UHGV virus genome: UHGV-0332176
Direction: 5' to 3' (one strand)
Length of the DNA: 64,000 nt
Source of the DNA: a virus
Both the position numbers and the translations under genes were made by a program. How positions within the stretch are numbered: the stretch's first letter is position 1; the number at the start of each line of letters is the position of its first letter. The notes beneath the pieces were generated by a model. The model searched no databases. It was not told where the DNA came from and saw only the letters and a program-made list of their open reading frames with translations. This document shows, piece after piece, positions 1-64,000 of this stretch.

Positions 1-124
1 ATATCATACAAATTTATTTTTAAAAACAACTGTTAAACCAGGACATTTAAGTCATTTATCTAAACAAGAAATTAATGATAAAATTGGTAATTTCTTTCCT
101 ACACAAGAAAGATTTCAAGAATTT

Positions 125-397
125 TTGTTTACTTTTTATATGCGTGAAGGAGCAGAAGAATATCATAATTTATTCAGTAATGATTTAAGAGCAGATGAAG
201 TTAGAAAAAATTATAATATTGATACAAAACGAAATATTAAATTTATTCGTGATAAACAAACATTAGAAGAAACTATTGATTTAATTGATGAACATATAGA
301 TAATTTATCGTGCGGACATTCAACAATATATCAATGTTATGTTGATTCTGATGACTGTTGCATTTGTAATAAACAAGAAATAGGAGAATTATTTTGA
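125..397 (+). CDS. hypothetical protein with Cys-rich C-terminus
   Basis: ORF track; CGH...CY...CC.C cluster near the C-terminus; no recognisable family. Confidence 0.35.
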   Translation: MFTFYMREGAEEYHNLFSNDLRADEVRKNYNIDTKRNIKFIRDKQTLEETIDLIDEHIDNLSCGHSTIYQCYVDSDDCCICNKQEIGELF

Positions 398-1017
398 ACA
401 AAGGTGATTATTATAAAGTAGTTGATAAAGCAACCAAAGAAATAATTTGTGCTGGACCTATTTCATTTATAAAAAATACTGCAAATATGTCAATTTTAAT
501 AAGTTTTGATAATAAATATTTCTTCAAATTTGAAGGCACAATGAAGTATAAAGTGATTGAAAATTCTAAGCATTTAGAAATACCTTTAAAATTAGAATTT
601 TTAAATAGATATGCTGTTTGCTTATATAAAGATTATTTTAAATATCCACACTATGATGTATATAGAGAATTTGATATAACTGAATTAGATAAACCTGTTA
701 TCAAATTAGTTAAAGCATTAAATAAATTTGAAGGAATTGAAACCACAGGAAGTTGTTGCGGACACGATGAAAATATTTTATGGATTGATATAATGTTTTA
801 TACAATACCAGCTTTAAATTTATTATTAGATATTTTAAATACAAATGAATATAACGATAAATTTATGTTGTGTAATTATTATACCCAGAAAAATGATTCA
901 AATGAATCTGTTATGTTACGTTTAAGAACTTTTGCTATTGGAGAAAAAGCATATCAATATACAGATGATTTAGCTGATAAATTAGAAGAAATATATTCAT
1001 TATTATATAATTTATAA
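394..1017 (+). CDS. hypothetical protein
   Basis: ORF track; start overlaps the stop of the upstream ORF (ATGA-type coupling). Confidence 0.4.
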   Translation: MNKGDYYKVVDKATKEIICAGPISFIKNTANMSILISFDNKYFFKFEGTMKYKVIENSKHLEIPLKLEFLNRYAVCLYKDYFKYPHYDVYREFDITELDKPVIKLVKALNKFEGIETTGSCCGHDENILWIDIMFYTIPALNLLLDILNTNEYNDKFMLCNYYTQKNDSNESVMLRLRTFAIGEKAYQYTDDLADKLEEIYSLLYNL

Positions 1018-1242
1018 ATGATATTTACCTTTTAAATATTTAATAACTGATTCATTTTCTCGTTCAGTTAATTCACTATTATATAAAATAACTTCAGCAA
1101 TTTCACAAGCTAAAAATGGACTAAATGAAACAGTTCCATTTTCACTTACTGCCCAATTTATATATTCATTAGGTTTTAACCAATAACCACCTCTAAATAC
1201 TTTTGCAGTATTTGTTGCAGGGTCACCAAAATCCCTCTTTAA

Positions 1243-2547
1243 TTATTCACCTTGAGCAAAAATTAATCTAAAAGCAATAGTTTGTCCACCAAAAGTGTAA
1301 CCAATTATAAATTGTTGTCCTTTTCTAACAGGAAAATAAAGAACATCATTTACTCCACTTGTTGACCATTTTATAGCTATTGTATTTTCATCAACAGTTG
1401 TTGATGGTAAATTAGTATCATATGCAACAAGATATTGATTTGCAGCTGTTGCTTGTTTAACTAATTGAATATAACCATTAGCAACTGCTGTATAAACTGT
1501 GCCAGAAATACCTAACTCTAAATTAATATATTTTTTAGAAGGCATTGCTTGTTGAGCTACCCAACTAGAATTATTTTTATCTACTAATGATATAGGATGT
1601 TTAGGATTAAATAATACAATTTTACCATTTTCAATACGAGCAGAACCTACCCAAATATCATTTGAAATTCCTAAACCTGCATAATTATAATTATTAATTT
1701 CATCAAAGAAAATTAAATCAATTGTTGGTTTATCAAATGCTTGACTATTAATGGCTATTTTATTAGCATATAAATCTAATATAACATTTGCAGTTATATT
1801 TGGACAAGTATATGTTAAAATATTTTCAATTGATATAATATTATTTTTTTTAATTCCTGTTAAAGAATCATTACCATTTGGAGATAAACCTTTTATTCCT
1901 GGTAAAGCAAATATTGTTGAACCTACAAAGCCAAATCCATTAAATACTTGGTCAATAGAAACCCAAGAAGAAACTGTACTTGTTCCTAACGCAATTGGTA
2001 ATGAACATTCTTGCCAACCATCAGTAGTATCTAAATAGCATTTTTTATCAGTTGTATTATAATAAATTTTAAATGAAGCAGTTGAAGTAGGTAATTCAGA
2101 TACTGTTTCACCTGGTACAAAACCTGTTAATAAAACATCAAAATCTTTTGATAAAGCAATTAAAACTTGTCCATCATAATTAGCATTAACACTTGATATA
2201 TCTGTTGTTGTAGTTTTTAATACTCCATTACCATTATAAACTTTACTACCTGCTTTTAACGTAATTATTCCATTATTAATTTCTAACTTAATATCTTGTG
2301 GAATTTCTGTAATACAGTTAGTAATTTGATTATAACCTACTTGTTCATTACGCCAGCTTAAATTTGTACCATCATTGCTTAATACTTGTTGATTAGTATC
2401 AGTATTAACTTCTGGTATTGTTCCACCATCAGGAGTAATATAAAATTCATTTTCAACTAATTGACCAGCTTCTTTTAATTCATTATATTTAGCTGTACTC
2501 ATTTTATTAAATTTTAATTGAGGTATATCTACACTTGTTTGAGCCAT
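1243..2547 (-). CDS. tail fibre / receptor-binding protein, paralog A
   Basis: About 180 aa core (ITNC.TEIPQDIKLE.NNG.ITLKAGSKVYNGNG...DGWQECS...FNGFGF) is near-identical to 2911..4176; N- and C-termini diverge. Confidence 0.6.
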   Translation of the reverse strand: MAQTSVDIPQLKFNKMSTAKYNELKEAGQLVENEFYITPDGGTIPEVNTDTNQQVLSNDGTNLSWRNEQVGYNQITNCITEIPQDIKLEINNGIITLKAGSKVYNGNGVLKTTTTDISSVNANYDGQVLIALSKDFDVLLTGFVPGETVSELPTSTASFKIYYNTTDKKCYLDTTDGWQECSLPIALGTSTVSSWVSIDQVFNGFGFVGSTIFALPGIKGLSPNGNDSLTGIKKNNIISIENILTYTCPNITANVILDLYANKIAINSQAFDKPTIDLIFFDEINNYNYAGLGISNDIWVGSARIENGKIVLFNPKHPISLVDKNNSSWVAQQAMPSKKYINLELGISGTVYTAVANGYIQLVKQATAANQYLVAYDTNLPSTTVDENTIAIKWSTSGVNDVLYFPVRKGQQFIIGYTFGGQTIAFRLIFAQGE

Positions 2548-2611
2548 AATAAAATTTCCTTAATAAACTATAAAAATATTTATTAAAATAAAAGAGAGGT
2601 TATTTCCTCTC
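2548..2611 (-). terminator. rho-independent terminator hairpin (agagaggttatttcctctct) followed by a T-run on the minus strand
   Basis: Inverted repeat plus T-tract directly after the stop of 2612..2911. Confidence 0.5.
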
Positions 2612-2911
2612 TTATTCTTTTGGATATTTTTCTTTAATTGATTTAATTAATGTTTGCCAGTTATTTGTTCCATCTTCTAAATCGTGATATATCATATCTA
2701 ACTGTTCAGTTAATGGTGGATATTCTTTTATTCTATTATTAATAGCAACAGCATTATGTGATTCAGATTCTTTAATATATTCTCCATTAACTAAAATATA
2801 TTTTTCATTTGTTTTCACTATTTTATCAAATTCCATAAGAGGAATAGATTCAATTTCTTTCTTTGTATTTTTAACTACAATAATCTTGTTATTTTGATAA
2901 CCTAACCACAT
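2612..2911 (-). CDS. small protein between fibre paralogs (possible fibre assembly/adaptor protein)
   Basis: ORF track; its start abuts the stop of 2911..4176; the function is a guess from position only. Confidence 0.3.
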   Translation of the reverse strand: MWLGYQNNKIIVVKNTKKEIESIPLMEFDKIVKTNEKYILVNGEYIKESESHNAVAINNRIKEYPPLTEQLDMIYHDLEDGTNNWQTLIKSIKEKYPKE

Positions 2912-4176
2912 TATATTTCCCCTTTTGCATAGATAAATTTAAAACTAATTAAATTTGTAAATTCAGTATCAAACAATATTTGACAAATTTCACCTTTTAA
3001 AACAGGTATAATTGTTCTTAAATATTTGTCTGCACTTCTTGATGCATAACAATAACCATAATTTAAACCACTTCTTATAATAGCTATATCAACCCAGTTT
3101 GGCCCTTGCCCATCTATACTGAAATAACCATTTGCTGGAGCAATATAAGTTGCTCCTGATGCACCTAAAGTTAATGAAACATATTTACTACCTGGCATAA
3201 CTTGTTGTGTAATAAATGTAGTATCATTTTTATCAAATAATTGATATGCATTATTAAAACTAAATGTAGTAATTTTTCCAGAAGCATCAGTTAAAAATGT
3301 TCCAATTGGACATACTACCCAATCATTTAACCATCCATTTGAAATATCATTTAAAACATATTTCCATTTATTTTCATTTGGAGAATACCAAATAGAATAT
3401 GTAGATAATGTTGGTGCATTATTTTGATAATAAACTTTTGATGTTTCTAAAAACTCTAATTGTCTTTCATCATCTGAAACTCTAGCAAATAATGTATATG
3501 ATGTATTTGGAGCTAAAGATATTGTCCAATAAGTTAAAGTAGGTAAAATTTTTACAATATTATTTTGACTTCCATCATCATTGTTACCATTTGGAAATAT
3601 ATAAGTATTTCCACCATTTTTAATTATTGTATTTCCAATAAAACCAAATCCGTTAAATACTTGGTCAATAGATGTCCAAGATGTTGTAGTAGATGTTCCA
3701 ATAGCAAATGGAAAAGAACATTCTTGCCAACCATCAATTGTATCCAAATAACATTTTTTATCAGTTGTATTAAAATAAATTTTAAATGTTGCAGTTGATT
3801 CGGGTAATTCAGATACAGTTTCACCTGTTAAAAATCCAATTAATAATACATCATAATCTTTAGAAAGTGCTAACATAACTTGACCATCATAATTTGCATT
3901 TTCACTTGTAATATCTGTTGTGGTAGTTTTCATAATACCATTACCATTATAAACTTTACTACCTGCTTTAAGTGTAATTGTACCATTATTTAATTCAAGT
4001 TTAATATCTTGAGGTATTTTTGTTAAACAGTTTGTAATTTGACCATAAGTCCAATATGGTTTAGAACCATTATTACTTAACATCATTCCTGATGTTTCAT
4101 CATTCATTAATGGCATTTGAACACCATTTAACATAATTTTTTGACTAAGTTCATTGTTACCTAAATATAATGTCAT
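2911..4176 (-). CDS. tail fibre / receptor-binding protein, paralog B
   Basis: Shares the ~180 aa core with 1243..2547; C-terminus ends ...YAKGEI like paralog A (...FAQGE). Confidence 0.6.
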   Translation of the reverse strand: MTLYLGNNELSQKIMLNGVQMPLMNDETSGMMLSNNGSKPYWTYGQITNCLTKIPQDIKLELNNGTITLKAGSKVYNGNGIMKTTTTDITSENANYDGQVMLALSKDYDVLLIGFLTGETVSELPESTATFKIYFNTTDKKCYLDTIDGWQECSFPFAIGTSTTTSWTSIDQVFNGFGFIGNTIIKNGGNTYIFPNGNNDDGSQNNIVKILPTLTYWTISLAPNTSYTLFARVSDDERQLEFLETSKVYYQNNAPTLSTYSIWYSPNENKWKYVLNDISNGWLNDWVVCPIGTFLTDASGKITTFSFNNAYQLFDKNDTTFITQQVMPGSKYVSLTLGASGATYIAPANGYFSIDGQGPNWVDIAIIRSGLNYGYCYASRSADKYLRTIIPVLKGEICQILFDTEFTNLISFKFIYAKGEI

Positions 4177-5933
4177 TATTCACCCCAATCTACTATTGTT
4201 GCCGCAATATATGTTTTTAAAATTTTGTACATTTCCATCCAATATGTTGTATTTGTTAATTCTGTTCCTGCTGGAATATTATCTTGTAATCCTAAATAAC
4301 CATATTGAGCTGTACTATCTTCATATGTTACAAAATCACTAGCAATATATGCTTTACTTGAATCCCAATCACCTTTAGGATTAATACCTTTACCACTTGT
4401 AATATTTACTGGAGTTGGGTTTTCTAAACCACCATCATTTGTCCAAGATAATGTATAACCATTTTCCATAGGAGTTAATTCTGGAGTAAATGTTATACCT
4501 TCTGTACCAATATTAAGATTGTAAAAATATTTTAAATCTACTAATGTTCCAGCAGTTAATCCAGAAACTAATGTAACTGTTTTTTTATCTGTTCCTAATG
4601 TATAAGCTGCAGAAGTCAATTCTGTATTTCCAACATTTACTGATAAAACAGATTTATCATAAATCTCGTGAGAAGCTACAAAAGTTGTTTGTCCTTCTGT
4701 GGCTGTAAATGATTCAACAATTCTTTGTGCATAGTTAGTATAAATGGAAATAGTTTCTGGATTTTCTAATTCTTTATTATTAGTAAAAGAAATTGTAGCT
4801 TCGTGAGCATCTTGAGTTGTATGTGGTGTATAAGTTACACCGTCAGAAATAATAACGTTTTCTGGATTTGGTAAACCAACATCATTTGTCCAAGATAATG
4901 TAGTATCTAATCCAACTTTAGTTTGTGATGGAGTAAAAGTCGCACCATCTTTAATAACAACATTTTCTGGATTATCTAAATTTCCATTGTTTGTCCAAGA
5001 TAATGTAGTTTCTGTACCTGTTTTAGATTGTGAAGGAACAAAAGTTACACCATCATAAATATGAGAATCAGCAGGATTTTCTAAACCGCCATCATTTGTC
5101 CAAGACAATGTAGTATCTCTATCAACTTTATTAATATGAGGTGTATAAGTTGCACCAACTTGAACTTCTAAATTATTAAACCAAGATAATTGAACTCTTG
5201 TACCAACAGGAACAGCATTTTTTAATATAACTGTATCTAATGTTTCATTTAAATCCCATTCAGAATTCATAATAACACTATTTTCAATATTAACAGTTAT
5301 TAAATCTTTTTTAAGAACTTTTTCTCCTAATGGAAATTCAGTTGTACTTTCTTCAGTTGTCGTAAATGATTTAGAAACAACTTGTGATACATTAGTTGGA
5401 ATAATCATATTACCATAAACAATTACTTCAATATTTGTTCCTGGTTCTATTGGTTCATTAAAAGTAAGTGTTTTACCATCATCAGCTAATGTATAGTTAT
5501 TAGATTGCAATAAAAGGTTATTAATGTTAACTGATAATGATTCTTTATTAGCAACAGCATCATCTAATACCACAGATGTAATTTCATTTACTGGGTCATA
5601 AAAGAATTTAGAAGTCTTAAAATAACCTGCTAATAATTGCCATTTATTAAAATCAAATGGTTCTTGTGCTACGTGTTCTTGACGACATTGAAATAAACTA
5701 TTGTTATAAGAAACAATATCTCCTACACGATATGTAACACCTGGTGTCCATATAGTTGATGTATTTTCACCACCAGAACCACCACCAATGTCTTGTGCAA
5801 CTTCATCAGGTGTTAAATATTGAGCTAATCCATCTTGACTAATTTTAATATAAGTATTTGGATTATCTTTAAATGGTGATTGAAATTCATCAATCATACT
5901 TGTTGTAATTTTTATATTTGGTGTTCCAACCAT
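4176..5933 (-). CDS. tail fibre protein with a CBM5/12-like (chitin-binding type 3-like) module and 5 tandem ~35-aa repeats
   Basis: W.P...Y..GD.V.Y.....F.C...H......F....W.LL motif near the N-terminus; repeats T[FY]TP......TLSWTN.G.L.NPE at aa ~262-400 and ~480-515 are visible as DNA repeats (tcatttgtccaagataatgtagt, 3-4 copies). Confidence 0.65.
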   Translation of the reverse strand: MVGTPNIKITTSMIDEFQSPFKDNPNTYIKISQDGLAQYLTPDEVAQDIGGGSGGENTSTIWTPGVTYRVGDIVSYNNSLFQCRQEHVAQEPFDFNKWQLLAGYFKTSKFFYDPVNEITSVVLDDAVANKESLSVNINNLLLQSNNYTLADDGKTLTFNEPIEPGTNIEVIVYGNMIIPTNVSQVVSKSFTTTEESTTEFPLGEKVLKKDLITVNIENSVIMNSEWDLNETLDTVILKNAVPVGTRVQLSWFNNLEVQVGATYTPHINKVDRDTTLSWTNDGGLENPADSHIYDGVTFVPSQSKTGTETTLSWTNNGNLDNPENVVIKDGATFTPSQTKVGLDTTLSWTNDVGLPNPENVIISDGVTYTPHTTQDAHEATISFTNNKELENPETISIYTNYAQRIVESFTATEGQTTFVASHEIYDKSVLSVNVGNTELTSAAYTLGTDKKTVTLVSGLTAGTLVDLKYFYNLNIGTEGITFTPELTPMENGYTLSWTNDGGLENPTPVNITSGKGINPKGDWDSSKAYIASDFVTYEDSTAQYGYLGLQDNIPAGTELTNTTYWMEMYKILKTYIAATIVDWGE

Positions 5934-5996
5934 TTTAAAATTCCTTATATCTTTGTATATAAGATATTTATAAAAATTCCAACCTCTAAATTAATG

Positions 5997-6025
5997 TTTG
6001 TTCTTATTTATTAAATAAGAACAAA
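5997..6025. promoter_or_regulatory. palindromic element ttgttcttatttattaaataagaacaa just upstream of the RBS of 6035..6559
   Basis: Perfect inverted repeat around the core TATTTATTAAATA; the same core recurs upstream of three other fibre-associated genes. Confidence 0.45.
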
Positions 6026-6034
6026 GGGGTTATT

Positions 6035-6559
6035 ATGAATGATATTAGTAAAATTAAGAGTAATAGAATTGATGATGGAATAAAACCTGGTGATTTATGT
6101 TATTCATTAAGAACAGAAAAAGAAGGATGGTTATTATGTGATGGAACAAGTTATTCAACAACTGATTATCCTGATTTATTTACTGTAATTGGTTATACAT
6201 TTGGTGGAAGTAATTCTCAATTTAATGTGCCTAATTGTTCTGGTAAATTTTTACAAATGGATACATCTAAAACCATAGGACAAAATATTGAAGCTGGTCT
6301 TCCAAATATTGATATGAGTGCATCATTTTATTTAATAGAAGCTCACGGTAGATTTATTGGCTTATCTAATAATACAGGTTCAGTATATGGTGAAGATGCA
6401 GGTGCAATAGAAAATGCTAATGGTGGTGGTGATGTTGGCAGTAATGCTCCAAGAAAAATTCATATAAATGGTAATTTAAATTCATATAATACAATTTATG
6501 GTAATTCAAACACAGTACAACCACCAGCTATAATTGTTAACTATTTTATCAAATATTAA
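6035..6559 (+). CDS. phage tail collar domain protein
   Basis: GWLLCDG...YPDLF..IG.TFGG...FNVPN..GKF matches the phage tail collar domain consensus; paralog of 13821..14336. Confidence 0.7.
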   Translation: MNDISKIKSNRIDDGIKPGDLCYSLRTEKEGWLLCDGTSYSTTDYPDLFTVIGYTFGGSNSQFNVPNCSGKFLQMDTSKTIGQNIEAGLPNIDMSASFYLIEAHGRFIGLSNNTGSVYGEDAGAIENANGGGDVGSNAPRKIHINGNLNSYNTIYGNSNTVQPPAIIVNYFIKY

Positions 6560-6563
6560 GTTT

Positions 6564-6586
6564 ATTTCTATTTATTAAATAGAAAT
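6564..6586. promoter_or_regulatory. palindromic element atttctatttattaaatagaaat upstream of 6599..7003
   Basis: Perfect 11-bp-arm inverted repeat; identical to the element upstream of 48320..48706. Confidence 0.45.
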
Positions 6587-6598
6587 AAAGGATAAAAT

Positions 6599-7003
6599 AT
6601 GACAGATACAAGTAAATTACCTATTTCACGTGTTGATGAATTAATTGATAAATTAGATGAAATTAATATTAAATTAACCAATTTAGAAAATTCTCGTAGA
6701 ATTATTGAAACCTGGTCAGAAGGAACTGAATGGTATCGTGTGTGGTCAGATGGTTGGATTGAACAAGGTGGAACAACTGGATTAATAACATCAAGTGATG
6801 GTTATACAGCAACAACAATTCAATTTAAAAAATCATTTATTAATACAAATTATACTTTTACATCTTGTGCAAATAAATATTCATCTCAAAATGGATTAGG
6901 AACTGCTTATCCACCATTTATTTTTACAAAAAATAATAATTCAGTTATAATTGGAAAATATTCTTGGACAGATGGTTTAGATTGGTATGCTTGTGGATAT
7001 TAA
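6599..7003 (+). CDS. small fibre-associated protein (paralog of 48320..48706)
   Basis: N-terminal 60 aa nearly identical to 48320..48706 (MTDTSKLPISRVDEL..KLDEIN..LTNLEN.R.IIETWSEGTEWYRVWSDGWIEQGG); ends W...CGY. Confidence 0.5.
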   Translation: MTDTSKLPISRVDELIDKLDEINIKLTNLENSRRIIETWSEGTEWYRVWSDGWIEQGGTTGLITSSDGYTATTIQFKKSFINTNYTFTSCANKYSSQNGLGTAYPPFIFTKNNNSVIIGKYSWTDGLDWYACGY

Positions 7004-8283
7004 TATCCTTCAGCTTGCCAATAACCAGCTGTAATAGTCATACCAGTTGTTGTAATATTTGTTGCTCCAACAGTTGTTGTTACTGGTATATTTTCAAAAG
7101 CAACAGGAAATACTGGATTAACATTATTACCCCATTGTTCTTTCCAACCATCTGAATAAATTCTATAACCAATAGTTCCAAGAGATTCTGCAATTATAAA
7201 ATGATTTTCAAAACTTTCAATCAAATCTTCGGTTGGAAAATAAGAACTTAATTGTGATGATGTAGCTTTAAATCTACCAATCCATTTACTTTTATTTGTA
7301 GGTTCAACGTTAGTATAAATAAAATCATTAACAACAAAATCATAATAAACATTATATGTTACATTTATACCTAAAGATTGTGTATTAAAATATTCAATTT
7401 TCATATATCCTGATGAACCAGCATAAGCAACTGTATTACTACCAGCGGTATTTGAATCACCACCTTTTCCATAATTTTCAAATATAGGTGTTCCACCATT
7501 TTTATAACCGCCATTTGCTCCATAACCACCAGAAACACCATTTAAATTAAATACTTCTTCTTCAATTGTGAAATTTGTAACTGTTGTTAATCCACCTGTT
7601 TTTGCAGCTTCTGCTCCACTTCTCCACCAAGAGTGTCCACCAAAACCACCAGGTGTAGAGATAATTTCATTATCAGATAATTTAAATATTGTACTTCCAC
7701 CTGTACCACCAGTTGCATTCATATCTAATCCATAACGAGCTTCACCGCCAGCACCAACAGTTAATGTATAATCTCCTTCAGCTAAGAAAAGTTTACATTG
7801 ATATGCTGAACCAGATGCACCTGCTGATGATGCAGATGAATTACTTGATTGTGTTCCTGCACCACCACCGCCAGCACCAACTAATGTAATAATATAAAAT
7901 CCAGATGGTAAAAATTTTTGTATTGTTTGAGGTACATCACTTTCAAATAAAATTTCACCAGAAGTTAAATCAATTTCACTTTCATCAGCAAATTTAAGAG
8001 TTTTTGTAGTTGGCTTATTAAAAACATATAATTTATTATCTTCTGTATCAAAAAATGAACCTTCATTAATAATTAATCTATTTCCATAATTTTTTAAAGT
8101 TAAACCATTAATATATTCTCTTAAATTCATTAATGAACTTAAACTATCTTGTGAAATATAATCAATAGTTTTATTATTAACAAATGTTGCAATATAATCA
8201 GGATTATTAAAAGGATTAATTTTTAATTCTAATCTATCATTTGATACTTTTATACTCATTTTTAATAACCTTTCGCAAACCAA
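7000..8283 (-). CDS. tail fibre protein with a glycine-rich central region, paralog family with a shared C-terminal module
   Basis: Gly/Ser/Ala-rich block (GAGGGGAGTQSS...GGTGGSTIF...GGFGGHSWW); C-terminal ~60 aa (SLGTIGYRIYSDGWKEQWGNNVNPVFPVAF...GMTITAGYWQAEGY) shared with four other fibre genes. Confidence 0.6.
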   Translation of the reverse strand: MVCERLLKMSIKVSNDRLELKINPFNNPDYIATFVNNKTIDYISQDSLSSLMNLREYINGLTLKNYGNRLIINEGSFFDTEDNKLYVFNKPTTKTLKFADESEIDLTSGEILFESDVPQTIQKFLPSGFYIITLVGAGGGGAGTQSSNSSASSAGASGSAYQCKLFLAEGDYTLTVGAGGEARYGLDMNATGGTGGSTIFKLSDNEIISTPGGFGGHSWWRSGAEAAKTGGLTTVTNFTIEEEVFNLNGVSGGYGANGGYKNGGTPIFENYGKGGDSNTAGSNTVAYAGSSGYMKIEYFNTQSLGINVTYNVYYDFVVNDFIYTNVEPTNKSKWIGRFKATSSQLSSYFPTEDLIESFENHFIIAESLGTIGYRIYSDGWKEQWGNNVNPVFPVAFENIPVTTTVGATNITTTGMTITAGYWQAEGY

Positions 8284-9302
8284 TAACCAGCAGCAATTGT
8301 CATTCCAGTACGAGTTACTGCTGTTGCTCCTCTAACAACAGATAAAGGTATTTCATTAAATGCTACTGGAAAAACAGGATTTACTAAATTCCCCCATTGT
8401 TCTTTCCAACCATCTGAATAAATTCTATAACCTGTTGTACCTGATTGTTCTTTAATTATATATCTGCTTTGATATGATGAAGCTAAATCTTCCATTGGAT
8501 AATAACGAATAATATTATCAGCATTATCAGAAGCAGTTATAAAATCACCGATTTTTTTACATTTTAATTTATTATGAAATATATTACCAAATTCATTTCC
8601 ATAAGTAATAAAAAATTCTTTATTTTCATTTAACCAAATTTCATATTTCATTAAAGGATAATGAGTTGACCACGCTGTTGTTAAATCAATTATTGTATCA
8701 TTTTCAAACTCAATAAATTTTTTATCTAAAATTTTTTTTAAATGATAACCTGTTTCAATTGGTATATAATATAATAATGTATCACCTTCATTCATTATTG
8801 GTTTATCAGCATAACTAGAAATAATCATATCAAATTCATTCATATAATTTTTAATATGACAAAGATAATGTTTTAATGTTGTTCCAGATGAAGAATCAAT
8901 TCCACCTGCTCCATTTGTATTATATAATAAAGTTGAATATCTTGTTTCATAATTTCCAATATTTAAATCCATTGGTTGAAATTGATATGTAGATGTAATA
9001 TCCCATAATGGATATTTTAAATGAAAATCTTGCTTTTTTGTTTGATTATTATGAAGAAAATAGTCACATATTTTGTCTAAATATGTATAACCTTTTTTAA
9101 TAATTAATTGATTTCCAGAAATTTTTAATGTTAATCCTTTTGAAGAATTTGACAAATTATATTTTTCTGAAATATTAATTGGATTAATAAAAGTTAAATC
9201 GGTTGCATTTTCATTAACTTTTAAAATTCCATTTTCATTAGTTGGAATTGAGCGTTCAAATCTATTAATTTTTACTTTATTAGTCATATTAATATCCTTC
9301 AA
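8262..9302 (-). CDS. tail fibre protein, shared C-terminal module family
   Basis: C-terminus GTTGYRIYSDGWKEQWGNLVNPVFPVAF...GMTIAAGYWFAKGY; overlaps neighbours by 22 and 14 nt, suggesting translational coupling. Confidence 0.55.
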   Translation of the reverse strand: MKDINMTNKVKINRFERSIPTNENGILKVNENATDLTFINPINISEKYNLSNSSKGLTLKISGNQLIIKKGYTYLDKICDYFLHNNQTKKQDFHLKYPLWDITSTYQFQPMDLNIGNYETRYSTLLYNTNGAGGIDSSSGTTLKHYLCHIKNYMNEFDMIISSYADKPIMNEGDTLLYYIPIETGYHLKKILDKKFIEFENDTIIDLTTAWSTHYPLMKYEIWLNENKEFFITYGNEFGNIFHNKLKCKKIGDFITASDNADNIIRYYPMEDLASSYQSRYIIKEQSGTTGYRIYSDGWKEQWGNLVNPVFPVAFNEIPLSVVRGATAVTRTGMTIAAGYWFAKGY

Positions 9303-10473
9303 CTTTCCAATTTCTTGCTGTAATTGTCATTCCAGTTGTTGTTACATTTGTTGCATCTCTTTCAACAATTTGTGGAATATTTGTAAAAGCTACTGGAAAT
9401 GTTGGATTAGCATTATTACCCCATTGAATTTTCCATCCATCTGAATAAATTCTATAACCAATTGTTTCTAATGATTCAGCAATAACATTTCCGTGAGAAA
9501 ATGCTTCTGTTAAAGTTAATGTTGGATAATAATAATTAGTTATATTCATATTATTAACATTAAAAAATCCTATTTTTGCAAATTCTGTATATCCATCTGG
9601 TAATGTTGGTATTTCATCAATAGAAGTTAAAATTTTACTTTCACCGTTATCATTACCAATTGCAAAAATATTATAATATTGACTTGGAATTCTATAATCG
9701 TGATAATATGCAACAATAATAAAACGACTAATTCCTATTAATCCTGCTGCTCTATTTGATAACAATCCATTATATCTAAAATAAGAATATTCTTTTAAAG
9801 TTTCTTTAGCTTGATATTCATTAATTGCATTTGCTGCTGTATTAGGAACTATATCTTTATTATTAACTGAAACTAATGTATCCCAATTTATTCCATCTTG
9901 AGATGCTAAAATATCAAATACAATTCCGCAAGAAGTTGCTTCATTTCTATTTTGAATAACAAATTTTTCAACTCTAACTGGAAAAGGTATTTTAATTTGT
10001 AACCAATGTGGATAAGCTGTATTATTTAATGATGCCCACGCATCTGATTCTGATGAATTTGTTCCATTAAATGCTTTCCAAGCATCATATGTTGTACTTG
10101 TTATATCACTTGCCGATGCTTCACAATTATTACTAATATTACTTGTTAATATTGGTTGATTCCATAAACGTTCAGTTATTTTATCAGCTGTACCACCATC
10201 ATTAATACTTTTACTTACATCAAATGTCCCACCAGTAAAATTAATCATTTTATTATTTTGGCTTAATACAGAACCATTTGTTATAGTAATGGTTGTTCCA
10301 TTAATAGCAGTAATTTTAAATGAATTAACTGTATTATCAATATACATTAAATTGGATATTTTTGTTTTATCTATATATGATATGTCATTTGAATTGTTCA
10401 CAATTAGTTTTCCAACATTATTTTCTAATGCAGGTAATTTTTCAACTAATCTTGAAATCTTTATTTTATCCAT
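9289..10473 (-). CDS. tail fibre protein with discoidin-like (F5/8 type C-like) carbohydrate-binding domain and shared C-terminal module
   Basis: Central W.....A.DG..W-type region (DAWKAFNGT...HWLQIKIP.PV.V..F.I.NR......GIVFDILASQDGINWDTL); C-terminus ...GYRIYSDGWKIQWGNNANPTFPVAF...GMTITARNWKVEGY. Confidence 0.55.
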   Translation of the reverse strand: MDKIKISRLVEKLPALENNVGKLIVNNSNDISYIDKTKISNLMYIDNTVNSFKITAINGTTITITNGSVLSQNNKMINFTGGTFDVSKSINDGGTADKITERLWNQPILTSNISNNCEASASDITSTTYDAWKAFNGTNSSESDAWASLNNTAYPHWLQIKIPFPVRVEKFVIQNRNEATSCGIVFDILASQDGINWDTLVSVNNKDIVPNTAANAINEYQAKETLKEYSYFRYNGLLSNRAAGLIGISRFIIVAYYHDYRIPSQYYNIFAIGNDNGESKILTSIDEIPTLPDGYTEFAKIGFFNVNNMNITNYYYPTLTLTEAFSHGNVIAESLETIGYRIYSDGWKIQWGNNANPTFPVAFTNIPQIVERDATNVTTTGMTITARNWKVEGY

Positions 10474-10481
10474 AAAAAACC

Positions 10482-10949
10482 TTATAATTTTGCTAATTCA
10501 TTTCGTTTATGTTGATATGCTTTTTCATAAATTTCTGCTAAAAATTTTGTTAAATCTGTTAATTCTTTTTTTGTCATTTTTTTACTATTTTCTATTGTTC
10601 CACTAACATCCCAAATAGTTAATGTCATATCATCATCTAAATATTTTTGTAATAAAGTATAATATTGTTGAGAATATTCTGGTTCATAATACAATCCATT
10701 AGTATATTTAACAGGTGTTGTAATTGCAAATTGAAACCAATCTTCAATTTCTTGAATTTTCTTATTTGTTTCTTCATCTAAATTAATATTTGTATATGGA
10801 TAACCATCTTCAGTTTCTTGAAGAATATAACCTTTACTCATATCTTCACAAATTTTCTTATGTTGTTCTTCAGTAATTTCAACAGCACCATCAGGAATAT
10901 ATGTATTAATTCCTTCAAAATAAAAACCTTTTTTATAAAATATTCTCAT
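10482..10949 (-). CDS. hypothetical protein
   Basis: ORF track; no recognisable motifs. Confidence 0.4.
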   Translation of the reverse strand: MRIFYKKGFYFEGINTYIPDGAVEITEEQHKKICEDMSKGYILQETEDGYPYTNINLDEETNKKIQEIEDWFQFAITTPVKYTNGLYYEPEYSQQYYTLLQKYLDDDMTLTIWDVSGTIENSKKMTKKELTDLTKFLAEIYEKAYQHKRNELAKL

Positions 10950-10950
10950 A

Positions 10951-13707
10951 TTAATAACCTTTCGCTATCCAATTAACTGGGTCTGTAATATTTGTATCAA
11001 TAGTAAAACCCGTTTTATCAAAAGTCAAAATTTTTACACCATTTGCCATTACATATAAAGTTTTATTTATAAATGCTTCTGGAAAAGTAATAACTCCTGA
11101 AACTGGTGTAGAAGTTCCCCATTGTTCAATAATTTTTGTTGCAAATTTATTTTCATCTTCTACCCAATTTTCAATTTTATTAGAATATAAAATACCACCA
11201 AAGCCACCACTTTGAGCAATTGTATTTAAATCTTGAGTTGGGTAATTATCATATAAATGCCATTCATTATTACTTATAAATGACCCAATTTTTGCATATT
11301 TTGTATAACCAGATGGTAATACAGGTATTTCTTTTGTATCTGTACCAATATCTACAATACTACCATCATCATTACCAATTACAAATACATTAAATTTAGT
11401 ATTACGTTTCATACTATTTGAAAAAGTTGCTACAATATCAATTTCATTTGCACCAACAGCAATACCATATGAATTTTTAATTGTAATACCAATTGTTTTA
11501 TCTATTTGTGGAGTTGGAATTTCTACGTGTGAATGACCATAATCTTCATTTAATGCAGTAAATGAAGCTACAACATTACTTGGTTCACGAACCCAAATAT
11601 CAATATCTTTTGAACGATTTTCTAAACCTGAACCTTGATTATAAAAATCAATTGCTGTAACTCTTAATGGATATATTGCAGTATAATACCAAGTTGCTGA
11701 TGTAACATCAGTTAACCAACCATTACCTGTTTGTTTTAATCCATCCATTGCTCTATAACCTTCACGGTCAGTTTGTGCAGATGAAGTTATAACAGTACCT
11801 AATGGTTGAGTATTACTTGTCATTACTGGTTGTAACCAAGTTTCTTGTTCATCTTCTAATGAACTACCATTATTATTTCCTGATGTAAAAGGTTTATTAG
11901 GATTCTTAGTAATAATAGAACTAATTTCTAATAAAACTGTACCTGTTGAATCCATAATTGAACCTGGTTGAATAATAATTGTATCATTAGCTTCAATTTG
12001 ATATTCAGGATATGGTTGAGATATTGTACCATAAGTAATTGATGAAGTAAAACCATTTTGTGTATTTCTTAATTTAATATCACCTGCTAAAGTTTTTGTA
12101 TCAACTAAATTAAAATCTGATGCATCTTCATTAACTTGTGGAATTTTACCAGCATTATTAGTAAATGTTGTTAAAGATTTAATATTTAAATCTTCTTTTA
12201 AAGTATCTTTAGTAATTAACTCATAACCACTTTCATCTTGTTTTACTCTTAAATATTCTAATGAATGTGATGTTGGTCTTGGTAATTCTGTATTTATTAA
12301 AGTCATATTACCAAAAATTGTTACTTCAACTCGTGCTCCGCTTTCAATATTATCAGTAAATGTAATAATTGTTCCTGTTGTATCAATATTATAATTATCA
12401 GATTGAATTAAAGTATTACCAATATTAATCATTAATGAATTTTTATCATTAACTGAAACTGGTAATGTAATAGTATTTGTTTCATTAACTATATCAAAGA
12501 AATAATTTAATTTATTATAACCTGCTAAGAGTTGCCATTTTGAATTATCAAAAGGTTCGGAAGCAATATTATCTTCAAGACAAATATACATTGCATTATC
12601 ATAAATACAAACATTTCCTTTTGCAAATGATAATCCGACTTGCCATTGTATAATATTAGCTCTTTCATCATATGTATGCAATACCATATTTCCCATAGAT
12701 AAAACTTCAATTATTACACCAGCTGGAATTGGTTTAATAAAAGTAATTGTTTTATGGTCAGGTTCTAATGTATAATTTTGAGATTGTTGTAAAATGCCCC
12801 CAGCATTAATAATTACAACTTCTTTATTAGGAATTTCATCGGTTAAAGTAATTGAAGTTGTTTCTTCAGTTGCATTATAAAAAAATTCTCTTGCTGCTGA
12901 AAAACCTGCTAAAATTTTCCATTTACTTTCATCAAATCCAACATCAGATGTATGGTCTTCAATACATTCAAATAATGCATTTTCATAAATAACAACCGTT
13001 CCTTGTGAATATTCAGTATTTGGTGTCCAGTCAACTAATGTTGCATCATTTGTACCAATAATTGTAAAATTAGGATAATCACCAGTAATAGCAATATTTT
13101 TACCAGGATTTAATGAAATAATTTGGTCAGGTTTAGTATTTGTAACAATATTATCACGAGAAATTGCAATACCATCACCAGCTGTATAACTATTATTACT
13201 TGCTGAAATTAACACATTGTTTGAATCAGGAGAATATTCAACAGTAATATTTTGATTACCTGGCTTAATATTTTGTTGAACTAAATATTTTGAACTATCA
13301 GGAAAATTAACTTTAAGAGAAACAGTATTATCAGTTTCACTAGGTGTTACTGTAATAGAATCATCAGTCGCTTTAATATCTTCTTTTGTTAAAAAATCTT
13401 CTACTGGATGGTCAGTTGTTGAAATTGTAACTTTATTAGTATCTGGGTCAGTAGTTACAGTAATATTTGCACCTGCAACAATATCTTCAGATTTCAAATT
13501 ATCTTTTGTTAAATCTTCAACATCTTCAGCTGTTAAGTGAATTGATTTATTATCAATGTGTTCTTGAACAGTTTTTTCTGTTTCAGTTGTTGTTCCAGTA
13601 ACATCTTCAACAATAGTTGCTAAAGTTTCTGGATTAATTTTTTGATAATCATCACCATTTTTAACAACTAATTCAGCAATTGTTTTATTATCTAAAATAC
13701 TAACCAT
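10951..13707 (-). CDS. large tail fibre protein (918 aa) with two CBM5/12-like modules, a discoidin-like region and the shared C-terminal end
   Basis: Two W.P...Y..G.V.Y.N..F.C.EDH.S...FD.SKW..LAG modules; region REGYRAMDG...WLTDV...WYY similar to 9289..10473; ends ...WIAKGY. Confidence 0.65.
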   Translation of the reverse strand: MVSILDNKTIAELVVKNGDDYQKINPETLATIVEDVTGTTTETEKTVQEHIDNKSIHLTAEDVEDLTKDNLKSEDIVAGANITVTTDPDTNKVTISTTDHPVEDFLTKEDIKATDDSITVTPSETDNTVSLKVNFPDSSKYLVQQNIKPGNQNITVEYSPDSNNVLISASNNSYTAGDGIAISRDNIVTNTKPDQIISLNPGKNIAITGDYPNFTIIGTNDATLVDWTPNTEYSQGTVVIYENALFECIEDHTSDVGFDESKWKILAGFSAAREFFYNATEETTSITLTDEIPNKEVVIINAGGILQQSQNYTLEPDHKTITFIKPIPAGVIIEVLSMGNMVLHTYDERANIIQWQVGLSFAKGNVCIYDNAMYICLEDNIASEPFDNSKWQLLAGYNKLNYFFDIVNETNTITLPVSVNDKNSLMINIGNTLIQSDNYNIDTTGTIITFTDNIESGARVEVTIFGNMTLINTELPRPTSHSLEYLRVKQDESGYELITKDTLKEDLNIKSLTTFTNNAGKIPQVNEDASDFNLVDTKTLAGDIKLRNTQNGFTSSITYGTISQPYPEYQIEANDTIIIQPGSIMDSTGTVLLEISSIITKNPNKPFTSGNNNGSSLEDEQETWLQPVMTSNTQPLGTVITSSAQTDREGYRAMDGLKQTGNGWLTDVTSATWYYTAIYPLRVTAIDFYNQGSGLENRSKDIDIWVREPSNVVASFTALNEDYGHSHVEIPTPQIDKTIGITIKNSYGIAVGANEIDIVATFSNSMKRNTKFNVFVIGNDDGSIVDIGTDTKEIPVLPSGYTKYAKIGSFISNNEWHLYDNYPTQDLNTIAQSGGFGGILYSNKIENWVEDENKFATKIIEQWGTSTPVSGVITFPEAFINKTLYVMANGVKILTFDKTGFTIDTNITDPVNWIAKGY

Positions 13708-13770
13708 TTAATAATTCCTCTTGTAAATCTATAAAAGTATTTATTCACAGTTTGAAGTATTAAAAAGGTT

Positions 13771-13795
13771 TGAAGTTATTTATTAAATAACTTCA
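13771..13795. promoter_or_regulatory. palindromic element tgaagttatttattaaataacttca in the divergent intergenic region
   Basis: Perfect inverted repeat with the same TATTTATTAAATA core; lies between divergent fibre genes 10951..13707 and 13821..14336; preceded by a direct repeat gtttgaagt x2. Confidence 0.45.
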
Positions 13796-13820
13796 AAGGA
13801 TAAAATTTAAGGATTTAATA

Positions 13821-14336
13821 ATGGCATTATATCTCGGAAGTAATGAAGTTTCTCAAAAAGTTTTATTATTAGGTGGAAATAAAAGTGATATAGAAGTTGG
13901 TGATTTATGTTATTCATTAAGAACAGAAAAAGAAGGATGGTTATTATGTGATGGAGCAAGTTATTCAACAACTGATTATCCTGACTTATTTGCTGTAATT
14001 GGTTATACTTTTGGTGGTTCAGAAAATAATTTTAACGTTCCAAATTATAAAGGTAAATTTCTTCAAATGATTAATGATAATCAAACAATAGGTCAAAATA
14101 TTGAAGCTGGTTTGCCTAATATTACAGGTAATTTTAGTGCATATAATAATGCTGGTATAGATACTGCTAATGGGTCATTTTATTTATCTAATGCACAACA
14201 TATAAACTATGCTGGTAGGTCAGAAAGAGATACATATCTTTGTAATTTTGATGTATCTCGTTCTTCTTCAATATATGGAAAATCAAATACAGTACAACCA
14301 CCTGCTTCTATTGTTAATTATTTTATCAAATATTAG
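13821..14336 (+). CDS. phage tail collar domain protein (paralog of 6035..6559)
   Basis: GDLCYSLRTEKEGWLLCDGASYSTTDYPDLFAVIGYTFGG nearly identical to 6035..6559; ends ...PPASIVNYFIKY. Confidence 0.7.
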   Translation: MALYLGSNEVSQKVLLLGGNKSDIEVGDLCYSLRTEKEGWLLCDGASYSTTDYPDLFAVIGYTFGGSENNFNVPNYKGKFLQMINDNQTIGQNIEAGLPNITGNFSAYNNAGIDTANGSFYLSNAQHINYAGRSERDTYLCNFDVSRSSSIYGKSNTVQPPASIVNYFIKY

Positions 14337-14426
14337 CGACAAATAACGATGACACACAATTTATTAGTAATTTCAATAACTTATTTCATTTTTCGGTTAT
14401 TAAACAAATAATAATGACATAAAAAC

Positions 14427-14452
14427 AAAGCTCCCAAATGGGAGCTTAACTT
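14427..14452 (+). terminator. rho-independent terminator-like hairpin aagctcccaaatgggagctt after 13821..14336
   Basis: 8-bp GC-containing stem with a 4-nt loop followed by T-rich sequence. Confidence 0.45.
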
Positions 14453-14519
14453 ATTTATGTATTATTTCAGTCGCAGTCATTTCTGTTGCAAGGATAACTG
14501 TTTCCCCACTAAACATAAA

Positions 14520-14660
14520 AGCATTCATCCGTTAGGATTAAGCAGCAATTACATTATAGTTATAGTTAACGTTTTCGTTAGCATTCATTTTATTTTGAAC
14601 CGATATTGGTGGTATCTCGCCAGGTACATTATAGCCATTTTCAATAATGTTCAAAATTCC
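14520..14660 (-). pseudogene. possible decayed DGR variable-repeat-like remnant (non-coding)
   Basis: On the minus strand ...aatgctaacgaaaacgttaactataactataatgtaattgctgcttaatcctaacgg; its 3' part matches the VR 3' end/IMH region of the DGR target (cttgctgctaatgctaaggg) at ~19/21 positions with one indel; Asn-codon rich; no intact ORF. Confidence 0.3.
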
Positions 14661-14864
14661 GTCCGCCCCTAATACATTGATTTTTCATAATATTTTCCTG
14701 GTGGAGCGGCTGGGAGTTAAACCCAGGTCACTATCATTTACTTTGGGATAATTTATCAGCACCATTCAAAATTATTTATAAATTATTTTATTTTAATTGT
14801 CAATAAAATAATTTAGGACATAAATACAGTTATAAGCAATTCACAAATTTAATAAAGGATTATA

Positions 14865-15668
14865 ATGATATATTATGTTTATCAAATAACAAATAAAATT
14901 AATAATAAAATTTACATTGGAAAAAGAAAATATAAAGGAGAAAATCCTTTATTAGATTCATATATGGGGTCAGGAAAATTAATTAAAGAAGCAATTAAAA
15001 AATATGGAAAAAATAATTTTCAAAAAAATATTATTCAAAGTTTTGATAATGAAAATGATGCTTTTAAATTAGAAAAAGAACTTGTAACAAAAGAATTCTG
15101 TAACAGAAAAGATACTTATAATATTCACGAAGGTGGTACAGGAAGTTTTTCTCACATTAATAATAAACCAATTGAAAAAAGAGAAAATATTATAGCTGTT
15201 AGAAAATTATTAAATTCAGGAGTAAAATTTGGTGGAAAAAAATATTTTACAGAAGAAACTTATCAAAAAATTAGTAATTTTAATAAAGAACGATGGAAAA
15301 CTTGGAAAGAAAAACCAGAATTAATGCCAGATTTTTATATAAAACCTCGTACAGAAAAATTTAAACAACATTTATCAGAAATTTTTAAAGGTCAAAATAA
15401 TCCTAATTTTGGTAAACATTGGTATATTCATAAAAAAGCTATTAATATTAATGAAAAGAAAATGTTTTTTGATAATGAAATACCACAAGGTTTTATTACA
15501 GTAAAAGAATGGAAAGATTTACATAAAAATAAGAAAAATAAAGCATATGGAAAACATTGGTATAATGATGGTAAACAAAATTATTTTTTATCCCCAGATG
15601 ATGAAAAAATTAAAATATTAAGTAAAGGGCGTATTGGTACTCTTTTTAAAAAAATTGAAAGTAATTAG
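14865..15668 (+). CDS. GIY-YIG homing endonuclease (Seg/I-TevI-like)
   Basis: N-terminal IYYVYQITN...KIYIGK (GIY...YIG motifs); C-terminal repeated NPNFGKHWY / AYGKHWYNDGK DNA-binding motifs typical of phage GIY-YIG endonucleases. Confidence 0.8.
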   Translation: MIYYVYQITNKINNKIYIGKRKYKGENPLLDSYMGSGKLIKEAIKKYGKNNFQKNIIQSFDNENDAFKLEKELVTKEFCNRKDTYNIHEGGTGSFSHINNKPIEKRENIIAVRKLLNSGVKFGGKKYFTEETYQKISNFNKERWKTWKEKPELMPDFYIKPRTEKFKQHLSEIFKGQNNPNFGKHWYIHKKAININEKKMFFDNEIPQGFITVKEWKDLHKNKKNKAYGKHWYNDGKQNYFLSPDDEKIKILSKGRIGTLFKKIESN

Positions 15669-15705
15669 AAAAAGATTTATATTAAATTTTAATGGTTCAA
15701 AGTTT

Positions 15706-15823
15706 ATTCGTTTTGCAAGCTGGTGGTAATTGGAATGATTCATCTAACTACGGAGTTGGTTCTCGTAATAGTAACAATTCTCGTGCTAATTTGAACGACA
15801 ATAACTCGGTGCGAGGGCTTGAT
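15706..15823 (+). repeat. DGR template repeat (TR)
   Basis: Ungapped match of ~115 nt to the reverse complement of 17400..17517; 19 differences, every one at a TR adenine (19 of 29 adenines, 0 of ~86 non-adenines); 11 AAY codons in the VR reading frame. Confidence 0.88.
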
Positions 15824-15948
15824 ATAATCTCTTTTTTGAGCATTAGCTGAATTTTGAACCTTGTCTTAATAGGCTAAACATCAAAATTGTAAAAATAATA
15901 TTAGTAAAAGAATTTGAAAATATTATTTTTCAATTAGAGTAAAAATAA

Positions 15949-17298
15949 ATGAAAAGAATTAATAATTTATGGGAAGAATTTACTTCACAAGAACATTGGT
16001 TTGAAGCAAGAAAAAGAGCTTTACGAGGTAAAGTTAAAAAATATTGTGTCAAAGCTATTATGAGAAAAGGTGACGAATATTTAGAAAAAATTCGTCAAGA
16101 TGTTATTAATGGTACTTTTGAATTTAAGGGTTATAAAGAACATACTATTTATGAACCTAAAGAACGTAAAATATTTGTAGCAAGAATTGAAGAAAGAATT
16201 TATCATTGGGCATCAATGATGATTACTGAAAGAATTTTTGAACCAACATTTATATTTGATAGCTATTGTTGCCGTAAAAATAAAGGACAACATAAATGTT
16301 CAGATAAATGCAAAGAAATTGTTAAACATAATAATTATTGTTTAAAATTAGATATTTCTAAATTTTATCCAAATATTAATCATAAAATATTAAAAGAGTG
16401 TTTAGCAAGAAAAATTAAAGATATAAGATTTCTCAATGCTTTATACGCAATTATTGATAGTCATAATAAGGATACTGGAAAAGGTATTCCAATTGGTAAT
16501 TATTCTTCTCAAATTTTTGGAAATATTTATATGACTAAATTAGATATGTTTGTTAAGCACACTTTAAAATGCAAACATTATTTAAGATATTGTGATGATT
16601 TTTGTTTATTTTCAAATGATAAAAAGTATTTAAATTGGTGCAAAGAAAAAATTATTGAATTTGTTACTAATGAATTAGATATGAAATTAAGCAAATGTGA
16701 TTTATTTAAAACTAAACAAGGTGTTGATTTTGTTGGATATAGACATTTTCCTCAATATACTTTAGTTAGAAAAAGAACTGCTAAAAAAGTTAAAAAGAGA
16801 ATGTTAAAAATTCAATATAAATTAAAAAATTATGAATTAACTCAAAAAGAATTATTTAGAATGAATGGGCAAGTTGCCAGCTCATATGGTTGGTGTAAAC
16901 ACGCTGATTCTTATAGATTTATGAAAAAATATAAAATTGAAGAATGTTTAAAGGAGATTATAATGAGATATGCAGAATTTAAAAACAAATTACATACAAA
17001 TAAAATGTTATCAATGAAAATTAATGATTTTATTAATAAAGAAATAACAATAACAGGTTGGGAATATTATAAAAAGAATGATAATAATGAAGATGATAAA
17101 AATAAAGAAGCAGTTAAAACTGTTAAAATACATTTAATATATAATGGTGAAGAAAAAATTATTATAACTAAAGCATCGGTTATTATCAGAGATTTAGAAG
17201 AAATTTCACAATTAGAAAAAGAAGAAAATACAAAGATATTTCCCTTTGATGCAACATTAAAGAAAGATACTAAACGAAATTATTTTTATTTTGAATAA
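15949..17298 (+). CDS. DGR-type reverse transcriptase
   Basis: RT motifs: TIYEPKERKIFVA (motif 1), LKLDISKFYPNI (motif A), GIPIGNYSSQIFGNIYM (DGR-specific IGxxxSQ in place of QGxxxSP), LRYCDDFCLF (YxDD), VDFVGYR; lies between TR and VR; extra ~110-aa C-terminal extension. Confidence 0.9.
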   Translation: MKRINNLWEEFTSQEHWFEARKRALRGKVKKYCVKAIMRKGDEYLEKIRQDVINGTFEFKGYKEHTIYEPKERKIFVARIEERIYHWASMMITERIFEPTFIFDSYCCRKNKGQHKCSDKCKEIVKHNNYCLKLDISKFYPNINHKILKECLARKIKDIRFLNALYAIIDSHNKDTGKGIPIGNYSSQIFGNIYMTKLDMFVKHTLKCKHYLRYCDDFCLFSNDKKYLNWCKEKIIEFVTNELDMKLSKCDLFKTKQGVDFVGYRHFPQYTLVRKRTAKKVKKRMLKIQYKLKNYELTQKELFRMNGQVASSYGWCKHADSYRFMKKYKIEECLKEIIMRYAEFKNKLHTNKMLSMKINDFINKEITITGWEYYKKNDNNEDDKNKEAVKTVKIHLIYNGEEKIIITKASVIIRDLEEISQLEKEENTKIFPFDATLKKDTKRNYFYFE

Positions 17299-17302
17299 AG
17301 AC

Positions 17303-17387
17303 GGGCATCGCAAGGCTGCCCTGTCGTTTGCTATATGACCGCACAAGGCGGTCTAAAAAGAAAAGGATTTGAGTTTTACTCAAATCC
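17303..17387. terminator. three consecutive GC-rich hairpins between the RT stop and the target gene stop (probable bidirectional terminator / DGR VR-proximal hairpins)
   Basis: gggcatcgcaaggctgccc; gaccgcacaaggcggtc; ggatttgag-ttttact-ctcaaatcc (target stop codon lies in the loop of the third hairpin); GC-rich relative to the AT-rich surroundings. Confidence 0.45.
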
Positions 17388-18455
17388 CTTAGCATTAGCA
17401 GCAAGCCCCCGCACCGAGCTACCGTCGCTCAAAGTAGCACGAGAAGCGTTACAATCACGAGAACCAACCCCGCAGATAGATGAACCATCCCAAGTACCAC
17501 CAGCCCGCAAAACGAAACCTTCACCGTAAAAAGAACCTTTACCCATATCAGTATTAATAACAGTCCAACCACTTCCACCAGATGCACCAGTTGAATTTAA
17601 ATATTGCCATAAAGCACCGCAACAATCTTCTATACCATAAACAGAAATCATTCTTCTACCAGCAGTATCTACGTGTCCACCAGTTGTTACTGGGTCAGCA
17701 GCACCAGAAATAGCAGTTCCTTGATTAGAACCAAATGCATATGCAGTAAATTCATTATCATTAGCTAAATGTTTACCAACTGAAAATAAATCTTCTACGT
17801 GATTTTGATAATAACGAGTATCAGTAATTGTTGCACCAAAAACTGATTTGGTATTTAATCCAGTTCCTGATTGTAAATAAATATCACACCATTTATCAAT
17901 TACATCAATATATGCCATTCCATCAACATCAGCAAATCGTGGACGAAATGAGATACAAGATATTGAATTTGGTAATATATCGCCAGCATTATATCCAGAT
18001 AATAAATGTCCAGAAATTGTTCCAACATTAGCACATACAGTATGGAATGAAGATAACCATTGAGTATTAGATGTTGTATATCCTGTTGGAGCATCTGAAT
18101 TTAATGAACAAATTAATTCTTTATCAGAAGTAATATAAATGTAATAAGTTTTTCCAGCTTGTAAAGATGTTCCAGTATCTAAAATAGAAACGGGATTAAT
18201 TTCTTTGGCTTCATAATTTTCATAATTAACTAATTCATTATTAAAAACTAAAGGTATATTACAAGGTTCAAGAATAATTGTTGTTTTATCAAAACAATTA
18301 GTTTTACCTTCTCTAAATAATTGAGTATAAGATTTACCTTTAATTGTATTATCTAATTCTTTAATATGAACAAAACGAAATGTAGGAGCAAATCCGCCTA
18401 ATAATGTTTGTAATCCATATATACGATTAATTTGAACTTTTGAAATATCTATCAT
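17376..18455 (-). CDS. DGR target (variable) protein with C-terminal C-type-lectin/FGE-like variable domain; probable receptor-binding protein
   Basis: Last 38 codons are the VR; C-terminus ...GEGFVLRAGGTWDGSSICGVGSRDCNASRATLSDGSSVRGL resembles the CLec-fold VR of Mtd-like DGR targets (GG.W..G...G); upstream region Gly/Thr-rich. Confidence 0.85.
   Translation of the reverse strand: MIDISKVQINRIYGLQTLLGGFAPTFRFVHIKELDNTIKGKSYTQLFREGKTNCFDKTTIILEPCNIPLVFNNELVNYENYEAKEINPVSILDTGTSLQAGKTYYIYITSDKELICSLNSDAPTGYTTSNTQWLSSFHTVCANVGTISGHLLSGYNAGDILPNSISCISFRPRFADVDGMAYIDVIDKWCDIYLQSGTGLNTKSVFGATITDTRYYQNHVEDLFSVGKHLANDNEFTAYAFGSNQGTAISGAADPVTTGGHVDTAGRRMISVYGIEDCCGALWQYLNSTGASGGSGWTVINTDMGKGSFYGEGFVLRAGGTWDGSSICGVGSRDCNASRATLSDGSSVRGLAANAKGFE
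17400..17517 (-). repeat. DGR variable repeat (VR) at the 3' end of the target gene
   Basis: See TR; relative to TR the codon changes are Q>R, N>T, N>D, D>G, N>I, Y>C, N>D, S>C, N>A, N>T, N>S, N>G, N>S, D>A plus 2 silent; homology ends abruptly 3' of gggcttg (IMH-like boundary). Confidence 0.88.
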
Positions 18456-18482
18456 TGTAATACCTTTTATTTATATTTAATA

Positions 18483-18522
18483 TTTATTAAATAAAAAACC
18501 CACCAATATTTTTAATTAGTGG
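18483..18522 (-). terminator. rho-independent terminator after 18552..18950
   Basis: Minus strand reads cccactaattaaaaatattggtggg followed by ttttt. Confidence 0.5.
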
Positions 18523-18551
18523 GTAATATTTGGAGATAATAACAATATATT

Positions 18552-18950
18552 TTAATTTTCAATTAATTCAACAGTTTGTTTTCCTAATTCTATAATCATT
18601 GAATTAACAATTTTTTCTTCATTTTCACAATCATATGTTGGATGAGAACCATTAGCATCATAATATTTAATATTACATACAAATTCTTCTAAATCTTCAG
18701 AAGGTAATGCACTTTCATAAATTTCATCAGTTCTTTTATCCCTAATATAAATGGTTAATATATATTCATCTAAATGAGCTTCAACAATTTCAAAATCTTT
18801 TGTAAGTTTTTTTGGAAATACTTGTTCAACACCATTTACGGATTTAATTTCCGTTGGTTTATCATTAATTAAAAACCAACTAACACAAGAAATCAAAAAT
18901 GCAATTAATACCACTAAACCAAATTCTTGAAATTTTTTAATAACTTTCAT
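18552..18950 (-). CDS. hypothetical membrane-anchored protein
   Basis: N-terminal hydrophobic segment GLVVLIAFLISCVSWFLI. Confidence 0.4.
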   Translation of the reverse strand: MKVIKKFQEFGLVVLIAFLISCVSWFLINDKPTEIKSVNGVEQVFPKKLTKDFEIVEAHLDEYILTIYIRDKRTDEIYESALPSEDLEEFVCNIKYYDANGSHPTYDCENEEKIVNSMIIELGKQTVELIEN

Positions 18951-19133
18951 TTTTTAATCCTTTTCTAAAATTCCTTTGTATGTTCTATAAGAATATTTGT
19001 CATTGGGGTTAAATTTACAACGATAAAATCCATTAAGTTTCTTTAACCATTTAGCATATTCTCTCTTTTCTTTTTCTTTTTGTTCTTTTAATTTTTCTTC
19101 TAATGTTTTTTCTTCCATTTCATTCTCCTAATA

Positions 19134-19385
19134 TTAAGCATTAATTAATTTCCCTACTGACCGAATACCATAATCTAAATCAAATTTTAAATTTTCAACA
19201 GAATCATATTGATAAGTTATTTGATAATTAACAGTATTATACTTATGATATAATCCATTCATTTTAAAAATAACAGGAATTATTTTACGACCACCAACAA
19301 CCATATCAAATGGAATCTTTTCAACATTTTTATGAGTTTTATTATCTGTAATAATAGCCAAGCCTTTAATTCTTTGACGTTTCAT
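19134..19385 (-). CDS. hypothetical protein
   Basis: ORF track. Confidence 0.35.
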   Translation of the reverse strand: MKRQRIKGLAIITDNKTHKNVEKIPFDMVVGGRKIIPVIFKMNGLYHKYNTVNYQITYQYDSVENLKFDLDYGIRSVGKLINA

Positions 19386-19557
19386 TTGTTTTCTCCAATG
19401 TTAACAATTTACAATTTTCTTTAGGTTCAATATATGTTTGTTTACCATTTAATCTTGTTGGTACAGAAATAACGTATACCTTATCTGATTCCATTATGAT
19501 TTTTCCAGCAAATCCTTTTTCTTCATTAAAAATAGCATATTTTCCAACATTAGTCAT
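19366..19557 (-). CDS. hypothetical small protein (internal Met start of ORF 19366..19680)
   Basis: The upstream part of the track ORF overlaps 19562..19981 in another frame; Met at MTNVGKYAIF begins right after the stop of the upstream gene. Confidence 0.3.
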   Translation of the reverse strand: MTNVGKYAIFNEEKGFAGKIIMESDKVYVISVPTRLNGKQTYIEPKENCKLLTLEKTNETSKN

Positions 19558-19561
19558 TTCA

Positions 19562-19981
19562 TTAAGCCCAATCAATATTATTATAATAAATACCCCATTT
19601 ATCATCAGCTTCATCCATAAAGCCACAAACAGAATCTTGATTATTTTTAATTGTAAAAACTTCTGAATGCTGTTCAACATAATTAATAACTTGATTAAAT
19701 AAGTTTATTAATTTATTGTCATATTCTTTATCATTATAAATTTCAACCATACTTTCAATGTGTGATTTAAAACCATTTTCAGCTAAAAAGAAAGCACTAC
19801 TTCCGCACGTTTCAATTCCATAACCTTCCCAAAATTTATCACCATCATTGTACCAACGATAATTTATTTTGGCAAAAGCACGAATAATTTCACCACCTAA
19901 TGTATCACATTTACCTATATCAGGAACATATTGATTAAACAATTTATAATATTTCTTTTCAGTTTCTGTTTTCTTTACCAT
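19562..19981 (-). CDS. hypothetical protein
   Basis: ORF track. Confidence 0.4.
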   Translation of the reverse strand: MVKKTETEKKYYKLFNQYVPDIGKCDTLGGEIIRAFAKINYRWYNDGDKFWEGYGIETCGSSAFFLAENGFKSHIESMVEIYNDKEYDNKLINLFNQVINYVEQHSEVFTIKNNQDSVCGFMDEADDKWGIYYNNIDWA

Positions 19982-20056
19982 ATTTTTATCTTTTAAAAAA
20001 ATAAAAACCTATCAAATTATTTTGATAGGTTTAATATATCAAATAAAATTTATTTG

Positions 20057-20704
20057 TCAAGAAATAAAATTAAATTTTTTCATTAATTTTTCAATATTAG
20101 ACATTTTATTTAGAAAATAATTTTCGTTATAAAAACTACTCCATTCCCAAGTAATATATTTTGTAACAACTCTTTTATGTGGTTTTATTTTACAAAATAA
20201 TTCACGACTGCCATCATTCCAAATAACACGACAATCATCATAAAATGTTCCCGAATTTGCATCAACAAAAAATGTATTGCCATCAAATTTTGTAATTTCA
20301 TATTGATAAATTTCTTCAGTTTCATAATGTAATTTAAATGTATTTAAAGAAACTTCTAACATTAGTTGAGTAAATAACCATTTAAAATTTTTAAATTTTT
20401 CTGATGGAGTTTCTCCTTTTAAAAACTTACGTTTAATAAGTTCTTTTGAATATAAACTATATTTAGATAAAAATTCTTCATATTTTTTAAAATTTTCATT
20501 GGACAAACAATTTAAATAAGGTTGAGCATCTTTTTTATACCAAGTAGAGAGAATATCTAATCCTGTTATACACATATCCATATCAGTATTGATAGATATT
20601 TCTGCTTTCCACTTTATATTTTTTAATTTTCTTTTATAATTTAATGCTCGCAATTTAGACATTAATATATTATCGGAATTATAAATTCTTTTAAAAATAT
20701 TCAT
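20057..20704 (-). CDS. hypothetical protein
   Basis: ORF track. Confidence 0.4.
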   Translation of the reverse strand: MNIFKRIYNSDNILMSKLRALNYKRKLKNIKWKAEISINTDMDMCITGLDILSTWYKKDAQPYLNCLSNENFKKYEEFLSKYSLYSKELIKRKFLKGETPSEKFKNFKWLFTQLMLEVSLNTFKLHYETEEIYQYEITKFDGNTFFVDANSGTFYDDCRVIWNDGSRELFCKIKPHKRVVTKYITWEWSSFYNENYFLNKMSNIEKLMKKFNFIS

Positions 20705-20852
20705 TATTCATTTCTCCCATATAATTTGTTTAAGAGATTTTAATCTCTTTCTATTATAAATTTTTTTAGATTTAATAACTTTTTGTTTATATAAAGGATT
20801 ATTCCATAATTCAAAAGCCATCATATCTCGTTTTTTAAGAGGATTTTTAATT

Positions 20853-21452
20853 TTAATTAATAGCTTTGACATATTCTTCTCTTTCATAATATAAATAACT
20901 TTTTGTTAAATCAATATTTAATATTAATGGTGTTTCTTCTTCAAAATAAAAAACTAATTGATTATTTTTATAATCTATTTTATCAATATGTTTCTTAAAA
21001 ATATTTGAAATTTCACCTTTTAATATTTTAATAGGTTCATTTGATATAATCTTAAATATAAATTGTGTCATTGGTAAATCACAACATATATGAAATTTTA
21101 TTTTATTTTCATCAAGAGTAATAGTATTAATTTTATTTTCTTTTAATAATATTAAATCTTCCAAACTAACATCATATAAATGTTTAACTTTATTATATTG
21201 AAAATGAAAAGAATTAATAGCATCCATCCAATTATCAAATTTAATAATAAAATTATCAGAATTAATATATGAATATTCGTTTTCTGTTAATAACGAATAT
21301 GTTTCAAAATCAACTTTTCCATTATTATATAATTTATGAATTCCTAATGTACCATAGCCAACTTGATTTGATTGATATGTATCTATACAAGTAATAACAA
21401 ATTTATCATCTAATTCAGAATAAATTTGCCCAACTTCAATTTTCATTTTCAT
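20853..21452 (-). CDS. hypothetical protein
   Basis: ORF track. Confidence 0.4.
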   Translation of the reverse strand: MKMKIEVGQIYSELDDKFVITCIDTYQSNQVGYGTLGIHKLYNNGKVDFETYSLLTENEYSYINSDNFIIKFDNWMDAINSFHFQYNKVKHLYDVSLEDLILLKENKINTITLDENKIKFHICCDLPMTQFIFKIISNEPIKILKGEISNIFKKHIDKIDYKNNQLVFYFEEETPLILNIDLTKSYLYYEREEYVKAIN

Positions 21453-21762
21453 CTTCCTCTTGATAATCTATTTCAATTTTTGTAATAATTTCATTAAATA
21501 TTTTTTCAAATTTTCTAACTGCTTTTTCAAATTCAATTTCAAAATCATCAATACTTAATGTATGTGAAAAATCTTTTTTAAATTCATAATTATTATCACC
21601 AAATTTAGCATCTGCTGTTAAAATAGTATACATTTTATTAAAATAATCACTATAAAAGTGAGAAATATGATATTTAATAAAAGTTTTTCCAATTTTCTTT
21701 TTAAAATTGTATTTTTTATCTTTTAATCCTTTTTCATCTATATCATTTAATGTTATTGTCAT
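21436..21762 (-). CDS. hypothetical protein
   Basis: ORF track. Confidence 0.4.
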   Translation of the reverse strand: MTITLNDIDEKGLKDKKYNFKKKIGKTFIKYHISHFYSDYFNKMYTILTADAKFGDNNYEFKKDFSHTLSIDDFEIEFEKAVRKFEKIFNEIITKIEIDYQEEDENEN

Positions 21763-21830
21763 AAATTAATACCTCTATATTTTTTATAGAGGTATTATAA
21801 AAAATTTATTTTAACTTGTCAATGATTTTT

Positions 21831-21906
21831 TGGCACTCCCAAGAGGATTCGAACCCCTAATTTAACGTCCGTAGCGTTATGGTTTTTCCAGTTAGCCTAT
21901 AGGAGC
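21831..21906 (-). tRNA. tRNA-Arg (anticodon ACG)
   Basis: Minus-strand cloverleaf: acceptor gctccta/tgggagt (two G-U pairs), anticodon stem taacg/cgtta with loop ctACGga, T-arm agggg-ttcgaat-cctct, encoded CCA; D-arm irregular. Confidence 0.6.
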
Positions 21907-21910
21907 AATT

Positions 21911-22567
21911 TTATTCATAATCATCAATAAAATCTAAATCACCTTCTCTTGATTCTATTGCACGAATGCATTGATTACATAATAAACCTAAATCTTTTTC
22001 ACGATGTAATTCAGACATTGGATATTCTTCACCACACCAACTACATTCTGCATATTCTTCAAAATCTTCATTATCAAAATTATCTTCATTAATATTTTCT
22101 GTATGTTCTTCTTGTTGAGGATTATCACCCCAAAGTTTATTTTGAACTAACATTACAATATTTCCTAATCTTTGTTTAGCAGTTGGTTCATCAATTTTAC
22201 CATCTTCTAATGCACGATAAATTTCTTCAGCTTTTTTTACTAATTCATCATTATGAGGTAAATTACTATTAATAAATTGTAATTGCATCCAAGGATTAAC
22301 TTCAGAACGATGTTCATATTCTACCAACATTTTTTTAATTACTGGGTCAGCAACTTCATTAACATTAGTATAATTTTCAACATTTTCTGTTAATACAGAA
22401 TAAACACCATCTTCTAAACCAGAAGCTATTTCATTATTTTTTTCTTTTGCTTCTGAAATAATATTTTCAATAACATTGATTGATTTATTTTCATTTAATA
22501 ATTTACGACCATAAATATATCCAAATGCATATTCTCTTGTTTTATCTTTTAATTGATTAATATCCAT
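21911..22567 (-). CDS. hypothetical protein with C-terminal zinc-ribbon (CSWCG...CNQC)
   Basis: ORF track; two CxxC pairs at the C-terminus. Confidence 0.4.
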   Translation of the reverse strand: MDINQLKDKTREYAFGYIYGRKLLNENKSINVIENIISEAKEKNNEIASGLEDGVYSVLTENVENYTNVNEVADPVIKKMLVEYEHRSEVNPWMQLQFINSNLPHNDELVKKAEEIYRALEDGKIDEPTAKQRLGNIVMLVQNKLWGDNPQQEEHTENINEDNFDNEDFEEYAECSWCGEEYPMSELHREKDLGLLCNQCIRAIESREGDLDFIDDYE

Positions 22568-22609
22568 TTTTTAAAATCTCCATAATATATATTATTATTT
22601 ATATTAATA

Positions 22610-22969
22610 TTAACAAGAACGATTTTTAATATGTTTAATTAATTTATCAAAAGAATCAAATACCCAATAGTCATAACCATATGATAAAATATAGTCTTTA
22701 TGAAAATATCCATTTTCTTCTAATTTATTTTTAAGTTCTTTTAATAATTTTAATTGTTCTTTTGTTTGGATATACCGATAATCAATCATTAATGAAGATG
22801 AACCATTAACAATTCTAATCCAACCCAAATCTAATGTTTGTTGTGTAGCATCTTCATCAGAATTAAATGTTTTTTCTAAAACTTTTTCAATAAATTGTTT
22901 ATGACCGAAATCATTCATTATTGTAAAAACTTCATTTGTTGGTGAAATCCAAAATCCATATGGTTTCAT
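22610..22969 (-). CDS. hypothetical protein
   Basis: ORF track. Confidence 0.4.
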   Translation of the reverse strand: MKPYGFWISPTNEVFTIMNDFGHKQFIEKVLEKTFNSDEDATQQTLDLGWIRIVNGSSSLMIDYRYIQTKEQLKLLKELKNKLEENGYFHKDYILSYGYDYWVFDSFDKLIKHIKNRSC

Positions 22970-23151
22970 TAATTTTGTTCCTTAAATTTACAAAATAGTG
23001 GATTAGTATCTCCACCGCCTACATAACAAACAACTTCTTCATTTTCACATCTAAGTATTGGAATATAAGTAAAATTACCTTCTCTCACTATTTCACAAGT
23101 CATTGTTAAACCAATTATTAAACAAAACAATTTTTTCATTTTATTCTCCAA
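22969..23151 (-). CDS. small putative lipoprotein
   Basis: Signal-peptide-like N-terminus MKKLFCLIIGLTMTC (lipobox-like Cys). Confidence 0.35.
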   Translation of the reverse strand: MENKMKKLFCLIIGLTMTCEIVREGNFTYIPILRCENEEVVCYVGGGDTNPLFCKFKEQN

Positions 23152-23203
23152 TAAATTATTTAAATAAAATATATCATAAAAAAATTATTTGTCAATAGAA
23201 AAA

Positions 23204-24151
23204 TTAAAATGGATATTTCCCTATTATTTTTTTGATTTCAATAATGCAAGATATAAAATTAATATCTGGAAAAGCTACAAAATTATGCTGATATAAATAT
23301 TTGGCAATTATAATTAAAATATCATCATATAATTTTTCTTCCGTTGTAATCATTGATAAATGATTATACATAAATTGATATAATGATTCATATTCTTCAT
23401 TAGCAATATTTTGAGCTAATAATTTTTTAAGTGTAAAGCAATCATTATTAATATTATTAATTACTTCACTAAATTTATCATATGCATATGCTGCATCATT
23501 TTTTAAAGGTTGTAAAATATTATTAATTGTATTTTGGTCAATTGCATTAATACAAGCTCTTAAATCAGGCTGATAAATTTCAACATATTTAACGACATCA
23601 TTCATATCATTAACAATAATACGTTCATCTTGTAAAATTTTTGCAATACGTCCAACAAATTCTTCAAATTTTAATGTATTAAAATGATAACGTTGACATC
23701 TTGATGTAATAGCAACATCAATTTGAGCAATATTATTTGTTGTAAAAATAAATCTACACCAATTAGAATATTCTTCTAATACATATTTTAATGATGATTG
23801 AGCTTGTTTAGAAGCTCTTTCAAATTCTTCTAAAATAATAAGTTTTACAGTATCTTTTTCTAATGGTGGAACAGATGCATAATCAATAACTTTACGCATA
23901 TCATCAATAGAAGTCTTATCAGACATATTATAACGAATATAATCAGTTAATTGTAATTCATTAATTAAAACATTAATCGATGAAGATTTTCCTGTTCCAG
24001 GAGGACCATAAAAAATTAAATGTGAATCAATAGTTTTATTAGCAATCCACGTTTTAAATTTATTTTCATATTCATCATTAATATATACTAAATCAGAAAC
24101 AGTTTTTGGTCTATATTTTTCAGTTAATATTTGGTTCATTTTCTTCCTCAT
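23204..24151 (-). CDS. sliding clamp loader ATPase subunit (T4 gp44 / RFC small subunit-like AAA+)
   Basis: EKYRPKTVSDLV...LIFYGPPGTGKSS Walker A in RFC-box context; DEAD-like ILEEFE; SRC-like TSRC. Confidence 0.75.
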   Translation of the reverse strand: MRKKMNQILTEKYRPKTVSDLVYINDEYENKFKTWIANKTIDSHLIFYGPPGTGKSSSINVLINELQLTDYIRYNMSDKTSIDDMRKVIDYASVPPLEKDTVKLIILEEFERASKQAQSSLKYVLEEYSNWCRFIFTTNNIAQIDVAITSRCQRYHFNTLKFEEFVGRIAKILQDERIIVNDMNDVVKYVEIYQPDLRACINAIDQNTINNILQPLKNDAAYAYDKFSEVINNINNDCFTLKKLLAQNIANEEYESLYQFMYNHLSMITTEEKLYDDILIIIAKYLYQHNFVAFPDINFISCIIEIKKIIGKYPF

Positions 24152-24590
24152 TAATAATTTCTAAAGGTTTAATATCAAAAGCACATTCTGGGTATACAGC
24201 AACCCCTTTTATATCATAATCATAAATTTCATTTTTTTCATTAATATTTCCAACACCGAATGAACAACAATATAAAGAAATGTTATTAGATAACATATTA
24301 TTAACTATGTTAGAAGCAACAGAAAATTTTTCACTACAAATTTCTCCCTCAATCCATAAATTATTATTTTCCATATAAACTTTTGATACTTTACCACAAA
24401 TAATTTCAGGTGGTATAAAACCATCTGAAGAAGGAAAATCTAATGTAATAGGAATTACATTGTTTTTTAAATTATTATATACCTTTTCCACTTCTTTTAA
24501 TGGATATATTCTATTATTCCTATTTAATTCATCTGCTTTTAAACAACAACTTTTAATTTTTACATTTTTATTCATTTGATATTTCCTCAT
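24120..24590 (-). CDS. hypothetical protein (position compatible with a clamp-loader small subunit)
   Basis: Immediately upstream of and overlapping the clamp-loader ATPase gene on the same strand; no motif support. Confidence 0.25.
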   Translation of the reverse strand: MRKYQMNKNVKIKSCCLKADELNRNNRIYPLKEVEKVYNNLKNNVIPITLDFPSSDGFIPPEIICGKVSKVYMENNNLWIEGEICSEKFSVASNIVNNMLSNNISLYCCSFGVGNINEKNEIYDYDIKGVAVYPECAFDIKPLEIINEEENEPNIN

Positions 24591-24873
24591 TATTTTTATA
24601 AATGCTAAAACTATCTGAAATTAATTTTGCATCACCTCTGACATAAGATTCACTATAATCAATATCAAAATCAACTTCTTTTAAAAATTTTAAAAACTTT
24701 TTTTCATTAACATCTTTAAATTCGCAAATATCTTCAATTGTTGATTTTTCTAGCAATACAAATGCAACATTACCTTCTTTATCAAATTGCATTTGATAAA
24801 TTGGAATTGAAAAACGTCTGTTATCATAAATAAAATCACAAAACATACTAAATTCTGGCATTTTTTCAGTCAT
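24568..24873 (-). CDS. hypothetical protein
   Basis: ORF track. Confidence 0.35.
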   Translation of the reverse strand: MTEKMPEFSMFCDFIYDNRRFSIPIYQMQFDKEGNVAFVLLEKSTIEDICEFKDVNEKKFLKFLKEVDFDIDYSESYVRGDAKLISDSFSIYKNNEEISNE

Positions 24874-24877
24874 TATT

Positions 24878-25246
24878 TTACCTCATTAATATTAAACCAA
24901 ATATTCCTAAACAACATATACCAATAAATGATAAAATTGTCAAGAAAATTATTTTTAACGGATTGAATTTCTTTTTCGTTGTATTCCATTCTTCCCAATG
25001 TTTTTGAACAAAACATTTTAATTCAATATCATTTGGTAAATGGTCTTTTCCAAATAAAGCATATAATTCTGGATATTTTCTTTTATCAAAAATTTTATTT
25101 GGAACCCATTTAATATAACTTTCGGGAACTGCTCCATCAACAGTCATCGTAAAACCAATTGGAGTTGTATCTTCAATAGGAATATTTTTATTAAAATCCC
25201 ATAAATCTTTTCTTTTGGTAGCTTTAATAACCGTAATTCTTTCCAT
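24878..25246 (-). CDS. hypothetical protein with C-terminal transmembrane segment
   Basis: C-terminus LKIIFLTILSFIGICCLGIFGLILM. Confidence 0.35.
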   Translation of the reverse strand: MERITVIKATKRKDLWDFNKNIPIEDTTPIGFTMTVDGAVPESYIKWVPNKIFDKRKYPELYALFGKDHLPNDIELKCFVQKHWEEWNTTKKKFNPLKIIFLTILSFIGICCLGIFGLILMR

Positions 25247-25258
25247 AATATTAATCCT

Positions 25259-25636
25259 TTATGTATTATTGAATATACCAAATACTTTTTCTTTTTCCCA
25301 ACACGCAACTGAACCTTCTTCACTACCATCGGGAAGTTTAAAACAATCAGTATCTCTTAAAACATCTCCTAATGATGTATAAACAAATTTCCAACCTGAT
25401 TCTTTTAATTTATTAATTTTTTCTTCTGATTCTTTTAAATAATCTATCCATTCTTGATTAAAAGGGAGTCCATATTTTTCAGAATCTTCTTTTTGAACTT
25501 GAATTTCTTCTTCAATAGTTCTAAAATTCTCAGGAACACATAAATCTGGTTGTTCTGTATATACTTCCCATTCTTCAAAATCAGGATATTCTTCCATTCT
25601 TTTTTGAATTTCTTTTAATAATGTTTTAACTTTCAT
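25259..25636 (-). CDS. hypothetical protein
   Basis: ORF track. Confidence 0.35.
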   Translation of the reverse strand: MKVKTLLKEIQKRMEEYPDFEEWEVYTEQPDLCVPENFRTIEEEIQVQKEDSEKYGLPFNQEWIDYLKESEEKINKLKESGWKFVYTSLGDVLRDTDCFKLPDGSEEGSVACWEKEKVFGIFNNT

Positions 25637-25910
25637 TTGAATATCTCTTTGCTTTAATTGTTAAACCATCTGCCATTATATTTGTAATTTTAAAAGGTAT
25701 ACCTGAATCAGAATTAAATATATATCCTATTTGAATTTTAGATGGTAATAAATTTTTTCTAAATTCCATTGATTTTTTATTAGGAACTGCATATAAAGAT
25801 TCCCAATAATATTCTAATTCTTGTGCATCTTCTTTTGAAATTATTACGTGATAATTTCTTTTCTTTTCAAAGTATGTTTTATTAAAAATTTTTAATAACC
25901 ATTTAAACAT
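25626..25910 (-). CDS. hypothetical protein
   Basis: ORF track. Confidence 0.35.
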   Translation of the reverse strand: MFKWLLKIFNKTYFEKKRNYHVIISKEDAQELEYYWESLYAVPNKKSMEFRKNLLPSKIQIGYIFNSDSGIPFKITNIMADGLTIKAKRYSNES

Positions 25911-26319
25911 TTTTCAATTCCTCATTTAAAATTTGTTGAGCATATTCACCTCTATCAGCAATTCTTTCAATAATTCGTGCTGAAGGGTCATTTGTATTCA
26001 TCATAGCATACTTTAATGTTTCAGTATCTTTATAAATATGCTTTCCTGTTGCATAAAAATTTAATCCTTTTATAAGAGTTTCAATTATATCATTACATTG
26101 ACATACTTGATAAATTAAATCATCCAAATAACACCATTCATCACAATGTTCTAAATAATTCCAAGCTATATCTGTACCAACACCTCTATCATTAAGATAG
26201 AAACAATCATATTTTGGTTCTTGATTGTCTATATCATCACCAAAAGGTGTATTAAATTTAAATACAATGTAAGAATAAGTTATAGGTTCTTCTTTATTTG
26301 TATGCCAAATATTATCCAT
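25903..26319 (-). CDS. hypothetical protein
   Basis: ORF track. Confidence 0.35.
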   Translation of the reverse strand: MDNIWHTNKEEPITYSYIVFKFNTPFGDDIDNQEPKYDCFYLNDRGVGTDIAWNYLEHCDEWCYLDDLIYQVCQCNDIIETLIKGLNFYATGKHIYKDTETLKYAMMNTNDPSARIIERIADRGEYAQQILNEELKNV

Positions 26320-26677
26320 TATTTTCTCCTGAATATTGAACTTTTATATTAAATATTTGTCCTGTTAATTTTGTTAAAGGTGCAACTGTAACTAAAGTAT
26401 GATGACACCATACAGGAAAACAATAACCTAATATTTTTTGACAATATTTTTTATACCTTCTCCAAGATATTTTATTAAAATGAGTCTGAAAATATAAAAA
26501 ATCGGGATGTTCTTGGCAAAAAATATCATAATCAATTTCCCTGCTTAAATGTCTAAAAGCATATTCTTCACTAAAAATATTATACCCAATACGGTCTTCA
26601 AACATTGTTTTTTTATATTCTCGTTGAGAAAAAATATCTTTTAAAATATCATAAAGTCGTATCATCAATAATTCCAA
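26312..26677 (-). CDS. hypothetical protein
   Basis: ORF track. Confidence 0.35.
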   Translation of the reverse strand: MELLMIRLYDILKDIFSQREYKKTMFEDRIGYNIFSEEYAFRHLSREIDYDIFCQEHPDFLYFQTHFNKISWRRYKKYCQKILGYCFPVWCHHTLVTVAPLTKLTGQIFNIKVQYSGENNG

Positions 26678-27035
26678 ATTCTTTTAATTGTGTTGGCATT
26701 GTTTTAGAAACAGCCATTAAACCTTCTTTTAATGATTTAGGAGAAATATACCATAAAGTTTCATCTTTTTCATTAATTGTCATAGCCATTGAAGTTGACC
26801 AATGTCCGTGTCTTAATAAAACCCAATCTCCAACATCAATATAATTAATATTATCAGATTTATAAAAAACCTTTGCCCATCGTGGTCTAGCAAAATGTCC
26901 TTCATAATCCATTTTTTCAGCTGGTACAATAAAACCAGATTTTAAAGTTCTTTCACCATATTCTATATTTTTAACAAATAATGAATTTGGTAAACATTCA
27001 ATATAATGTGGTATAGTTACTCCAAAATCAATCAT
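26649..27035 (-). CDS. hypothetical protein
   Basis: ORF track. Confidence 0.35.
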   Translation of the reverse strand: MIDFGVTIPHYIECLPNSLFVKNIEYGERTLKSGFIVPAEKMDYEGHFARPRWAKVFYKSDNINYIDVGDWVLLRHGHWSTSMAMTINEKDETLWYISPKSLKEGLMAVSKTMPTQLKEFGIIDDTTL

Positions 27036-27043
27036 TTTAATCC

Positions 27044-27397
27044 TTAATTTTCTTCTTTAGTTTCATTTTCATCTGTTGCTTCAATTTTCTTTTTTGATGG
27101 TTTTGCAACTTTAATAGTTTGGTTTTTAATTAATGATTCAACAGTCATATCTTTTAACTCATCTTCAATTTTTGCGTTTTCTTCAATATTATCTTTCATA
27201 TTAACAGTTGCTTGCTGAATCGTATTAGCATTATAATATTTTTCGAGCATTTCTTCTCTGGTTTCAACAATTTTTCCACCACGACCGAGCCTATCACCAC
27301 GACCATTCATATGAGCATTCCCTAATGCAACAGTTTTTTCATTTTTTTTAGCTAAAGAAATCATATCAACTTCTTTACCTCTATAACTTTTAACCAT
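27044..27397 (-). CDS. hypothetical protein
   Basis: ORF track. Confidence 0.35.
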   Translation of the reverse strand: MVKSYRGKEVDMISLAKKNEKTVALGNAHMNGRGDRLGRGGKIVETREEMLEKYYNANTIQQATVNMKDNIEENAKIEDELKDMTVESLIKNQTIKVAKPSKKKIEATDENETKEEN

Positions 27398-27771
27398 TAT
27401 TTTTCTCCTTTTTCAAACATTTTACAATGACAATGACCTGTTTTTTCCATATCTTCTTTAATGAATACACAAGGACACCTAATATCTTCTAATTCACTCG
27501 GTTTATTTTTTTGATATATGGTATATTTACAAGGACAATAACCTTCACATTTGTTTACAGCATCATACATTTTGTCAAAAATTTTACCTAATTTGTATCC
27601 ATTTTCTTTTGCATAATTTTCATACCATTCTTTTGTATGTAATTGAGCTTCATTTTGAATATTATAAATAAATTCAATTATTTTTATCTTTTTTTCTTCT
27701 GATATTCCATCACCTAAAAACTCGTTCATTTTCGGTAATAAAATATTAACATAATCTTCTTTTTTTAACAT
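27397..27771 (-). CDS. hypothetical Cys-rich protein (CPC...CPC...HCHC cluster)
   Basis: Metal-binding-like motif CEGYCPCKY...IRCPCVFIKEDMEKTGHCHCKMF. Confidence 0.35.
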   Translation of the reverse strand: MLKKEDYVNILLPKMNEFLGDGISEEKKIKIIEFIYNIQNEAQLHTKEWYENYAKENGYKLGKIFDKMYDAVNKCEGYCPCKYTIYQKNKPSELEDIRCPCVFIKEDMEKTGHCHCKMFEKGEK

Positions 27772-28239
27772 TTAATTTTCTCCATTATTTTTTAATGATT
27801 TTACATCAAAAACAAACCCTTTACAATATAATTCATCATCTTCTATAATATCAAACCATTCACAAGGAATATTTGTTTCATATTTAAATTGAGCATCAGA
27901 AGGATGTTTAATTTTAATAAATGTATTTTCATTTAATTTTAAAGCATTTTTAATTGTTTTATAAAAAACAGGATAATCATAATTAATTGTATCTAATAAA
28001 TCATCAATTTTCTTAATACTTACAAATTCAGATTCTTCTGGATACCAAATAAAATGTGCATCTGAATAACAATCATATTCAAGTCGTAATGCTCCATTTA
28101 ATTCAAATAAATCATCGCTATAACCATATGCAATAACTATTCCATTTTCTTTCATTTCTTGAAGTAAATCTTTATCAAAATTATCACCATAATTATGATT
28201 ATTTAATAAGTCAGCATATTCTTTTAATGTTCTTTTCAT
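27772..28239 (-). CDS. hypothetical protein
   Basis: ORF track. Confidence 0.35.
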   Translation of the reverse strand: MKRTLKEYADLLNNHNYGDNFDKDLLQEMKENGIVIAYGYSDDLFELNGALRLEYDCYSDAHFIWYPEESEFVSIKKIDDLLDTINYDYPVFYKTIKNALKLNENTFIKIKHPSDAQFKYETNIPCEWFDIIEDDELYCKGFVFDVKSLKNNGEN

Positions 28240-28251
28240 CTTTCAATTTCC

Positions 28252-29277
28252 TTATAAATCATCAGTATCTATTATTAAGTTTGGATTAAATTTTACATCA
28301 TTTTCTTTAAATGGTTCACCATATGCACAATAACCCATTGCATTAATAATATATCGTTTATTATTACCAAACACAAAATCTTTTCGGCAATGAACGTGTC
28401 CAGAAATTACTAATTTAATATTATCAAATTCATTAACCCAATCTTCTAAATCAGAAACATAACTAGCATTTGCTTTATGATGTTTGTACGTGTCATCAAT
28501 ACATTGTGGAGATAAACAATGATGTGTTAATAAAATAATTTTGCATTTAGGATTAATTGCTAAAATTTCATTATAACATCTTTTAACTTCCTCTTTTGCT
28601 TTATTATGTAATTCTAAATATAAATTTGGAGTAATGTTTCTTGATGGAGTTTCCCACCCCCATTTAAAATCATTTAATGATTCTTTAGCAACTAACATAT
28701 TTTCTCTAAATATCATTTCAGGAGTTAATTCGGTTGCAGGTACATATTCCTTACCTTTATCCCCTAAATACATATTAATCCAAATATTATATGCTTTCTG
28801 TCGATTATTATATTCTTCAAGTGTTAAATCAGTATATTCATAATTAGTAAAGAATGTTGAACCAATAACTGCAACATCTTCTTTATTTGATAGAAATGTC
28901 CAATCATTTTCCAGATATGTATAATACATATGAGTTTTAGGATATGCTTGTCTTAATTCATCCTGTAATTCATATATAGTTTTTCTTCCTTTTTGATAAA
29001 CTAAATGATTCCCTTCAATAAATATAACTCTTTCATTCGGAAAAAAACCTTCTAAAAATGCTTGAGTATAATCTAAACCTGTTGCCATATCACCTGCAAT
29101 CAATGTTACACAATCATCTTCGTGTTTAAGTTTTCTTTTATAATAGTGGTAAAAAGATGAATGATTAATAGGTAAATTACCATTAATTCCATCTGTAAAA
29201 TGTATATCACTCATTATTCTAATTTTCATAATAAACTCCATATTAATAATACTAATAATATTAAGCATATAAACCAT
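28252..29277 (-). CDS. calcineurin-like metallophosphoesterase (possibly an Mre11/gp47-like nuclease)
   Basis: Ordered MPP motifs: MSDIHF (D-x-H), IAGDMATG (GD), IEGNHL (GNHx), LLTHH, ISGHVH (GH). Confidence 0.6.
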   Translation of the reverse strand: MVYMLNIISIINMEFIMKIRIMSDIHFTDGINGNLPINHSSFYHYYKRKLKHEDDCVTLIAGDMATGLDYTQAFLEGFFPNERVIFIEGNHLVYQKGRKTIYELQDELRQAYPKTHMYYTYLENDWTFLSNKEDVAVIGSTFFTNYEYTDLTLEEYNNRQKAYNIWINMYLGDKGKEYVPATELTPEMIFRENMLVAKESLNDFKWGWETPSRNITPNLYLELHNKAKEEVKRCYNEILAINPKCKIILLTHHCLSPQCIDDTYKHHKANASYVSDLEDWVNEFDNIKLVISGHVHCRKDFVFGNNKRYIINAMGYCAYGEPFKENDVKFNPNLIIDTDDL

Positions 29278-29381
29278 ATAATATATTCTATATCTAATTC
29301 ATCACTAAATGAATCAAACTTTCCTAATTCTATGTCATATTCATTTTCTTCATTATACATAAAATTTCTCAAAAAATAAAA

Positions 29382-30209
29382 TTATTTTATATTAAAATAT
29401 TCATCAAAATGAATTTCTAACACTTTAGCTTTTAAATCTTCGATTGTGCCATTATTTTCAAAAATATGCGTTGGATTATCAATGCCAACCCATCTCCATT
29501 CAGATTCGTGGATATTTTTAATTTCTGAAATTTCATCTTCTATAATCCAGTGTGCTGTGTTAGTATTACCATCAAAAGAACATAACCAATGTTCACCGTT
29601 ATACATATAATCTGATTTGGTACTAATAATTGAGCAAGTATTATATTTTTTTAATTTAATAGAAGATGGAATTTCTTTAAAATTCTTATAAGTTCCAATA
29701 AAGTTCGCATTTTCTGGAAAATTATTCCAAATTTTTCTATGTTCTTCAACTTTTCTAAACCATTTTGGTAATTTCCCACGCTCAACTCGCCAAATTTCAC
29801 CACCAATTCTTTTAATCATTTCAATTTCATTTGGAAAACGAACATCAGTAATAACAATATTTTTATCACTTTCCAAAATCTTTCTTTCAAGACAATCAAC
29901 CCAAATATTTTGATGTAATTGATTTCTTAAAAGATTAGTTCCTAAAAATTGTAAAGCATATCTTGGTGTAAAATCTTTACCCATTTTTTCTGACCAAAAT
30001 TTATCTGGTTGTTCTCTAATAGCTCTATCTTCAGGTGTTTCACCAGCAAGCATTTTCCTATCAAAACCAAATAATAGTGATGCTACATCTTTTAAATGAC
30101 TCGCAAATGACATTTTTTCCCAATTAGGTAAATTGTTAACTAAAATATCACCAACTGTATCTTTGCCAGCTCCCGCTAAACCACAAATACCAATAATTTT
30201 TTTATTCAT
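29382..30209 (-). CDS. deoxynucleoside monophosphate kinase (T4 gp1-like) with C-terminal extension
   Basis: P-loop ICGLAGAGKDTVGD and downstream blocks (HLKDVASLLFG; RYALQFLGTNLLRNQ...IWVD; IVITDVRFPNEIEMIKRIGGEIWRVERG) are collinear with T4 gp1. Confidence 0.65.
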   Translation of the reverse strand: MNKKIIGICGLAGAGKDTVGDILVNNLPNWEKMSFASHLKDVASLLFGFDRKMLAGETPEDRAIREQPDKFWSEKMGKDFTPRYALQFLGTNLLRNQLHQNIWVDCLERKILESDKNIVITDVRFPNEIEMIKRIGGEIWRVERGKLPKWFRKVEEHRKIWNNFPENANFIGTYKNFKEIPSSIKLKKYNTCSIISTKSDYMYNGEHWLCSFDGNTNTAHWIIEDEISEIKNIHESEWRWVGIDNPTHIFENNGTIEDLKAKVLEIHFDEYFNIK

Positions 30210-30296
30210 ATTTTTTCCTTACACTCATATATTCTTATAATTTTTAACATACAAAAATGCCTTTGTCAAGTTAATTTAACAAAGGCATTAAATATA

Positions 30297-31247
30297 TTAT
30301 CTAATAAGTAATGATTCATATGGTGTGAGATTTTCCCAACTTGAAAAAACATATATATCACTTTCATCTTTAAATGCAAATTCCATATTAATTATAACAA
30401 GTCTGTCCAAGCTATTTATATTAATATTTTTAATTCTTGCAGTTAAATTATTAGGAAGATATTGACAAAATTTATTAACAATATGTTGAGAGTGAGTTGC
30501 AATATCTTCATCTAAATTGAAATTCCATTCAGTTGTTGTTTCATCAGAATTTTTTAAAAATTCTTTCATTGCTTTTTTAATTTTTTTATTTCCCCATTTA
30601 TTCATTTCAAGTCTAGCTTTATTTAATTCAAATTTATTTTCTTTATCATAAAAATCATTATTATTAAAATCCTCAATGGATAAAATTGAATTTTCTAAAA
30701 ATTGTTTATCATCATCATTATGATTATATTTAGAATGATACATTAATGGTGTACCTGTTAAAGTTATTTTTTTTAAATATTCAGAATTTAAATCAATTGT
30801 ACGAAATTGTTTATTTAATTCTGTTTGCTTTGTAGGATTAATTTCTCCACCATATTTTTTAAAAGCATCAGCAAATGTTATGGGTTTTTCTTTCTTTTTA
30901 ATTTTTTTTAAAATTTTTTTTGTAAAATCTTTAACTTTTGAAAAGAAAATATCTAATTTTTTATTATTTTTTGAAATTTTATTAATTGGATTTTTAAAAT
31001 TAGAATTTTGATAATATTTTTCTAACGCATCCATAACATCATTATTAATATAATTTGTTATAATATCATTTGAAATACCTGAATTTACAATTTGTTCATA
31101 TTCTATATTCTCTTTAATAGACTGCGGTGATACTCCTGAATTATATAAAATTTTTGCAATAAGTTGAAGAAATTCATTTTTATATTTCTTCCATATTTTA
31201 TCATCATTTTTATACATATTTTTATATACTTTAAATAAACTAAACAT
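30297..31247 (-). CDS. hypothetical Lys-rich protein
   Basis: ORF track. Confidence 0.4.
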   Translation of the reverse strand: MFSLFKVYKNMYKNDDKIWKKYKNEFLQLIAKILYNSGVSPQSIKENIEYEQIVNSGISNDIITNYINNDVMDALEKYYQNSNFKNPINKISKNNKKLDIFFSKVKDFTKKILKKIKKKEKPITFADAFKKYGGEINPTKQTELNKQFRTIDLNSEYLKKITLTGTPLMYHSKYNHNDDDKQFLENSILSIEDFNNNDFYDKENKFELNKARLEMNKWGNKKIKKAMKEFLKNSDETTTEWNFNLDEDIATHSQHIVNKFCQYLPNNLTARIKNININSLDRLVIINMEFAFKDESDIYVFSSWENLTPYESLLIR

Positions 31248-31437
31248 TTTTTATCTCTCCTTAAAAAGTTAATAAGCAAAGTTAAACTTTTTACTCGTAA
31301 AAGTTAAATTTTAAATCTAACTTTGCTCAATTAGTTTATTTAGTATAATAAATAGGAAAAAATTAATCAAAATAAAAAATAGTATTTTTTACTTCTATTT
31401 TTGCAAGTATATTGGGGAAATTAAATCAAAGATAAAA

Positions 31438-31524
31438 TGGTGGGCATACCGAGAGTCGAACTCGGATGAGGATACCCCCGACAGATTTTAAGTCTGTTGC
31501 GTCTACCAATTCCGCCATACGCCC
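31438..31524 (-). tRNA. tRNA-Leu (anticodon UAA), type II with long variable arm
   Basis: Acceptor gggcgta/tatgccc, D-arm gcggaattggtagacgc, anticodon stem acaga/tctgt with loop ctTAAaa, variable arm cgggggtatcctcatcc, T-arm ccgag-ttcgact-ctcgg, encoded CCA. Confidence 0.8.
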
Positions 31525-31762
31525 TTAATAATTTTATTTATATTATATTTAAATATTATTATCAATATATTATAAATCACTTCTGCTCTGCAAAAACATT
31601 TTTGCTTGTATATTTAAATTATCATCCTTATTTAACTGCTACCTCAATTAACGGACATATTATTTGCAAGAGTAATTAATCCTTGGAAAATAAATGGTAG
31701 CTTTATTTCTGTAACTAATTACTGTGATTACCTCTACGTTCATATATATAACATTATATTTT

Positions 31763-32293
31763 TTAATTGTCAATACTTTTTTTATTATTTTTTTTACTTA
31801 CTAATTTATTTAAAAATTTCATTAATTGTTGTTTATCACAATCCATTAAATCGTTAAAATTTTTATAACTCATATGATTAAGTAAATCGTGATAACATCC
31901 TTCACAAACCTCTATTCCAAATAAATCAAATAAAGGTTCATCATCTTCATTCGGACATAAAAAACATCTTCCTTTTTTATTTAAATTATCTTTTTCATAA
32001 ACAGTCTTTGTAAATAAATTTAAAAATTTATTAAACATTGATTTTTTCTCCTCTTTTACTTGATTCCATTCTTGAATATTACGATTATAATATTCAGTAT
32101 CTGATTTATTTAATTGATTTGTATATATTTTAAAATTACAATCATTACAAATAGTATATGTATAAGCTAATGCTTTTTCAGGTTGCTGATAACATAAAGC
32201 TACAATTAAATCAATACCTGACCCAAAACCTAAATTTGTTGACCCACATTTAGGACAAGGTTTATATGGATAGATGTTACTATAATTATTCAT
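31763..32293 (-). CDS. hypothetical zinc-finger protein
   Basis: CPKCGS...CNDC and CEGCYH Cys clusters. Confidence 0.4.
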   Translation of the reverse strand: MNNYSNIYPYKPCPKCGSTNLGFGSGIDLIVALCYQQPEKALAYTYTICNDCNFKIYTNQLNKSDTEYYNRNIQEWNQVKEEKKSMFNKFLNLFTKTVYEKDNLNKKGRCFLCPNEDDEPLFDLFGIEVCEGCYHDLLNHMSYKNFNDLMDCDKQQLMKFLNKLVSKKNNKKSIDN

Positions 32294-32337
32294 TAAAAAT
32301 CTCCATAAATTATATATGGAGATTACACTATATTTAA

Positions 32338-33174
32338 TTATTTGTCAACAATTTTTTCTTCCGTTTTTTTATTCCATAAACCTTTTGCTTTTCTTTCTGC
32401 AAACGTTTCTTTAACAAAATGTTTAGAAATTTCATTTTCATAAATTTCTTTTTCTTGTTCATAATTATTAATTCTTTCATTTGCCATATCAATATATTCT
32501 TGTGAATTATCAATACCAATATAATTATGATTAAGAAATTTACAAGCTATCGCTGTTGTTCCTGAACCTATATATGGGTCAATAATTAATTTATTTGTTT
32601 CATTATCCAGTATAGAATATATGCATCTTAATGGAATTTGTAATGGAAAAGGTGCAGGATGATTTGACTTTTTTTCTGGTGATATTTCCCATACTGATGT
32701 TAGTAATGAATGTTTTGATTTCATTTCTGAACCAATTAAATTATTATTAATTGGTTTATATAGCCAATAAATTCGTTCTTCTATTTGCCAAAATCTATAA
32801 CCTCTAATATTAGATGCTATTTTTCTATTCCAAATAATTTCTTGTCGTATTGTCCAATCAGTTTTTCTTAACCAATCCATTGGATGAATCATATACCCTT
32901 TATCCCATCTTAATTTATGATTATAAAAAAATGAACCGCCAGGTTTTATTATTCTATATAATTCATTTAATACTTTAATTTGTAATTCTTGATAATTATT
33001 TTCAGGCATTGAATCATTATAAGAATTGTATTGAACATCTTTAACTAACCAACCTTTATTTTTTTTCCCAAACTTATTATAAGGCGGAGAAGTTATACCC
33101 ATATCTACACTATTAGAATCAAATTGTTTTAATGTTTCTAATGTATCACCAAAATATATTTTATTTACATTCAC
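32338..33174 (-). CDS. DNA methyltransferase (N6-adenine or N4-cytosine, beta-class motif order)
   Basis: Catalytic motif IV GITSPPYN precedes the AdoMet motif I DPYIGSGTT near the C-terminus. Confidence 0.75.
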   Translation of the reverse strand: MNVNKIYFGDTLETLKQFDSNSVDMGITSPPYNKFGKKNKGWLVKDVQYNSYNDSMPENNYQELQIKVLNELYRIIKPGGSFFYNHKLRWDKGYMIHPMDWLRKTDWTIRQEIIWNRKIASNIRGYRFWQIEERIYWLYKPINNNLIGSEMKSKHSLLTSVWEISPEKKSNHPAPFPLQIPLRCIYSILDNETNKLIIDPYIGSGTTAIACKFLNHNYIGIDNSQEYIDMANERINNYEQEKEIYENEISKHFVKETFAERKAKGLWNKKTEEKIVDK

Positions 33175-33796
33175 TTAAAAGCCTTTCATATAAATCTTTA
33201 ACAATATAAGATTTATAATATTCTAATTTAGTTTTTGATGCAATATAAATTAATTCTGCATCATCAATATAAGATTTATAATTAAATTGTAAACTTCGTA
33301 AATAATGATTTGGCTTTCTTGGTAAATGTGAATCACCAAAATAATTATATAACTTATTATAAAAATGTGTTTTTAATTTTGGAGAATCATACTTTATTTT
33401 AAAAATATAAATTAATTTTCCATCTATAAAACCACCTATTAATAATGTTGGATTTTCTTTTAAATGCTTATGGTATCTATCCCAAGTATAATCACTATAA
33501 GAACCAGACCCATTTAATTTTTCAGGTTTTTGCTTGGAAGTATCACAATTACTTAATTTAACTTCACAAAATCCTTCTTCATTTTGTCCATCATATCCTA
33601 ATTTAGATAATAATGGTTGATAATTACATTCATATAAAATAGTTCTTTCACGAGCAGTAGATGAATTTTTATCATTAATAAATTGCTTTATTAATTGTAT
33701 AATAATTTCTTTATTATTTTCTTTATTTAATGTTTGATTAAATTCTTGAATTTTATCAGTTGAATAAAAATATATTAATTTATCTATGATATTCAT
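33161..33796 (-). CDS. hypothetical protein
   Basis: ORF track; overlaps the methyltransferase start by 14 nt. Confidence 0.4.
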   Translation of the reverse strand: MNIIDKLIYFYSTDKIQEFNQTLNKENNKEIIIQLIKQFINDKNSSTARERTILYECNYQPLLSKLGYDGQNEEGFCEVKLSNCDTSKQKPEKLNGSGSYSDYTWDRYHKHLKENPTLLIGGFIDGKLIYIFKIKYDSPKLKTHFYNKLYNYFGDSHLPRKPNHYLRSLQFNYKSYIDDAELIYIASKTKLEYYKSYIVKDLYERLLSECK

Positions 33797-33826
33797 TTAA
33801 TATCAATAACTCCCACATAAAAATTT

Positions 33827-33913
33827 TGGAAGTCTGGACGAGATTCGAACTCGCATCATCTTTTCAGATATACGGTTTTGCAGACCGCTGTATAGCCATT
33901 CTACCACCAGACT
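33827..33913 (-). tRNA. tRNA with anticodon GCA (Cys-type) but atypically long 17-nt variable arm
   Basis: Acceptor agtctgg/ccagact perfect, anticodon stem gcggt/accgt with loop ctGCAaa, extra arm atatctgaaaagatgat, T-arm gcgag-ttcgaat-ctcgt, encoded CCA; identity uncertain. Confidence 0.55.
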
Positions 33914-33920
33914 TATAAAA

Positions 33921-33995
33921 TGGTACGGTAAGTGAGAATCGAACTCACATATTCAGCTTGGAAGGCTGACGTAATAGCCATTATACCATTACCGC
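33921..33995 (-). tRNA. tRNA-Gly (anticodon UCC)
   Basis: Acceptor gcggtaa/ttaccgt, anticodon stem tcagc/gctga with loop ctTCCaa, T-arm gtgag-ttcgatt-ctcac, encoded CCA. Confidence 0.75.
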
Positions 33996-34000
33996 ATTAA

Positions 34001-34075
34001 TGGAGCGACTTGCGAGAATCGAACTCACATCTAAACCTTGGCAAGGTCTTGTATTAACCATTATACGAAAGTCGC
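34001..34075 (-). tRNA. tRNA-Gly (anticodon GCC)
   Basis: Acceptor gcgactt/aagtcgc perfect, anticodon stem agacc/ggttt with loop ttGCCaa, T-arm gtgag-ttcgatt-ctcgc, encoded CCA. Confidence 0.75.
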
Positions 34076-34081
34076 AAATAT

Positions 34082-34155
34082 TGGCAGGAGCATAGGGATT
34101 TGAACCCCAACAGACAGTTTTGGAGACTGTAATGCTACCGTTACATCATACTCCT
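34082..34155 (-). tRNA. tRNA-Trp (anticodon CCA)
   Basis: Acceptor aggagta/tgctcct (one U-G pair), anticodon stem acagt/actgt with loop ctCCAaa, T-arm tgggg-ttcaaat-cccta, encoded CCA. Confidence 0.7.
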
Positions 34156-34185
34156 TTAATAATTTTATTTATTATAATAATATTT

Positions 34186-34722
34186 TTATTTAATAATATC
34201 AATATATTTTTTATTAATTTCTTTAACAAGCCAAACGTTATTATCAGAAATATAAAATTCAATACCATCAGCTAACATTTGTTTAGCATCAATAGATAAA
34301 ATAATTGTTTTACCTTTTCTTCTATCACCAACTTTTTTAGCTGTTTCAATATCATTTGATAAATGAACATATTGCCTTTTCATAGGTAATAATCCTTTTT
34401 TCATAATTGAAGGAATATTACTTTCTTGTGTTCCGTGATATAAAATAATTGGTGGGATAGATTTCTTAAAATGTATATCTACATCTTTTGTTGTATGTCC
34501 TTGATTAGCTCTAATTTTTGTACCATCTTCTGATATAGAAAATCGTTTCTTATCATTTGTATCAACAATTTCTTTAATTATATCATAAGATAATTTCATT
34601 TCAGAATTATCAATAATATATTGTATATCTCCCCATCCTTCTTTATCTAATTTCAATTTAATAATTTCTGGTTTATGGCGTAGAATATAACTCAAATACT
34701 TACTAATTTCTATATTATTCAT
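34186..34722 (-). CDS. kptA: RNA 2'-phosphotransferase Tpt1/KptA family
   Basis: Family signature blocks in order: LSYILRH.P...L..D.EGW, KKRF.I......IRANQGH, LYHGT.....SI...GL.PM.R..VHLS.D...A..VG.RR, then ILSIDA and FY.S.N.VWL. Confidence 0.75.
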   Translation of the reverse strand: MNNIEISKYLSYILRHKPEIIKLKLDKEGWGDIQYIIDNSEMKLSYDIIKEIVDTNDKKRFSISEDGTKIRANQGHTTKDVDIHFKKSIPPIILYHGTQESNIPSIMKKGLLPMKRQYVHLSNDIETAKKVGDRRKGKTIILSIDAKQMLADGIEFYISDNNVWLVKEINKKYIDIIK

Positions 34723-34798
34723 AATATATACCTATAAAAAAAATAATGAGTGATTCCTAAATAGTTAGGATTAAATCTGTCACTCACAGATTATAATA

Positions 34799-35038
34799 TT
34801 ATTTTACACCAACAACTTCACGATAATCTACAATGTCAGCGTCTTTAACATTTGGTACTTCATTATCTGTATAAATAGTTGCTTCTAGTAATGGACCAAA
34901 ATTATTAGTATGAGCATTATAATATGCAGAATATGCAATACCTTTTTTCTTCAATACAAGCATTGTTTTAGGACGTGTCCAATCAGCATTGCTTTTACCA
35001 ATTTCACTCAATAATTTTTCTTTTACTTCTTCAGTCAT
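34799..35038 (-). CDS. hypothetical protein
   Basis: ORF track. Confidence 0.35.
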   Translation of the reverse strand: MTEEVKEKLLSEIGKSNADWTRPKTMLVLKKKGIAYSAYYNAHTNNFGPLLEATIYTDNEVPNVKDADIVDYREVVGVK

Positions 35039-35050
35039 TTTATTCCTCTC

Positions 35051-35290
35051 TTATTTTGATATTTTAATATTTTCTTTTAAAAAACCTGTTACAAATCCTA
35101 AAAATGCTCCCACTTGAAACATAGTAACATTTGTAATACCTAATTGGGCTAAAATTCCAAGAATTGTATCTTCAAATGCAAGTCCAACAATCCAACCTGC
35201 AACTCCACCAAAAAATGTTGAAGCAATACAAGAAACTACAATTAGTATTGGAGTTAAAATAGCAAATAAAACAATCATCATTTTATTCAT
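35051..35290 (-). CDS. small membrane protein with 2-3 TM helices (holin-like by size and topology only)
   Basis: 79 aa, hydrophobic segments IVLFAILTPILIVVSCIASTFFGGVAGWIVGLAF and VGAFLGFVTGFL, charged C-terminus. Confidence 0.3.
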   Translation of the reverse strand: MNKMMIVLFAILTPILIVVSCIASTFFGGVAGWIVGLAFEDTILGILAQLGITNVTMFQVGAFLGFVTGFLKENIKISK

Positions 35291-35769
35291 TTTCTTTTAA
35301 CCTTTTCTGTTACGACAAATGAAGTTGCTGTTTCAGTAATAACTTCATCTGTTTCCTGAACAATAAATCCTTTAAATTTAATATTATAAATGGTTTCATT
35401 TTTTTTAAATAGTTTTCCTTTTTTAGTTTCCTTAACTATAGAAGCTACTTCATCTTTATATTTGTAGTTTTCAATTATGTCAAGCATTTTTTTAAGTTTT
35501 GGATTTGAATTTAATTCAGTTTCATCAATTTTAATTTCAACTACATTTTCAAGAATAGAACGAGCAAAATAATAACCATTAATTATTTCACATTTTTTTC
35601 CTTTAAAATAAAAGATAGGTGATTCATTATCTGTTGGAATATGAACAATATCTGCTTTATAAACTTCATATCTCCACCCAATTTTAGAATAAAATTTGTG
35701 AATATTTTCATTCCAAATCACTTCATATGAAGGAGTTTTTGCTTCACAATCTTTAATTATCCAAACCAT
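35287..35769 (-). CDS. hypothetical protein
   Basis: ORF track. Confidence 0.35.
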   Translation of the reverse strand: MVWIIKDCEAKTPSYEVIWNENIHKFYSKIGWRYEVYKADIVHIPTDNESPIFYFKGKKCEIINGYYFARSILENVVEIKIDETELNSNPKLKKMLDIIENYKYKDEVASIVKETKKGKLFKKNETIYNIKFKGFIVQETDEVITETATSFVVTEKVKRK

Positions 35770-35772
35770 TAA

Positions 35773-36066
35773 TTATTCTCCCAAATCATTGAAAGTTAAT
35801 ACACGATTAATATATCTTTCTAATGGAACATATGAACCATCTTTCATTTGAATTAAACATTCAGAAAAAATTGGACGTTTTGTATTTTTTTCATATGTGT
35901 AACCAGTATAAGCACAAGATACTTTATCAACCATAAAATTTCCAAAACCAACAAGGCAAAGTAATGCAAGAACAGCAATTACACTAATTTTAAAATCACG
36001 TTTAGTAAATATGTCATCATCTTCCCAATCTTCTTCAATTTTTTTTCTCAAAAACCAATCAAACAT
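35773..36066 (-). CDS. hypothetical membrane protein
   Basis: TM segment VIAVLALLCLVGFGNFMV. Confidence 0.35.
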   Translation of the reverse strand: MFDWFLRKKIEEDWEDDDIFTKRDFKISVIAVLALLCLVGFGNFMVDKVSCAYTGYTYEKNTKRPIFSECLIQMKDGSYVPLERYINRVLTFNDLGE

Positions 36067-36454
36067 TTTCTTTACCTTTCTTTTTCAAAGTTGCACATTT
36101 CATAAATTCTTCATAAGTTGAATTCAATTTACCATTATAAAATTTTCGTGCCACATAATCAGATGTAAATGGTGATTTAAAAATACTTTTAAATACATCT
36201 TTAATCTGATTCAATGTTTCAGGAAAACCTACCATTATAACAGATGGAATAAACATCAAAGTCACCCATAATAGTAATAATGGTGTATACCAATGCTCAA
36301 TTTCTAAATGTTCATCTTTTACATAATAACGGTATTTTATCATACCATATCTAAATTTCCTTAAAGGAAATAATTTTTTATGGTCTTTCATTGATAAAGA
36401 ATATTCATCATATCCTTTTTCTAATAACGGAATATACTTATATTCTTTACCCAT
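36059..36454 (-). CDS. hypothetical membrane protein
   Basis: TM segment LLLLWVTLMFIPSVIMVGF. Confidence 0.35.
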   Translation of the reverse strand: MGKEYKYIPLLEKGYDEYSLSMKDHKKLFPLRKFRYGMIKYRYYVKDEHLEIEHWYTPLLLLWVTLMFIPSVIMVGFPETLNQIKDVFKSIFKSPFTSDYVARKFYNGKLNSTYEEFMKCATLKKKGKENV

Positions 36455-36456
36455 TT

Positions 36457-36687
36457 TTAATTTCCTTCTTTTTTGTCAAGTGTAAAATATCTCTTTAAAT
36501 CAAATCCTTTTAGAGATGGCATATAATAACCATCTTTACCAGTATTTTTTACTCGGTATGTATTACCAGAAACGTCTTGCATCCATATACTTTTTTCAGT
36601 TACTTTAGTGACTGTTCTGGTGCTTATTACTCTATCAGACCAATCGTGATGACTTGAAAATGTATCTCCAACTTTAACTTCAACCAT
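36457..36687 (-). CDS. hypothetical protein
   Basis: ORF track. Confidence 0.35.
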   Translation of the reverse strand: MVEVKVGDTFSSHHDWSDRVISTRTVTKVTEKSIWMQDVSGNTYRVKNTGKDGYYMPSLKGFDLKRYFTLDKKEGN

Positions 36688-36771
36688 TTTAATTTCCTTT
36701 CATTAAAAATATCATCATTTGATATTGGTACTATAACATACAAAAATAACTTGTCAAGAACTTTTTTTAAT

Positions 36772-37368
36772 TTATTTTATATTTAATTTTTCTTTTATTT
36801 CTTCCCACGACCAAGGTTCATAATTATGTGTATCAACCCCAATATCCATACAATTGATATTTTGATGTGGCATTAATTTCGTAAAATCAGCTAAATTAAA
36901 TTTTCCGTGAGTATGACCATACAAATGAATTGACCCGTGCCAAGCACAATCCCATTCTGCTATTGGATAATGAGATAATATAATTCTATTGTCATCAATA
37001 ATAATTCGTTTATATGGAACAATTTCTGCCCATACATTTGATAATTGATGTGGTATAAGTTTATCGTGATTACCAATTATTAAATATTTAATACCATTCA
37101 TTTTAGAAAATGTTTGTTGGATTTTATCAGAATTCCAACCCCAACAAACGTCTCCTAAAACATATATAATATCATTTACACCAACTTTTTTATTCCAACG
37201 CTTAATAATTTCTTCATTCATTTGCTGAACAGATGCAAATGGTCTATTTGAATGTCGTATACTATTTGTATGGTCTAAATGTAAATCACTTGTAAAAAAT
37301 ATCATTTTATTCATCACCATACATAATTGGTTCAGCATCATAAAAATAAGTTTCAACCTTATTTTCAA
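36772..37368 (-). CDS. calcineurin-like metallophosphoesterase (small phosphatase/phosphodiesterase)
   Basis: MPP motifs in order: FFTSDLHLDH, VLGDVCWG, IIGNHD, LSHYP, LYGHTHG. Confidence 0.65.
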   Translation of the reverse strand: MKIRLKLIFMMLNQLCMVMNKMIFFTSDLHLDHTNSIRHSNRPFASVQQMNEEIIKRWNKKVGVNDIIYVLGDVCWGWNSDKIQQTFSKMNGIKYLIIGNHDKLIPHQLSNVWAEIVPYKRIIIDDNRIILSHYPIAEWDCAWHGSIHLYGHTHGKFNLADFTKLMPHQNINCMDIGVDTHNYEPWSWEEIKEKLNIK

Positions 37369-38218
37369 CTTTTTTCATAATTGGTAATTGTAATTCTTGA
37401 ACTTCACTACGCATTACCATATTATTTTCAGGTCTTTTATCAGTAGGTATTTTAGATAATGTTTCTTCATCAAGAACTTTCATTACATTAACTCTTTTGA
37501 AATAAGACCCTCTTTTAAGAAATGGTTTAATATCATTAAAATTAATACCTTTTTCTTGAAATAGCATTTCATTCATTTCTGCTGTTGATTTACCTTGTAA
37601 TTCTTTATGACTAAAATTTGCTTGTGCAACCATACTAACAGCATTTCGTGCAGCATCATTTTCTCGCCATACAAAAGCATTAGCTAATTCTATCATATTT
37701 GGTAATTGAAAGACACGACAATCAAAATTTGGTTTAAGATTTTCAACTTTTTCTTTTAATTTCGGATATTTCATACAATTTAAAACAAAAGATACAGTTG
37801 CCATTGATGCAAGAACAGATGTTAATTTAAATAATCTTCCATCAAACGGTGCTTTACTCATATCTTCCCAAGCTAATGAAATTTCATCTGACTGAACATA
37901 TCCAAGTTTTGCATTTGTCTGTTTTACTAAATCTTGACAAACCTCTCTCATAACTGCAACAAATTCCATATCAAATGGTTTATCTAATCCACGACAAAAA
38001 GTATGAAAAGCACGACCATCTAATCTAACATATACAGGTAATCTTGGCATTAACATTGTTGATGTTGTTAATGCTTCATAAGTTTTCATACGGTCTCCCA
38101 AATTATCATTTATCATTTTAATATCCTTTAAATTTACTACAAAAACAAATCCGTTTTTTTCTTCTTTTTTCTCTTTTAAACATTGCAAAATCAATTCTTT
38201 TACAAATTGTATTTTCAA
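37307..38218 (-). CDS. Thg1-like protein (tRNA-His guanylyltransferase family, 3'-5' nucleotidyltransferase); true start probably the internal Met near 38116
   Basis: LPVYVRLDGRAFHTF and YVQSDEISL match the Thg1 catalytic blocks (VRIDGRGFHKF; SDEYSF); the N-terminal 34 aa of the track ORF overlap the upstream gene frame. Confidence 0.65.
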   Translation of the reverse strand: MKIQFVKELILQCLKEKKEEKNGFVFVVNLKDIKMINDNLGDRMKTYEALTTSTMLMPRLPVYVRLDGRAFHTFCRGLDKPFDMEFVAVMREVCQDLVKQTNAKLGYVQSDEISLAWEDMSKAPFDGRLFKLTSVLASMATVSFVLNCMKYPKLKEKVENLKPNFDCRVFQLPNMIELANAFVWRENDAARNAVSMVAQANFSHKELQGKSTAEMNEMLFQEKGINFNDIKPFLKRGSYFKRVNVMKVLDEETLSKIPTDKRPENNMVMRSEVQELQLPIMKKVENKVETYFYDAEPIMYGDE

Positions 38219-38468
38219 ATATGTAATTTTCTAATTCAGTTAAAAAACTGTTATATAAATCATAATTCCAAATTTTACCTTTATATGGTTTTATCATATT
38301 TTTAATATGTGCCATTTGTTCTACAGAAAAGTAATTTAGTCTAATATATAAACAAGTATTTTTCCATATTCTTAAAGATAAACAAGGTATATTATATGGA
38401 AACATTGTATTTGTTAATTTATTAATATACCTATCACAAACAAAATTAACTTTTTTCTTATTTCTCAA
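38118..38468 (-). CDS. hypothetical protein
   Basis: ORF track. Confidence 0.35.
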   Translation of the reverse strand: MRNKKKVNFVCDRYINKLTNTMFPYNIPCLSLRIWKNTCLYIRLNYFSVEQMAHIKNMIKPYKGKIWNYDLYNSFLTELENYIFENTICKRIDFAMFKREKRRKKRICFCSKFKGY

Positions 38469-38635
38469 TTAAACTTCTCCGTTTATTTCTTTACATTCAT
38501 ATAATTTTAAAGTTAATTCTTTGTTTTCAAACATTTTCTTTGCTGTTTGAAATTCCTCTACTGAATCACAAGATAAAACTTCAGTATTTATATTACCAAC
38601 ATCATCTCTCATAATCATTTCAATAACATATTTCA

Positions 38636-38863
38636 TCAGTTTATCTCCTCTCTAAGAGTTTTATTATATTTTGAAGCATTTTTTAAAACTTTATTAAATG
38701 TTTCAACTTCAACTTCACCTGTTTCAGGATTTAAATATTCCGAATAAGTTAAATCACATTTATCGTGATAACTTACATCAAGAATTAAAAGTTGTTTTTT
38801 TCCTTCTGTTATTAAACCACTTTCACCAGCAGAAACACTATCAATTTTTATAAAGTATCTCAT
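38636..38863 (-). CDS. hypothetical protein
   Basis: ORF track. Confidence 0.3.
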   Translation of the reverse strand: MRYFIKIDSVSAGESGLITEGKKQLLILDVSYHDKCDLTYSEYLNPETGEVEVETFNKVLKNASKYNKTLREEIN

Positions 38864-38872
38864 AAAAACTCC

Positions 38873-39160
38873 TTAATTTGTTTTATAACGACAAGAACCA
38901 ACTTCATAACCTTTTTCTTTTAAAAGATTATTAAAATTCCATTGATTTGTACCACCAGTATAATCTTTACGATGTTCAGCAGTCCGATACATAATAAACA
39001 TTGAATGATTTAATGGACAACTTCTAACATCAGCAGTAGAAATATAATACAATTGTCCATTCCAATTAAAAAAACCAGAACAATAGTAATAATTGGCGTG
39101 CAATTCAATATCTGTTCCACCAAGAATCTCAATTGCTTTTTTTAAAGATACTTTTTTCAT
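38873..39160 (-). CDS. hypothetical protein
   Basis: ORF track. Confidence 0.35.
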   Translation of the reverse strand: MKKVSLKKAIEILGGTDIELHANYYYCSGFFNWNGQLYYISTADVRSCPLNHSMFIMYRTAEHRKDYTGGTNQWNFNNLLKEKGYEVGSCRYKTN

Positions 39161-39283
39161 TGTTATAATCTTTCATTATTTGTTATTGATAAAGTTAATA
39201 TAACATAGAAGAATTATTTGTCAATAGAAAAAAATAAAAAATCCAAGAATTTTTCTTGGATTTTTATAAAATATATTAATTTT

Positions 39284-39583
39284 TTATTTTGTTGGCTTAA
39301 CTTTTGCATATGAAATAATTCTAAATGGATTTTTAAGATACCAATCACGATTAAATTTATGTTTAATAGCGTGATAAAATTTTCCTTTTGATGGTGATTT
39401 AATCCATTCAAGATAATCGTGTCTTGTTAAACCTCTAACGATATATGTTTTTGGATTTTTTTTAACTTTGAAGGTAATTATTTCTTCACCAGGAAAATAA
39501 CGATTTCTACGTCCATAATAAGATACATCTTGTAACCAAGATGAATTAACTAATTTTTCTTGTAATAATGTACTTATTTTCAT
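39284..39583 (-). CDS. hypothetical basic protein
   Basis: ORF track. Confidence 0.35.
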   Translation of the reverse strand: MKISTLLQEKLVNSSWLQDVSYYGRRNRYFPGEEIITFKVKKNPKTYIVRGLTRHDYLEWIKSPSKGKFYHAIKHKFNRDWYLKNPFRIISYAKVKPTK

Positions 39584-39595
39584 AAAAATCCTTAA

Positions 39596-42500
39596 TTATT
39601 CAATAATAATATTATTTTTTCCACGTAAATAATCAATAGTTATCAAAATTGTTCCTGCTGTTGAAACTTGAATAACAGGTAAAGAACCTGCGTCATTTCC
39701 AACAGGAATAAATTTTGTAATTAACTGCATATTTTCATCTAACAATTCCAAATATAATGTATAATCTGAAAAATTATATTCTAATGTATAATCAGAATCA
39801 TCATCAATAATTTCAAAAGTTGTTGGGTCAACTTTCTGTAAATCTCTTTCAAAATTAAATACATATTCAAAACCTGTTTCAGGAATTACCATCCAATATG
39901 AAGGATTAAATAATTCGTGAGCATCATTTGAAGTATGTGCTTGTTTACATTGATAATATCTATCTTGATAAGCAACTTTATCATCAACTTGATATTGAGT
40001 TGCTGTTACCCAATTTTGATAATAACTTGAATTAATATCACGTTTAGTAACGTCTAATATATTTCTATTAAATAATAGGCGAGCTGAATCTTCATTATTA
40101 CTTGCTACAATAGAAATATATTTAATATCTTTTAAATCAACCGTTAAACCAGTATCTGAATCTTTACCTTGTTTATAAACATCTTCCCACATAGAAATTT
40201 TACCAGTACGTCCTGCATCTTCATCAAATGATGTTGATGAAGTATGTGCTTGACTACACATATAATAATATGTTGATGTTACTCCATCATATTCTTCATC
40301 GTGTTTTATAATATCACCAACTGCATAATATAAATTTGGTTCCCAAGTTAAAGTATTTTCATTAATTTTATTAACTATTGAATAAAATGGTCGTCTAATA
40401 TTAAATGATAATTGTTTTAAATTTACGAAATCTCCATAAATTCCTTTATCAAAAAAGATAATAGGGATTCTTGTTTTCATAATTGTTTGAATAGCTTGAT
40501 AATCAATACCAACACGATTTTCTGTTGATGCTAATTTATTAACATATTCAACGTTTGGAATAGCATCATTATCTGAAGCAATTCTTTCGGCATATGATAA
40601 ATTAGTGTGTGTAGAATCATCAATAACTAAATAATTATCACGAGTTGTTTGAAATGTGATTTTTTGACCACTTTCATAGCTACGAATAACATTACCATTT
40701 AAGTCCAGAGCTTTATTTAATAAAACAGATGGAGTATAATAATTTACTAATTGCCAATATTCAGCATTATTTGTGGTAATATCAGTTGATGAAGTGTGTT
40801 CTTTTAAACAAATATAAATATTATAACCAATTTCAAAAGGTATTTGAACATAATCATTAACATTATATGTTACACCAACTTCCCAAGTTGAATAAGATGC
40901 ATTATTTCCACCAAGTTCTAAATGTCCATAAAAACCAGAACCTAATTCAACATCTCCTGTTAAATTTGTACCACTTATTGTAACTTTATTATTATTAGAA
41001 GCATCTCCTTGTTCAATTGTAATACCATTAGTTAATGGACGAACAACTTCTTTTCCATCAATAATTTCAGTATTATATAATCCTTTAACTAAATCATCCC
41101 CATTTGGAGTAGCTAAATAATCTAAAAATACCCATTTTGGTTGATAAAAATCAAATTGATAGATTCTTTTGGAACTCATTTCAGGGTCTAATGTGTCAAT
41201 ATTATTTAATGTTGAATTATTTGTAAAACGAGTAGCAATTGTATTACTTTCTGTAACGTTTTTATCAAATAAAGAATTAATAAATGTTAAATATTCAGTT
41301 CTTTCGCTTAAAGTAATAATAGATTTTCCTAATGAACAATTACTAAATCTATTTCCAATAAATGAACCATTTGAAGTTTTATTATTTTCATTATAAGAAG
41401 TTATATTAATTGCTTGATTTGTAATATCTTTAAATAAGCAATTATTAAATAAAAACCAACTTAAATTATTTGAAATATTTACACCATTTCTAGCATTTTC
41501 AAAAATGCAATTAAAGAAATGTACATAAGAAGAATCTTGTAAACCTTGTGATTTAAAAATATTAACTAATGTTGAACCATTACCATTTTGTATATCAGAA
41601 TAACCAATGAATTTAACATTTCTAAACCAAACATCATATGTTGAACCTAACAATAAAACAGTTTCTAATGTACTTTCAGACACATCAAAAGTCATATCTT
41701 CAACAATAATATTGTGTGCAATTTCTCCATTAACACCATATTTGTTTGTTGATGATAAATCACTTAAAACATAATTACTATCTAATGTTGTTAATAAAAC
41801 ATTCAAACCATTTTCATAACTATTTGTTTTAATAATAGTTCTATCAATTCCTTCACCTTTTAAATGAATACCAGTTGGTAATGCTAATGGTTTAGAATTA
41901 ATAATATATTCACCAGCAGGAACTAACATTGTTTTGAAGCAATCAGGTTTATTATCTGCACAATAAACAGTTAATATAGCATTATAAAAAGCATCTGAAT
42001 CATCAGTTGTTCCATCGCCCAATACACCAAAATTTTTAACTGAACAATAATCATCTAAAACTTCTTGAATTGTTCTATCAGAAGGTGGTGTAGCATTTTC
42101 TGTATAACTTGGTTCAGTTGTAATACCAATAATATCAAGAATTCCACCTTGTTCTTGACCTTCACCATTTTCTAAAACAAGTGTTTCTCCATTGCTAATA
42201 ATTTGAATTTTTCCACCTTCAACAACTTGTGCTTTAACACCTAAATTTAAAGAATTTATTTTATCACAAAATCCTTGAGCATCTGTTTCTTTATCAAATG
42301 TAATTGTTTGACCATTTATAACAATTGTTGTTCCAGCTGGAATAGATGGATACAATTTGGAACCTGTTACAATTATAGGTAATTTACTACCATTACCATT
42401 TGAATAAACATATTTAATCATATCCAAATTATCACTAAATTCAGTTAAAACCTGAATATTACCATATGGAAATGTATTAGATTGAATTCTTTCTTTTAAT

Positions 42501-42640
42501 TTTGGATTATTTGGATTACCAATAAACAAACTATTAGTATCAGTTGCTAAACCAAATTCACCTTCGTGTAAATCTGTTAATTCACTTTGATTACCACGTC
42601 TATGTTGTATTAATGCAATTTGTTTTGTATTTTTTGCCAT
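39596..42640 (-). CDS. tailspike / tail fibre with pectate-lyase-like beta-helix (depolymerase-type) domain and three C-terminal CBM5/12-like modules
   Basis: SVKNFGVLGDGTTDDSDAFYNAI (classic N-terminal motif of right-handed beta-helix tailspikes/polysaccharide lyases); the three W....Y..GD.V.......Y.C...HTS modules are detailed in the CBM5/12 finding. Confidence 0.7.
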   Translation of the reverse strand: MAKNTKQIALIQHRRGNQSELTDLHEGEFGLATDTNSLFIGNPNNPKLKERIQSNTFPYGNIQVLTEFSDNLDMIKYVYSNGNGSKLPIIVTGSKLYPSIPAGTTIVINGQTITFDKETDAQGFCDKINSLNLGVKAQVVEGGKIQIISNGETLVLENGEGQEQGGILDIIGITTEPSYTENATPPSDRTIQEVLDDYCSVKNFGVLGDGTTDDSDAFYNAILTVYCADNKPDCFKTMLVPAGEYIINSKPLALPTGIHLKGEGIDRTIIKTNSYENGLNVLLTTLDSNYVLSDLSSTNKYGVNGEIAHNIIVEDMTFDVSESTLETVLLLGSTYDVWFRNVKFIGYSDIQNGNGSTLVNIFKSQGLQDSSYVHFFNCIFENARNGVNISNNLSWFLFNNCLFKDITNQAINITSYNENNKTSNGSFIGNRFSNCSLGKSIITLSERTEYLTFINSLFDKNVTESNTIATRFTNNSTLNNIDTLDPEMSSKRIYQFDFYQPKWVFLDYLATPNGDDLVKGLYNTEIIDGKEVVRPLTNGITIEQGDASNNNKVTISGTNLTGDVELGSGFYGHLELGGNNASYSTWEVGVTYNVNDYVQIPFEIGYNIYICLKEHTSSTDITTNNAEYWQLVNYYTPSVLLNKALDLNGNVIRSYESGQKITFQTTRDNYLVIDDSTHTNLSYAERIASDNDAIPNVEYVNKLASTENRVGIDYQAIQTIMKTRIPIIFFDKGIYGDFVNLKQLSFNIRRPFYSIVNKINENTLTWEPNLYYAVGDIIKHDEEYDGVTSTYYYMCSQAHTSSTSFDEDAGRTGKISMWEDVYKQGKDSDTGLTVDLKDIKYISIVASNNEDSARLLFNRNILDVTKRDINSSYYQNWVTATQYQVDDKVAYQDRYYQCKQAHTSNDAHELFNPSYWMVIPETGFEYVFNFERDLQKVDPTTFEIIDDDSDYTLEYNFSDYTLYLELLDENMQLITKFIPVGNDAGSLPVIQVSTAGTILITIDYLRGKNNIIIE

Positions 42641-42742
42641 CTTAAATAAACCTTTAACATCATATATGATTATTTATTTAATAAATGTTTGAATAAACCT
42701 ATTGATTGCATTAGAAAAATTAAATCATTATTCTCTTTTTAT

Positions 42743-43339
42743 TTAAGTTAAATCAATCCCTAATTCTTTGGCTTTATTTAGTAATTGAACTCTATTATAA
42801 CATTTCATTCTTTTTAAAATATTTGTTATATGAACTTTAACAGTAGATTCTGAAATATTCAATTCATATGCTATCTGTTTATTAGATAAACCTTTATTGA
42901 TTAATTTAATAACATCAATCTGCTTATTTGTTACAATTTTCTTAAATGAATTAATTACTAAATTATTTGGAAAGTATGTTTCATTTAATAAAATCAAATT
43001 AATAATGTTAAAAATTTTATCATTGGAATACTTTTTAGAAATATATCCAGCAACATTATATCTCATATAATTAACTATATCAGTTGAAATATATTCTGAT
43101 GTTAAAATAATTAATTTACCATTTAAATTTTGTTTTTGAAAAAATGATAAAATAGTTAAAATATCAATTTTTGGAGTTTTTGTAATAAAAATCAAATCAT
43201 ATTGGTTAGATAGAATATTATTTTTGATATTATTATAATCACAGCAAGCATTAATTTCACAATTTTCATCAATATGTGTTAATAATTCTTTTAATCCTGT
43301 AATATACAGTTCTTCATCATCTATTATAAGTATTTTCAT
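42743..43339 (-). CDS. two-component response regulator, NarL/FixJ (LuxR-type HTH) family
   Basis: N-terminal receiver-like domain MKILIIDDEE...YDLIFIT...LTSEY...K; C-terminal LuxR HTH LSNKQIAYELNISESTVKVHITNILKRM. Confidence 0.65.
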   Translation of the reverse strand: MKILIIDDEELYITGLKELLTHIDENCEINACCDYNNIKNNILSNQYDLIFITKTPKIDILTILSFFQKQNLNGKLIILTSEYISTDIVNYMRYNVAGYISKKYSNDKIFNIINLILLNETYFPNNLVINSFKKIVTNKQIDVIKLINKGLSNKQIAYELNISESTVKVHITNILKRMKCYNRVQLLNKAKELGIDLT

Positions 43340-43574
43340 TTTTAACCTCTTTTCTGTTATGAAATTAACACAATAATTTAGAAGTTAATAATAATGCTTT
43401 TGGAAGTATAACATATAAGACTTAATAATTAGTTTCCAATATATAAAAAATTTTATAAAAAAATTATGTAGTAAAATCAATAAGTTAATTAATTAAAGTT
43501 ATATAAATGATAAAATATTAGACAATAAATATTTTTGTAAAAAGAGAGCATCACAATATTTTGAAAGGTTAAAA

Positions 43575-44036
43575 ATGAATACATCTTATGAAAAATTATC
43601 ATTTTATAATACATTTTTTGGTGGCTCAATTGATGGCGATAATATTATTTCTACCGATTTTTATGGGAATAAACAAGTCGTTGGTGTAACAATGAAAAAA
43701 TATCAAGATACATTAGATTTATTAAACACATATTATAATAAATTAATTGAACTTGGTATTATTGAAAAAGAAAAAACTCCTGAAGATATTGCAAAAGAAC
43801 AACAACAAATGATGCAAGCTATGTTTGCACAAATGCAAATGATGCAAGAAAAGTTAGATAGTTTACAATCAAAAAATAATGAAGAAATAATTATGAAAGG
43901 TGAAAATGATGAACGTGAATCAAATAGCGAATATGTTAGCACAGAAATTCAATCTGAATCCAAATCAGCAGACAAACTTAACCCAGTCAATAGAAAAAGC
44001 AAGAACACTTCTAAATTCAGTAAACAATCCGACTGA
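43575..44036 (+). CDS. hypothetical protein (Gln/Met-rich coiled-coil)
   Basis: ORF track. Confidence 0.35.
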   Translation: MNTSYEKLSFYNTFFGGSIDGDNIISTDFYGNKQVVGVTMKKYQDTLDLLNTYYNKLIELGIIEKEKTPEDIAKEQQQMMQAMFAQMQMMQEKLDSLQSKNNEEIIMKGENDERESNSEYVSTEIQSESKSADKLNPVNRKSKNTSKFSKQSD

Positions 44037-44301
44037 TGCATTATCAAAAGCTAATATTGACCAAGGATTTTTAGAAAAAATTAAAGGATACTTAAATAAT
44101 CCAATGTATAGTTTTTTATTACCTATGATTGGAATTGATAAAAAAGTTGCTTTACAAAAAATAGATTCATTAGAACAAATGTTAAATAATCAAACTAATA
44201 ATCCTATGACATTGCCTAATGAATCTCAACAATCATCACTCCCAATGAGTCAGAATGATGATTTAGAAAGATTTAGAAAAGGTCTAAATTCTTTCAAATA
44301 G
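43900..44301 (+). CDS. hypothetical protein
   Basis: ORF track; overlaps the upstream ORF in another frame. Confidence 0.3.
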   Translation: MKMMNVNQIANMLAQKFNLNPNQQTNLTQSIEKARTLLNSVNNPTDALSKANIDQGFLEKIKGYLNNPMYSFLLPMIGIDKKVALQKIDSLEQMLNNQTNNPMTLPNESQQSSLPMSQNDDLERFRKGLNSFK

Positions 44302-44353
44302 GACTCAATTATTATTATGTATATTATTCAAATATTATTAAAGGAGAATTATT

Positions 44354-44938
44354 ATGAATGAAATTATGTCAAATGATACAACATTTAGTTGGGGTTGGGT
44401 AATCTTCTTAATCTTAATTTTATGGTTCTTTGTTGGTGGTAATGGCTTTGGCTTTGGTTATGGAAACAGAGCAGGAAGTTTTTTAGCTGGTGATGTATTA
44501 GGTCAAATCCAAGGTCGTGATGCTTCATTAAGCTGTGGTGCTTCAAACTGTGAAGTTGAAAGACGTAGCTTAATTACTGCTGCTGATACAAACTTTAGAA
44601 TTATTGACCAAGCTCAACAAACTCGTAGTGTTGTAGAAGCTACAAGTGCAACAACAAATGCTAAAATTGATTTCTATGCTTACCAAGATTTAAGAGATAA
44701 ATTAGCTGAATCACAAAGAGAAAATATGATGTTACAAAACAAATTATATTCTGATGCTAAATTCGGTGCAATTGAAGCTCAATTAGCTTCTATCTCTTGC
44801 AAAATGGCTAAACAACCAGAAGTCTATGCAACAAGTGCTGTTTGTCCAAATGCTGCTGTTGTAAATGGTTTAGGTTTTAATGGCTTTACATATCCTGCTC
44901 CATATTCTTATGGTTGCAATGGTAATGTTTTAGCTTAA
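44354..44938 (+). CDS. hypothetical membrane-anchored protein
   Basis: RBS aaggag upstream; N-terminal TM WGWVIFLILILWFFVGG. Confidence 0.45.
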   Translation: MNEIMSNDTTFSWGWVIFLILILWFFVGGNGFGFGYGNRAGSFLAGDVLGQIQGRDASLSCGASNCEVERRSLITAADTNFRIIDQAQQTRSVVEATSATTNAKIDFYAYQDLRDKLAESQRENMMLQNKLYSDAKFGAIEAQLASISCKMAKQPEVYATSAVCPNAAVVNGLGFNGFTYPAPYSYGCNGNVLA

Positions 44939-44999
44939 TTTAAATAAACTTATCGGGTGATGAGTAACATCATCACCCTTGAATTAAAGGAGAATTATT

Positions 45000-45338
45000 A
45001 TGAATTGTTTTTGTGATATTTTACATATTAAAAGCACCTCTGTTGCATATAATGCTGCTACAGCAGATGCTCCATCAAACTTATTAATTACATTACCAAA
45101 TGTTACTTTAACAAACGGTCAAGTATTTACTTTGGATATTTGTCAATCAATACCTGAAATTCCAGCAAGTGATAATCCACAAGTAATGTTAGTAATTAAT
45201 TCATCACCATATCCTGTTTATTTACAAATGGGTAATTATGTGAGAGCAAATAGTTTAAAATGCCGTAGAAGATTAACAATGGTTTATGGAACAGACCCAC
45301 TTCATATGACTGTTTTATCACCTTGTTTAAAATATTAA
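45000..45338 (+). CDS. hypothetical protein
   Basis: RBS aaggag upstream. Confidence 0.4.
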   Translation: MNCFCDILHIKSTSVAYNAATADAPSNLLITLPNVTLTNGQVFTLDICQSIPEIPASDNPQVMLVINSSPYPVYLQMGNYVRANSLKCRRRLTMVYGTDPLHMTVLSPCLKY

Positions 45339-45406
45339 TTTAAAGGAATTAAGTTGTTGTATGCCTTTATTCATTTATTGAGTAAAGGCATCTAAAAGGA
45401 TTAAAA

Positions 45407-45781
45407 ATGAGTTGTAAATTTAATGTTAAAAATTGTATTACTTGTCCAAAATATAATGGTTGTTTATTACAAATTGTTTACACAAATACAATAAATTTAT
45501 TAGATATGATAAATGAATTATCAAGTAATCAACAAAAAATTGTACAATCATTAATTCATATTCAAAATTCTGTTTATCCGAAATCATTAGAAGATAGTAT
45601 TGAATTATTTTCAAATGTTGATGAAATTTCATCAAAGTTAGATATATTAACAAAAATGTTAGAAAATAATGAAGAAGATAAAAATGAAATGAATATTGAT
45701 TTAAGTCAAATACAAACAGCATTAGCAAATATAAAATTAAGAATTGATAATCTTTTAATTGAAAGGGATAAAAATGCTTAG
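45407..45781 (+). CDS. hypothetical protein
   Basis: ORF track. Confidence 0.4.
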   Translation: MSCKFNVKNCITCPKYNGCLLQIVYTNTINLLDMINELSSNQQKIVQSLIHIQNSVYPKSLEDSIELFSNVDEISSKLDILTKMLENNEEDKNEMNIDLSQIQTALANIKLRIDNLLIERDKNA

Positions 45782-45989
45782 ATTTATTGGAGATATGTTT
45801 ATTGGATGGATTTTATTTACAGATACTGGTAAAAAAACTATTAATTCATTAGTTAATAAAGCATATAAACACGTTCAATCTAATGTTTTAAAATCTACTC
45901 AATTAAAAGAACTTATATCATTAAAAGATATTTTTATAAAGGGAAATGATGATGTTGAATCTACCGCTAACAACGGAACAAAAAATTGA
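45759..45989 (+). CDS. hypothetical protein
   Basis: ORF track. Confidence 0.3.
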   Translation: MKGIKMLRFIGDMFIGWILFTDTGKKTINSLVNKAYKHVQSNVLKSTQLKELISLKDIFIKGNDDVESTANNGTKN

Positions 45990-46203
45990 TGAAATACATA
46001 ATGAAGTTGTTAAAAATGACAATATGCTTGATGCATTAAATTTTATTTCTATTGCATTAGGATTTTATAACTCATATTTAAATATTCAACAAATTGATAA
46101 TAATTCAATTATGGCAGAATTAAATAAGCAAGATAAAATATATTTTGAAAAAATAATTAAATTACTTGAAGAAATTAAAGGAGTTAAAAATGATGATGAG
46201 TAA
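45946..46203 (+). CDS. hypothetical protein
   Basis: ORF track. Confidence 0.3.
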   Translation: MMMLNLPLTTEQKIDEIHNEVVKNDNMLDALNFISIALGFYNSYLNIQQIDNNSIMAELNKQDKIYFEKIIKLLEEIKGVKNDDE

Positions 46204-46489
46204 TGGAATGATGCGTACTAATGTTCCTGAAATGTCAGAAGAAAAAACTGAAATTAAAGTTAAAGATGAAGATACAACACAAACTCAAATTTGTGAAAAC
46301 AATGTTGAAATCAAAAAAGAAAATTCATCTAATGAATGGATGGATATTATTAAACTTTATATTCCTATGATTACTTCTATGTATAATAGTAGTAATGAAT
46401 CTTTTGAAATTAAATGCATAAACGAAAAGTTGCACGAATTAGATAAGAGAATTGCAGTTTGTGAAGCATTAATACATTCAGGAAAATAA
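46166..46489 (+). CDS. hypothetical protein
   Basis: ORF track. Confidence 0.35.
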   Translation: MKKLKELKMMMSNGMMRTNVPEMSEEKTEIKVKDEDTTQTQICENNVEIKKENSSNEWMDIIKLYIPMITSMYNSSNESFEIKCINEKLHELDKRIAVCEALIHSGK

Positions 46490-46520
46490 AAGAAAGAGGG
46501 TTATAACCCTCTTTCTTTTA
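46490..46520. terminator. bidirectional rho-independent terminator (aagaaagaggg-ttataa-ccctctttctt)
   Basis: Perfect 11-bp stem flanked by A-run and T-run between convergent genes. Confidence 0.6.
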
Positions 46521-47756
46521 AAATTTATAATGTTGTGGATAAATGATATAAGGTGCAAGTTCATCTGCATATTTTTTTAATTTAGCATCTAAATCTTTAT
46601 CTTCAATAATTTTATCAAATTTTTCAATAGAAATATAATCAATACTTAATGCACCATCTATTTTTCCATCATTATAAATAGGAGCTAATAATATCCCTTT
46701 AACACCACGTGTATTAAAACGTTCAATTGTATTAGCACCAAATTTACTAATATCAGCAGCAATATTACCACTTTTAGCCATAATATTTGTAATATTTTTT
46801 TCGTGGTCATCATTTATCATTTGAACATTTTCAATTTCACTTGTTACACCAATAATTGTTGATTCATATACTGCGGAATGATAATGTTCTCCGTCTTTAC
46901 TAAAATATTTAGAAACCATTGCACGTGAACCATTAAATTCTCTTAATAAATTATCTAATTTTTCTTTTACAATCATTGTATGCGTTGGATGTGGTGGTTT
47001 TAATATTTTATGATAAGATTTACACATTGGTTGTCCATCAAACATTTCATCTTTTAAATCTCCATTGATAACACCAATTGTTTCACAAAGATTATTAAAA
47101 ATAATATTTAAATAACCATCAATTGTATTAAAAGCAAAATACATTTTAGTTGCAGGACTTGAGTCACACCCACGAGTAAACAAATTTTTTACCGAATTTG
47201 CAACTAATTTTTCAGTAATATCTGACAACATATAAAATTTATTTAAAAATTTTACAGGTATTCCTCTTTCTAAAAATTTTCGTTTTTGATTAATATTATT
47301 TTTTGTTAAACATTCCATTAAATAAGAACACGCAACATCACAGTCTAAATTATCAATATCAATTTCATCTATAAATGTTTTAAAAGATTCACGAGCATTT
47401 TCATATATAATATGAATTACTTCTTTTGCCATTTTTTCTTTATTTTCCATATAATCTTCGTCTTCTGGATGAAGATTATTTTTTAATTTAATTGCATCAA
47501 TTCCTGTATTTAACCAATAGTCTAAATTTCTAAAAATTGGGTGTTTTAATAAATCTTTCTTGGTATAACTTAAAGATGTTTTTTTAAAAGTTATTTTATT
47601 AATAATAGCCTTAAATAAGCCACATATTTGTTCTTTAAAATAAACTAAACTAAAAATGGTCAAAAATGCCCAAAAAGATGGACCTAAATCTTTAATATCA
47701 TTCCAAATTAAAAGCCAACCAGAATCATTGGCTAATGTTGGTAAATCTGTCATCAA
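46518..47756 (-). CDS. hypothetical protein
   Basis: ORF track. Confidence 0.4.
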   Translation of the reverse strand: MMTDLPTLANDSGWLLIWNDIKDLGPSFWAFLTIFSLVYFKEQICGLFKAIINKITFKKTSLSYTKKDLLKHPIFRNLDYWLNTGIDAIKLKNNLHPEDEDYMENKEKMAKEVIHIIYENARESFKTFIDEIDIDNLDCDVACSYLMECLTKNNINQKRKFLERGIPVKFLNKFYMLSDITEKLVANSVKNLFTRGCDSSPATKMYFAFNTIDGYLNIIFNNLCETIGVINGDLKDEMFDGQPMCKSYHKILKPPHPTHTMIVKEKLDNLLREFNGSRAMVSKYFSKDGEHYHSAVYESTIIGVTSEIENVQMINDDHEKNITNIMAKSGNIAADISKFGANTIERFNTRGVKGILLAPIYNDGKIDGALSIDYISIEKFDKIIEDKDLDAKLKKYADELAPYIIYPQHYKF

Positions 47757-47861
47757 ACTATCCTATAATTTCATATACTAAAAGTATTTATACAATATAT
47801 TTTTTTCTAATTTTTTAAAAATATAAATAATTTAAAGAAACATAAATTTTAAGGATATAAT

Positions 47862-48323
47862 ATGGAAAATCAAATTACAAAAAATTTTACTTTAGCTGAA
47901 TTAACATATTCTGATACAGCAAATATTAAAAAAATACCAAATATTCCAACAGAAATTGAATATAATAATATGAAAAATTTATGTGAAAATGTTTTACAAC
48001 CATTAAGAGATGCATTAAAAAAACCAATAAGAGTTAATTCTTGTTACCGTGGAAAACAATTAAATGAAGCCGTTGGTGGTTCTAAAACATCTCAACATTG
48101 TAAAGGTCAAGCTGCTGATATTGAAATTATTGGTATGAGTAATTATGATTTAGCTTGTTATATACGTGATAATTTTGATTTTGACCAATTAATTTTGGAA
48201 TTTACAGATAATATTAAAAACGATATTAATGCTGGTTGGGTTCACGTATCTTATGTATCACCAATAGCAAATCGTAAGCAATGTTTAACTATTAATAAAT
48301 CAGGAACAAAACTTGGTTTTTAA
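47862..48323 (+). CDS. peptidase M15 family (zinc D-Ala-D-Ala carboxypeptidase-like; endolysin or virion-associated lysin)
   Basis: SCYRGKQLNEAVGGSKTSQHCKGQAADIEI matches the Peptidase_M15 R...N..GG...S.H..G.A.D zinc-binding signature. Confidence 0.7.
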   Translation: MENQITKNFTLAELTYSDTANIKKIPNIPTEIEYNNMKNLCENVLQPLRDALKKPIRVNSCYRGKQLNEAVGGSKTSQHCKGQAADIEIIGMSNYDLACYIRDNFDFDQLILEFTDNIKNDINAGWVHVSYVSPIANRKQCLTINKSGTKLGF

Positions 48324-48706
48324 TAACCACATACATACCACATACAAGTATTTTGTCCATTGTTTCTCATACAACAAACTACAGAATTAGTTGTAAATTG
48401 TTGAAATGTATAACCATTAACATATGGGTCTTGACCAGTATGTCCAATTTCTGATTGGGTTATTGTATAATTAATTGTTGTATAAGGTTTTTTAAAATTA
48501 ATAGTTATATTTACATCATTACCAGTAACTCGTCCACCTTGCTCAATCCACCCATCTGACCACACACGATACCATTCAGTTCCTTCTGACCAGGTTTCAA
48601 TTATATATCTTCTATTTTCTAAATTAGTTAATCTTGTATTAATTTCATCTAATTTATTTAATAATTCATCAACACGTGAAATAGGTAATTTACTTGTATC
48701 TGTCAT
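48320..48706 (-). CDS. small fibre-associated protein (paralog of 6599..7003)
   Basis: Identical N-terminal 60 aa to 6599..7003; ends ...CMWYVCGY. Confidence 0.5.
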   Translation of the reverse strand: MTDTSKLPISRVDELLNKLDEINTRLTNLENRRYIIETWSEGTEWYRVWSDGWIEQGGRVTGNDVNITINFKKPYTTINYTITQSEIGHTGQDPYVNGYTFQQFTTNSVVCCMRNNGQNTCMWYVCGY

Positions 48707-48718
48707 ATTTTATCCTTT

Positions 48719-48741
48719 ATTTCTATTTAATAAATAGAAAT
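48719..48741. promoter_or_regulatory. palindromic element atttctatttaataaatagaaat upstream of 48320..48706
   Basis: Same inverted repeat as at 6564..6586 (reverse complement). Confidence 0.45.
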
Positions 48742-48744
48742 AAA

Positions 48745-48780
48745 CAATTAAAAACCGCCTTTAATAGGCGGTTTTTATAA
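48745..48780 (-). terminator. rho-independent terminator after groEL (aaaccgcctattaaaggcggttttt on minus strand)
   Basis: GC stem plus T-run. Confidence 0.55.
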
Positions 48781-48793
48781 ATAATTAAGTATT

Positions 48794-50431
48794 TTACATA
48801 TTAGGTGTATTTTGTCTTATTGCTGACATTAACTTTAAATTAGTTTCAGTATCATCAATAATTAATCCTTCAACCGTTAATAATGAACCTGCAATTGAAG
48901 ACCCATTTTCCAAAGCACAACGAACAACTTTGGTTGCATCTAAAATACCTGCATCAACTAAATTACAGAATTTATCGCATTTAGCATCATATCCCCAAGA
49001 ATAATCATCATTATCTAATACTTTTTCAACAATGACTTCACCAGATTTTCCAGCATTTTCTGCAATTTTTTTCATTGGAGCACTTAAAGATTTTAATACA
49101 ATTTCATATCCAACATTTTCATCATCTGTTATAACAATATTATTTAATTCCTTAATAAGGTCTTTTTGTGCTCTTACTAATGATACTCCACCACCAGGTA
49201 AAATACCTTCTTCTAATGCTGCTCTCGTTGCACAAACGGCATCATCAACACGGTCTTTCTTTTCTTTAACTTCTGTTTCAGTTGCTCCACCAACTTTAAT
49301 AACAGCAACACCGCCAATTAATTTAGCAAGTCTTTCACGAAGTTTTTCTTTATCATATGATGAATCAGTATTTTCAATTTCTTCAGAAATTTGTTTTGCT
49401 CTTTCATCAATAGCTTCTTTACTTCCGTGTCCACCAATAATAATTGTTTCAGTTGGTGTAATTCTAATTTTATCGCAAGAACCCAAATCATCAATAGTTA
49501 CTTTTTCTAATTGAGCACCAAATTGAGTTGAAATAAAATTACCACCTGTTAAAATTGCAATATCTTCCATTTGAAATCTACGAATATCACCAAATGAAGG
49601 AGCTTTAACAGCACAAACTTTTAATCCTGCTTTAATTCTATTAATAACCAATGCTGATAATGGGTCATCTGCCATTTCATCGGCAATCATAATTAATGGA
49701 CGACCAATTTCCATAACATTTTCTAACAAAGGAATAATAGATTGAAGATTGTTAATTTTACCATCATATAAGAAAATATATGGATTATCATACTCAACTA
49801 ATTGTCTTTCTGGATTAGTCATAAAATATGGTGAAAGATAACCTTGGTCAAATTGTAAACCATCAACAATTTCTAATTCTGTCTTTAATCCCTTTGCTTC
49901 TTCAACAGTAACTACACCTTTTTCACCAACAACTTCAATTGCTTTAGCAATAAAATCACCAATTTCTGTATCACCATTTGCAGAAATAGTTGCCAATTGA
50001 CGAATTTCTTCATTTGTTGTTACTTTTTTTGAATGTGATTTTAATGATTCAACTACAACCTTAACTGCATTTGAAATACCTTTTTGAATTTCAGTAGATT
50101 TACGACCTTTAGAAATTGACTTTAAACCTTCTTCAGCAATTGTAGATGCAATTATACAAGTTGCTGTTGTACCATCACCTGCATCTCTACCAGTTTTTTC
50201 AGATGCTTGAATAATCATTTTTGCACCTTCACCTTCAGAGTCCATTAGTGTAACAGATTTTGCAACAGTTACACCATCTTTTGTAACTTTTGGTGAACCC
50301 CAAGATTGTTGAATAGCAATTGTTCTACCAGCAGGACCAGCAGTAGCAGAAACAACATCTGCAACTGTTTTCATACCAGAATATAACGTACTACGAGCTT
50401 CATCACCTTTAATTACTTTTTTAATTGTCAT
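48794..50431 (-). CDS. groEL: chaperonin GroEL (Cpn60)
   Basis: 545 aa; AALEEGILPGGGVSL equatorial-domain signature, DDAVCATRAALEEG, GDGTTTA; collinear with GroEL throughout. Confidence 0.9.
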   Translation of the reverse strand: MTIKKVIKGDEARSTLYSGMKTVADVVSATAGPAGRTIAIQQSWGSPKVTKDGVTVAKSVTLMDSEGEGAKMIIQASEKTGRDAGDGTTATCIIASTIAEEGLKSISKGRKSTEIQKGISNAVKVVVESLKSHSKKVTTNEEIRQLATISANGDTEIGDFIAKAIEVVGEKGVVTVEEAKGLKTELEIVDGLQFDQGYLSPYFMTNPERQLVEYDNPYIFLYDGKINNLQSIIPLLENVMEIGRPLIMIADEMADDPLSALVINRIKAGLKVCAVKAPSFGDIRRFQMEDIAILTGGNFISTQFGAQLEKVTIDDLGSCDKIRITPTETIIIGGHGSKEAIDERAKQISEEIENTDSSYDKEKLRERLAKLIGGVAVIKVGGATETEVKEKKDRVDDAVCATRAALEEGILPGGGVSLVRAQKDLIKELNNIVITDDENVGYEIVLKSLSAPMKKIAENAGKSGEVIVEKVLDNDDYSWGYDAKCDKFCNLVDAGILDATKVVRCALENGSSIAGSLLTVEGLIIDDTETNLKLMSAIRQNTPNM

Positions 50432-50503
50432 AATTATTTTTTCTCCTTAACTTAAATTTATTTTTAATAATAACAAAAATTTTATAATTTTACAAAAATA
50501 ATT

Positions 50504-50818
50504 TTAATGTATAATACCTAAAATATCTGTTTCTCTTAAAATTGTTTTTTCTTCATCGTTTAATTTAATAATTTGACCTGCAAATTTTCCAAATAAAACT
50601 CTATCTCCAACTTTAACTGTCATTGGTTGAATTTTTCCTGTTTCTTCATTATATAAACCATTTCCACACGCAATTACAACACCTGTTGATGGTTTTTCTT
50701 TTGCATTATCAGGAATAATAATTCCGCCGTTAGAAACACTTTTTTCTTCATCTTTTTCAATAACAACGAAATTAAATAAAGGTTGAATTTCTAATTTTTT
50801 TTCCATTTTTTTCTCCAT
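50504..50818 (-). CDS. groES: co-chaperonin GroES (Cpn10)
   Basis: 104 aa; I.PL.NFVVIEK.E....S.GGIIIPD.AKEKP..G.V.A.G.G pattern typical of Cpn10; directly upstream of groEL. Confidence 0.85.
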   Translation of the reverse strand: MEKKMEKKLEIQPLFNFVVIEKDEEKSVSNGGIIIPDNAKEKPSTGVVIACGNGLYNEETGKIQPMTVKVGDRVLFGKFAGQIIKLNDEEKTILRETDILGIIH

Positions 50819-50886
50819 AAAAAATAAGCTAACTTGTTTGTTAGCTTATTATATAGGAGAATAAAAATAATTGTCAAAAATAAAAA

Positions 50887-51441
50887 TTAATTTTTTATTT
50901 CAAAACCCATTGTTGATAAATCAAAATCATCAGATGGAGATTTCATAAATGTTTGATTTGATAAATTTAATTCATCATCTATTAACATATTTTTATAATT
51001 ATTATATACTCGTTCAAAGTATGTAATTAATTGTTCTCTGCACGGAAATTTTTTATATTTTCTAAAGAATATAGATAATTTTGGTAAAATAAATTCTTCA
51101 TCAAATTTCATAAAACAATTATTCTTAATATAAACATTATTACCTGTTGTTGTCAAATAAAATAAAGGAATAATAAATTTATAATCAACAATAAACTTAT
51201 GAAATCTTGAACCATAAATACTTCCTTTTCCATAACGACCAAGACCAAATTGAATTTTAATATTAGTTGTCTGAAAAACTTCACAAATAATTTCATTAAT
51301 TAAATCAAGTTTTTCCTGTGATATAAGTTTAGATAAATTTTTATATTTCTGGTTCGTTTTATAAGCAGTTTTAAATTTTATTTTATTAAAATATTTTGAC
51401 CCATCATATTTATTATGCCATATATTCTTAATTTTTAACAT
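50887..51441 (-). CDS. hypothetical protein
   Basis: ORF track. Confidence 0.4.
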   Translation of the reverse strand: MLKIKNIWHNKYDGSKYFNKIKFKTAYKTNQKYKNLSKLISQEKLDLINEIICEVFQTTNIKIQFGLGRYGKGSIYGSRFHKFIVDYKFIIPLFYLTTTGNNVYIKNNCFMKFDEEFILPKLSIFFRKYKKFPCREQLITYFERVYNNYKNMLIDDELNLSNQTFMKSPSDDFDLSTMGFEIKN

Positions 51442-51519
51442 ATTTAGTAACTTTCATAAAAAAATTAGCACCATTGCTGATGCTAATTTATGATTAAATT
51501 TTTAATTTGTCAAGTATTT

Positions 51520-51795
51520 TTAACATAATCTTGTATAAGTAATTGTTGAATCAAGCGAATCAACCATTGAAGAATCAATATTTAGATTAATTAAATCTGA
51601 ATAGAAACCATCTTCATCTTCAATTTCAAAATTTTCAATTGTGTCCAAATCCATTTCTGTTTCATCATCATCAAAAGTATCCATTAAAAATTCTTTAAGG
51701 GTAACATTTTCAGAAGATTCAACTCCTTCGCTGTTATCTGTAATATTATAAATTTGGTTAAGTTGTTCGTTAGAAATAGTAAGAGTTTTAGTCAT
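51520..51795 (-). CDS. hypothetical acidic protein
   Basis: ORF track. Confidence 0.35.
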   Translation of the reverse strand: MTKTLTISNEQLNQIYNITDNSEGVESSENVTLKEFLMDTFDDDETEMDLDTIENFEIEDEDGFYSDLINLNIDSSMVDSLDSTITYTRLC

Positions 51796-51876
51796 TATTT
51801 AATCCTTTCAAAAATAAGTTAATATCCAATTACGAATATTAACTTATCATAAAAAAATTAAATGTCAAGGATTTTT

Positions 51877-52086
51877 TTATAAATTTTCAATTAAATTTCC
51901 TTTTTCTTGCAAATTTTTCATTTGAGTTTTAATAATTTCTTTTGTTTTGTCATCAATTTCATCATAATATACAAAACCCCACGCACTTGCTTGAGTTACC
52001 ATATGAATTAATGGCAAGGAATTAAGAGCATCATCATTAATTTTTAAAATTTTTTTAATTGCATTTTTTGTTTTTTCAAAAGCCAT
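51877..52086 (-). CDS. hypothetical protein
   Basis: ORF track. Confidence 0.35.
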   Translation of the reverse strand: MAFEKTKNAIKKILKINDDALNSLPLIHMVTQASAWGFVYYDEIDDKTKEIIKTQMKNLQEKGNLIENL

Positions 52087-52163
52087 TAAAGTTTCCTTTC
52101 ATAAAAAAATTAGCACCATTGCTGATGCTAATATAAAAGAAAATATTTGTCAATAAAAATACA

Positions 52164-53978
52164 TTAATTCCATTGCAAATGCCAATAAAATGTTGTTCCT
52201 GTATTTTCATTTGTAACTCTTGCTATTGAAAATTTTTTAGTTGATTCAAAATAATCAATTACTTGTTGCATTTCATCTTGCAATACATCATTTTCAATTA
52301 ATTGCTTCCAAACTTGATAATACTTTTTAGACATAGTTGGAGCTTCCATTACATAATTAATTTCTGGTACTTCAGTATATATACCACCATTAATTAATTT
52401 TGTTTCTAAAATTTTATCATTAGTAATTCTAACAGTTGCACTTGCATCACCCTCATTAAATACAACACTTGTTGGATACATATATCCATCTCCATAATTA
52501 TCCATAACAATATATTTAATTGTCCACTCTAAATCACTATCAACTGGAATTCTACCTAATAAATAATCATTTAAATTCCAAACTTTATTAACAAGAGTCC
52601 AATGTCCAGCAATTTTAACATAAGTTGTATAAGGTTCTAATTTACCTGAATAAGCAACAACATCGTGGTCTTCTCCCCAATCATCATAAAGTTTAATTTG
52701 GTCAAATCTATATTCATTATTTGTTTCAACCCATTTATCATTTATTTTAACTCTATAACGACCTTCATCCCAAATGAATATATCTAAATTATTTCCAAAT
52801 ACATCAGGTGGTAAATTATTCCAATCATATTCAACTACTATTTCTTGCCAAATTCTATGACAACATTTATAGACTTTATGTGGAATACGATTTATAATAT
52901 TTCCTTCATCGTCATAAATTAATTCATTATAATAACCAATATCATAATCTAAACCATCTTCAGCTGTTGGTGTTCTATCTCCAAAATTCCAAATATTATG
53001 AGATAAATTCCATCCACAATTTGTTTTAACATAATTTTTTCCAAACACATTATAACAAACTGTTCCTTCAACTCCAAAATTAAATGGTAATTTAAATGTT
53101 TTATAATCATAAATTGTAGAAACTTCAACCCAACCATTTTCTGTTTTAACATAAATTTTATCTTGTTCCTTTGTATAAGTATCACTTATCATACCAAATG
53201 CTTCGGGCGGTAAAGAATTAATATCATAAATTGTGTTAATTGGGAACCAATCTGTTTGACCTGGATAAGAAGGATTACCATTTAAATCTTTAACTTGTTG
53301 TTCATTATTTCTTGTTATTTGTAAATCTGAAATTAATCCATAATCAGAATCTATATCTAACCAAACTGAATCTCCTGGTTTAATTGTTTCATCTGTCCAA
53401 TATTTCATATTTTTATAAACTAATTTTGCAGTATCAAAAATTGTAGTATATTCCCCACGATTAACAATTTCTAAATTAATAATATCTCCATTATTATTAA
53501 TTTCAGATACTCTGAATTCTAAAGGTATTGGATTAGTATCATTTTGAACTTGTAAAATTTCACCAACACGAAAATAATTTATTGGATGAACTCTACCTAA
53601 TGAATCTCCGCCATTAGCAAATAACATAAAATCAGTTGTTGTAGAATCTCCACCATAAATATTAGGTTCTTCAAAAGTTTCAGTTGAAGATAATCCACCA
53701 TATACATATTTTAATAATGGGGTTTCAATAATATCTTCAAGTTCATAATCTTTATGAATAGTAATTTTAGACAATTCCATAACACAATGAGATTTTGCTT
53801 CTTTAATTGGTTCAGCCATTTCACGAGCATCGGTCATAACAGTATTATATACATCACATTCAAATTGATTTTCATCAACAGCTTGCATAATATATTCTTC
53901 AATATCATTAATTTCTTTTAATATACGAGATTTATTTCGGGCATATTGTTTTGCACTTGTGGCATCATAAAAATCCAT
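52164..53978 (-). CDS. hypothetical large protein (possibly structural)
   Basis: 604 aa, Trp/Tyr/Asn-rich, no recognisable motifs. Confidence 0.4.
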   Translation of the reverse strand: MDFYDATSAKQYARNKSRILKEINDIEEYIMQAVDENQFECDVYNTVMTDAREMAEPIKEAKSHCVMELSKITIHKDYELEDIIETPLLKYVYGGLSSTETFEEPNIYGGDSTTTDFMLFANGGDSLGRVHPINYFRVGEILQVQNDTNPIPLEFRVSEINNNGDIINLEIVNRGEYTTIFDTAKLVYKNMKYWTDETIKPGDSVWLDIDSDYGLISDLQITRNNEQQVKDLNGNPSYPGQTDWFPINTIYDINSLPPEAFGMISDTYTKEQDKIYVKTENGWVEVSTIYDYKTFKLPFNFGVEGTVCYNVFGKNYVKTNCGWNLSHNIWNFGDRTPTAEDGLDYDIGYYNELIYDDEGNIINRIPHKVYKCCHRIWQEIVVEYDWNNLPPDVFGNNLDIFIWDEGRYRVKINDKWVETNNEYRFDQIKLYDDWGEDHDVVAYSGKLEPYTTYVKIAGHWTLVNKVWNLNDYLLGRIPVDSDLEWTIKYIVMDNYGDGYMYPTSVVFNEGDASATVRITNDKILETKLINGGIYTEVPEINYVMEAPTMSKKYYQVWKQLIENDVLQDEMQQVIDYFESTKKFSIARVTNENTGTTFYWHLQWN

Positions 53979-54029
53979 TGTAATATTCCTTATATCATAA
54001 ACTATATACTATTATTTATTGATATGAAA

Positions 54030-54062
54030 AAACCGAGAAGTTATAACTTCTCGGTTTTTATT
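54030..54062 (-). terminator. rho-independent terminator (aaaaccgagaagttataacttctcggttttt)
   Basis: Perfect stem plus T-run after 54061..54609. Confidence 0.55.
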
Positions 54063-54609
54063 ATTTTTTAAATGCCTTTAATGGTATATCAATTGTAATT
54101 GGCTTGCCTTCAAGCTGACAAGAAATAAATGATTCATTTAAAGTTAAGCAAGGTTTAATTTCTGTTACAATATAATTAATTTTTGATAATCTTGCTCCTT
54201 TATGTATATAATAATTATCATCGTTTTCTGTTAATATAATATCACAAGCAGGAATAATATCTCCAACTTTAACATTTTCTGAAATTTTAATTACTTCAGA
54301 ATATTCTTTTGATTCAGAAGTTAAATTTTCACCAGCTTGGTCAACAGCTGTATCGTGTATATCATTTTGAGTATTATCTTCTTCGTCTTGTTTTTTACCA
54401 TCAATAATAATTTTATCATCAATTATTTCAGTTACTGCACTATTATCTGATAGAACATCTTCTAAACCTTGTTCATCTAATTCAATACGATATTTTTTAT
54501 TTAATAAGAATAAAAATTTAATAGTTGAAATTGCTTTTATTCCTTGAGAACGTAACAAATAAATTAAACTATTAATATTTTGAATAATTCTATCTTCAAA
54601 TGCAGCCAC
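54061..54609 (-). CDS. hypothetical protein
   Basis: ORF track. Confidence 0.4.
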   Translation of the reverse strand: MAAFEDRIIQNINSLIYLLRSQGIKAISTIKFLFLLNKKYRIELDEQGLEDVLSDNSAVTEIIDDKIIIDGKKQDEEDNTQNDIHDTAVDQAGENLTSESKEYSEVIKISENVKVGDIIPACDIILTENDDNYYIHKGARLSKINYIVTEIKPCLTLNESFISCQLEGKPITIDIPLKAFKK

Positions 54610-54611
54610 GA

Positions 54612-55058
54612 TTATTTTTCCTCTCTATTAATTTCTTCAATTTCAATATCACCTAAATCAATATCATCTTCTGCATTTGGGTCAAAGTCTTCAAAATCTT
54701 CTCCACCAAAATCATCTTCAAAGTCGCCCATATCATCAGATGAATCATCAAGATTTTCACCATTAAATAATTTAACAACTTCATTATCAATTTCACCTTT
54801 AATATCGGTAATTGAATTAATAATTGTATCTAATTTTTGACTGATTGAATCATTAAAAGCATCTGCTTTTTCAATATCACCATCATATTTAATTTTTTTA
54901 ACTAAATTTGCTAAATCTTTGGTTTTAATATTTGAAATTTTTTCAATCATATTTTGTAATTCATCAGAAATTGATTCAACAGCTAAAGCTAATTCAGTTG
55001 ATTTAATTTCAGATTCACATAAATGTTTAATAAAATTTGATTTCATTTGTTTCTCCAT
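54612..55058 (-). CDS. hypothetical highly acidic protein
   Basis: C-terminus DDSSDDMGDFEDDFGGEDFEDFDPNAEDDIDLGDIEIEE. Confidence 0.4.
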   Translation of the reverse strand: MEKQMKSNFIKHLCESEIKSTELALAVESISDELQNMIEKISNIKTKDLANLVKKIKYDGDIEKADAFNDSISQKLDTIINSITDIKGEIDNEVVKLFNGENLDDSSDDMGDFEDDFGGEDFEDFDPNAEDDIDLGDIEIEEINREEK

Positions 55059-55183
55059 ATCAATTTTAATATTATAATTATATTTATATAAAAATTTCTA
55101 AACAATATTAACCAAAAATAAAAACTTATTGACTTTTATTATTAGATATTTTATTATGAAAATAAAATTTAAGGTAAAATAAT

Positions 55184-56191
55184 ATGCATACTATTTTAGA
55201 AACAATATATAATTTACTACCATCAGATAAAAAACAACGAAATAATGGTTGGATATATTTTAATTGTCCGTCTTGTTATCATACAGAAAATCCTGATACA
55301 AAACATCGGGGTAATATTCTATTTACTGATGATGGTTTTGTATATCAATGTTTTAACTGTAAATTTAAATGCGGTTTTTCCTTAGGTCAATATCTTTCTA
55401 AAGATACAACTCAATGGTTAAAAGATTTAGGAACTTCAACAAAAGATTTAAATGATTTAAGATTATTAATTCGTGAATATAATGAAGCTAATAATGATAA
55501 TTTAACTTCTAATGAACATAAAATTATTATAAAAAAGAGAGAAATTAAGCAAATACCTGTTGGATATAAATCAATTCTTAAATCTTTAAATGAAGGAGAA
55601 AATTCTTACACATTTAATGAAGTTATAAAATATATTAATAACCGTAATCCATATCTACTTGAATGGACAGATTTATTATGGTGTCCAAAACAATTTAATT
55701 TTTTAATACCTTGCTATGAATATGATGAAATTGTTGGTTATTCGCTAAGAAAATTACGAGATGATGTAGATAGTAAATATATTCATTATATTCCGCAAGG
55801 ATATATTTTTAATTATGATAATTTATTAAAAGAAAGAAAATATGAAATTGTTTGCGAAGGTCAAACTGATGCATTAGCAATAAATGGGACATCTATATTA
55901 AGCAATGTATTTACACCTGATAGATTAAAAAGAATTTTACCATTTACAAAAGATAAAGAAATTATACTATTACCCGATAGAGATAAATCTGGGAAAAAAA
56001 TGATTACACAATTATTAGAAGAAAATTTACCATTTAGTGTTGCTTTTCCTAATTGGGAAAGAGGTATAAAAGATGCTGAACAAGCTGCAAAAAAATATGG
56101 AAGATTATATACATTATATAGTATATTATCAACAAAAGAACAAAATAAAGAAATAATTAAATTAAAATCAATGAAATGGTTTAATATATGA
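55184..56191 (+). CDS. DNA primase (DnaG/T4 gp61-like: CHC2 zinc finger + TOPRIM)
   Basis: Zinc finger FNCPSCYHTE...FVYQCFNCKFKCG; TOPRIM EIVCEGQTDALAING and ILLPDRDKSGKK. Confidence 0.7.
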   Translation: MHTILETIYNLLPSDKKQRNNGWIYFNCPSCYHTENPDTKHRGNILFTDDGFVYQCFNCKFKCGFSLGQYLSKDTTQWLKDLGTSTKDLNDLRLLIREYNEANNDNLTSNEHKIIIKKREIKQIPVGYKSILKSLNEGENSYTFNEVIKYINNRNPYLLEWTDLLWCPKQFNFLIPCYEYDEIVGYSLRKLRDDVDSKYIHYIPQGYIFNYDNLLKERKYEIVCEGQTDALAINGTSILSNVFTPDRLKRILPFTKDKEIILLPDRDKSGKKMITQLLEENLPFSVAFPNWERGIKDAEQAAKKYGRLYTLYSILSTKEQNKEIIKLKSMKWFNI

Positions 56192-56421
56192 AAAGTATGT
56201 TATTAAATAGTAATATAGCTTATGAAAAAATTAAAAAAAATTTATCTAAAAATATTACTGATGAAAAATTAAAAAAATTATTTAATGATTTTTTAGATAA
56301 ACTACGGAACGAATTTAAAAATCAAAATTTAAATTCATATGATATATCATTTTTTAATAAAATTATATTACCACTAACAAAAAGAGTTTATTATTTAGGA
56401 GATATTAATGATGAAAGTTAA
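56188..56421 (+). CDS. hypothetical protein
   Basis: ORF track. Confidence 0.3.
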   Translation: MKSMLLNSNIAYEKIKKNLSKNITDEKLKKLFNDFLDKLRNEFKNQNLNSYDISFFNKIILPLTKRVYYLGDINDES

Positions 56422-56686
56422 AGATAGAAAATTAACAGAAAAAGAATGTATTAATTCTGGTGGACATTTTTGGAAATATTGGGATTCTACACAAGGAATT
56501 AATGAAGATACCTTTGAAAAAAATGGATATATTTTTGATGTTTATTATCCAAATGGAGCACCAAATTATAGAGGTTGTCCTTTATGTGGAAGAATTGAAT
56601 CAATGATTCCTGCCCAATGGATAGAATGCATAAAAGGTAAAGAAGATGAGGAAAATAAAGAAGATGAGGAAAATAAGGGGAAATAA
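56408..56686 (+). CDS. hypothetical protein with zinc-ribbon-like CxxC pair
   Basis: CPLCGRIE. Confidence 0.3.
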   Translation: MMKVKDRKLTEKECINSGGHFWKYWDSTQGINEDTFEKNGYIFDVYYPNGAPNYRGCPLCGRIESMIPAQWIECIKGKEDEENKEDEENKGK

Positions 56687-57204
56687 TGAATTTATTTACT
56701 ATAAGTGATAATACTCAATATTGTGCTCGGAATTTAGATGATGTTTTATTACGTAAAACAATCGTGGAATCAGCTCAAATGCTTTCAACAGCAATTATTT
56801 TAAATGATAAAATTAAAGAAAAACCTGAAGGAATCTATAAAAAATATAATGCTAATGAAGAACATAATAAGTGGGTAAGAGAATCTAAATATAACTATAA
56901 ATGGACATATATGTATCTTATTGATTGTTTAAAAGAATATCAATATAGATTTAGTAAAACTCACGATACTCATAAATTAGCATATATTTTTCCTCAATAT
57001 GAAAATGATTTTCCATTAATTGATATGACACCTTTTACAAGAAAATTTAATCAATCTTATGAAAATTATCAAGAATTAATGAATATGAAAGATACGTGTA
57101 ATGCTTATAAAACATATTTAATTACAAAATGGAAAAAAGAAACAATTGATGGAAAAGAACCATTATGGACTAATAGAGAAAAACCTGATTTTTATAAAGG
57201 ATAA
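56686..57204 (+). CDS. hypothetical protein
   Basis: ORF track. Confidence 0.4.
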   Translation: MNLFTISDNTQYCARNLDDVLLRKTIVESAQMLSTAIILNDKIKEKPEGIYKKYNANEEHNKWVRESKYNYKWTYMYLIDCLKEYQYRFSKTHDTHKLAYIFPQYENDFPLIDMTPFTRKFNQSYENYQELMNMKDTCNAYKTYLITKWKKETIDGKEPLWTNREKPDFYKG

Positions 57205-57206
57205 AA

Positions 57207-57473
57207 ATGAATAATTTATATTTGTTTTTAAAATATAAATGGTATGATTTAATTGAATCTGGTCAAAAAACATCCGAATATAGAGAAATAAAACCATATT
57301 GGATTAATAGATTAGAAAATAAACATTATGATACCGTTACATTTCAAAGAGGATTTACAAAAAATCCACCAAAAATGATGTTTAAAATACTTGAAATTAA
57401 AAAAACAACTTTGCCTAATGATTTAAAAAAAGCAGAAGTTTATGAAATTAAATTAGGAGAAAGGATAAAATAA
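57207..57473 (+). CDS. hypothetical protein
   Basis: ORF track. Confidence 0.35.
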   Translation: MNNLYLFLKYKWYDLIESGQKTSEYREIKPYWINRLENKHYDTVTFQRGFTKNPPKMMFKILEIKKTTLPNDLKKAEVYEIKLGERIK

Positions 57474-57691
57474 TGTTAGATACACGAACAATAAAATGCC
57501 CTAAATGTGGATGGGATTCTTTATTTCCTTTAAATCAACCTATGTTAATTGTTTTAACGCACGATATTATATGCCCTCATTGCGGAACTATTGTAATTCA
57601 AGCGTTTTCTACAACAATTTTATCAGATGGTTATTTTTTAGATGAACATAATGATTATTATAAACATAATCCTATAACCCGAAAATTTTAA
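57473..57691 (+). CDS. hypothetical zinc-ribbon protein
   Basis: CPKCGW...CPHCG. Confidence 0.35.
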   Translation: MLDTRTIKCPKCGWDSLFPLNQPMLIVLTHDIICPHCGTIVIQAFSTTILSDGYFLDEHNDYYKHNPITRKF

Positions 57692-57701
57692 GGAATAATG
57701 A

Positions 57702-58157
57702 ATGAGTAATTTTACAAATGATTTACATAAACATAAATTAATTTTACAAGCACTTTTATATAATTTAGCTAATCAATTAAAAGAAAGAGCTGATAATCAC
57801 GATAATTCAAAATTAGACCCAAAAGAAAAAGAAGTTTTTGAAAGTATTGATAATATTAAAAGAGAAGATTTTGATTCATATGAAGAATATTATAATTGTA
57901 CAAAACCTCTTATTCAAAAGGCATTAGACCATCATTATGCTAATAATAGACATCATCCTGAACATTTTGAACACGGGATTGAAGATATGAATTTATTAGA
58001 TATTTTAGAAATGATTGTAGATTGGGATACATCAGCATCTTGCAGAGGAACTAAATTAGACCCTGAATATTCTTTTAAACGCTTTAAAATTGAGCCACAA
58101 CTTCAAAAAATTATTTTAAATACTTTAAAAATTCTTTATGATGAAGATGAAAAATAA
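57702..58157 (+). CDS. hypothetical His-rich protein
   Basis: HHYANNRHHPEHFEHG cluster; no firm family assignment. Confidence 0.35.
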   Translation: MSNFTNDLHKHKLILQALLYNLANQLKERADNHDNSKLDPKEKEVFESIDNIKREDFDSYEEYYNCTKPLIQKALDHHYANNRHHPEHFEHGIEDMNLLDILEMIVDWDTSASCRGTKLDPEYSFKRFKIEPQLQKIILNTLKILYDEDEK

Positions 58158-58211
58158 TGAAAAAGTATTATAAATTATATATAATACTACCAATTTAATG
58201 AAGGATTTAAA

Positions 58212-59558
58212 ATGATTATACCAAATAATTTTGATGAACAAGACCAAAAAACACTAATTCAATTTTTGTTTAGTGAACCTTCTTTATTTGTTCGTGCAAA
58301 ACCAATTTTAAAACCTGAATATTTTGATAAAAAATTTCAAGAAACAATTCAATATTTGTTAGATTTTTCTACTGAATATGGAATTTTACCAACAATTGAA
58401 CAATTAAATAATAATTCTCGTTTAGAATATCAAAAAATTAATAACCTATCTGATGAAAATATTCAACAATCTATTTTGGATATGGCAGAATGGTTTTGTA
58501 AAAAAAGAGGATTAGAATTAGCAATTGAAGAATGCTATGAAAGGATTGCTAAAGGAGATACTTCTGGTATTGACCAAAGAATTCGTGAAGCTCAAATGAT
58601 TTCATTAAGTCGTGATTTAGGTATTAATTATTGGGAAAATACTGCTGAATGGTTACATAAAATTGATAAAGAAATGGGAGTTATTCCAACAGGATGGACA
58701 GAATTTGATAGATTATTTAACGGTGGTTTTTCTTGGGGTCAATTAAATTATGTAGTTTCACCTTCGGGTGGTGGTAAATCTCTTTGTATGGCAAATTTAG
58801 CTTTAAATTGGTCATTAATGGGCTATAATGTTTTATATTTTACATTAGAATTAGATAGGGAACTTGTTGGTAAAAGAATAATGGCAATGGAAAGAAATAT
58901 TGCATATTCTGAAATTACTCCAAAAGCTGATGCTTTATGTGAACAAGTTCAAATTAGAAAAATCAAAGAACATCCAGGAATTATTCAAATTATTGATTTA
59001 CCACGTGGAGCAACACCCACAGATGTTCGTTCTCAAATTCAAAATTTTGAATTAGAAACTAAAATTATTCCTGAAATTTTAATTTTTGATTACGCTGGTA
59101 TTATGAATCCAAGTGATAGAAAAATTGATGTTAATAATATTCATTTAAGAGATAAACACGTAGCTGAAGAATTAAGAGAAATTGCAAGAGAAAGAACACA
59201 TAAAAACAAAAGAACTATGTGCATATCAGCAAATCAAATTACAAAAGACGGAGCTTCAGAAATGGAATTTACACAAAGTGATATTGCTGGTGGTTCAACA
59301 TTAGTTCATACTTGTGATAATTTATTTTCTGTTAGAACAAATGATAGTATGCGACAACGTGGAGAATATGAATTCAAAATTATTAAAAGTCGTAATGCTG
59401 GATGTACAGATGTTAAATTCAAAATGGGTTATAATGCTAAAACTTTAAGAATTTCTGATTTTCAAATGATAGGTAAAAATACTCCTGAAATTCAAAATAA
59501 TTCATCGGTTTTATCGGCTTTACAAACATTAGAACAATATAAAGAAAAGGGGGAATAA
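58212..59558 (+). CDS. replicative DNA helicase (DnaB/T4 gp41-like)
   Basis: Walker A VVSPSGGGKSL in RecA-like C-terminal domain; FTLELDRE; SRNAG; N-terminal helical domain. Confidence 0.8.
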   Translation: MIIPNNFDEQDQKTLIQFLFSEPSLFVRAKPILKPEYFDKKFQETIQYLLDFSTEYGILPTIEQLNNNSRLEYQKINNLSDENIQQSILDMAEWFCKKRGLELAIEECYERIAKGDTSGIDQRIREAQMISLSRDLGINYWENTAEWLHKIDKEMGVIPTGWTEFDRLFNGGFSWGQLNYVVSPSGGGKSLCMANLALNWSLMGYNVLYFTLELDRELVGKRIMAMERNIAYSEITPKADALCEQVQIRKIKEHPGIIQIIDLPRGATPTDVRSQIQNFELETKIIPEILIFDYAGIMNPSDRKIDVNNIHLRDKHVAEELREIARERTHKNKRTMCISANQITKDGASEMEFTQSDIAGGSTLVHTCDNLFSVRTNDSMRQRGEYEFKIIKSRNAGCTDVKFKMGYNAKTLRISDFQMIGKNTPEIQNNSSVLSALQTLEQYKEKGE

Positions 59559-59581
59559 ATCCCCCTTTTTCTTATTAAATT
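59555..59581. terminator. bidirectional terminator (gggggaataaatccccc + T-run)
   Basis: GC stem flanked by A/T runs between convergent genes. Confidence 0.55.
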
Positions 59582-61308
59582 TCAATACCTGCTATTCTTA
59601 ATGTTTCAGTTATTTCATCATCAAAATCTTCTGATTCAGAAACTTTATAACCATTAGCAAACATTGCTTTACGTTGAGCATCAGCCCCTTTTTTAGTTTT
59701 AAATTTACCGTGAGTTCCTTCTTTTCCTTTATTAGTCCATCCAGAACCAGATTTAACAGTATCTTCGTCTAATTCATCATCTTTTTCAAATAATTCTTCT
59801 TTATTTGTTTCTCTTTTATTTTTATAATCAGCAAAATCTTTTTTTAATTTATTATGTTTTTCTTTAATTCTTTTCATTTGTTCATCTTCACAAGAATTAC
59901 ATTCTTCATCAGAATTTTCTGCTTCATCAAAAGGTTGTGTAGCACCATCATAATATGGGTCTTCACCATTAATTAAATCTTGTAATTCTTCATCGGATAA
60001 ACCTTGTTCTTTTTGAATTTGTTTTAATTCTGGCATTGTATATTCAATTCCATTAATTTCATAAACTTGTTCATAAGAACTATCAGGTTGTGTAGCACCA
60101 TCATAATATGGGTCTTCCATACCGTGTGCATTTCCAGCTAAAGCACCAGCCATAGCAGCACCAGCAATTGCACCCTTAGCAAATTTACCAGCTTTTTTTA
60201 AACCACTTTTAAAATCTTCATCTAAATTAGAATTTTGATGTTGCTTAGATTGTTCATATTTTTTACGAAAATATTCAACTTTTTCTCTATCACCATCTTT
60301 TGTTCCTAATTTTTTAACTTCATCTTCAAACCATTTTTTCCAAGTTTCTGGTTCAATATCATCATATCCTAAATAAGATTGTGTAACATATGATTTATCA
60401 TCTAAATGATTAGCTTCATTTAATTCATTACCAAAAATTTGTTTATATTGACGATAATACTCATCAAAATTATCTAAATCTTCATTAGTAACTCTACCCA
60501 TTCTATCGCCATTGGCAAATTTAACTTTAGCAATAATTTTAGCTTTTCTTAATTGTTCATCTGTTCCTTGTCCAGCAAATGCTCCTATTTTTTTAGAAGA
60601 TTTATCATTATCATCATTTCTAATAAAACCTGCTCTTGGAAGATAATCTTTAATTCCTTCATCTAATTCTTCATCAGATTTATCTTTTTCTTTATTTTTA
60701 TTTTTTTCTTTATCTTTTTGTTTTTTAATAAATTCATTTGATGACTTAAAGAAATCATCAATATCTTTATCCATATCATCAAAAACTGATTCTTTAACTT
60801 CATCAGATTTATCTTTATCTTTTTCTTTTTCTTTATTGTTATCTTCTTTATTATCTTCTTTTGAATCTGATTTATCTTCATATTTAAATTCTGAAAAATT
60901 TGGGCTTGTTTTTTCAGATTTTGAAGAATTAGAATTATCAGTTTTAACAGGAGAATTTTCAATTTTTGGAGTTTCAGCTTTATCAGCTGTTTCACTTGAT
61001 TTTGAAAATTCAAAAGATGCATTATTTTTAAATACACCTTGTGAACATTTAGGTAAAATTTGTTCACCTTTTTCTCCATCACCATCAATATCTCCAAATG
61101 CAGAAGCATCTAATTGTTCCCAACCTTTTGATTGAGATACTTTTGGTAATTTAACTGGTTTATCATTATAAGGCATATCTGCTTCCATAACAGCTTTAAT
61201 TTTATGATTATTATTTGTCATAAAATCAACAAATTCATTTAAGTCATTGAATTTTTTAATTCCTTTACGACCAGAATTTGTTTCAAAAATCATTTTAAAT
61301 TTACTCAT
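59575..61308 (-). CDS. hypothetical acidic/Lys-rich low-complexity protein with duplicated EDPYYDGATQP motif
   Basis: Two copies of EDPYYDGATQP ~40 aa apart; long KE/D-rich low-complexity region. Confidence 0.45.
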   Translation of the reverse strand: MSKFKMIFETNSGRKGIKKFNDLNEFVDFMTNNNHKIKAVMEADMPYNDKPVKLPKVSQSKGWEQLDASAFGDIDGDGEKGEQILPKCSQGVFKNNASFEFSKSSETADKAETPKIENSPVKTDNSNSSKSEKTSPNFSEFKYEDKSDSKEDNKEDNNKEKEKDKDKSDEVKESVFDDMDKDIDDFFKSSNEFIKKQKDKEKNKNKEKDKSDEELDEGIKDYLPRAGFIRNDDNDKSSKKIGAFAGQGTDEQLRKAKIIAKVKFANGDRMGRVTNEDLDNFDEYYRQYKQIFGNELNEANHLDDKSYVTQSYLGYDDIEPETWKKWFEDEVKKLGTKDGDREKVEYFRKKYEQSKQHQNSNLDEDFKSGLKKAGKFAKGAIAGAAMAGALAGNAHGMEDPYYDGATQPDSSYEQVYEINGIEYTMPELKQIQKEQGLSDEELQDLINGEDPYYDGATQPFDEAENSDEECNSCEDEQMKRIKEKHNKLKKDFADYKNKRETNKEELFEKDDELDEDTVKSGSGWTNKGKEGTHGKFKTKKGADAQRKAMFANGYKVSESEDFDDEITETLRIAGIEI

Positions 61309-61443
61309 AAGTATTATCCTTTAACATATATGTTATTTGATATTAATATTTATAATAAATTCTATTGTTTATATATTTTTTTAGATTTATAATAAATATA
61401 TTCAGATACAAAAAATTGTATCATTATTTTAAGGAGAAATACT

Positions 61444-61851
61444 ATGGATTACGGTTTTGGAAAAACTTATACATTACCTAATAAATTTACTGCTTTAAAC
61501 GGTTGTGCTCAATATTATACAGTAGTTTTCACAAATGTTATTATTGATAAAACACAATCTTCATTAGATACAGATGCTAAAAAAGCAGAAGCAGAAGCAA
61601 ACTTATTAAGAGTTTTAGAAGTATTAAGAACTTATGGTGGTCAACCAATTATCACAACTGTTGATAATAAAACTCTTAAATTCACATTAGAACAAGCAAA
61701 TGTTTATGGTGATGCTTCTAAAAAACAACCATCTGCAAAAGATTTATTAGCAGATGCAAAAGTTCAAATTGAAGCATTATTTGCTAACTTAAAAGCAGTT
61801 GATGGTTCTACATCACTTGCTTGCACAGCTACTGTTGAAGCAGTATTTTAA
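61444..61851 (+). CDS. hypothetical protein
   Basis: RBS aaggag upstream; strong terminator downstream (61866..61900). Confidence 0.45.
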   Translation: MDYGFGKTYTLPNKFTALNGCAQYYTVVFTNVIIDKTQSSLDTDAKKAEAEANLLRVLEVLRTYGGQPIITTVDNKTLKFTLEQANVYGDASKKQPSAKDLLADAKVQIEALFANLKAVDGSTSLACTATVEAVF

Positions 61852-61973
61852 TTTAGATTTATAAGTTAAAATAATTTAAAAAGAGAGAGTTTAATAACTC
61901 TCTCTTTTATTTTATCTCACAATGTATTAAATAAATAATTCTATATAGAATAAATTTTATTAGAGGATTAATT

Positions 61974-64000
61974 ATGAATCAATTATATAAACTTTTTAAT
62001 GTTAAATCTGATAGAGAATATCAAAAAATTATGGAGCAATTAGATTTAACACCATATTATATGTTTAAAATTGAAGATATTGCTAATAATGGTCAAGATT
62101 TAATGGAACAACGTCAATCAATTTTAAGTTTATTAGCATTAACAACAGGAGAAAATTATAATTTTTGTAAAAAACAATTTAATAGAACACCAAGAATTAA
62201 AAAACTTAAAGAAAATATTAATACTCCAAATCAACAATCATTAACATTAAATGATATTATGGAATTAAACGATTTAATTGATTCGGTTGCAAAAAAATGC
62301 CAACATAATAAAATGGCATATCAACAATTATATCAAATGATTGTTAAATCTACTAATAAAAATATTGCAAATGCATTTTTTAATATGGCTTTTAACGCTC
62401 AAAATACTGATGATAATTTAAAATTTAATACAGATTTAGTTATTAATGGTCAAAATGTTGCACAAACAATTTATCCATTAAAAACATCAATTATTTCTGC
62501 TCTTAATTCTATACAAGAACCAAAAAAAGAGCAACCTGTTACTGAATCAGTATTAAATGAAGAACAATTTATTGATACAATAAAAAATATTCATTTATTA
62601 TTTCATAAGAGCAATAATGAAAATGAATTAGAAAATATTATAAAATTATTAGATAAAAAAATTGTTAATTCAAAATCAACAAAAGAAAAAAATACTTTTA
62701 ATTCAATTAAAACAAATGTTATTGCTAAATTAAATAAATTAAAAGAAAATATTAATGAATGTTTAGCAAGTAATGTTGTTGCAAGTGCAGTTGAAGAAGA
62801 TACATTTGATGGGTTATTAGATTCATTAACCACTCCAACAGTTATTAATATTACTGTTAATAAAGAAACTGGTGATTGTGAAAACATTGAAACACAACCA
62901 GTTTTAAATAATACACTAAATATGGATTTAATTAATGGAATTCAGTCAGTTCAACCATTAACTTTATCTCCAACTGCAATTGATGCTCCAATTTTACAAA
63001 AACCTGATTCAGCATCTGTTGTATCAGCTATTTCTGCTCTATCTTCGCACGTTAATGATGTTAAATCAGATTCACGAGAAAATAATATTGAATGTCTGCA
63101 AACTATTAATACTCTCTTAAACCAAATATCAACTTACTTTAATAGTTTGTTATCAGAAAATAAAAAACCTAATATTACTTACGTAACTTCTGAATCAAAA
63201 TACAGTCCTATATTATCTAATAATATTAAAAGAATGTTTGAAACAGGCAGAGCAACTGTTAATAATGATGGTGTATTAATAATTGATGAAGCTATATTTG
63301 ATGCTTATGAAAAAAAACCATATTTCACATATACTTTTAAAACACCAACTGATGATTATTTTGAATTTACGGGTTATAAAATTGATGATGAATCTGTTGA
63401 TGTTGATTTAATGGATGCAGATTACAAATATATTGAAACCTCTGAATTTACAGAAAATGGTGCTAAAGATAATTATATTAAAGAATATTTTATTAAAAAT
63501 AATTTAGGTAAATATTGGTCAACAATTGAAAAATCTATTATTAACAAAATTAAAACTGCTAAAGAAGATAATCAAATAACTGAAACTATTAATTCTGAAA
63601 AATTATTTAAAAATGATGATGCAATAGCTTCTTTACAAAATGAAATTATTAATTTAAAACAAAAATTAAATAATCGTACATCAAATAAAGAAGAAATTAT
63701 GATGAGATTATCAATAGCTCAATCAAAATTAAAAAAATTACAAAATAAAAACGAACAATTAATGAATGAGGAAACAGTTTTTGACCATTCTTGGTATGAA
63801 AATGATGATGGTGATTTTCCAAAAAGAACAAAAGAAGGAGTAATTATTGAAGATGAACAAGTTGATGAAACTTGTTCAGCAGGTGCAACTTGTGCAGGAA
63901 ATGTAGCAACAATTTCTCGTCCTGTTGGTAAAAAGAAAAAAAGAAAATTATCAATTGACGAATCTTTATTATTAACATTTGTAAAAGAAGGTCGTGATTG
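61974..64000 (+). CDS. large hypothetical protein, 3'-partial (runs off the window end)
   Basis: ATG at 61974 preceded by agaggatta; open frame of >675 codons not listed in the ORF track because no stop occurs within the window; contains coiled-coil-like and Lys-rich segment (KKKKRK). Confidence 0.5.
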   Translation, partial: MNQLYKLFNVKSDREYQKIMEQLDLTPYYMFKIEDIANNGQDLMEQRQSILSLLALTTGENYNFCKKQFNRTPRIKKLKENINTPNQQSLTLNDIMELNDLIDSVAKKCQHNKMAYQQLYQMIVKSTNKNIANAFFNMAFNAQNTDDNLKFNTDLVINGQNVAQTIYPLKTSIISALNSIQEPKKEQPVTESVLNEEQFIDTIKNIHLLFHKSNNENELENIIKLLDKKIVNSKSTKEKNTFNSIKTNVIAKLNKLKENINECLASNVVASAVEEDTFDGLLDSLTTPTVINITVNKETGDCENIETQPVLNNTLNMDLINGIQSVQPLTLSPTAIDAPILQKPDSASVVSAISALSSHVNDVKSDSRENNIECLQTINTLLNQISTYFNSLLSENKKPNITYVTSESKYSPILSNNIKRMFETGRATVNNDGVLIIDEAIFDAYEKKPYFTYTFKTPTDDYFEFTGYKIDDESVDVDLMDADYKYIETSEFTENGAKDNYIKEYFIKNNLGKYWSTIEKSIINKIKTAKEDNQITETINSEKLFKNDDAIASLQNEIINLKQKLNNRTSNKEEIMMRLSIAQSKLKKLQNKNEQLMNEETVFDHSWYENDDGDFPKRTKEGVIIEDEQVDETCSAGATCAGNVATISRPVGKKKKRKLSIDESLLLTFVKEGRD

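Follow-up and report, generated by a model that had tools for sequence, protein, structure and literature searches.

A tRNA array near Tpt1/KptA, Thg1-like and calcineurin-type phosphoesterase genes in a human-gut jumbo phage: a candidate RNA-maintenance region

KptA, Thg1, calcineurin-like phosphatases and tRNAs have been described as parts of jumbo-phage RNA-repair kits by Iyer et al. (2021, PMC7824862; 2022, PMC9503650), with agreeing predictions in section 3.4.9 of the first paper and section 3.7.3 of the second. The idea of such a toolkit is thus not new. The locus studied here lies in a 64-kb window, which is the whole stretch of DNA analysed from virus genome UHGV-0332176. As far as those sections describe the kits, the two are alike in several respects: both belong to jumbo phages with tRNA genes, both include a KptA/Tpt1 predicted to clear 2'-phosphates with NAD+ and a Thg1-type polymerase predicted to restore 5' nucleotides, and the purpose proposed for both is the reversal of host attacks on tRNA. 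A calcineurin-like phosphatase, reported there in a minority of phages, is also present in the window. Unlike the kits, the locus is not accompanied by a gene for a ligase, kinase, 2H, Macro or NADAR protein. In the same sections the parts are given singly and co-localisation of Tpt1 with a Thg1-like protein (TLP) is not described; the word 'Thg1' occurs 0 times in the 2022 paper.

Phage T4 likewise encodes the healing of tRNA ends, with Pnkp and Rnl1 repairing PrrC-cleaved tRNA-Lys, and carries its own tRNAs. In contrast to the window, it relies on a kinase/HAD-phosphatase together with an ATP-dependent ligase and has no 3'-5' polymerase; since its repair leaves no 2'-phosphate, T4 needs no Tpt1. 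An earlier note on this DNA had pointed to a composition different from the T4 pair, and indeed no T4 component was detectable in the window. In fungal and plant splicing, Trl1 (ligase, kinase and 2H cyclic phosphodiesterase) is followed by a Tpt1 with the same tetrad as that of the window, and the implied chemistry is the same, a 2'-phosphate left after healing or sealing being removed with NAD+. However, the 84 kb read (the window with 10 kb of flank on either side) yielded no Trl1-type ligase or 2H phosphodiesterase, and protein-spliced introns are absent from bacterial and phage tRNAs. Bacterial TLPs and the Dictyostelium TLPs that edit the 5' ends of mitochondrial tRNAs suggest that templated 3'-5' repair of 5'-truncated tRNA would be expected here too; the TLP of the window differs in being phage-encoded, and the tRNAs adjacent to it, whose acceptor stems are well paired, need no 5' editing.

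The window is part of a jumbo phage (~287 kb, 25% GC) that occurs commonly in metagenomes of the human gut. Its lineage is uncultured, and megablast against a collection of 50,697 phage records gave no match. Dozens of human-gut assemblies keep the gene order of the window, which is identical on contigs of 203-288 kb; a related IMG/VR lineage is 79-88% identical in nucleotides over the region discussed here. All parts lie on the minus strand. Just beyond the window edge lies the gene of a polyvalent protein that has an ART-PolyVal domain. ARAGORN, Rfam (54-68 bits) and reading of the sequence bore out the four tRNAs claimed at 33827..34155: Trp-CCA (34082-34155), Gly-GCC (34001-34075), Gly-UCC (33921-33995) and Cys-GCA (33827-33913), the last being 87 nt long with a long variable arm. 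In all four the CCA is encoded and the acceptor stem is paired.

The matches of the three enzyme genes and the tRNAs are not due to chance. The 178-aa product of 34186..34722 (minus strand) matches PF01885 (Tpt1/KptA) across its full length (3e-50) and phrog_5470 (7e-63), with Runella slithyformis Tpt1 as top PDB match (7kw8, 5.5e-48). Its tetrad R15-H16-R60-R116 is invariant and the identical protein occurs in 187 collection blocks; its naming as a predicted NAD+-dependent RNA 2'-phosphotransferase stood. Catalytic residues are kept in all three enzymes, which are under purifying selection, with dN/dS values of 0.07 for the TLP (against a relative of ~88% nucleotide identity), 0.15 for the metallophosphoesterase (MPE) and 0.16 for Tpt1. 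Our literature search found no experimental studies of phage TLP or phage Tpt1.

The open reading frame at 37307-38218 was confirmed as a member of the Thg1 family (PF04446, 4e-31; Thg1C, 3e-7; phrog_4717, 7e-82), but its 5' end as first drawn was over-long: the true start is the ATG at 38116, which gives the 269-aa product of public assemblies and is where homologs begin. The gene thus spans 37307..38116 on the minus strand, and 374 collection blocks contain the identical protein. Among PDB entries it matches the B. thuringiensis TLP best (4kgk, 5e-41), its closest solved relative, which has the same palm-domain carboxylates; eukaryal Thg1 gives 4e-18 and 1e-14. Residues D33, D77 and E78 are invariant, and the eukaryal stretch DCHINNLYN reads DAARNAVSM here. 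Judged on these features, the protein is a bacterial-type TLP, a predicted templated 3'-5' nucleotidyltransferase, and not a tRNA-His guanylyltransferase. Its homologs usually bear the latter name in databases, one other locus (L071) has tRNA-His directly upstream of the TLP, and bacterial TLPs can add a templated G-1 opposite C73, which would fit a role in adding G-1 to phage or host tRNA-His. We consider this very improbable: the protein is a TLP by type and lacks the eukaryal Thg1 motif, the 84 kb read hold no tRNA-His, and only 5 of 110 tRNAs near TLP genes are tRNA-His. In bacteria, moreover, G-1 is normally encoded in the tRNA-His gene.

The third enzyme was proposed at 36772..37368. Its calcineurin-type identity held (phrog_547, 8e-46; PDB 1xm7, of Aquifex aq_1665 type), whereas the 5' end was again too long. 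Translation likely starts at the ATG at 37305 (MIFFTSDLHLDH), 2 nt past the TLP stop codon, giving a 177-aa protein at 36772..37305 (minus strand); public gene calls place the start at 37341. The motif residues D7, H9, D52, N79, H80, H112, H131 and H133 are all invariant, and the Pfam Metallophos_2 score is under the curated cut-off (17 versus 27 bits). The protein shares the superfamily fold and metal motifs with RNA end-healing MPEs (the phosphatase domain of C. thermocellum Pnkp and lambda phosphatase) but belongs to another, aq_1665-like subfamily. Searched against the PDB, its family profile retrieved 1xm7 (3.5e-24), then GpdQ, YfcE and Vps29, and did not match lambda phosphatase or C. 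thermocellum Pnkp even at E<=10. The only NCBIfam model touched was TIGR04123 (PdeM/MPE), at 24.5 bits for a cut-off of 150, so the protein is not a member. Both families are small MPEs found near polynucleotide ligases, but PdeM clusters hold DNA ligases and Lhr helicases, none of which was seen in the window. The 5' end of the MPE gene is disrupted by a frameshift and an in-frame TGA in the related IMG/VR lineage, where a homing-endonuclease gene is inserted next to it. With a generic family, no likeness to RNA-healing phosphatases and an N-terminus disrupted in close relatives, the suggestion that this MPE heals RNA ends became doubtful.

The three enzyme genes do not form one contiguous set, as six small ORFs of 76, 131, 97, 160, 79 and 79 aa (34799..36687, minus strand) part the MPE from Tpt1. 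The order of these ORFs is kept in all close relatives. The first 79-aa ORF (35051-35290) has a membrane-spanning look, judged by eye; a Pfam search with the 160-aa and 131-aa ORFs gave no match, and none of the six has homologs in the other Tpt1-TLP loci. A promoter-like site (TTGACA-16-TG-TATAGT, 11/12, consensus match only) lies at 36730..36757 (minus strand) in the gap between the MPE and the 76-aa ORF and is possibly the start of a unit holding Tpt1 and the tRNAs. A terminator-like hairpin followed by a similar site (TTGACA-16-TG-TATATT, 11/12, also by consensus match only) at 39197..39265 (minus strand) is possibly that of a unit holding the TLP and MPE. A strong promoter-like site may thus split the three genes into two transcription units; the region-wide count of such sites equals that in shuffled sequences.

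This layout bears on a reading that we regard as possible and the less probable one, in which there is no module but three independent accessory genes in a variable, mobile-element-rich, tRNA-bearing region. The TLP would then serve routine tRNA 5'-end quality control or maturation, for phage or host, Tpt1 would have a separate role, and the MPE would be a phosphoesterase of general use to phages, with nucleotides or DNA ends as its substrates. The six ORFs and possibly a promoter between the genes fit this, as do the homing endonucleases which in relatives have entered the TLP-MPE gap, the gap from Tpt1 to the tRNAs and the stretch upstream of the TLP, with the genes retained. The MPE family is also very common (1526 phage records), mostly in genera with few or no TLP or Tpt1 matches. 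On the other side stands the 2-nt spacing of the TLP stop and MPE start codons.

Neighbourhoods (within 10 kb) taken from IMG/VR and dereplicated into lineages speak to both sides. TLP is the most frequent real neighbour of Tpt1, being found within 10 kb in 5 of 26 Tpt1 lineages versus 0 of 35 lineages in a small ThyA-anchored control set that was built starting from a ThyA next to Tpt1 (p=0.011, or p=0.026 when the lineage of the window is left out). The four other loci have no further gene family in common with the window, which argues against independent genes; Tpt1-TLP proximity is non-random in unrelated phages. In two more Tpt1 contigs the TLP lies 19-29 kb off. The trio recurs in one lineage (L159) in the order Tpt1, 111-aa ORF, TLP and MPE, where the MPE comes from another subfamily and NADAR-tRNA_bind and Nudix genes are close by. 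Viewed from the TLP, Tpt1 is nearby in only 1 of the 72 most similar TLP lineages, the window's own, which fits the no-module reading; so do the gene annotations around TLP and KptA in cultured phages, which were uninformative, and MPE-TLP proximity, which is no higher than in the control (p=0.36-0.46). The MPE family lies within 10 kb of Rnl1-like ligases, often with RlaP, in 10 of 62 lineages versus 1 of 35 controls (p=0.043), and a lambda-phosphatase-like MPE (best PDB match 1g5b) is directly downstream of Tpt1 in three other lineages. Of 72 TLP lineages, 7 have a PF09414 RNA ligase near the TLP, five of them at a distance of no more than 725 nt. A tRNA array abuts Tpt1 in three further lineages, but any tRNA lies within 10 kb at only 14/80 Tpt1 and 22/80 TLP loci. 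The joint RNA-repair module put forward in the earlier note is thus supported for Tpt1 and TLP, by five unrelated lineages and by ligases, RlaP and NAD/ADP-ribose genes elsewhere; the link to the MPE is weaker.

The genes found near Tpt1 elsewhere also include an AAA_28 kinase and Rnl1-like ligases; after TLP, the commonest are NADAR, Nudix, a PncA-like isochorismatase-family protein, Nampt and a Macro-like protein. Tpt1 might accordingly be mainly an NAD+-consuming ADP-ribosyltransferase in an NAD+/ADP-ribose conflict with the host, with the TLP and tRNAs as unrelated neighbours. Its ART fold, weak matches to DarT and PARP and the ART-PolyVal protein beyond the window are consistent with this. 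Known Tpt1 enzymes can cap RNA or DNA 5'-phosphate ends with ADP-ribose, work from the Shuman laboratory reportedly showing ADP-ribosylation of 5'-phosphorylated nucleic acids in vitro, and we know of no bacterial pathway that makes internal RNA 2'-phosphates. We nevertheless find it unlikely, since the R-H-R-R tetrad needed in both steps of 2'-phosphate removal is complete, RlaP and Rnl1-like ligases recur near Tpt1 too, and NAD-salvage neighbours are equally expected if NAD+ is consumed in RNA repair. The window itself holds no NAD-salvage or ADP-ribose-processing gene. In the 84 kb read we found no Rnl1-like or PF09414 RNA ligase and no RlaP, NADAR, Macro, Nudix or NAD-salvage gene, nor any polynucleotide kinase or 2H phosphoesterase, these last two, like RtcB and CCA-adding enzyme, being covered by Pfam/PHROG scans of ORFs of at least ~130 aa only. 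The earlier claim that the window has no recognisable RNA ligase was hence upheld, and extends to 10 kb on either side.

We give roughly even odds (about 0.5) to the reading that this stretch is part of an RNA-maintenance accessory region, combining tRNAs with enzymes that restore damaged RNA ends. The phage would supply some of its own tRNAs. The TLP would activate a 5'-phosphate with ATP and then carry out 3'-5' nucleotide addition, templated by the 3' strand of the acceptor stem, to rebuild tRNAs short of 5' nucleotides. Tpt1 would move an RNA 2'-phosphate onto NAD+ and leave a normal 2'-OH, whether the phosphate sits where RNAs were ligated or at an RNA terminus, which a subset of Tpt1 enzymes accept. 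For the MPE, translated right after the TLP, trimming of 2',3'-cyclic or 3'-phosphate ends is one possible task and action on a nucleotide by-product another; this is the weakest part of the explanation. For broken tRNAs to be sealed, a ligase would have to come from elsewhere in the genome or from the host. Acting together on such substrates, the enzymes would serve the phage in counter-defence, the anticodon or tRNA-end nucleases of the host being a purely conjectural target.

Profile searches recovered the three enzymes that the earlier note had named beside the tRNA cluster: a Tpt1/KptA homolog (34186-34722, minus strand; PF01885, 3e-50), a Thg1-family protein in the reading frame 37307-38218 (minus strand; PF04446, 4e-31; Thg1C, 3e-7; phrog_4717, 7e-82) and a calcineurin-type metallophosphoesterase (MPE) in the frame 36772-37368 (minus strand; phrog_547, 8e-46). 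The coordinates proposed for these genes were right overall, except that two 5' ends had been drawn too long. The Thg1-like protein (TLP) starts at the ATG at 38116, giving 269 aa; it is called so in public assemblies, and its homologs begin there. The MPE most likely starts at 37305 (MIFFTSDLHLDH), 2 nt past the TLP stop codon and preceded by a GGTGA Shine-Dalgarno-like sequence recognised by eye.

Both domain scores of the TLP lie above their cut-offs (PF04446, 108 bits against a gathering threshold of 29.2; Thg1C, 31 bits against 26.3). Its carboxylates D33, D77 and E78 align to D29, D76 and E77 of human Thg1 and are invariant in the family alignment. The protein matches the B. thuringiensis TLP (4kgk) at 5e-41, against 4e-18 for Candida Thg1 and 1e-14 for human Thg1, and the DCHINNLYN stretch of eukaryal Thg1 is replaced by DAARNAVSM, resembling the B. 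thuringiensis protein. The closeness to 4kgk, the DAARNAVSM stretch and the conserved catalytic carboxylates thus identify it as a bacterial-type TLP. We rejected its assignment as a bona fide tRNA-His guanylyltransferase, since it lacks DCHINNLYN and is far closer to the bacterial TLP. A TLP dedicated to tRNA-His is also very unlikely in view of the neighbouring tRNAs, which show no bias towards His (5/110). Characterised bacterial-type TLPs repair 5'-truncated tRNAs through templated 3'-5' addition (PMC4820378, PMC5041481); from its 4kgk-type homology, the phage TLP is predicted to do the same.

The Tpt1 homolog lies directly upstream of the tRNA array in the direction of transcription, and also matches phrog_5470 (7e-63). 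Its PF01885 score is 171.2 bits against a cut-off of 26, with residues 3-167 spanning profile positions 3-176 of 177. The nearest structure is Runella slithyformis Tpt1 (PDB 7kw8, 5.5e-48), and the Arg-His-Arg-Arg tetrad R15, H16, R60 and R116 aligns to R16-H17-R64-R119 of that enzyme and is invariant in the family alignment. The protein falls just below the NCBIfam equivalog cut-off (best model NF002014, 227.2 against 239 bits), a small shortfall of the kind to be expected if this phage member of the family is a divergent one. Its probable function would be the NAD+-dependent removal of RNA 2'-phosphates.

The MPE motifs DxH, GD, GNH(D/E), H and GHxH are all present, and D7, H9, D52, N79, H80, H112, H131 and H133 are invariant in the family alignment. 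The Pfam Metallophos_2 score is below cut-off (17 against 27), and the sole NCBIfam contact, the ligase-associated phosphoesterase PdeM, reaches 24 bits against a cut-off of 150. With the family profile, the nearest solved relative is the uncharacterised Aquifex protein aq_1665 (1xm7, 3.5e-24), followed by GpdQ, YfcE and Vps29; ApaH was also matched. The MPEs known to heal RNA ends are lambda phosphatase and the phosphatase of Clostridium thermocellum Pnkp. Neither was matched in the PDB by the family profile at E<=10, so that no sequence relationship to this RNA end-healing subfamily was detected. With 1526 phage records, many of them in genera with few or no TLP or Tpt1 matches, the family of the MPE is very common. 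The stretch 28252-30209 (minus strand) holds the gene of a second, larger MPE of 341 aa (PF00149, 4e-9; phrog_1649), adjoining a deoxynucleoside monophosphate kinase gene.

The four tRNA genes reported at 33827-34155 (minus strand) were found by both ARAGORN and Rfam and read Trp-CCA, Gly-GCC, Gly-UCC and Cys-GCA. Reading of the sequence shows an encoded CCA end and a paired acceptor stem in each; these paired stems led us to reject the adjacent tRNAs as being in need of 5' editing. The tRNA-Cys(GCA) at 33827-33913 (minus strand) is 87 nt long, with U73 and the long variable arm of a class II shape, and is kept in all relatives. Class II tRNA-Cys is unusual; an 89-nt tRNA-Cys(GCA) with a clean class II cloverleaf also occurs at 248-336 of L106, a contig from an unrelated Tpt1-bearing phage. 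A permuted, two-piece tmRNA gene lies at 14469-14807 (minus strand; Rfam RF04321, 87.5 bits against a gathering threshold of 47; alpha_tmRNA, 77 bits), flanked by genes for a tail-collar protein and a GIY-YIG homing endonuclease, and was not reported by ARAGORN.

The window has a GC content of 25% and comes from a large tailed phage. Among its products are a clamp loader, DnaB helicase, primase, GroEL/GroES, tail proteins, a group II intron reverse transcriptase and homing endonucleases. The genes of GroEL (phrog_5725, 7e-148) and Cpn10/GroES adjoin each other in the stretch 48794-50818 (minus strand). When the 6-kb region was searched by megablast, none of 50,697 deposited phage records matched. 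In public assemblies, 374 blocks contain the exact TLP protein and 187 the exact Tpt1; the contigs concerned measure 203-288 kb and have sample names that fit human-gut cohort studies, and one contig with an exact protein lies within an NCBI metagenome assembly. One GTDB species-representative 'genome', uncultured bacterium bin.81 (CASEYV010000001.1, our locus L182, a 283.5-kb contig), appears to be this phage and not a bacterium. A TLP 54% identical to that of the window is found on a 4.3-kb contig of a Candidatus Gastranaerophilales MAG (L183, CANROV010000170.1), a weak hint that this group may host the AT-rich gut phage. Beyond the end of the window, locus L181 encodes an 843-aa protein with an ART-PolyVal domain (ADP-ribosyltransferase of polyvalent proteins; 4305-6836) and a GreA/GreB homolog (2285-2764). 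Before its start, at 12002-18987 of locus L180, stands a run of seven ORFs of ~240-330 aa with no Pfam match, beside a weak radical-SAM protein.

Every copy keeps the order TLP, MPE, six small ORFs, Tpt1 and tRNA array. A sister lineage, represented by two IMG/VR contigs (L004 and L005), shares 79-88% nucleotide identity with the window. The dN/dS values between the two lineages are 0.07 for TLP, 0.15 for MPE (C-terminal 149 codons) and 0.16 for Tpt1, showing that the three genes are functional. On both sister contigs a TGA interrupts the reading frame near the 5' end of MPE (FFTSDL*LHLDH), and the T-run ahead of this stretch is one T longer; despite this disruption the remaining 149 codons still give the value of 0.15. 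The MPE may be dispensable.

The gene junctions are targets of mobile endonucleases. Between TLP and MPE, the sister lineage carries an insert (L004/L005, 10810-12160) with a 97-aa ORF and a 293-aa endonuclease showing NUMOD-like repeats by eye. In most ENA relatives, Tpt1 and tRNA-Trp are separated by a zinc-ribbon ORF of 229 aa that by eye resembles an endonuclease (L008, 14005-14694) and is missing from the window; one relative carries, immediately ahead of TLP, a gene for an HNH/T5-nicking endonuclease (L015, 5603-6328). TLP, Tpt1 and the tRNAs are retained through all these insertions. Other mobile elements lie within the tail-gene region, namely a GIY-YIG homing endonuclease (14865-15668, plus strand; phrog_314, 6e-39) and, after it, a group II intron-type reverse transcriptase (15949-17298, plus strand; phrog_1423, 2e-101). 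Directly downstream of the tRNA array, at 32338-33796 (minus strand), a 211-aa ORF overlaps by 14 nt an N6/N4 DNA methyltransferase gene (PF01555, 4e-33). The 211-aa protein belongs to phrog_3210, of unknown function, has no PDB match and shows by eye an E-V-K motif like that of PD-(D/E)xK nucleases; the pair, which is absent from L004/L005, looks like a candidate restriction-modification cassette.

All genes from ~43 kb down to 17 kb lie on the minus strand, so that the shared orientation of TLP, MPE and Tpt1 is uninformative. Two extended -10 promoter-like sites match 11/12 consensus positions. One (39224-39197) stands behind a terminator-like hairpin, upstream of four small ORFs, TLP and MPE; the other (36757-36730) lies in the gap after MPE, upstream of six small ORFs, Tpt1 and the tRNAs. 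Across the region, promoter- and terminator-like signals are no more numerous than in shuffled sequences, and both sites are thus suggestions only. Further along, a response regulator with REC and GerE/LuxR HTH domains (42743-43339, minus strand) adjoins the gene for a 1014-aa pectate-lyase-fold tail fibre or depolymerase (39596-42640). We considered the REC-GerE protein as a 'cRec' RNA-repair domain and rejected it, because it proved to be a response regulator of the ordinary HTH-bearing kind.

The ligase search spanned the window and 10 kb at each end, with ~200 kb of the genome lying beyond. It combined PHROGs or Pfam scans of the 20 largest and 20 mid-size ORFs, a KxDG motif scan, and six-frame in-house HMMs built from phage-neighbour genes, including Rnl1-like and PF09414 ligases; for RtcB, 2H, polynucleotide kinase and CCA-adding enzyme, the search consisted of the Pfam/PHROG scans alone. 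As the earlier note had it, no RNA ligase is recognisable in the window by any of these approaches. Over the whole span we found no Rnl1-like or PF09414 RNA ligase, RlaP, NADAR, Macro, Nudix or NAD-salvage gene, and neither polynucleotide kinase nor 2H phosphoesterase. No 5'-OH polynucleotide kinase or 2',3'-cyclic phosphodiesterase (HAD, 2H, HD) domain was detected among the scanned ORFs of >= ~130 aa, and, apart from a chance occurrence in Tpt1, P-loop motifs are confined to the clamp loader. A 316-aa ORF beside a tRNA-Leu was rejected as a hidden ligase or kinase because it has no KxDG, P-loop or profile match. When IMG/VR was scanned with the Rnl1-like profile, contigs of this phage were absent from the best 80 of 206 matches. 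A heal-and-seal arrangement, in which an Rnl1, Rnl2/PF09414 or RtcB ligase is encoded with healing enzymes, was thus not found in the window and its 10-kb extensions.

The gene neighbourhoods of homologs were surveyed in IMG/VR by fetching 80 loci around TLP and 80 around Tpt1, with 10 kb on each side, in which ORFs were called and clustered. Dereplication at 80% anchor-protein identity gave 72 TLP and 26 Tpt1 lineages. The control comprised 35 lineages anchored on thymidylate synthase (ThyA); it is small and was seeded from Tpt1-adjacent ThyA, so that p values are indicative only. The commonest genuine neighbour of Tpt1 is TLP, present in 5/26 lineages against 0/35 controls (one-sided Fisher p=0.011 with small samples and an imperfect control; p=0.026 with the window's own lineage left out). 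The other four lineages (L102, L104, L106 and L159) have TLPs 35-43% and Tpt1s 49-57% identical to those of the window, with which they share no further gene family, and on two more Tpt1 contigs a TLP lies 19-29 kb away. In the reverse view, Tpt1 is near TLP in only one of the 72 most similar TLP lineages, namely the window's own. MPE and TLP are neighbours in 5/72 lineages against 1/35 controls (p=0.36), which is not above control. Annotated neighbourhoods of TLP in CcrPW, BcepSaruman and FADO, and of KptA in phiCD211, fHe-Yen9-02 and FBKp24, consist almost entirely of 'hypothetical protein' entries and were uninformative.

TLP has as its top real neighbour an RNA ligase in which an OB fold lies N-terminal to PF09414, found in 7/72 lineages and within 725 nt in five; Rnl1-like ligases and RlaP accompany TLP in two more. 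Around Tpt1 we found NADAR, Nudix and a PncA-like isochorismatase-family protein (four lineages each), RlaP, an AAA_28 kinase, Nampt, a Macro-like protein and YqeY (three each) and Rnl1-like ligases (two); a lambda-phosphatase-like MPE lies directly downstream of Tpt1 in three lineages. Conversely, among 62 lineages anchored on Rnl1-like ligases, RlaP occurs in 11, TLP in 4 and Tpt1 in 2; members of the window's MPE family, here about as common as RlaP, occur within 10 kb of the ligase in 10, against 1/35 controls (p=0.043, again with small samples and an imperfect control). By association, Tpt1 and TLP thus belong to RNA-repair and NAD+/ADP-ribose neighbourhoods, and the MPE family has a modest link to RNA-ligase islands. 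The control loci (L264-L343) themselves contain a Macro-like family (fam5) within 10 kb of ThyA in 12/35 lineages and Tpt1 in 5/35, which suggests a recurring ThyA-Tpt1-Macro-like arrangement in one phage group.

The earlier note read the locus as a counter-defence RNA repair module, an interpretation that is supported in part. The Tpt1-TLP pairing and the RNA-repair neighbours of both genes agree with this reading; the control-level MPE-TLP proximity and the lack of a nearby ligase do not. The MPE-TLP result would suit its main rival, according to which the genes are independent accessory genes within a variable region; set against the Tpt1-TLP excess over controls, we regard this as possible rather than probable. 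It is also conceivable, though quite unlikely, that Tpt1 acts in NAD+/ADP-ribose conflict and not on tRNA, an activity that the NADAR, Nampt and Macro-like neighbours of Tpt1 in other phages would fit and its ligase and RlaP neighbours there would not. The data show gene identities, active sites, selection, synteny and Tpt1-TLP proximity across lineages; substrates, enzyme cooperation and a counter-defence purpose are inferred. With a probability of about one half, the phage supplies tRNAs and repairs RNA ends by means of TLP, Tpt1 and possibly the MPE, with a ligase from elsewhere. TLP would re-add lost tRNA 5' nucleotides using the 3' acceptor strand as template, and Tpt1 would clear 2'-phosphates at the expense of NAD+. 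Possible tasks of the MPE are the trimming of cyclic or 3'-phosphate ends and the processing of a by-product, and nicked tRNAs would be sealed by a ligase encoded elsewhere in the genome or by that of the host.

A more specific and doubtful proposal is that Tpt1, a bacterial-type TLP and an MPE of interchangeable subfamily form a distinct recurrent phage cassette restoring tRNAs without a dedicated ligase. Here MPE and Tpt1 would clear 2'/3'-phosphate ends while TLP re-synthesised lost 5' nucleotides, and the opponents would be host nucleases cutting the acceptor stem or 5' end instead of the anticodon loop; to our knowledge, no such nuclease class has been described. We retain this proposal because L159 carries an independent Tpt1-TLP-MPE trio and three other unrelated lineages carry a Tpt1-TLP pair. 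The L159 genes run Tpt1, 111-aa ORF, TLP and MPE, with a NADAR-tRNA-binding fusion and a Nudix gene nearby; its MPE is of a different subfamily from that of the window, and the member of this subfamily in L157 has lambda phosphatase as best PDB match.

Such kits had been predicted before, and the idea of the earlier note repeats that prediction. Section 3.4.9 of Iyer et al. 2021 (PMC7824862) describes jumbo-phage RNA-repair kits of tRNAs, RtcB/Rnl1/Rnl2, kinases and HAD phosphatases, with calcineurin-like and HD domains 'in a small number' of phages, KptA in few, and Thg1 'sporadically', along with CCA-adding enzyme, RlaP and PTH2. Section 3.7.3 of Iyer et al. 2022 (PMC9503650) treats the KptA of large caudoviruses alongside 2H, Macro and NADAR domains. 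The literature searched contained no experiments with a TLP or Tpt1 of phage origin. Our small additions are that Tpt1 and TLP tend to co-locate in several phage lineages that are unrelated, in one case together with an MPE from another subfamily, and that an abundant gut phage pairs the two with no ligase in the window or within 10 kb of either end.

As it stands, this locus adds a well-documented example to a published prediction and opens no new category. We know of no natural role for Tpt1 or TLP in bacteria or phages, and their recurrent pairing offers a concrete, testable hypothesis for both orphan activities. If the repair reading is right, a prevalent large phage of the human gut would protect translation through tRNA supply and tRNA-end repair, and the pairing would point to a host nuclease, still to be discovered, whose action damages the 5' ends of tRNAs or gives rise to 2'-phosphates.

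Follow-up and report, generated by a model that had tools for sequence, protein, structure and literature searches.

Phages that encode both GroEL and GroES are a recognised class in the literature (PMC5649160, PMC7185714), and the initial annotation of the locus described here, which held complete GroEL genes in phages to be rare, was right in proportion only (236 out of 50,697 phage records, contaminated ones included). Among aquatic phages, viral GroES>GroEL operons (Marine et al. 2017, ISME J, PMC5649160) lie in large dsDNA phage genomes, their GroELs fall into viral clades apart from cellular GroEL, and their inferred role is the folding of viral proteins. An adjacent groES>groEL pair is also annotated in Flavobacterium phage vB_FspM_immuto, and in Bacteroides phage SJC03 an 87-aa Cpn10-like ORF lies directly upstream of GroEL; immuto and the Bacteroides phages SJC03/DAC19-23 have large, myovirus-size genomes of 160-180 kb. 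Pseudomonas phage EL has a chaperonin with about 22% identity to GroEL; no co-chaperonin is known for it, and it fails to bind GroES (PMC7185714). According to work cited in PMC5649160, the roof hairpin is missing from the co-chaperonins T4 gp31 and RB49 CocO.

How does a GroES-GroEL pair from the human gut compare with these systems? The pair lies in a 64,000-nt stretch of viral genome UHGV-0332176 (the window), which derives from a jumbo phage of the human gut that has not been cultivated and whose genome is about 270-290 kb in size, with 25% GC. We describe its genes, expression signals, lineage and unusual residues, and then return to the comparison.

Results

The groES and groEL genes and their products

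Both genes are on the minus strand, in the bacterial order groES>groEL, and are separated by a 72-nt spacer. The groEL gene (48794..50431) encodes a group I chaperonin (Cpn60) of 545 aa that is matched over its full length by Pfam, PHROG and PDB entries. Pfam Cpn60_TCP1 (PF00118) aligns with residues 23-526 at 1.8e-70 (model 1-488/490), phrog_5725 'chaperonin groEL' matches at 7.4e-148, and solved GroELs align end to end (8wuw, 6.9e-155; E. coli 1aon, 6.4e-141), so that the equatorial, intermediate and apical domains are all covered. The groES gene, encoding a Cpn10 co-chaperonin, occupies 50504..50818 if read from its first ATG (104 aa) or 50504..50806 if read from its second (100 aa), and its product matches Pfam Cpn10 (PF00166; 6.6e-28, model 2-93/93) and phrog_3188 'co-chaperonin GroES' (1.9e-24). 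Gene callers run on metagenomes, like database clusters, take the second ATG as the start, and GGAG lies 7 nt upstream of it; GroES therefore probably starts at 50806 and is 100 aa long rather than 104 aa. Chance is not an issue for the identity of either protein, given full-length matches to two ancient families, and the tandem of full-length genes proposed in the initial annotation holds, the probable GroES start apart.

The phage GroEL is 44.7% identical to Salmonella GroEL and keeps the ATP-site residues D52, D87-G88-T89-T90, I150/S151, D398, G415/G416 and I493/D495; the sole change in the GDGTT loop, T91A, is clade-wide. At the apical surface that binds substrate and GroES, seven of nine positions are identical (Y199, S201, Y203, F204, L237, L259, V263) and the remaining two are conservatively replaced (L234I, V264I). 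The phage GroES, 38% identical to its Salmonella counterpart, has an intact mobile loop, SNGGIIIPD, in which Gly precedes three hydrophobic residues, as well as a roof hairpin with the roof segment GNGLYNEETGKIQPM. Measured against the relative L097, whose GroEL is 82% identical, dN/dS is 0.26 for groEL and 0.12 for groES; both ratios are upper bounds, since the Nei-Gojobori method with Jukes-Cantor correction underestimates dS at 9% GC3. These ratios indicate that groEL and groES are under purifying selection.

Promoter, terminator and upstream hairpin

A sigma-70-type promoter, TTGACA-N18-TATAAT, lies at 50848..50877 on the minus strand, and the end of its -10 hexamer is 29 nt upstream of the first groES ATG. 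It matches the consensus at 12/12 positions, and is one of only two such sites in the 64-kb window. Three relatives (L007, L009 and L008) have a TTGACA/TTGAAA-N17-TAT(A/T)AT site 28-30 nt before the groES ATG. Within the spacer, a groEL ribosome-binding site, AAGGAG (50443..50448, minus strand), can be read from the sequence 11 nt before the ATG. Beyond groEL, 17 nt after its stop codon, lies an intrinsic terminator, AAAAACCGCCT-ATTAA-AGGCGGTTTTT followed by a T-rich tail (48749..48777, minus strand). Its 12 pairs fold at -16.7 kcal/mol (z = -4.7; as stable in 0 of 200 shuffles), which bears out the earlier claim that the pair has a terminator of its own, and equivalent hairpins follow groEL in L007 and L009.

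Another stem-loop, of 11 pairs with a T-run (50823..50850, minus strand; -12.3 kcal/mol, z = -6.1), overlaps the -10/+1 region of the groES promoter and probably serves to terminate the 184-aa gene upstream. Transcription starting at the groES promoter would yield an RNA without part of the left arm of this stem-loop, an arrangement that would resemble the 'promoter-early stem-loop' of T4. The groES promoter is a member of a family of repeated promoter cassettes (repeats D8 and D12), and its layout of promoter plus hairpin is repeated at 21822, 20060 and 36757. An HrcA/CIRCE-regulated heat-shock groESL operon was considered and rejected: the CIRCE inverted repeat, TTAGCACTC-N9-GAGTGCTAA, has no match with three or fewer mismatches anywhere in the window, and the hairpin upstream of groES is unrelated to it in sequence.

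Genome context and the nature of the replicon

Genes for tail, tail-fibre and tail-collar proteins, an endolysin, a clamp loader, a DnaB-type helicase, a primase, a dNMP kinase and a SegE-like endonuclease are found in the window, together with six tRNAs. The pair had been described as sitting among structural genes, and this stands only in part: one nearby ORF has a weak 'virion structural protein' match, but most neighbours have no assigned function, one is an M15 endolysin, and the primase and DnaB helicase are at a distance of 5-9 kb. The fibre paralog said to adjoin the pair is indeed there, a 128-aa ORF (48320..48706) that is 55% identical to 6599..7003 and has its C-terminus in common with the tail-fibre-like ORFs 7000..8283 and 8262..9302. 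Searches of Pfam and PHROG gave nothing usable for the neighbouring 184-aa, 91-aa, 604-aa and 182-aa ORFs, nor did a Pfam scan of the 69-aa ORF. The 184-aa ORF, which is directly upstream of groES, belongs to no Pfam or PHROG family, HSP20 included; it has five database homologues only, and AlphaFold2 on that shallow alignment gave a pLDDT of 37.5. Near a reverse transcriptase ORF in the window there is no DGR template/variable repeat pair, the direct repeats being gene paralogs or promoter cassettes that lack adenine-specific mismatches. A permuted tmRNA of the alpha type occurs elsewhere in the window.

Could the replicon be something other than a phage? Its 25% GC, contigs of about 270-290 kb, tRNAs, tmRNA and groESL would also suit a megaplasmid or a tiny-genome symbiont, AT-rich, 200-300 kb in size and typically retaining groESL. 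That reading is extremely unlikely in view of the tail, tail-fibre, tail-collar and virion structural matches, the endolysin, the phage-type replication genes and the SegE-like homing endonuclease in the window; most ORFs, moreover, belong to no family at all, cellular housekeeping families are absent among the approximately 45 ORFs scanned, and IMG/VR classes the relatives as viral genomes.

A different concern is that a bacterial groESL segment has been mis-joined to a phage contig. The GroEL gene is universal in bacteria, several GroEL-bearing 'phage' records are plainly bacterial or unverified (Salmonella WGS, UNVERIFIED_ORG), and the total GC of groEL (31.7%) exceeds the window mean (25%). 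However, this excess lies at codon positions 1 and 2 and so reflects amino-acid composition, whereas at 8.6% the GC3 of groEL and groES equals the phage background (9.1 +/- 2.8% for window ORFs of at least 150 aa). Independent contigs from human-gut metagenomes, 202,823-288,161 bp long, carry the identical GroEL within the same 20-kb gene neighbourhood (24 contigs were read; the protein has entries in 481 blocks of the index), and assemblies from different samples agree in junctions and neighbours. Furthermore, groESL is flanked by the phage's own types of promoter and terminator cassette, and no cellular genome was found with a GroEL more than 54% identical. The initial annotation had seen no sign of host contamination or a chimera, and on these data the chance of either is negligible.

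Lineage and origin of the pair

Conservation in related phages, which the initial annotation had proposed as a check, extends far: the groES>groEL pair is present in relatives at 82%, 70%, 67% and 54% GroEL identity, and the upstream block of 148/182/604/184-aa ORFs is retained down to 67%. In IMG/VR, the relative at 82% is found on two viral contigs (286,782 and 206,094 bp). When 24 kb of the window was compared with the phage collection at the DNA level, the sole match was a stretch of 166 bp inside groEL, and hence the phage has no described close relative. Against the nearest relative, groEL has about 82% nucleotide identity compared with about 90% for the flanking genes; it is unusual for the GroEL family that the gene diverges more than its neighbours.

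In an exhaustive HMMER search, a clade representative scored 742 bits and anything else no more than 573 bits; the best full-length single-domain protein outside the clade (553 bits, 51% identity) is, by a look-up of names for ten representatives, a Roseomonas GroEL. A neighbour-joining (NJ) tree places the GroELs of this lineage in a separate 68-tip clade (bootstrap 77/100), and its star-like backbone, with internal branches of 0.002-0.02, resolves no cellular sister group. Among cellular proteins, identity reaches at most 54% for GroEL (Azospirillum/Rhodospirillales) and 55-58% for GroES, for which the named matches include Alphaproteobacteria MAGs at 53-55%. A contig scan for cellular GroELs chose its candidates by peptide patterns taken from the query, and its all-alphaproteobacterial match list is for that reason biased.

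Has the phage, then, lately acquired the groESL of its current host, as an auxiliary operon that would mirror the host and reveal little about phage biology? The bacterial gene order has been kept, the best cellular matches of both proteins belong to one class, the Alphaproteobacteria, and an alpha-type permuted tmRNA is present in the same window. Yet even the nearest cellular proteins are distant, at the identities given above, the codon composition is fully ameliorated, and the clade groups with the Alphaproteobacteria alone in 0/100 bootstraps. Moreover, clade GroELs diverge to about 45-54% identity, yet the pair stays on phage contigs of 200-390 kb. Recent capture is thus highly unlikely, and on the question raised by the initial annotation, whether the pair is host-derived or of a phage lineage, the sequence comparisons support the latter. 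Most likely the operon was captured as a unit from a bacterium long ago and then evolved within the phage lineage. An alphaproteobacterial origin is suggested by best-hit ranking only, since the NJ tree resolves no cellular sister; the alpha-type tmRNA, taken together with the affinities of groES and groEL to Alphaproteobacteria, suggests that the host may be a gut alphaproteobacterium.

Altered allosteric and ring-ring positions

Compared with E. coli/Salmonella GroEL, the window GroEL carries the replacements R197Q, D83R, K327P, T91A, A109K, R452K, E461S and S463E, and retains E386 and V464. When residues were counted in 100 clade and 224 other GroEL sequences, position 197 was Q/N in 95/100 clade members and R/K in 189/224 others, position 83 was K/R/N in 90/100 and D/E in 186/224, and position 327 was P/Q in 92/100 and K in 188/224. 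In the phosphate loop, T91 is replaced by A/N in 86/100 clade sequences, while T is found in 213/224 others; A109 is K in 67 and E461 is S in 71 of the 100 clade sequences, and S463 is E/D in the clade. In E. coli GroEL, R197 forms an allosteric inter-subunit salt bridge with E386, and D83 forms another with K327, which the clade changes remove; positions 109, 452, 461 and 463 belong to the ring-ring interface. The window protein ends ...LKLMSAIRQNTPNM, without C-terminal GGM repeats, and the clade relatives have Met/Gln/Pro-rich C-terminal tails that likewise lack GGM repeats. This absence does not bar membership of the GroEL family, because other accepted GroELs, phage ones included, are without GGM.

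Clade GroELs may, on the basis of these replacements, cycle differently from E. coli GroEL. An unlikely but not far-fetched extension, compatible with a functional chaperonin pair, is that the fold and partner are unchanged but the allostery is rewired, which would entail weaker or absent stabilisation of the T state, altered or lost communication between the two rings, and possibly single-ring cycling as in mitochondrial Hsp60 and the OBP/AR9 chaperonins. The clade-wide changes at R197, D83, K327, A109, E461 and T91 point in this direction, as do the loss of the GGM tail and the retention of R197 and K327 in other phage GroELs (SJC03, immuto). However, the roles of these residues are established for E. 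coli GroEL only, positions 386, 452 and 464 are kept or conservatively changed (E386, R452K, V464), and a cognate GroES with a normal mobile loop favours a conventional capped cycle. More speculative still is a reading that joins these points to the lineage: a distinct group I offshoot, derived from an old alphaproteobacterial capture, in which the R197-E386 and D83-K327 switches would have disappeared and the contacts between rings been remodelled, and which with its own GroES might form a weakly cooperative, perhaps single-ring, fast-cycling chamber tuned to very large phage structural proteins.

Discussion

The locus is, with high probability, a functional, phage-owned group I chaperonin system, encoded by a bicistronic groES-groEL operon of a gut jumbo phage. 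Transcription by host sigma-70 RNA polymerase would start at the operon's consensus promoter and run to the terminator behind groEL, probably in the early or middle phase of infection; the early timing is read from the promoter consensus only. The steps that would follow are inferred from conservation. GroEL would form rings of seven subunits, whose conserved hydrophobic apical surface would bind non-native proteins; GroES would close the ring by way of its GGIII mobile loop, with ATP hydrolysis (D52, D87, D398 and the GDGTT loop) powering the cycle of encapsulation and release. The clients are likely to be proteins of the phage itself that are large or fold slowly, such as those of capsid, tail or fibre. 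As the initial annotation reasonably proposed, the phage would not have to rely on the host chaperonin, and its folding capacity would be independent of how much host GroEL/ES is present and how compatible it is. After the capture from a bacterium, the clade would have acquired its own changes at allosteric and ring-ring positions.

What does the pair add? A complete, self-promoted GroES/GroEL has been kept through deep divergence in a widespread gut jumbo-phage lineage, and this retention suggests that chaperonin self-sufficiency is a stable trait of the lineage and not an accidental pick-up. The clade offers a natural set of GroEL variants without the classic allosteric salt bridges, useful for studies of chaperonin mechanism, and the combination of alphaproteobacterial affinities with an alpha-type tmRNA gives a testable hypothesis about the host. 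The general picture of phage chaperonins is unchanged by it.

The E. coli/Salmonella GroEL-GroES paradigm (1AON) is matched in domain architecture, ATP-site and apical residues, mobile loop, roof and operon order, at the modest identities given above; the phage differs in having no GGM tail on its GroEL, no CIRCE operator and a plain sigma-70 consensus promoter. The co-chaperonin-independent class typified by EL (EL gp146, OBP gp246, AR9 gp228) was rejected as a home for the present GroEL, which is 45-54% identical to bacterial GroEL and has groES adjacent. T4 gp31 and RB49 CocO are likewise a phage answer to a chaperonin-dependent assembly step, but T4 and RB49 provide only a substitute for GroES and use the host GroEL, whereas the present phage encodes both proteins and its GroES is canonical. 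The cultured phages immuto and SJC03/DAC19-23 also have GroES-GroEL pairs, but their GroELs are only 44-49% identical to the present one; those of immuto and SJC03 keep R197, K327 and T91, which the present clade does not, and the SJC03 GroES lacks the roof hairpin that is found here. The operons of Marine et al. 2017 have the same canonical order in a similar genomic setting and GroELs that likewise stand apart; those operons are from virioplankton, unlike the present pair from a human-gut jumbo-phage lineage, and in the GroES>GroEL clusters of PMC5649160 the mobile-loop glycine, kept here, is reported to be Asn/Ser. A further point of difference is the 184-aa ORF next to groES in the present phage, which matches neither HSP20 nor any other Pfam or PHROG family. 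In the adjacency of its genes, its phage context and the separation of its GroEL from cellular GroEL, the pair fits the viral GroES>GroEL operon class. It is a further example of the phage GroES>GroEL operons already documented (Marine 2017; PHROG families; immuto) and not a new kind of system.

Results

The minus-strand pair that the initial annotation called GroES-GroEL is present as described, with groES at 50504..50818 and groEL at 48794..50431. The 545-aa GroEL covers nearly the entire Pfam Cpn60_TCP1 model (1.8e-70), matches the PHROG family 'chaperonin groEL' (7.4e-148) and aligns along its full length to bacterial GroELs of known structure (best 6.9e-155; E. coli 1AON 6.4e-141), and GroES matches Pfam Cpn10 (6.6e-28) and the PHROG family 'co-chaperonin GroES' (1.9e-24) and can be aligned with solved Cpn10s. 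The GroES length first given, 104 aa, counts from the first ATG; it is most likely 100 aa, because the second ATG (50806) has GGAG 7 nt upstream and is the start chosen by metagenome gene callers and database clusters. The nucleotide-site residues are all kept in GroEL (E. coli numbering: D52, D87, G88, T89, T90, I150, S151, D398, G415, G416, I493 and D495), the apical residues that bind substrate or the GroES loop are identical at Y199, S201, Y203, F204, L237, L259 and V263 and conservatively replaced at L234I and V264I, and GroES has the roof hairpin and a mobile loop reading SNGGIIIPD, compared with SAGGIVLTG in E. coli. Comparison with an 82%-identical relative gives dN/dS values of 0.26 (GroEL) and 0.12 (GroES), both upper bounds because of saturation at 9% GC3. 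The operon is genuine, intact and long maintained in the phage. GroES is 124-127 aa in many relatives (e.g. 5604..5987 in contig L007 and 5599..5982 in L009), with its own good RBS and a conserved N-terminal extension of ~30 aa, MKVGYTIYDxEKTIKLTSAPENGWNVVFEGFDT, that has no counterpart in the window GroES or in cellular GroES.

A minus-strand promoter at 50848..50877 (TTGACA-N18-TATAAT) ends 29 nt upstream of the first ATG of groES and is one of two sigma-70 sites in the 64 kb window that match the consensus at 12 of 12 positions. The terminator attributed to the pair is a 12-pair, G+C-cored hairpin followed by a T-run (48777..48749, minus strand; -16.7 kcal/mol, z = -4.7). All three inspected relatives have a near-consensus promoter 28-30 nt upstream of groES, two have terminators 3' of groEL, and no CIRCE operator was found in the window. 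The groES promoter belongs to a minus-strand sigma-70 family (20033..20060, 21794..21822, 23168..23195, 36730..36757, 39197..39224 and 50848..50877) with 11-12 of 12 matches, whose members are all intergenic, 17-52 nt 5' of minus-strand gene starts; several are directly followed by a hairpin, and part of the family consists of conserved repeat cassettes (repeat D8). This family suggests that many window genes are read by host RNA polymerase. Two 53-nt direct repeats on the same strand (51451..51503 and 52096..52148, 89% identical), each with a TTGACA promoter-like site overlapped by the hairpin TTAGCATCAGCAATGGTGCTAA, flank ORFs of 69 and 91 aa, and exactly these two ORFs are absent from the otherwise syntenic contig L003 and from L097, an IMG/VR relative. 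The pattern resembles insertion or deletion mediated by cassettes of the T4 'promoter-early stem-loop' type.

The replicon is an uncultivated jumbo phage. The exact GroEL with identical neighbours occurs on independent contigs (202,823-288,161 bp) from human-gut metagenomes, and in IMG/VR two viral contigs (286,782 and 206,094 bp) encode a GroEL that is 82% identical to it; no DNA-level relative of the window was found among 50,697 phage records. The window encodes tail, tail-fibre and tail-collar proteins, a virion structural protein match, an M15 endolysin, a clamp loader, a DnaB-type helicase, a primase, a dNMP kinase, a DNA methyltransferase, a Thg1-like enzyme, a SegE-like GIY-YIG endonuclease and six tRNA genes. 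A bacterium, plasmid or reduced symbiont is ruled out by these phage genes and by the lack of any match to a cellular housekeeping family among the ~45 ORFs scanned. That the pair sits among structural genes is only partly right: structural matches do exist in the window, but the majority of its ORFs have no match at all and others encode lytic or replication functions. Host contamination or a chimera, for which an abrupt compositional shift would speak, is likewise rejected. GC is 25% throughout the window and slightly higher in groEL (31.7%), but GC3 is 8.6% for groEL and groES vs 9.1 +/- 2.8% across the 44 window ORFs of at least 150 aa, so that the excess, confined to codon positions 1 and 2, reflects amino-acid composition. 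The groESL junctions are reproduced across independent assemblies, and the signals on either side of the pair belong to repeated cassettes of the phage itself.

When 5.8 billion proteins were searched by word index, near-identical copies were followed by a graded series of GroEL relatives from 87% to ~53% identity, many on 200-390 kb contigs, with named cellular GroELs (Bradyrhizobium, Azospirillum) only at 51-53%. In an exhaustive HMMER comparison with 1.84 billion cluster representatives, the one that represents the related jumbo-phage GroELs scored 742 bits and nothing else exceeded 573 bits; among single-domain matches over the full length, the top one was a Roseomonas GroEL (553 bits, 51% identity). 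A neighbour-joining tree was built from 248 sequences (this clade, 80 genome-derived GroELs, ~125 unbiased representatives, and phage and bacterial references). In it the window GroEL falls in a 68-tip clade (stem 0.10, bootstrap 77/100), with a star-like backbone and no supported cellular sister. By pairwise identity the best cellular GroEL is alphaproteobacterial (54%, Azospirillum/Rhodospirillales), as is the best cellular GroES (55-58%; among the named matches, Alphaproteobacteria MAGs at 53-55%). As to whether the pair is host-derived or of phage lineage, the phylogeny favours the latter, and conservation in related phages is borne out by a Cpn10 gene upstream of the Cpn60 gene in all three relatives inspected (GroEL 67%, 70% and 54%; 260-270 kb contigs), the 54% relative having a 119-aa ORF between the two. 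Relatives down to 67% GroEL identity also keep the 148-, 182-, 604- and 184-aa genes as a block upstream; the genes downstream of groEL vary. From these comparisons we conclude that the operon is an old resident of this jumbo-phage lineage; it may plausibly have been captured from an alphaproteobacterium long ago. Against L097, nucleotide identity is 65-90% across 48250..51550, a segment spanning the 184-aa gene, groES-groEL and the 128-aa gene, with groEL (~82%) uniformly lower than the flanking genes (~90-93%). That the chaperonin segment is more diverged than its flanks is unusual for so conserved a family, and fits either faster evolution or mosaicism through an allele exchange that took in the whole stretch between and including the 184-aa and 128-aa genes.

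The 'fibre paralog' noted beside the pair holds up: ORF 48320..48706 (128 aa, minus strand) is 55% identical to 6599..7003 (plus strand), has a C-terminal domain that recurs in the tail-fibre-like ORFs 7000..8283 and 8262..9302, and gives a weak match to the C-terminal end of a virion structural protein family. This fibre-tip-like pair (128/134 aa) also has an upstream hairpin-plus-RBS cassette in common, and a second duplicated pair of small fibre-associated genes, 6035..6559 and 13821..14336 (plus strand), encodes tail-collar-domain proteins and is 95% identical over 128 nt. A complete NarL/LuxR-type response regulator (42743..43339, minus strand; receiver domain and GerE helix-turn-helix) lies directly upstream of the gene for a 1014-aa putative fibre protein, pectate-lyase-like/Mtd_N-like (39596..42640); in contig L006 the regulator is truncated to its HTH part. 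A Thg1-like tRNA-His guanylyltransferase (37307..38218, minus strand; phrog_4717, 6.9e-82) lies near tRNA genes (Cys, Gly-tcc, Gly-gcc and Trp at 33827..34155, Leu at 31438, Arg at 21831). A permuted, two-piece tmRNA gene (14469..14807, minus strand) matches Rfam alpha_tmRNA RF01849 (77.4 bits; gathering 50, full model) and tmRNA_permuted RF04321 (87.5 bits), with no ARAGORN report, and its tag reading frame encodes ANENVNYNYNVIAA*. It and a SegE-like GIY-YIG/NUMOD3 endonuclease (14865..15668) adjoin a 449-aa reverse transcriptase ORF (15949..17298, plus strand; phrog_1423, 1.8e-101; Pfam RVT_1, 1.3e-15), for which neither a group II intron RNA (Rfam) nor a DGR-type template/variable repeat was found; the kilobase after it (17001-18000) has the highest GC of the window, 0.338.

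Discussion

How might a complete chaperonin serve this phage? Host sigma-70 RNA polymerase would transcribe groES-groEL, probably before late morphogenesis; GroEL rings would capture non-native phage proteins, GroES would cap the ring, and ATP hydrolysis would time release. Candidate clients are the capsid protein, whose gene lies outside the window, and large fibre- or adhesin-like proteins, which are encoded near the operon in every relative. Putative independence of the phage from the host chaperonin is plausible. The alpha-type tmRNA, together with the alphaproteobacterial best matches of both chaperonin genes, suggests an alphaproteobacterial host.

In E. coli GroEL, the R197-E386 and D83-K327 salt bridges stabilise the closed T conformation and are the basis of cooperativity, and the ring-ring interface holds A109, R452, E461 and S463. 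Among 100 clade members compared with 224 other GroELs, R197 is Q/N in 95 (R/K in 189 of the others), D83 is K/R/N in 90 (D/E in 186), K327 is P/Q in 92 (K in 188) and T91 is A/N in 86 (T in 213). Likewise, A109 is K in 67 (A in 154), E461 is S in 71 (D/E in 155), S463 is E/D in 86 (S/A in 127) and F44 is W in 88 (F in 115), and the GGM tail is missing from the clade. The GroELs of phages SJC03 and immuto, unlike the clade, keep R197 and K327. Clade-wide replacements against this background suggest, at the level of sequence, altered allostery in the clade.

The system offers a modestly interesting clade-specific residue signature and, from groESL and tmRNA, a host clue. Complete GroEL genes had been called rare in phages; proportionally they are, but the trait is well known. 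Of the 50,697 records of isolate phages, 236 match the window GroEL and 33 match its GroES, some of these records being contaminated. Among cultured phages, Flavobacterium phage immuto has an annotated GroES-GroEL pair and Bacteroides phage SJC03 a Cpn10-like ORF upstream of GroEL, and GroES>GroEL operons have been described as common in virioplankton (Marine et al. 2017, PMC5649160). The window operon adds to already known phage groESL systems. It is unlike the EL/OBP/AR9 chaperonins, whose identity to GroEL is ~22% and which lack a co-chaperonin, and whereas phages of the T4 gp31 type supply the co-chaperonin only, this phage encodes both subunits.
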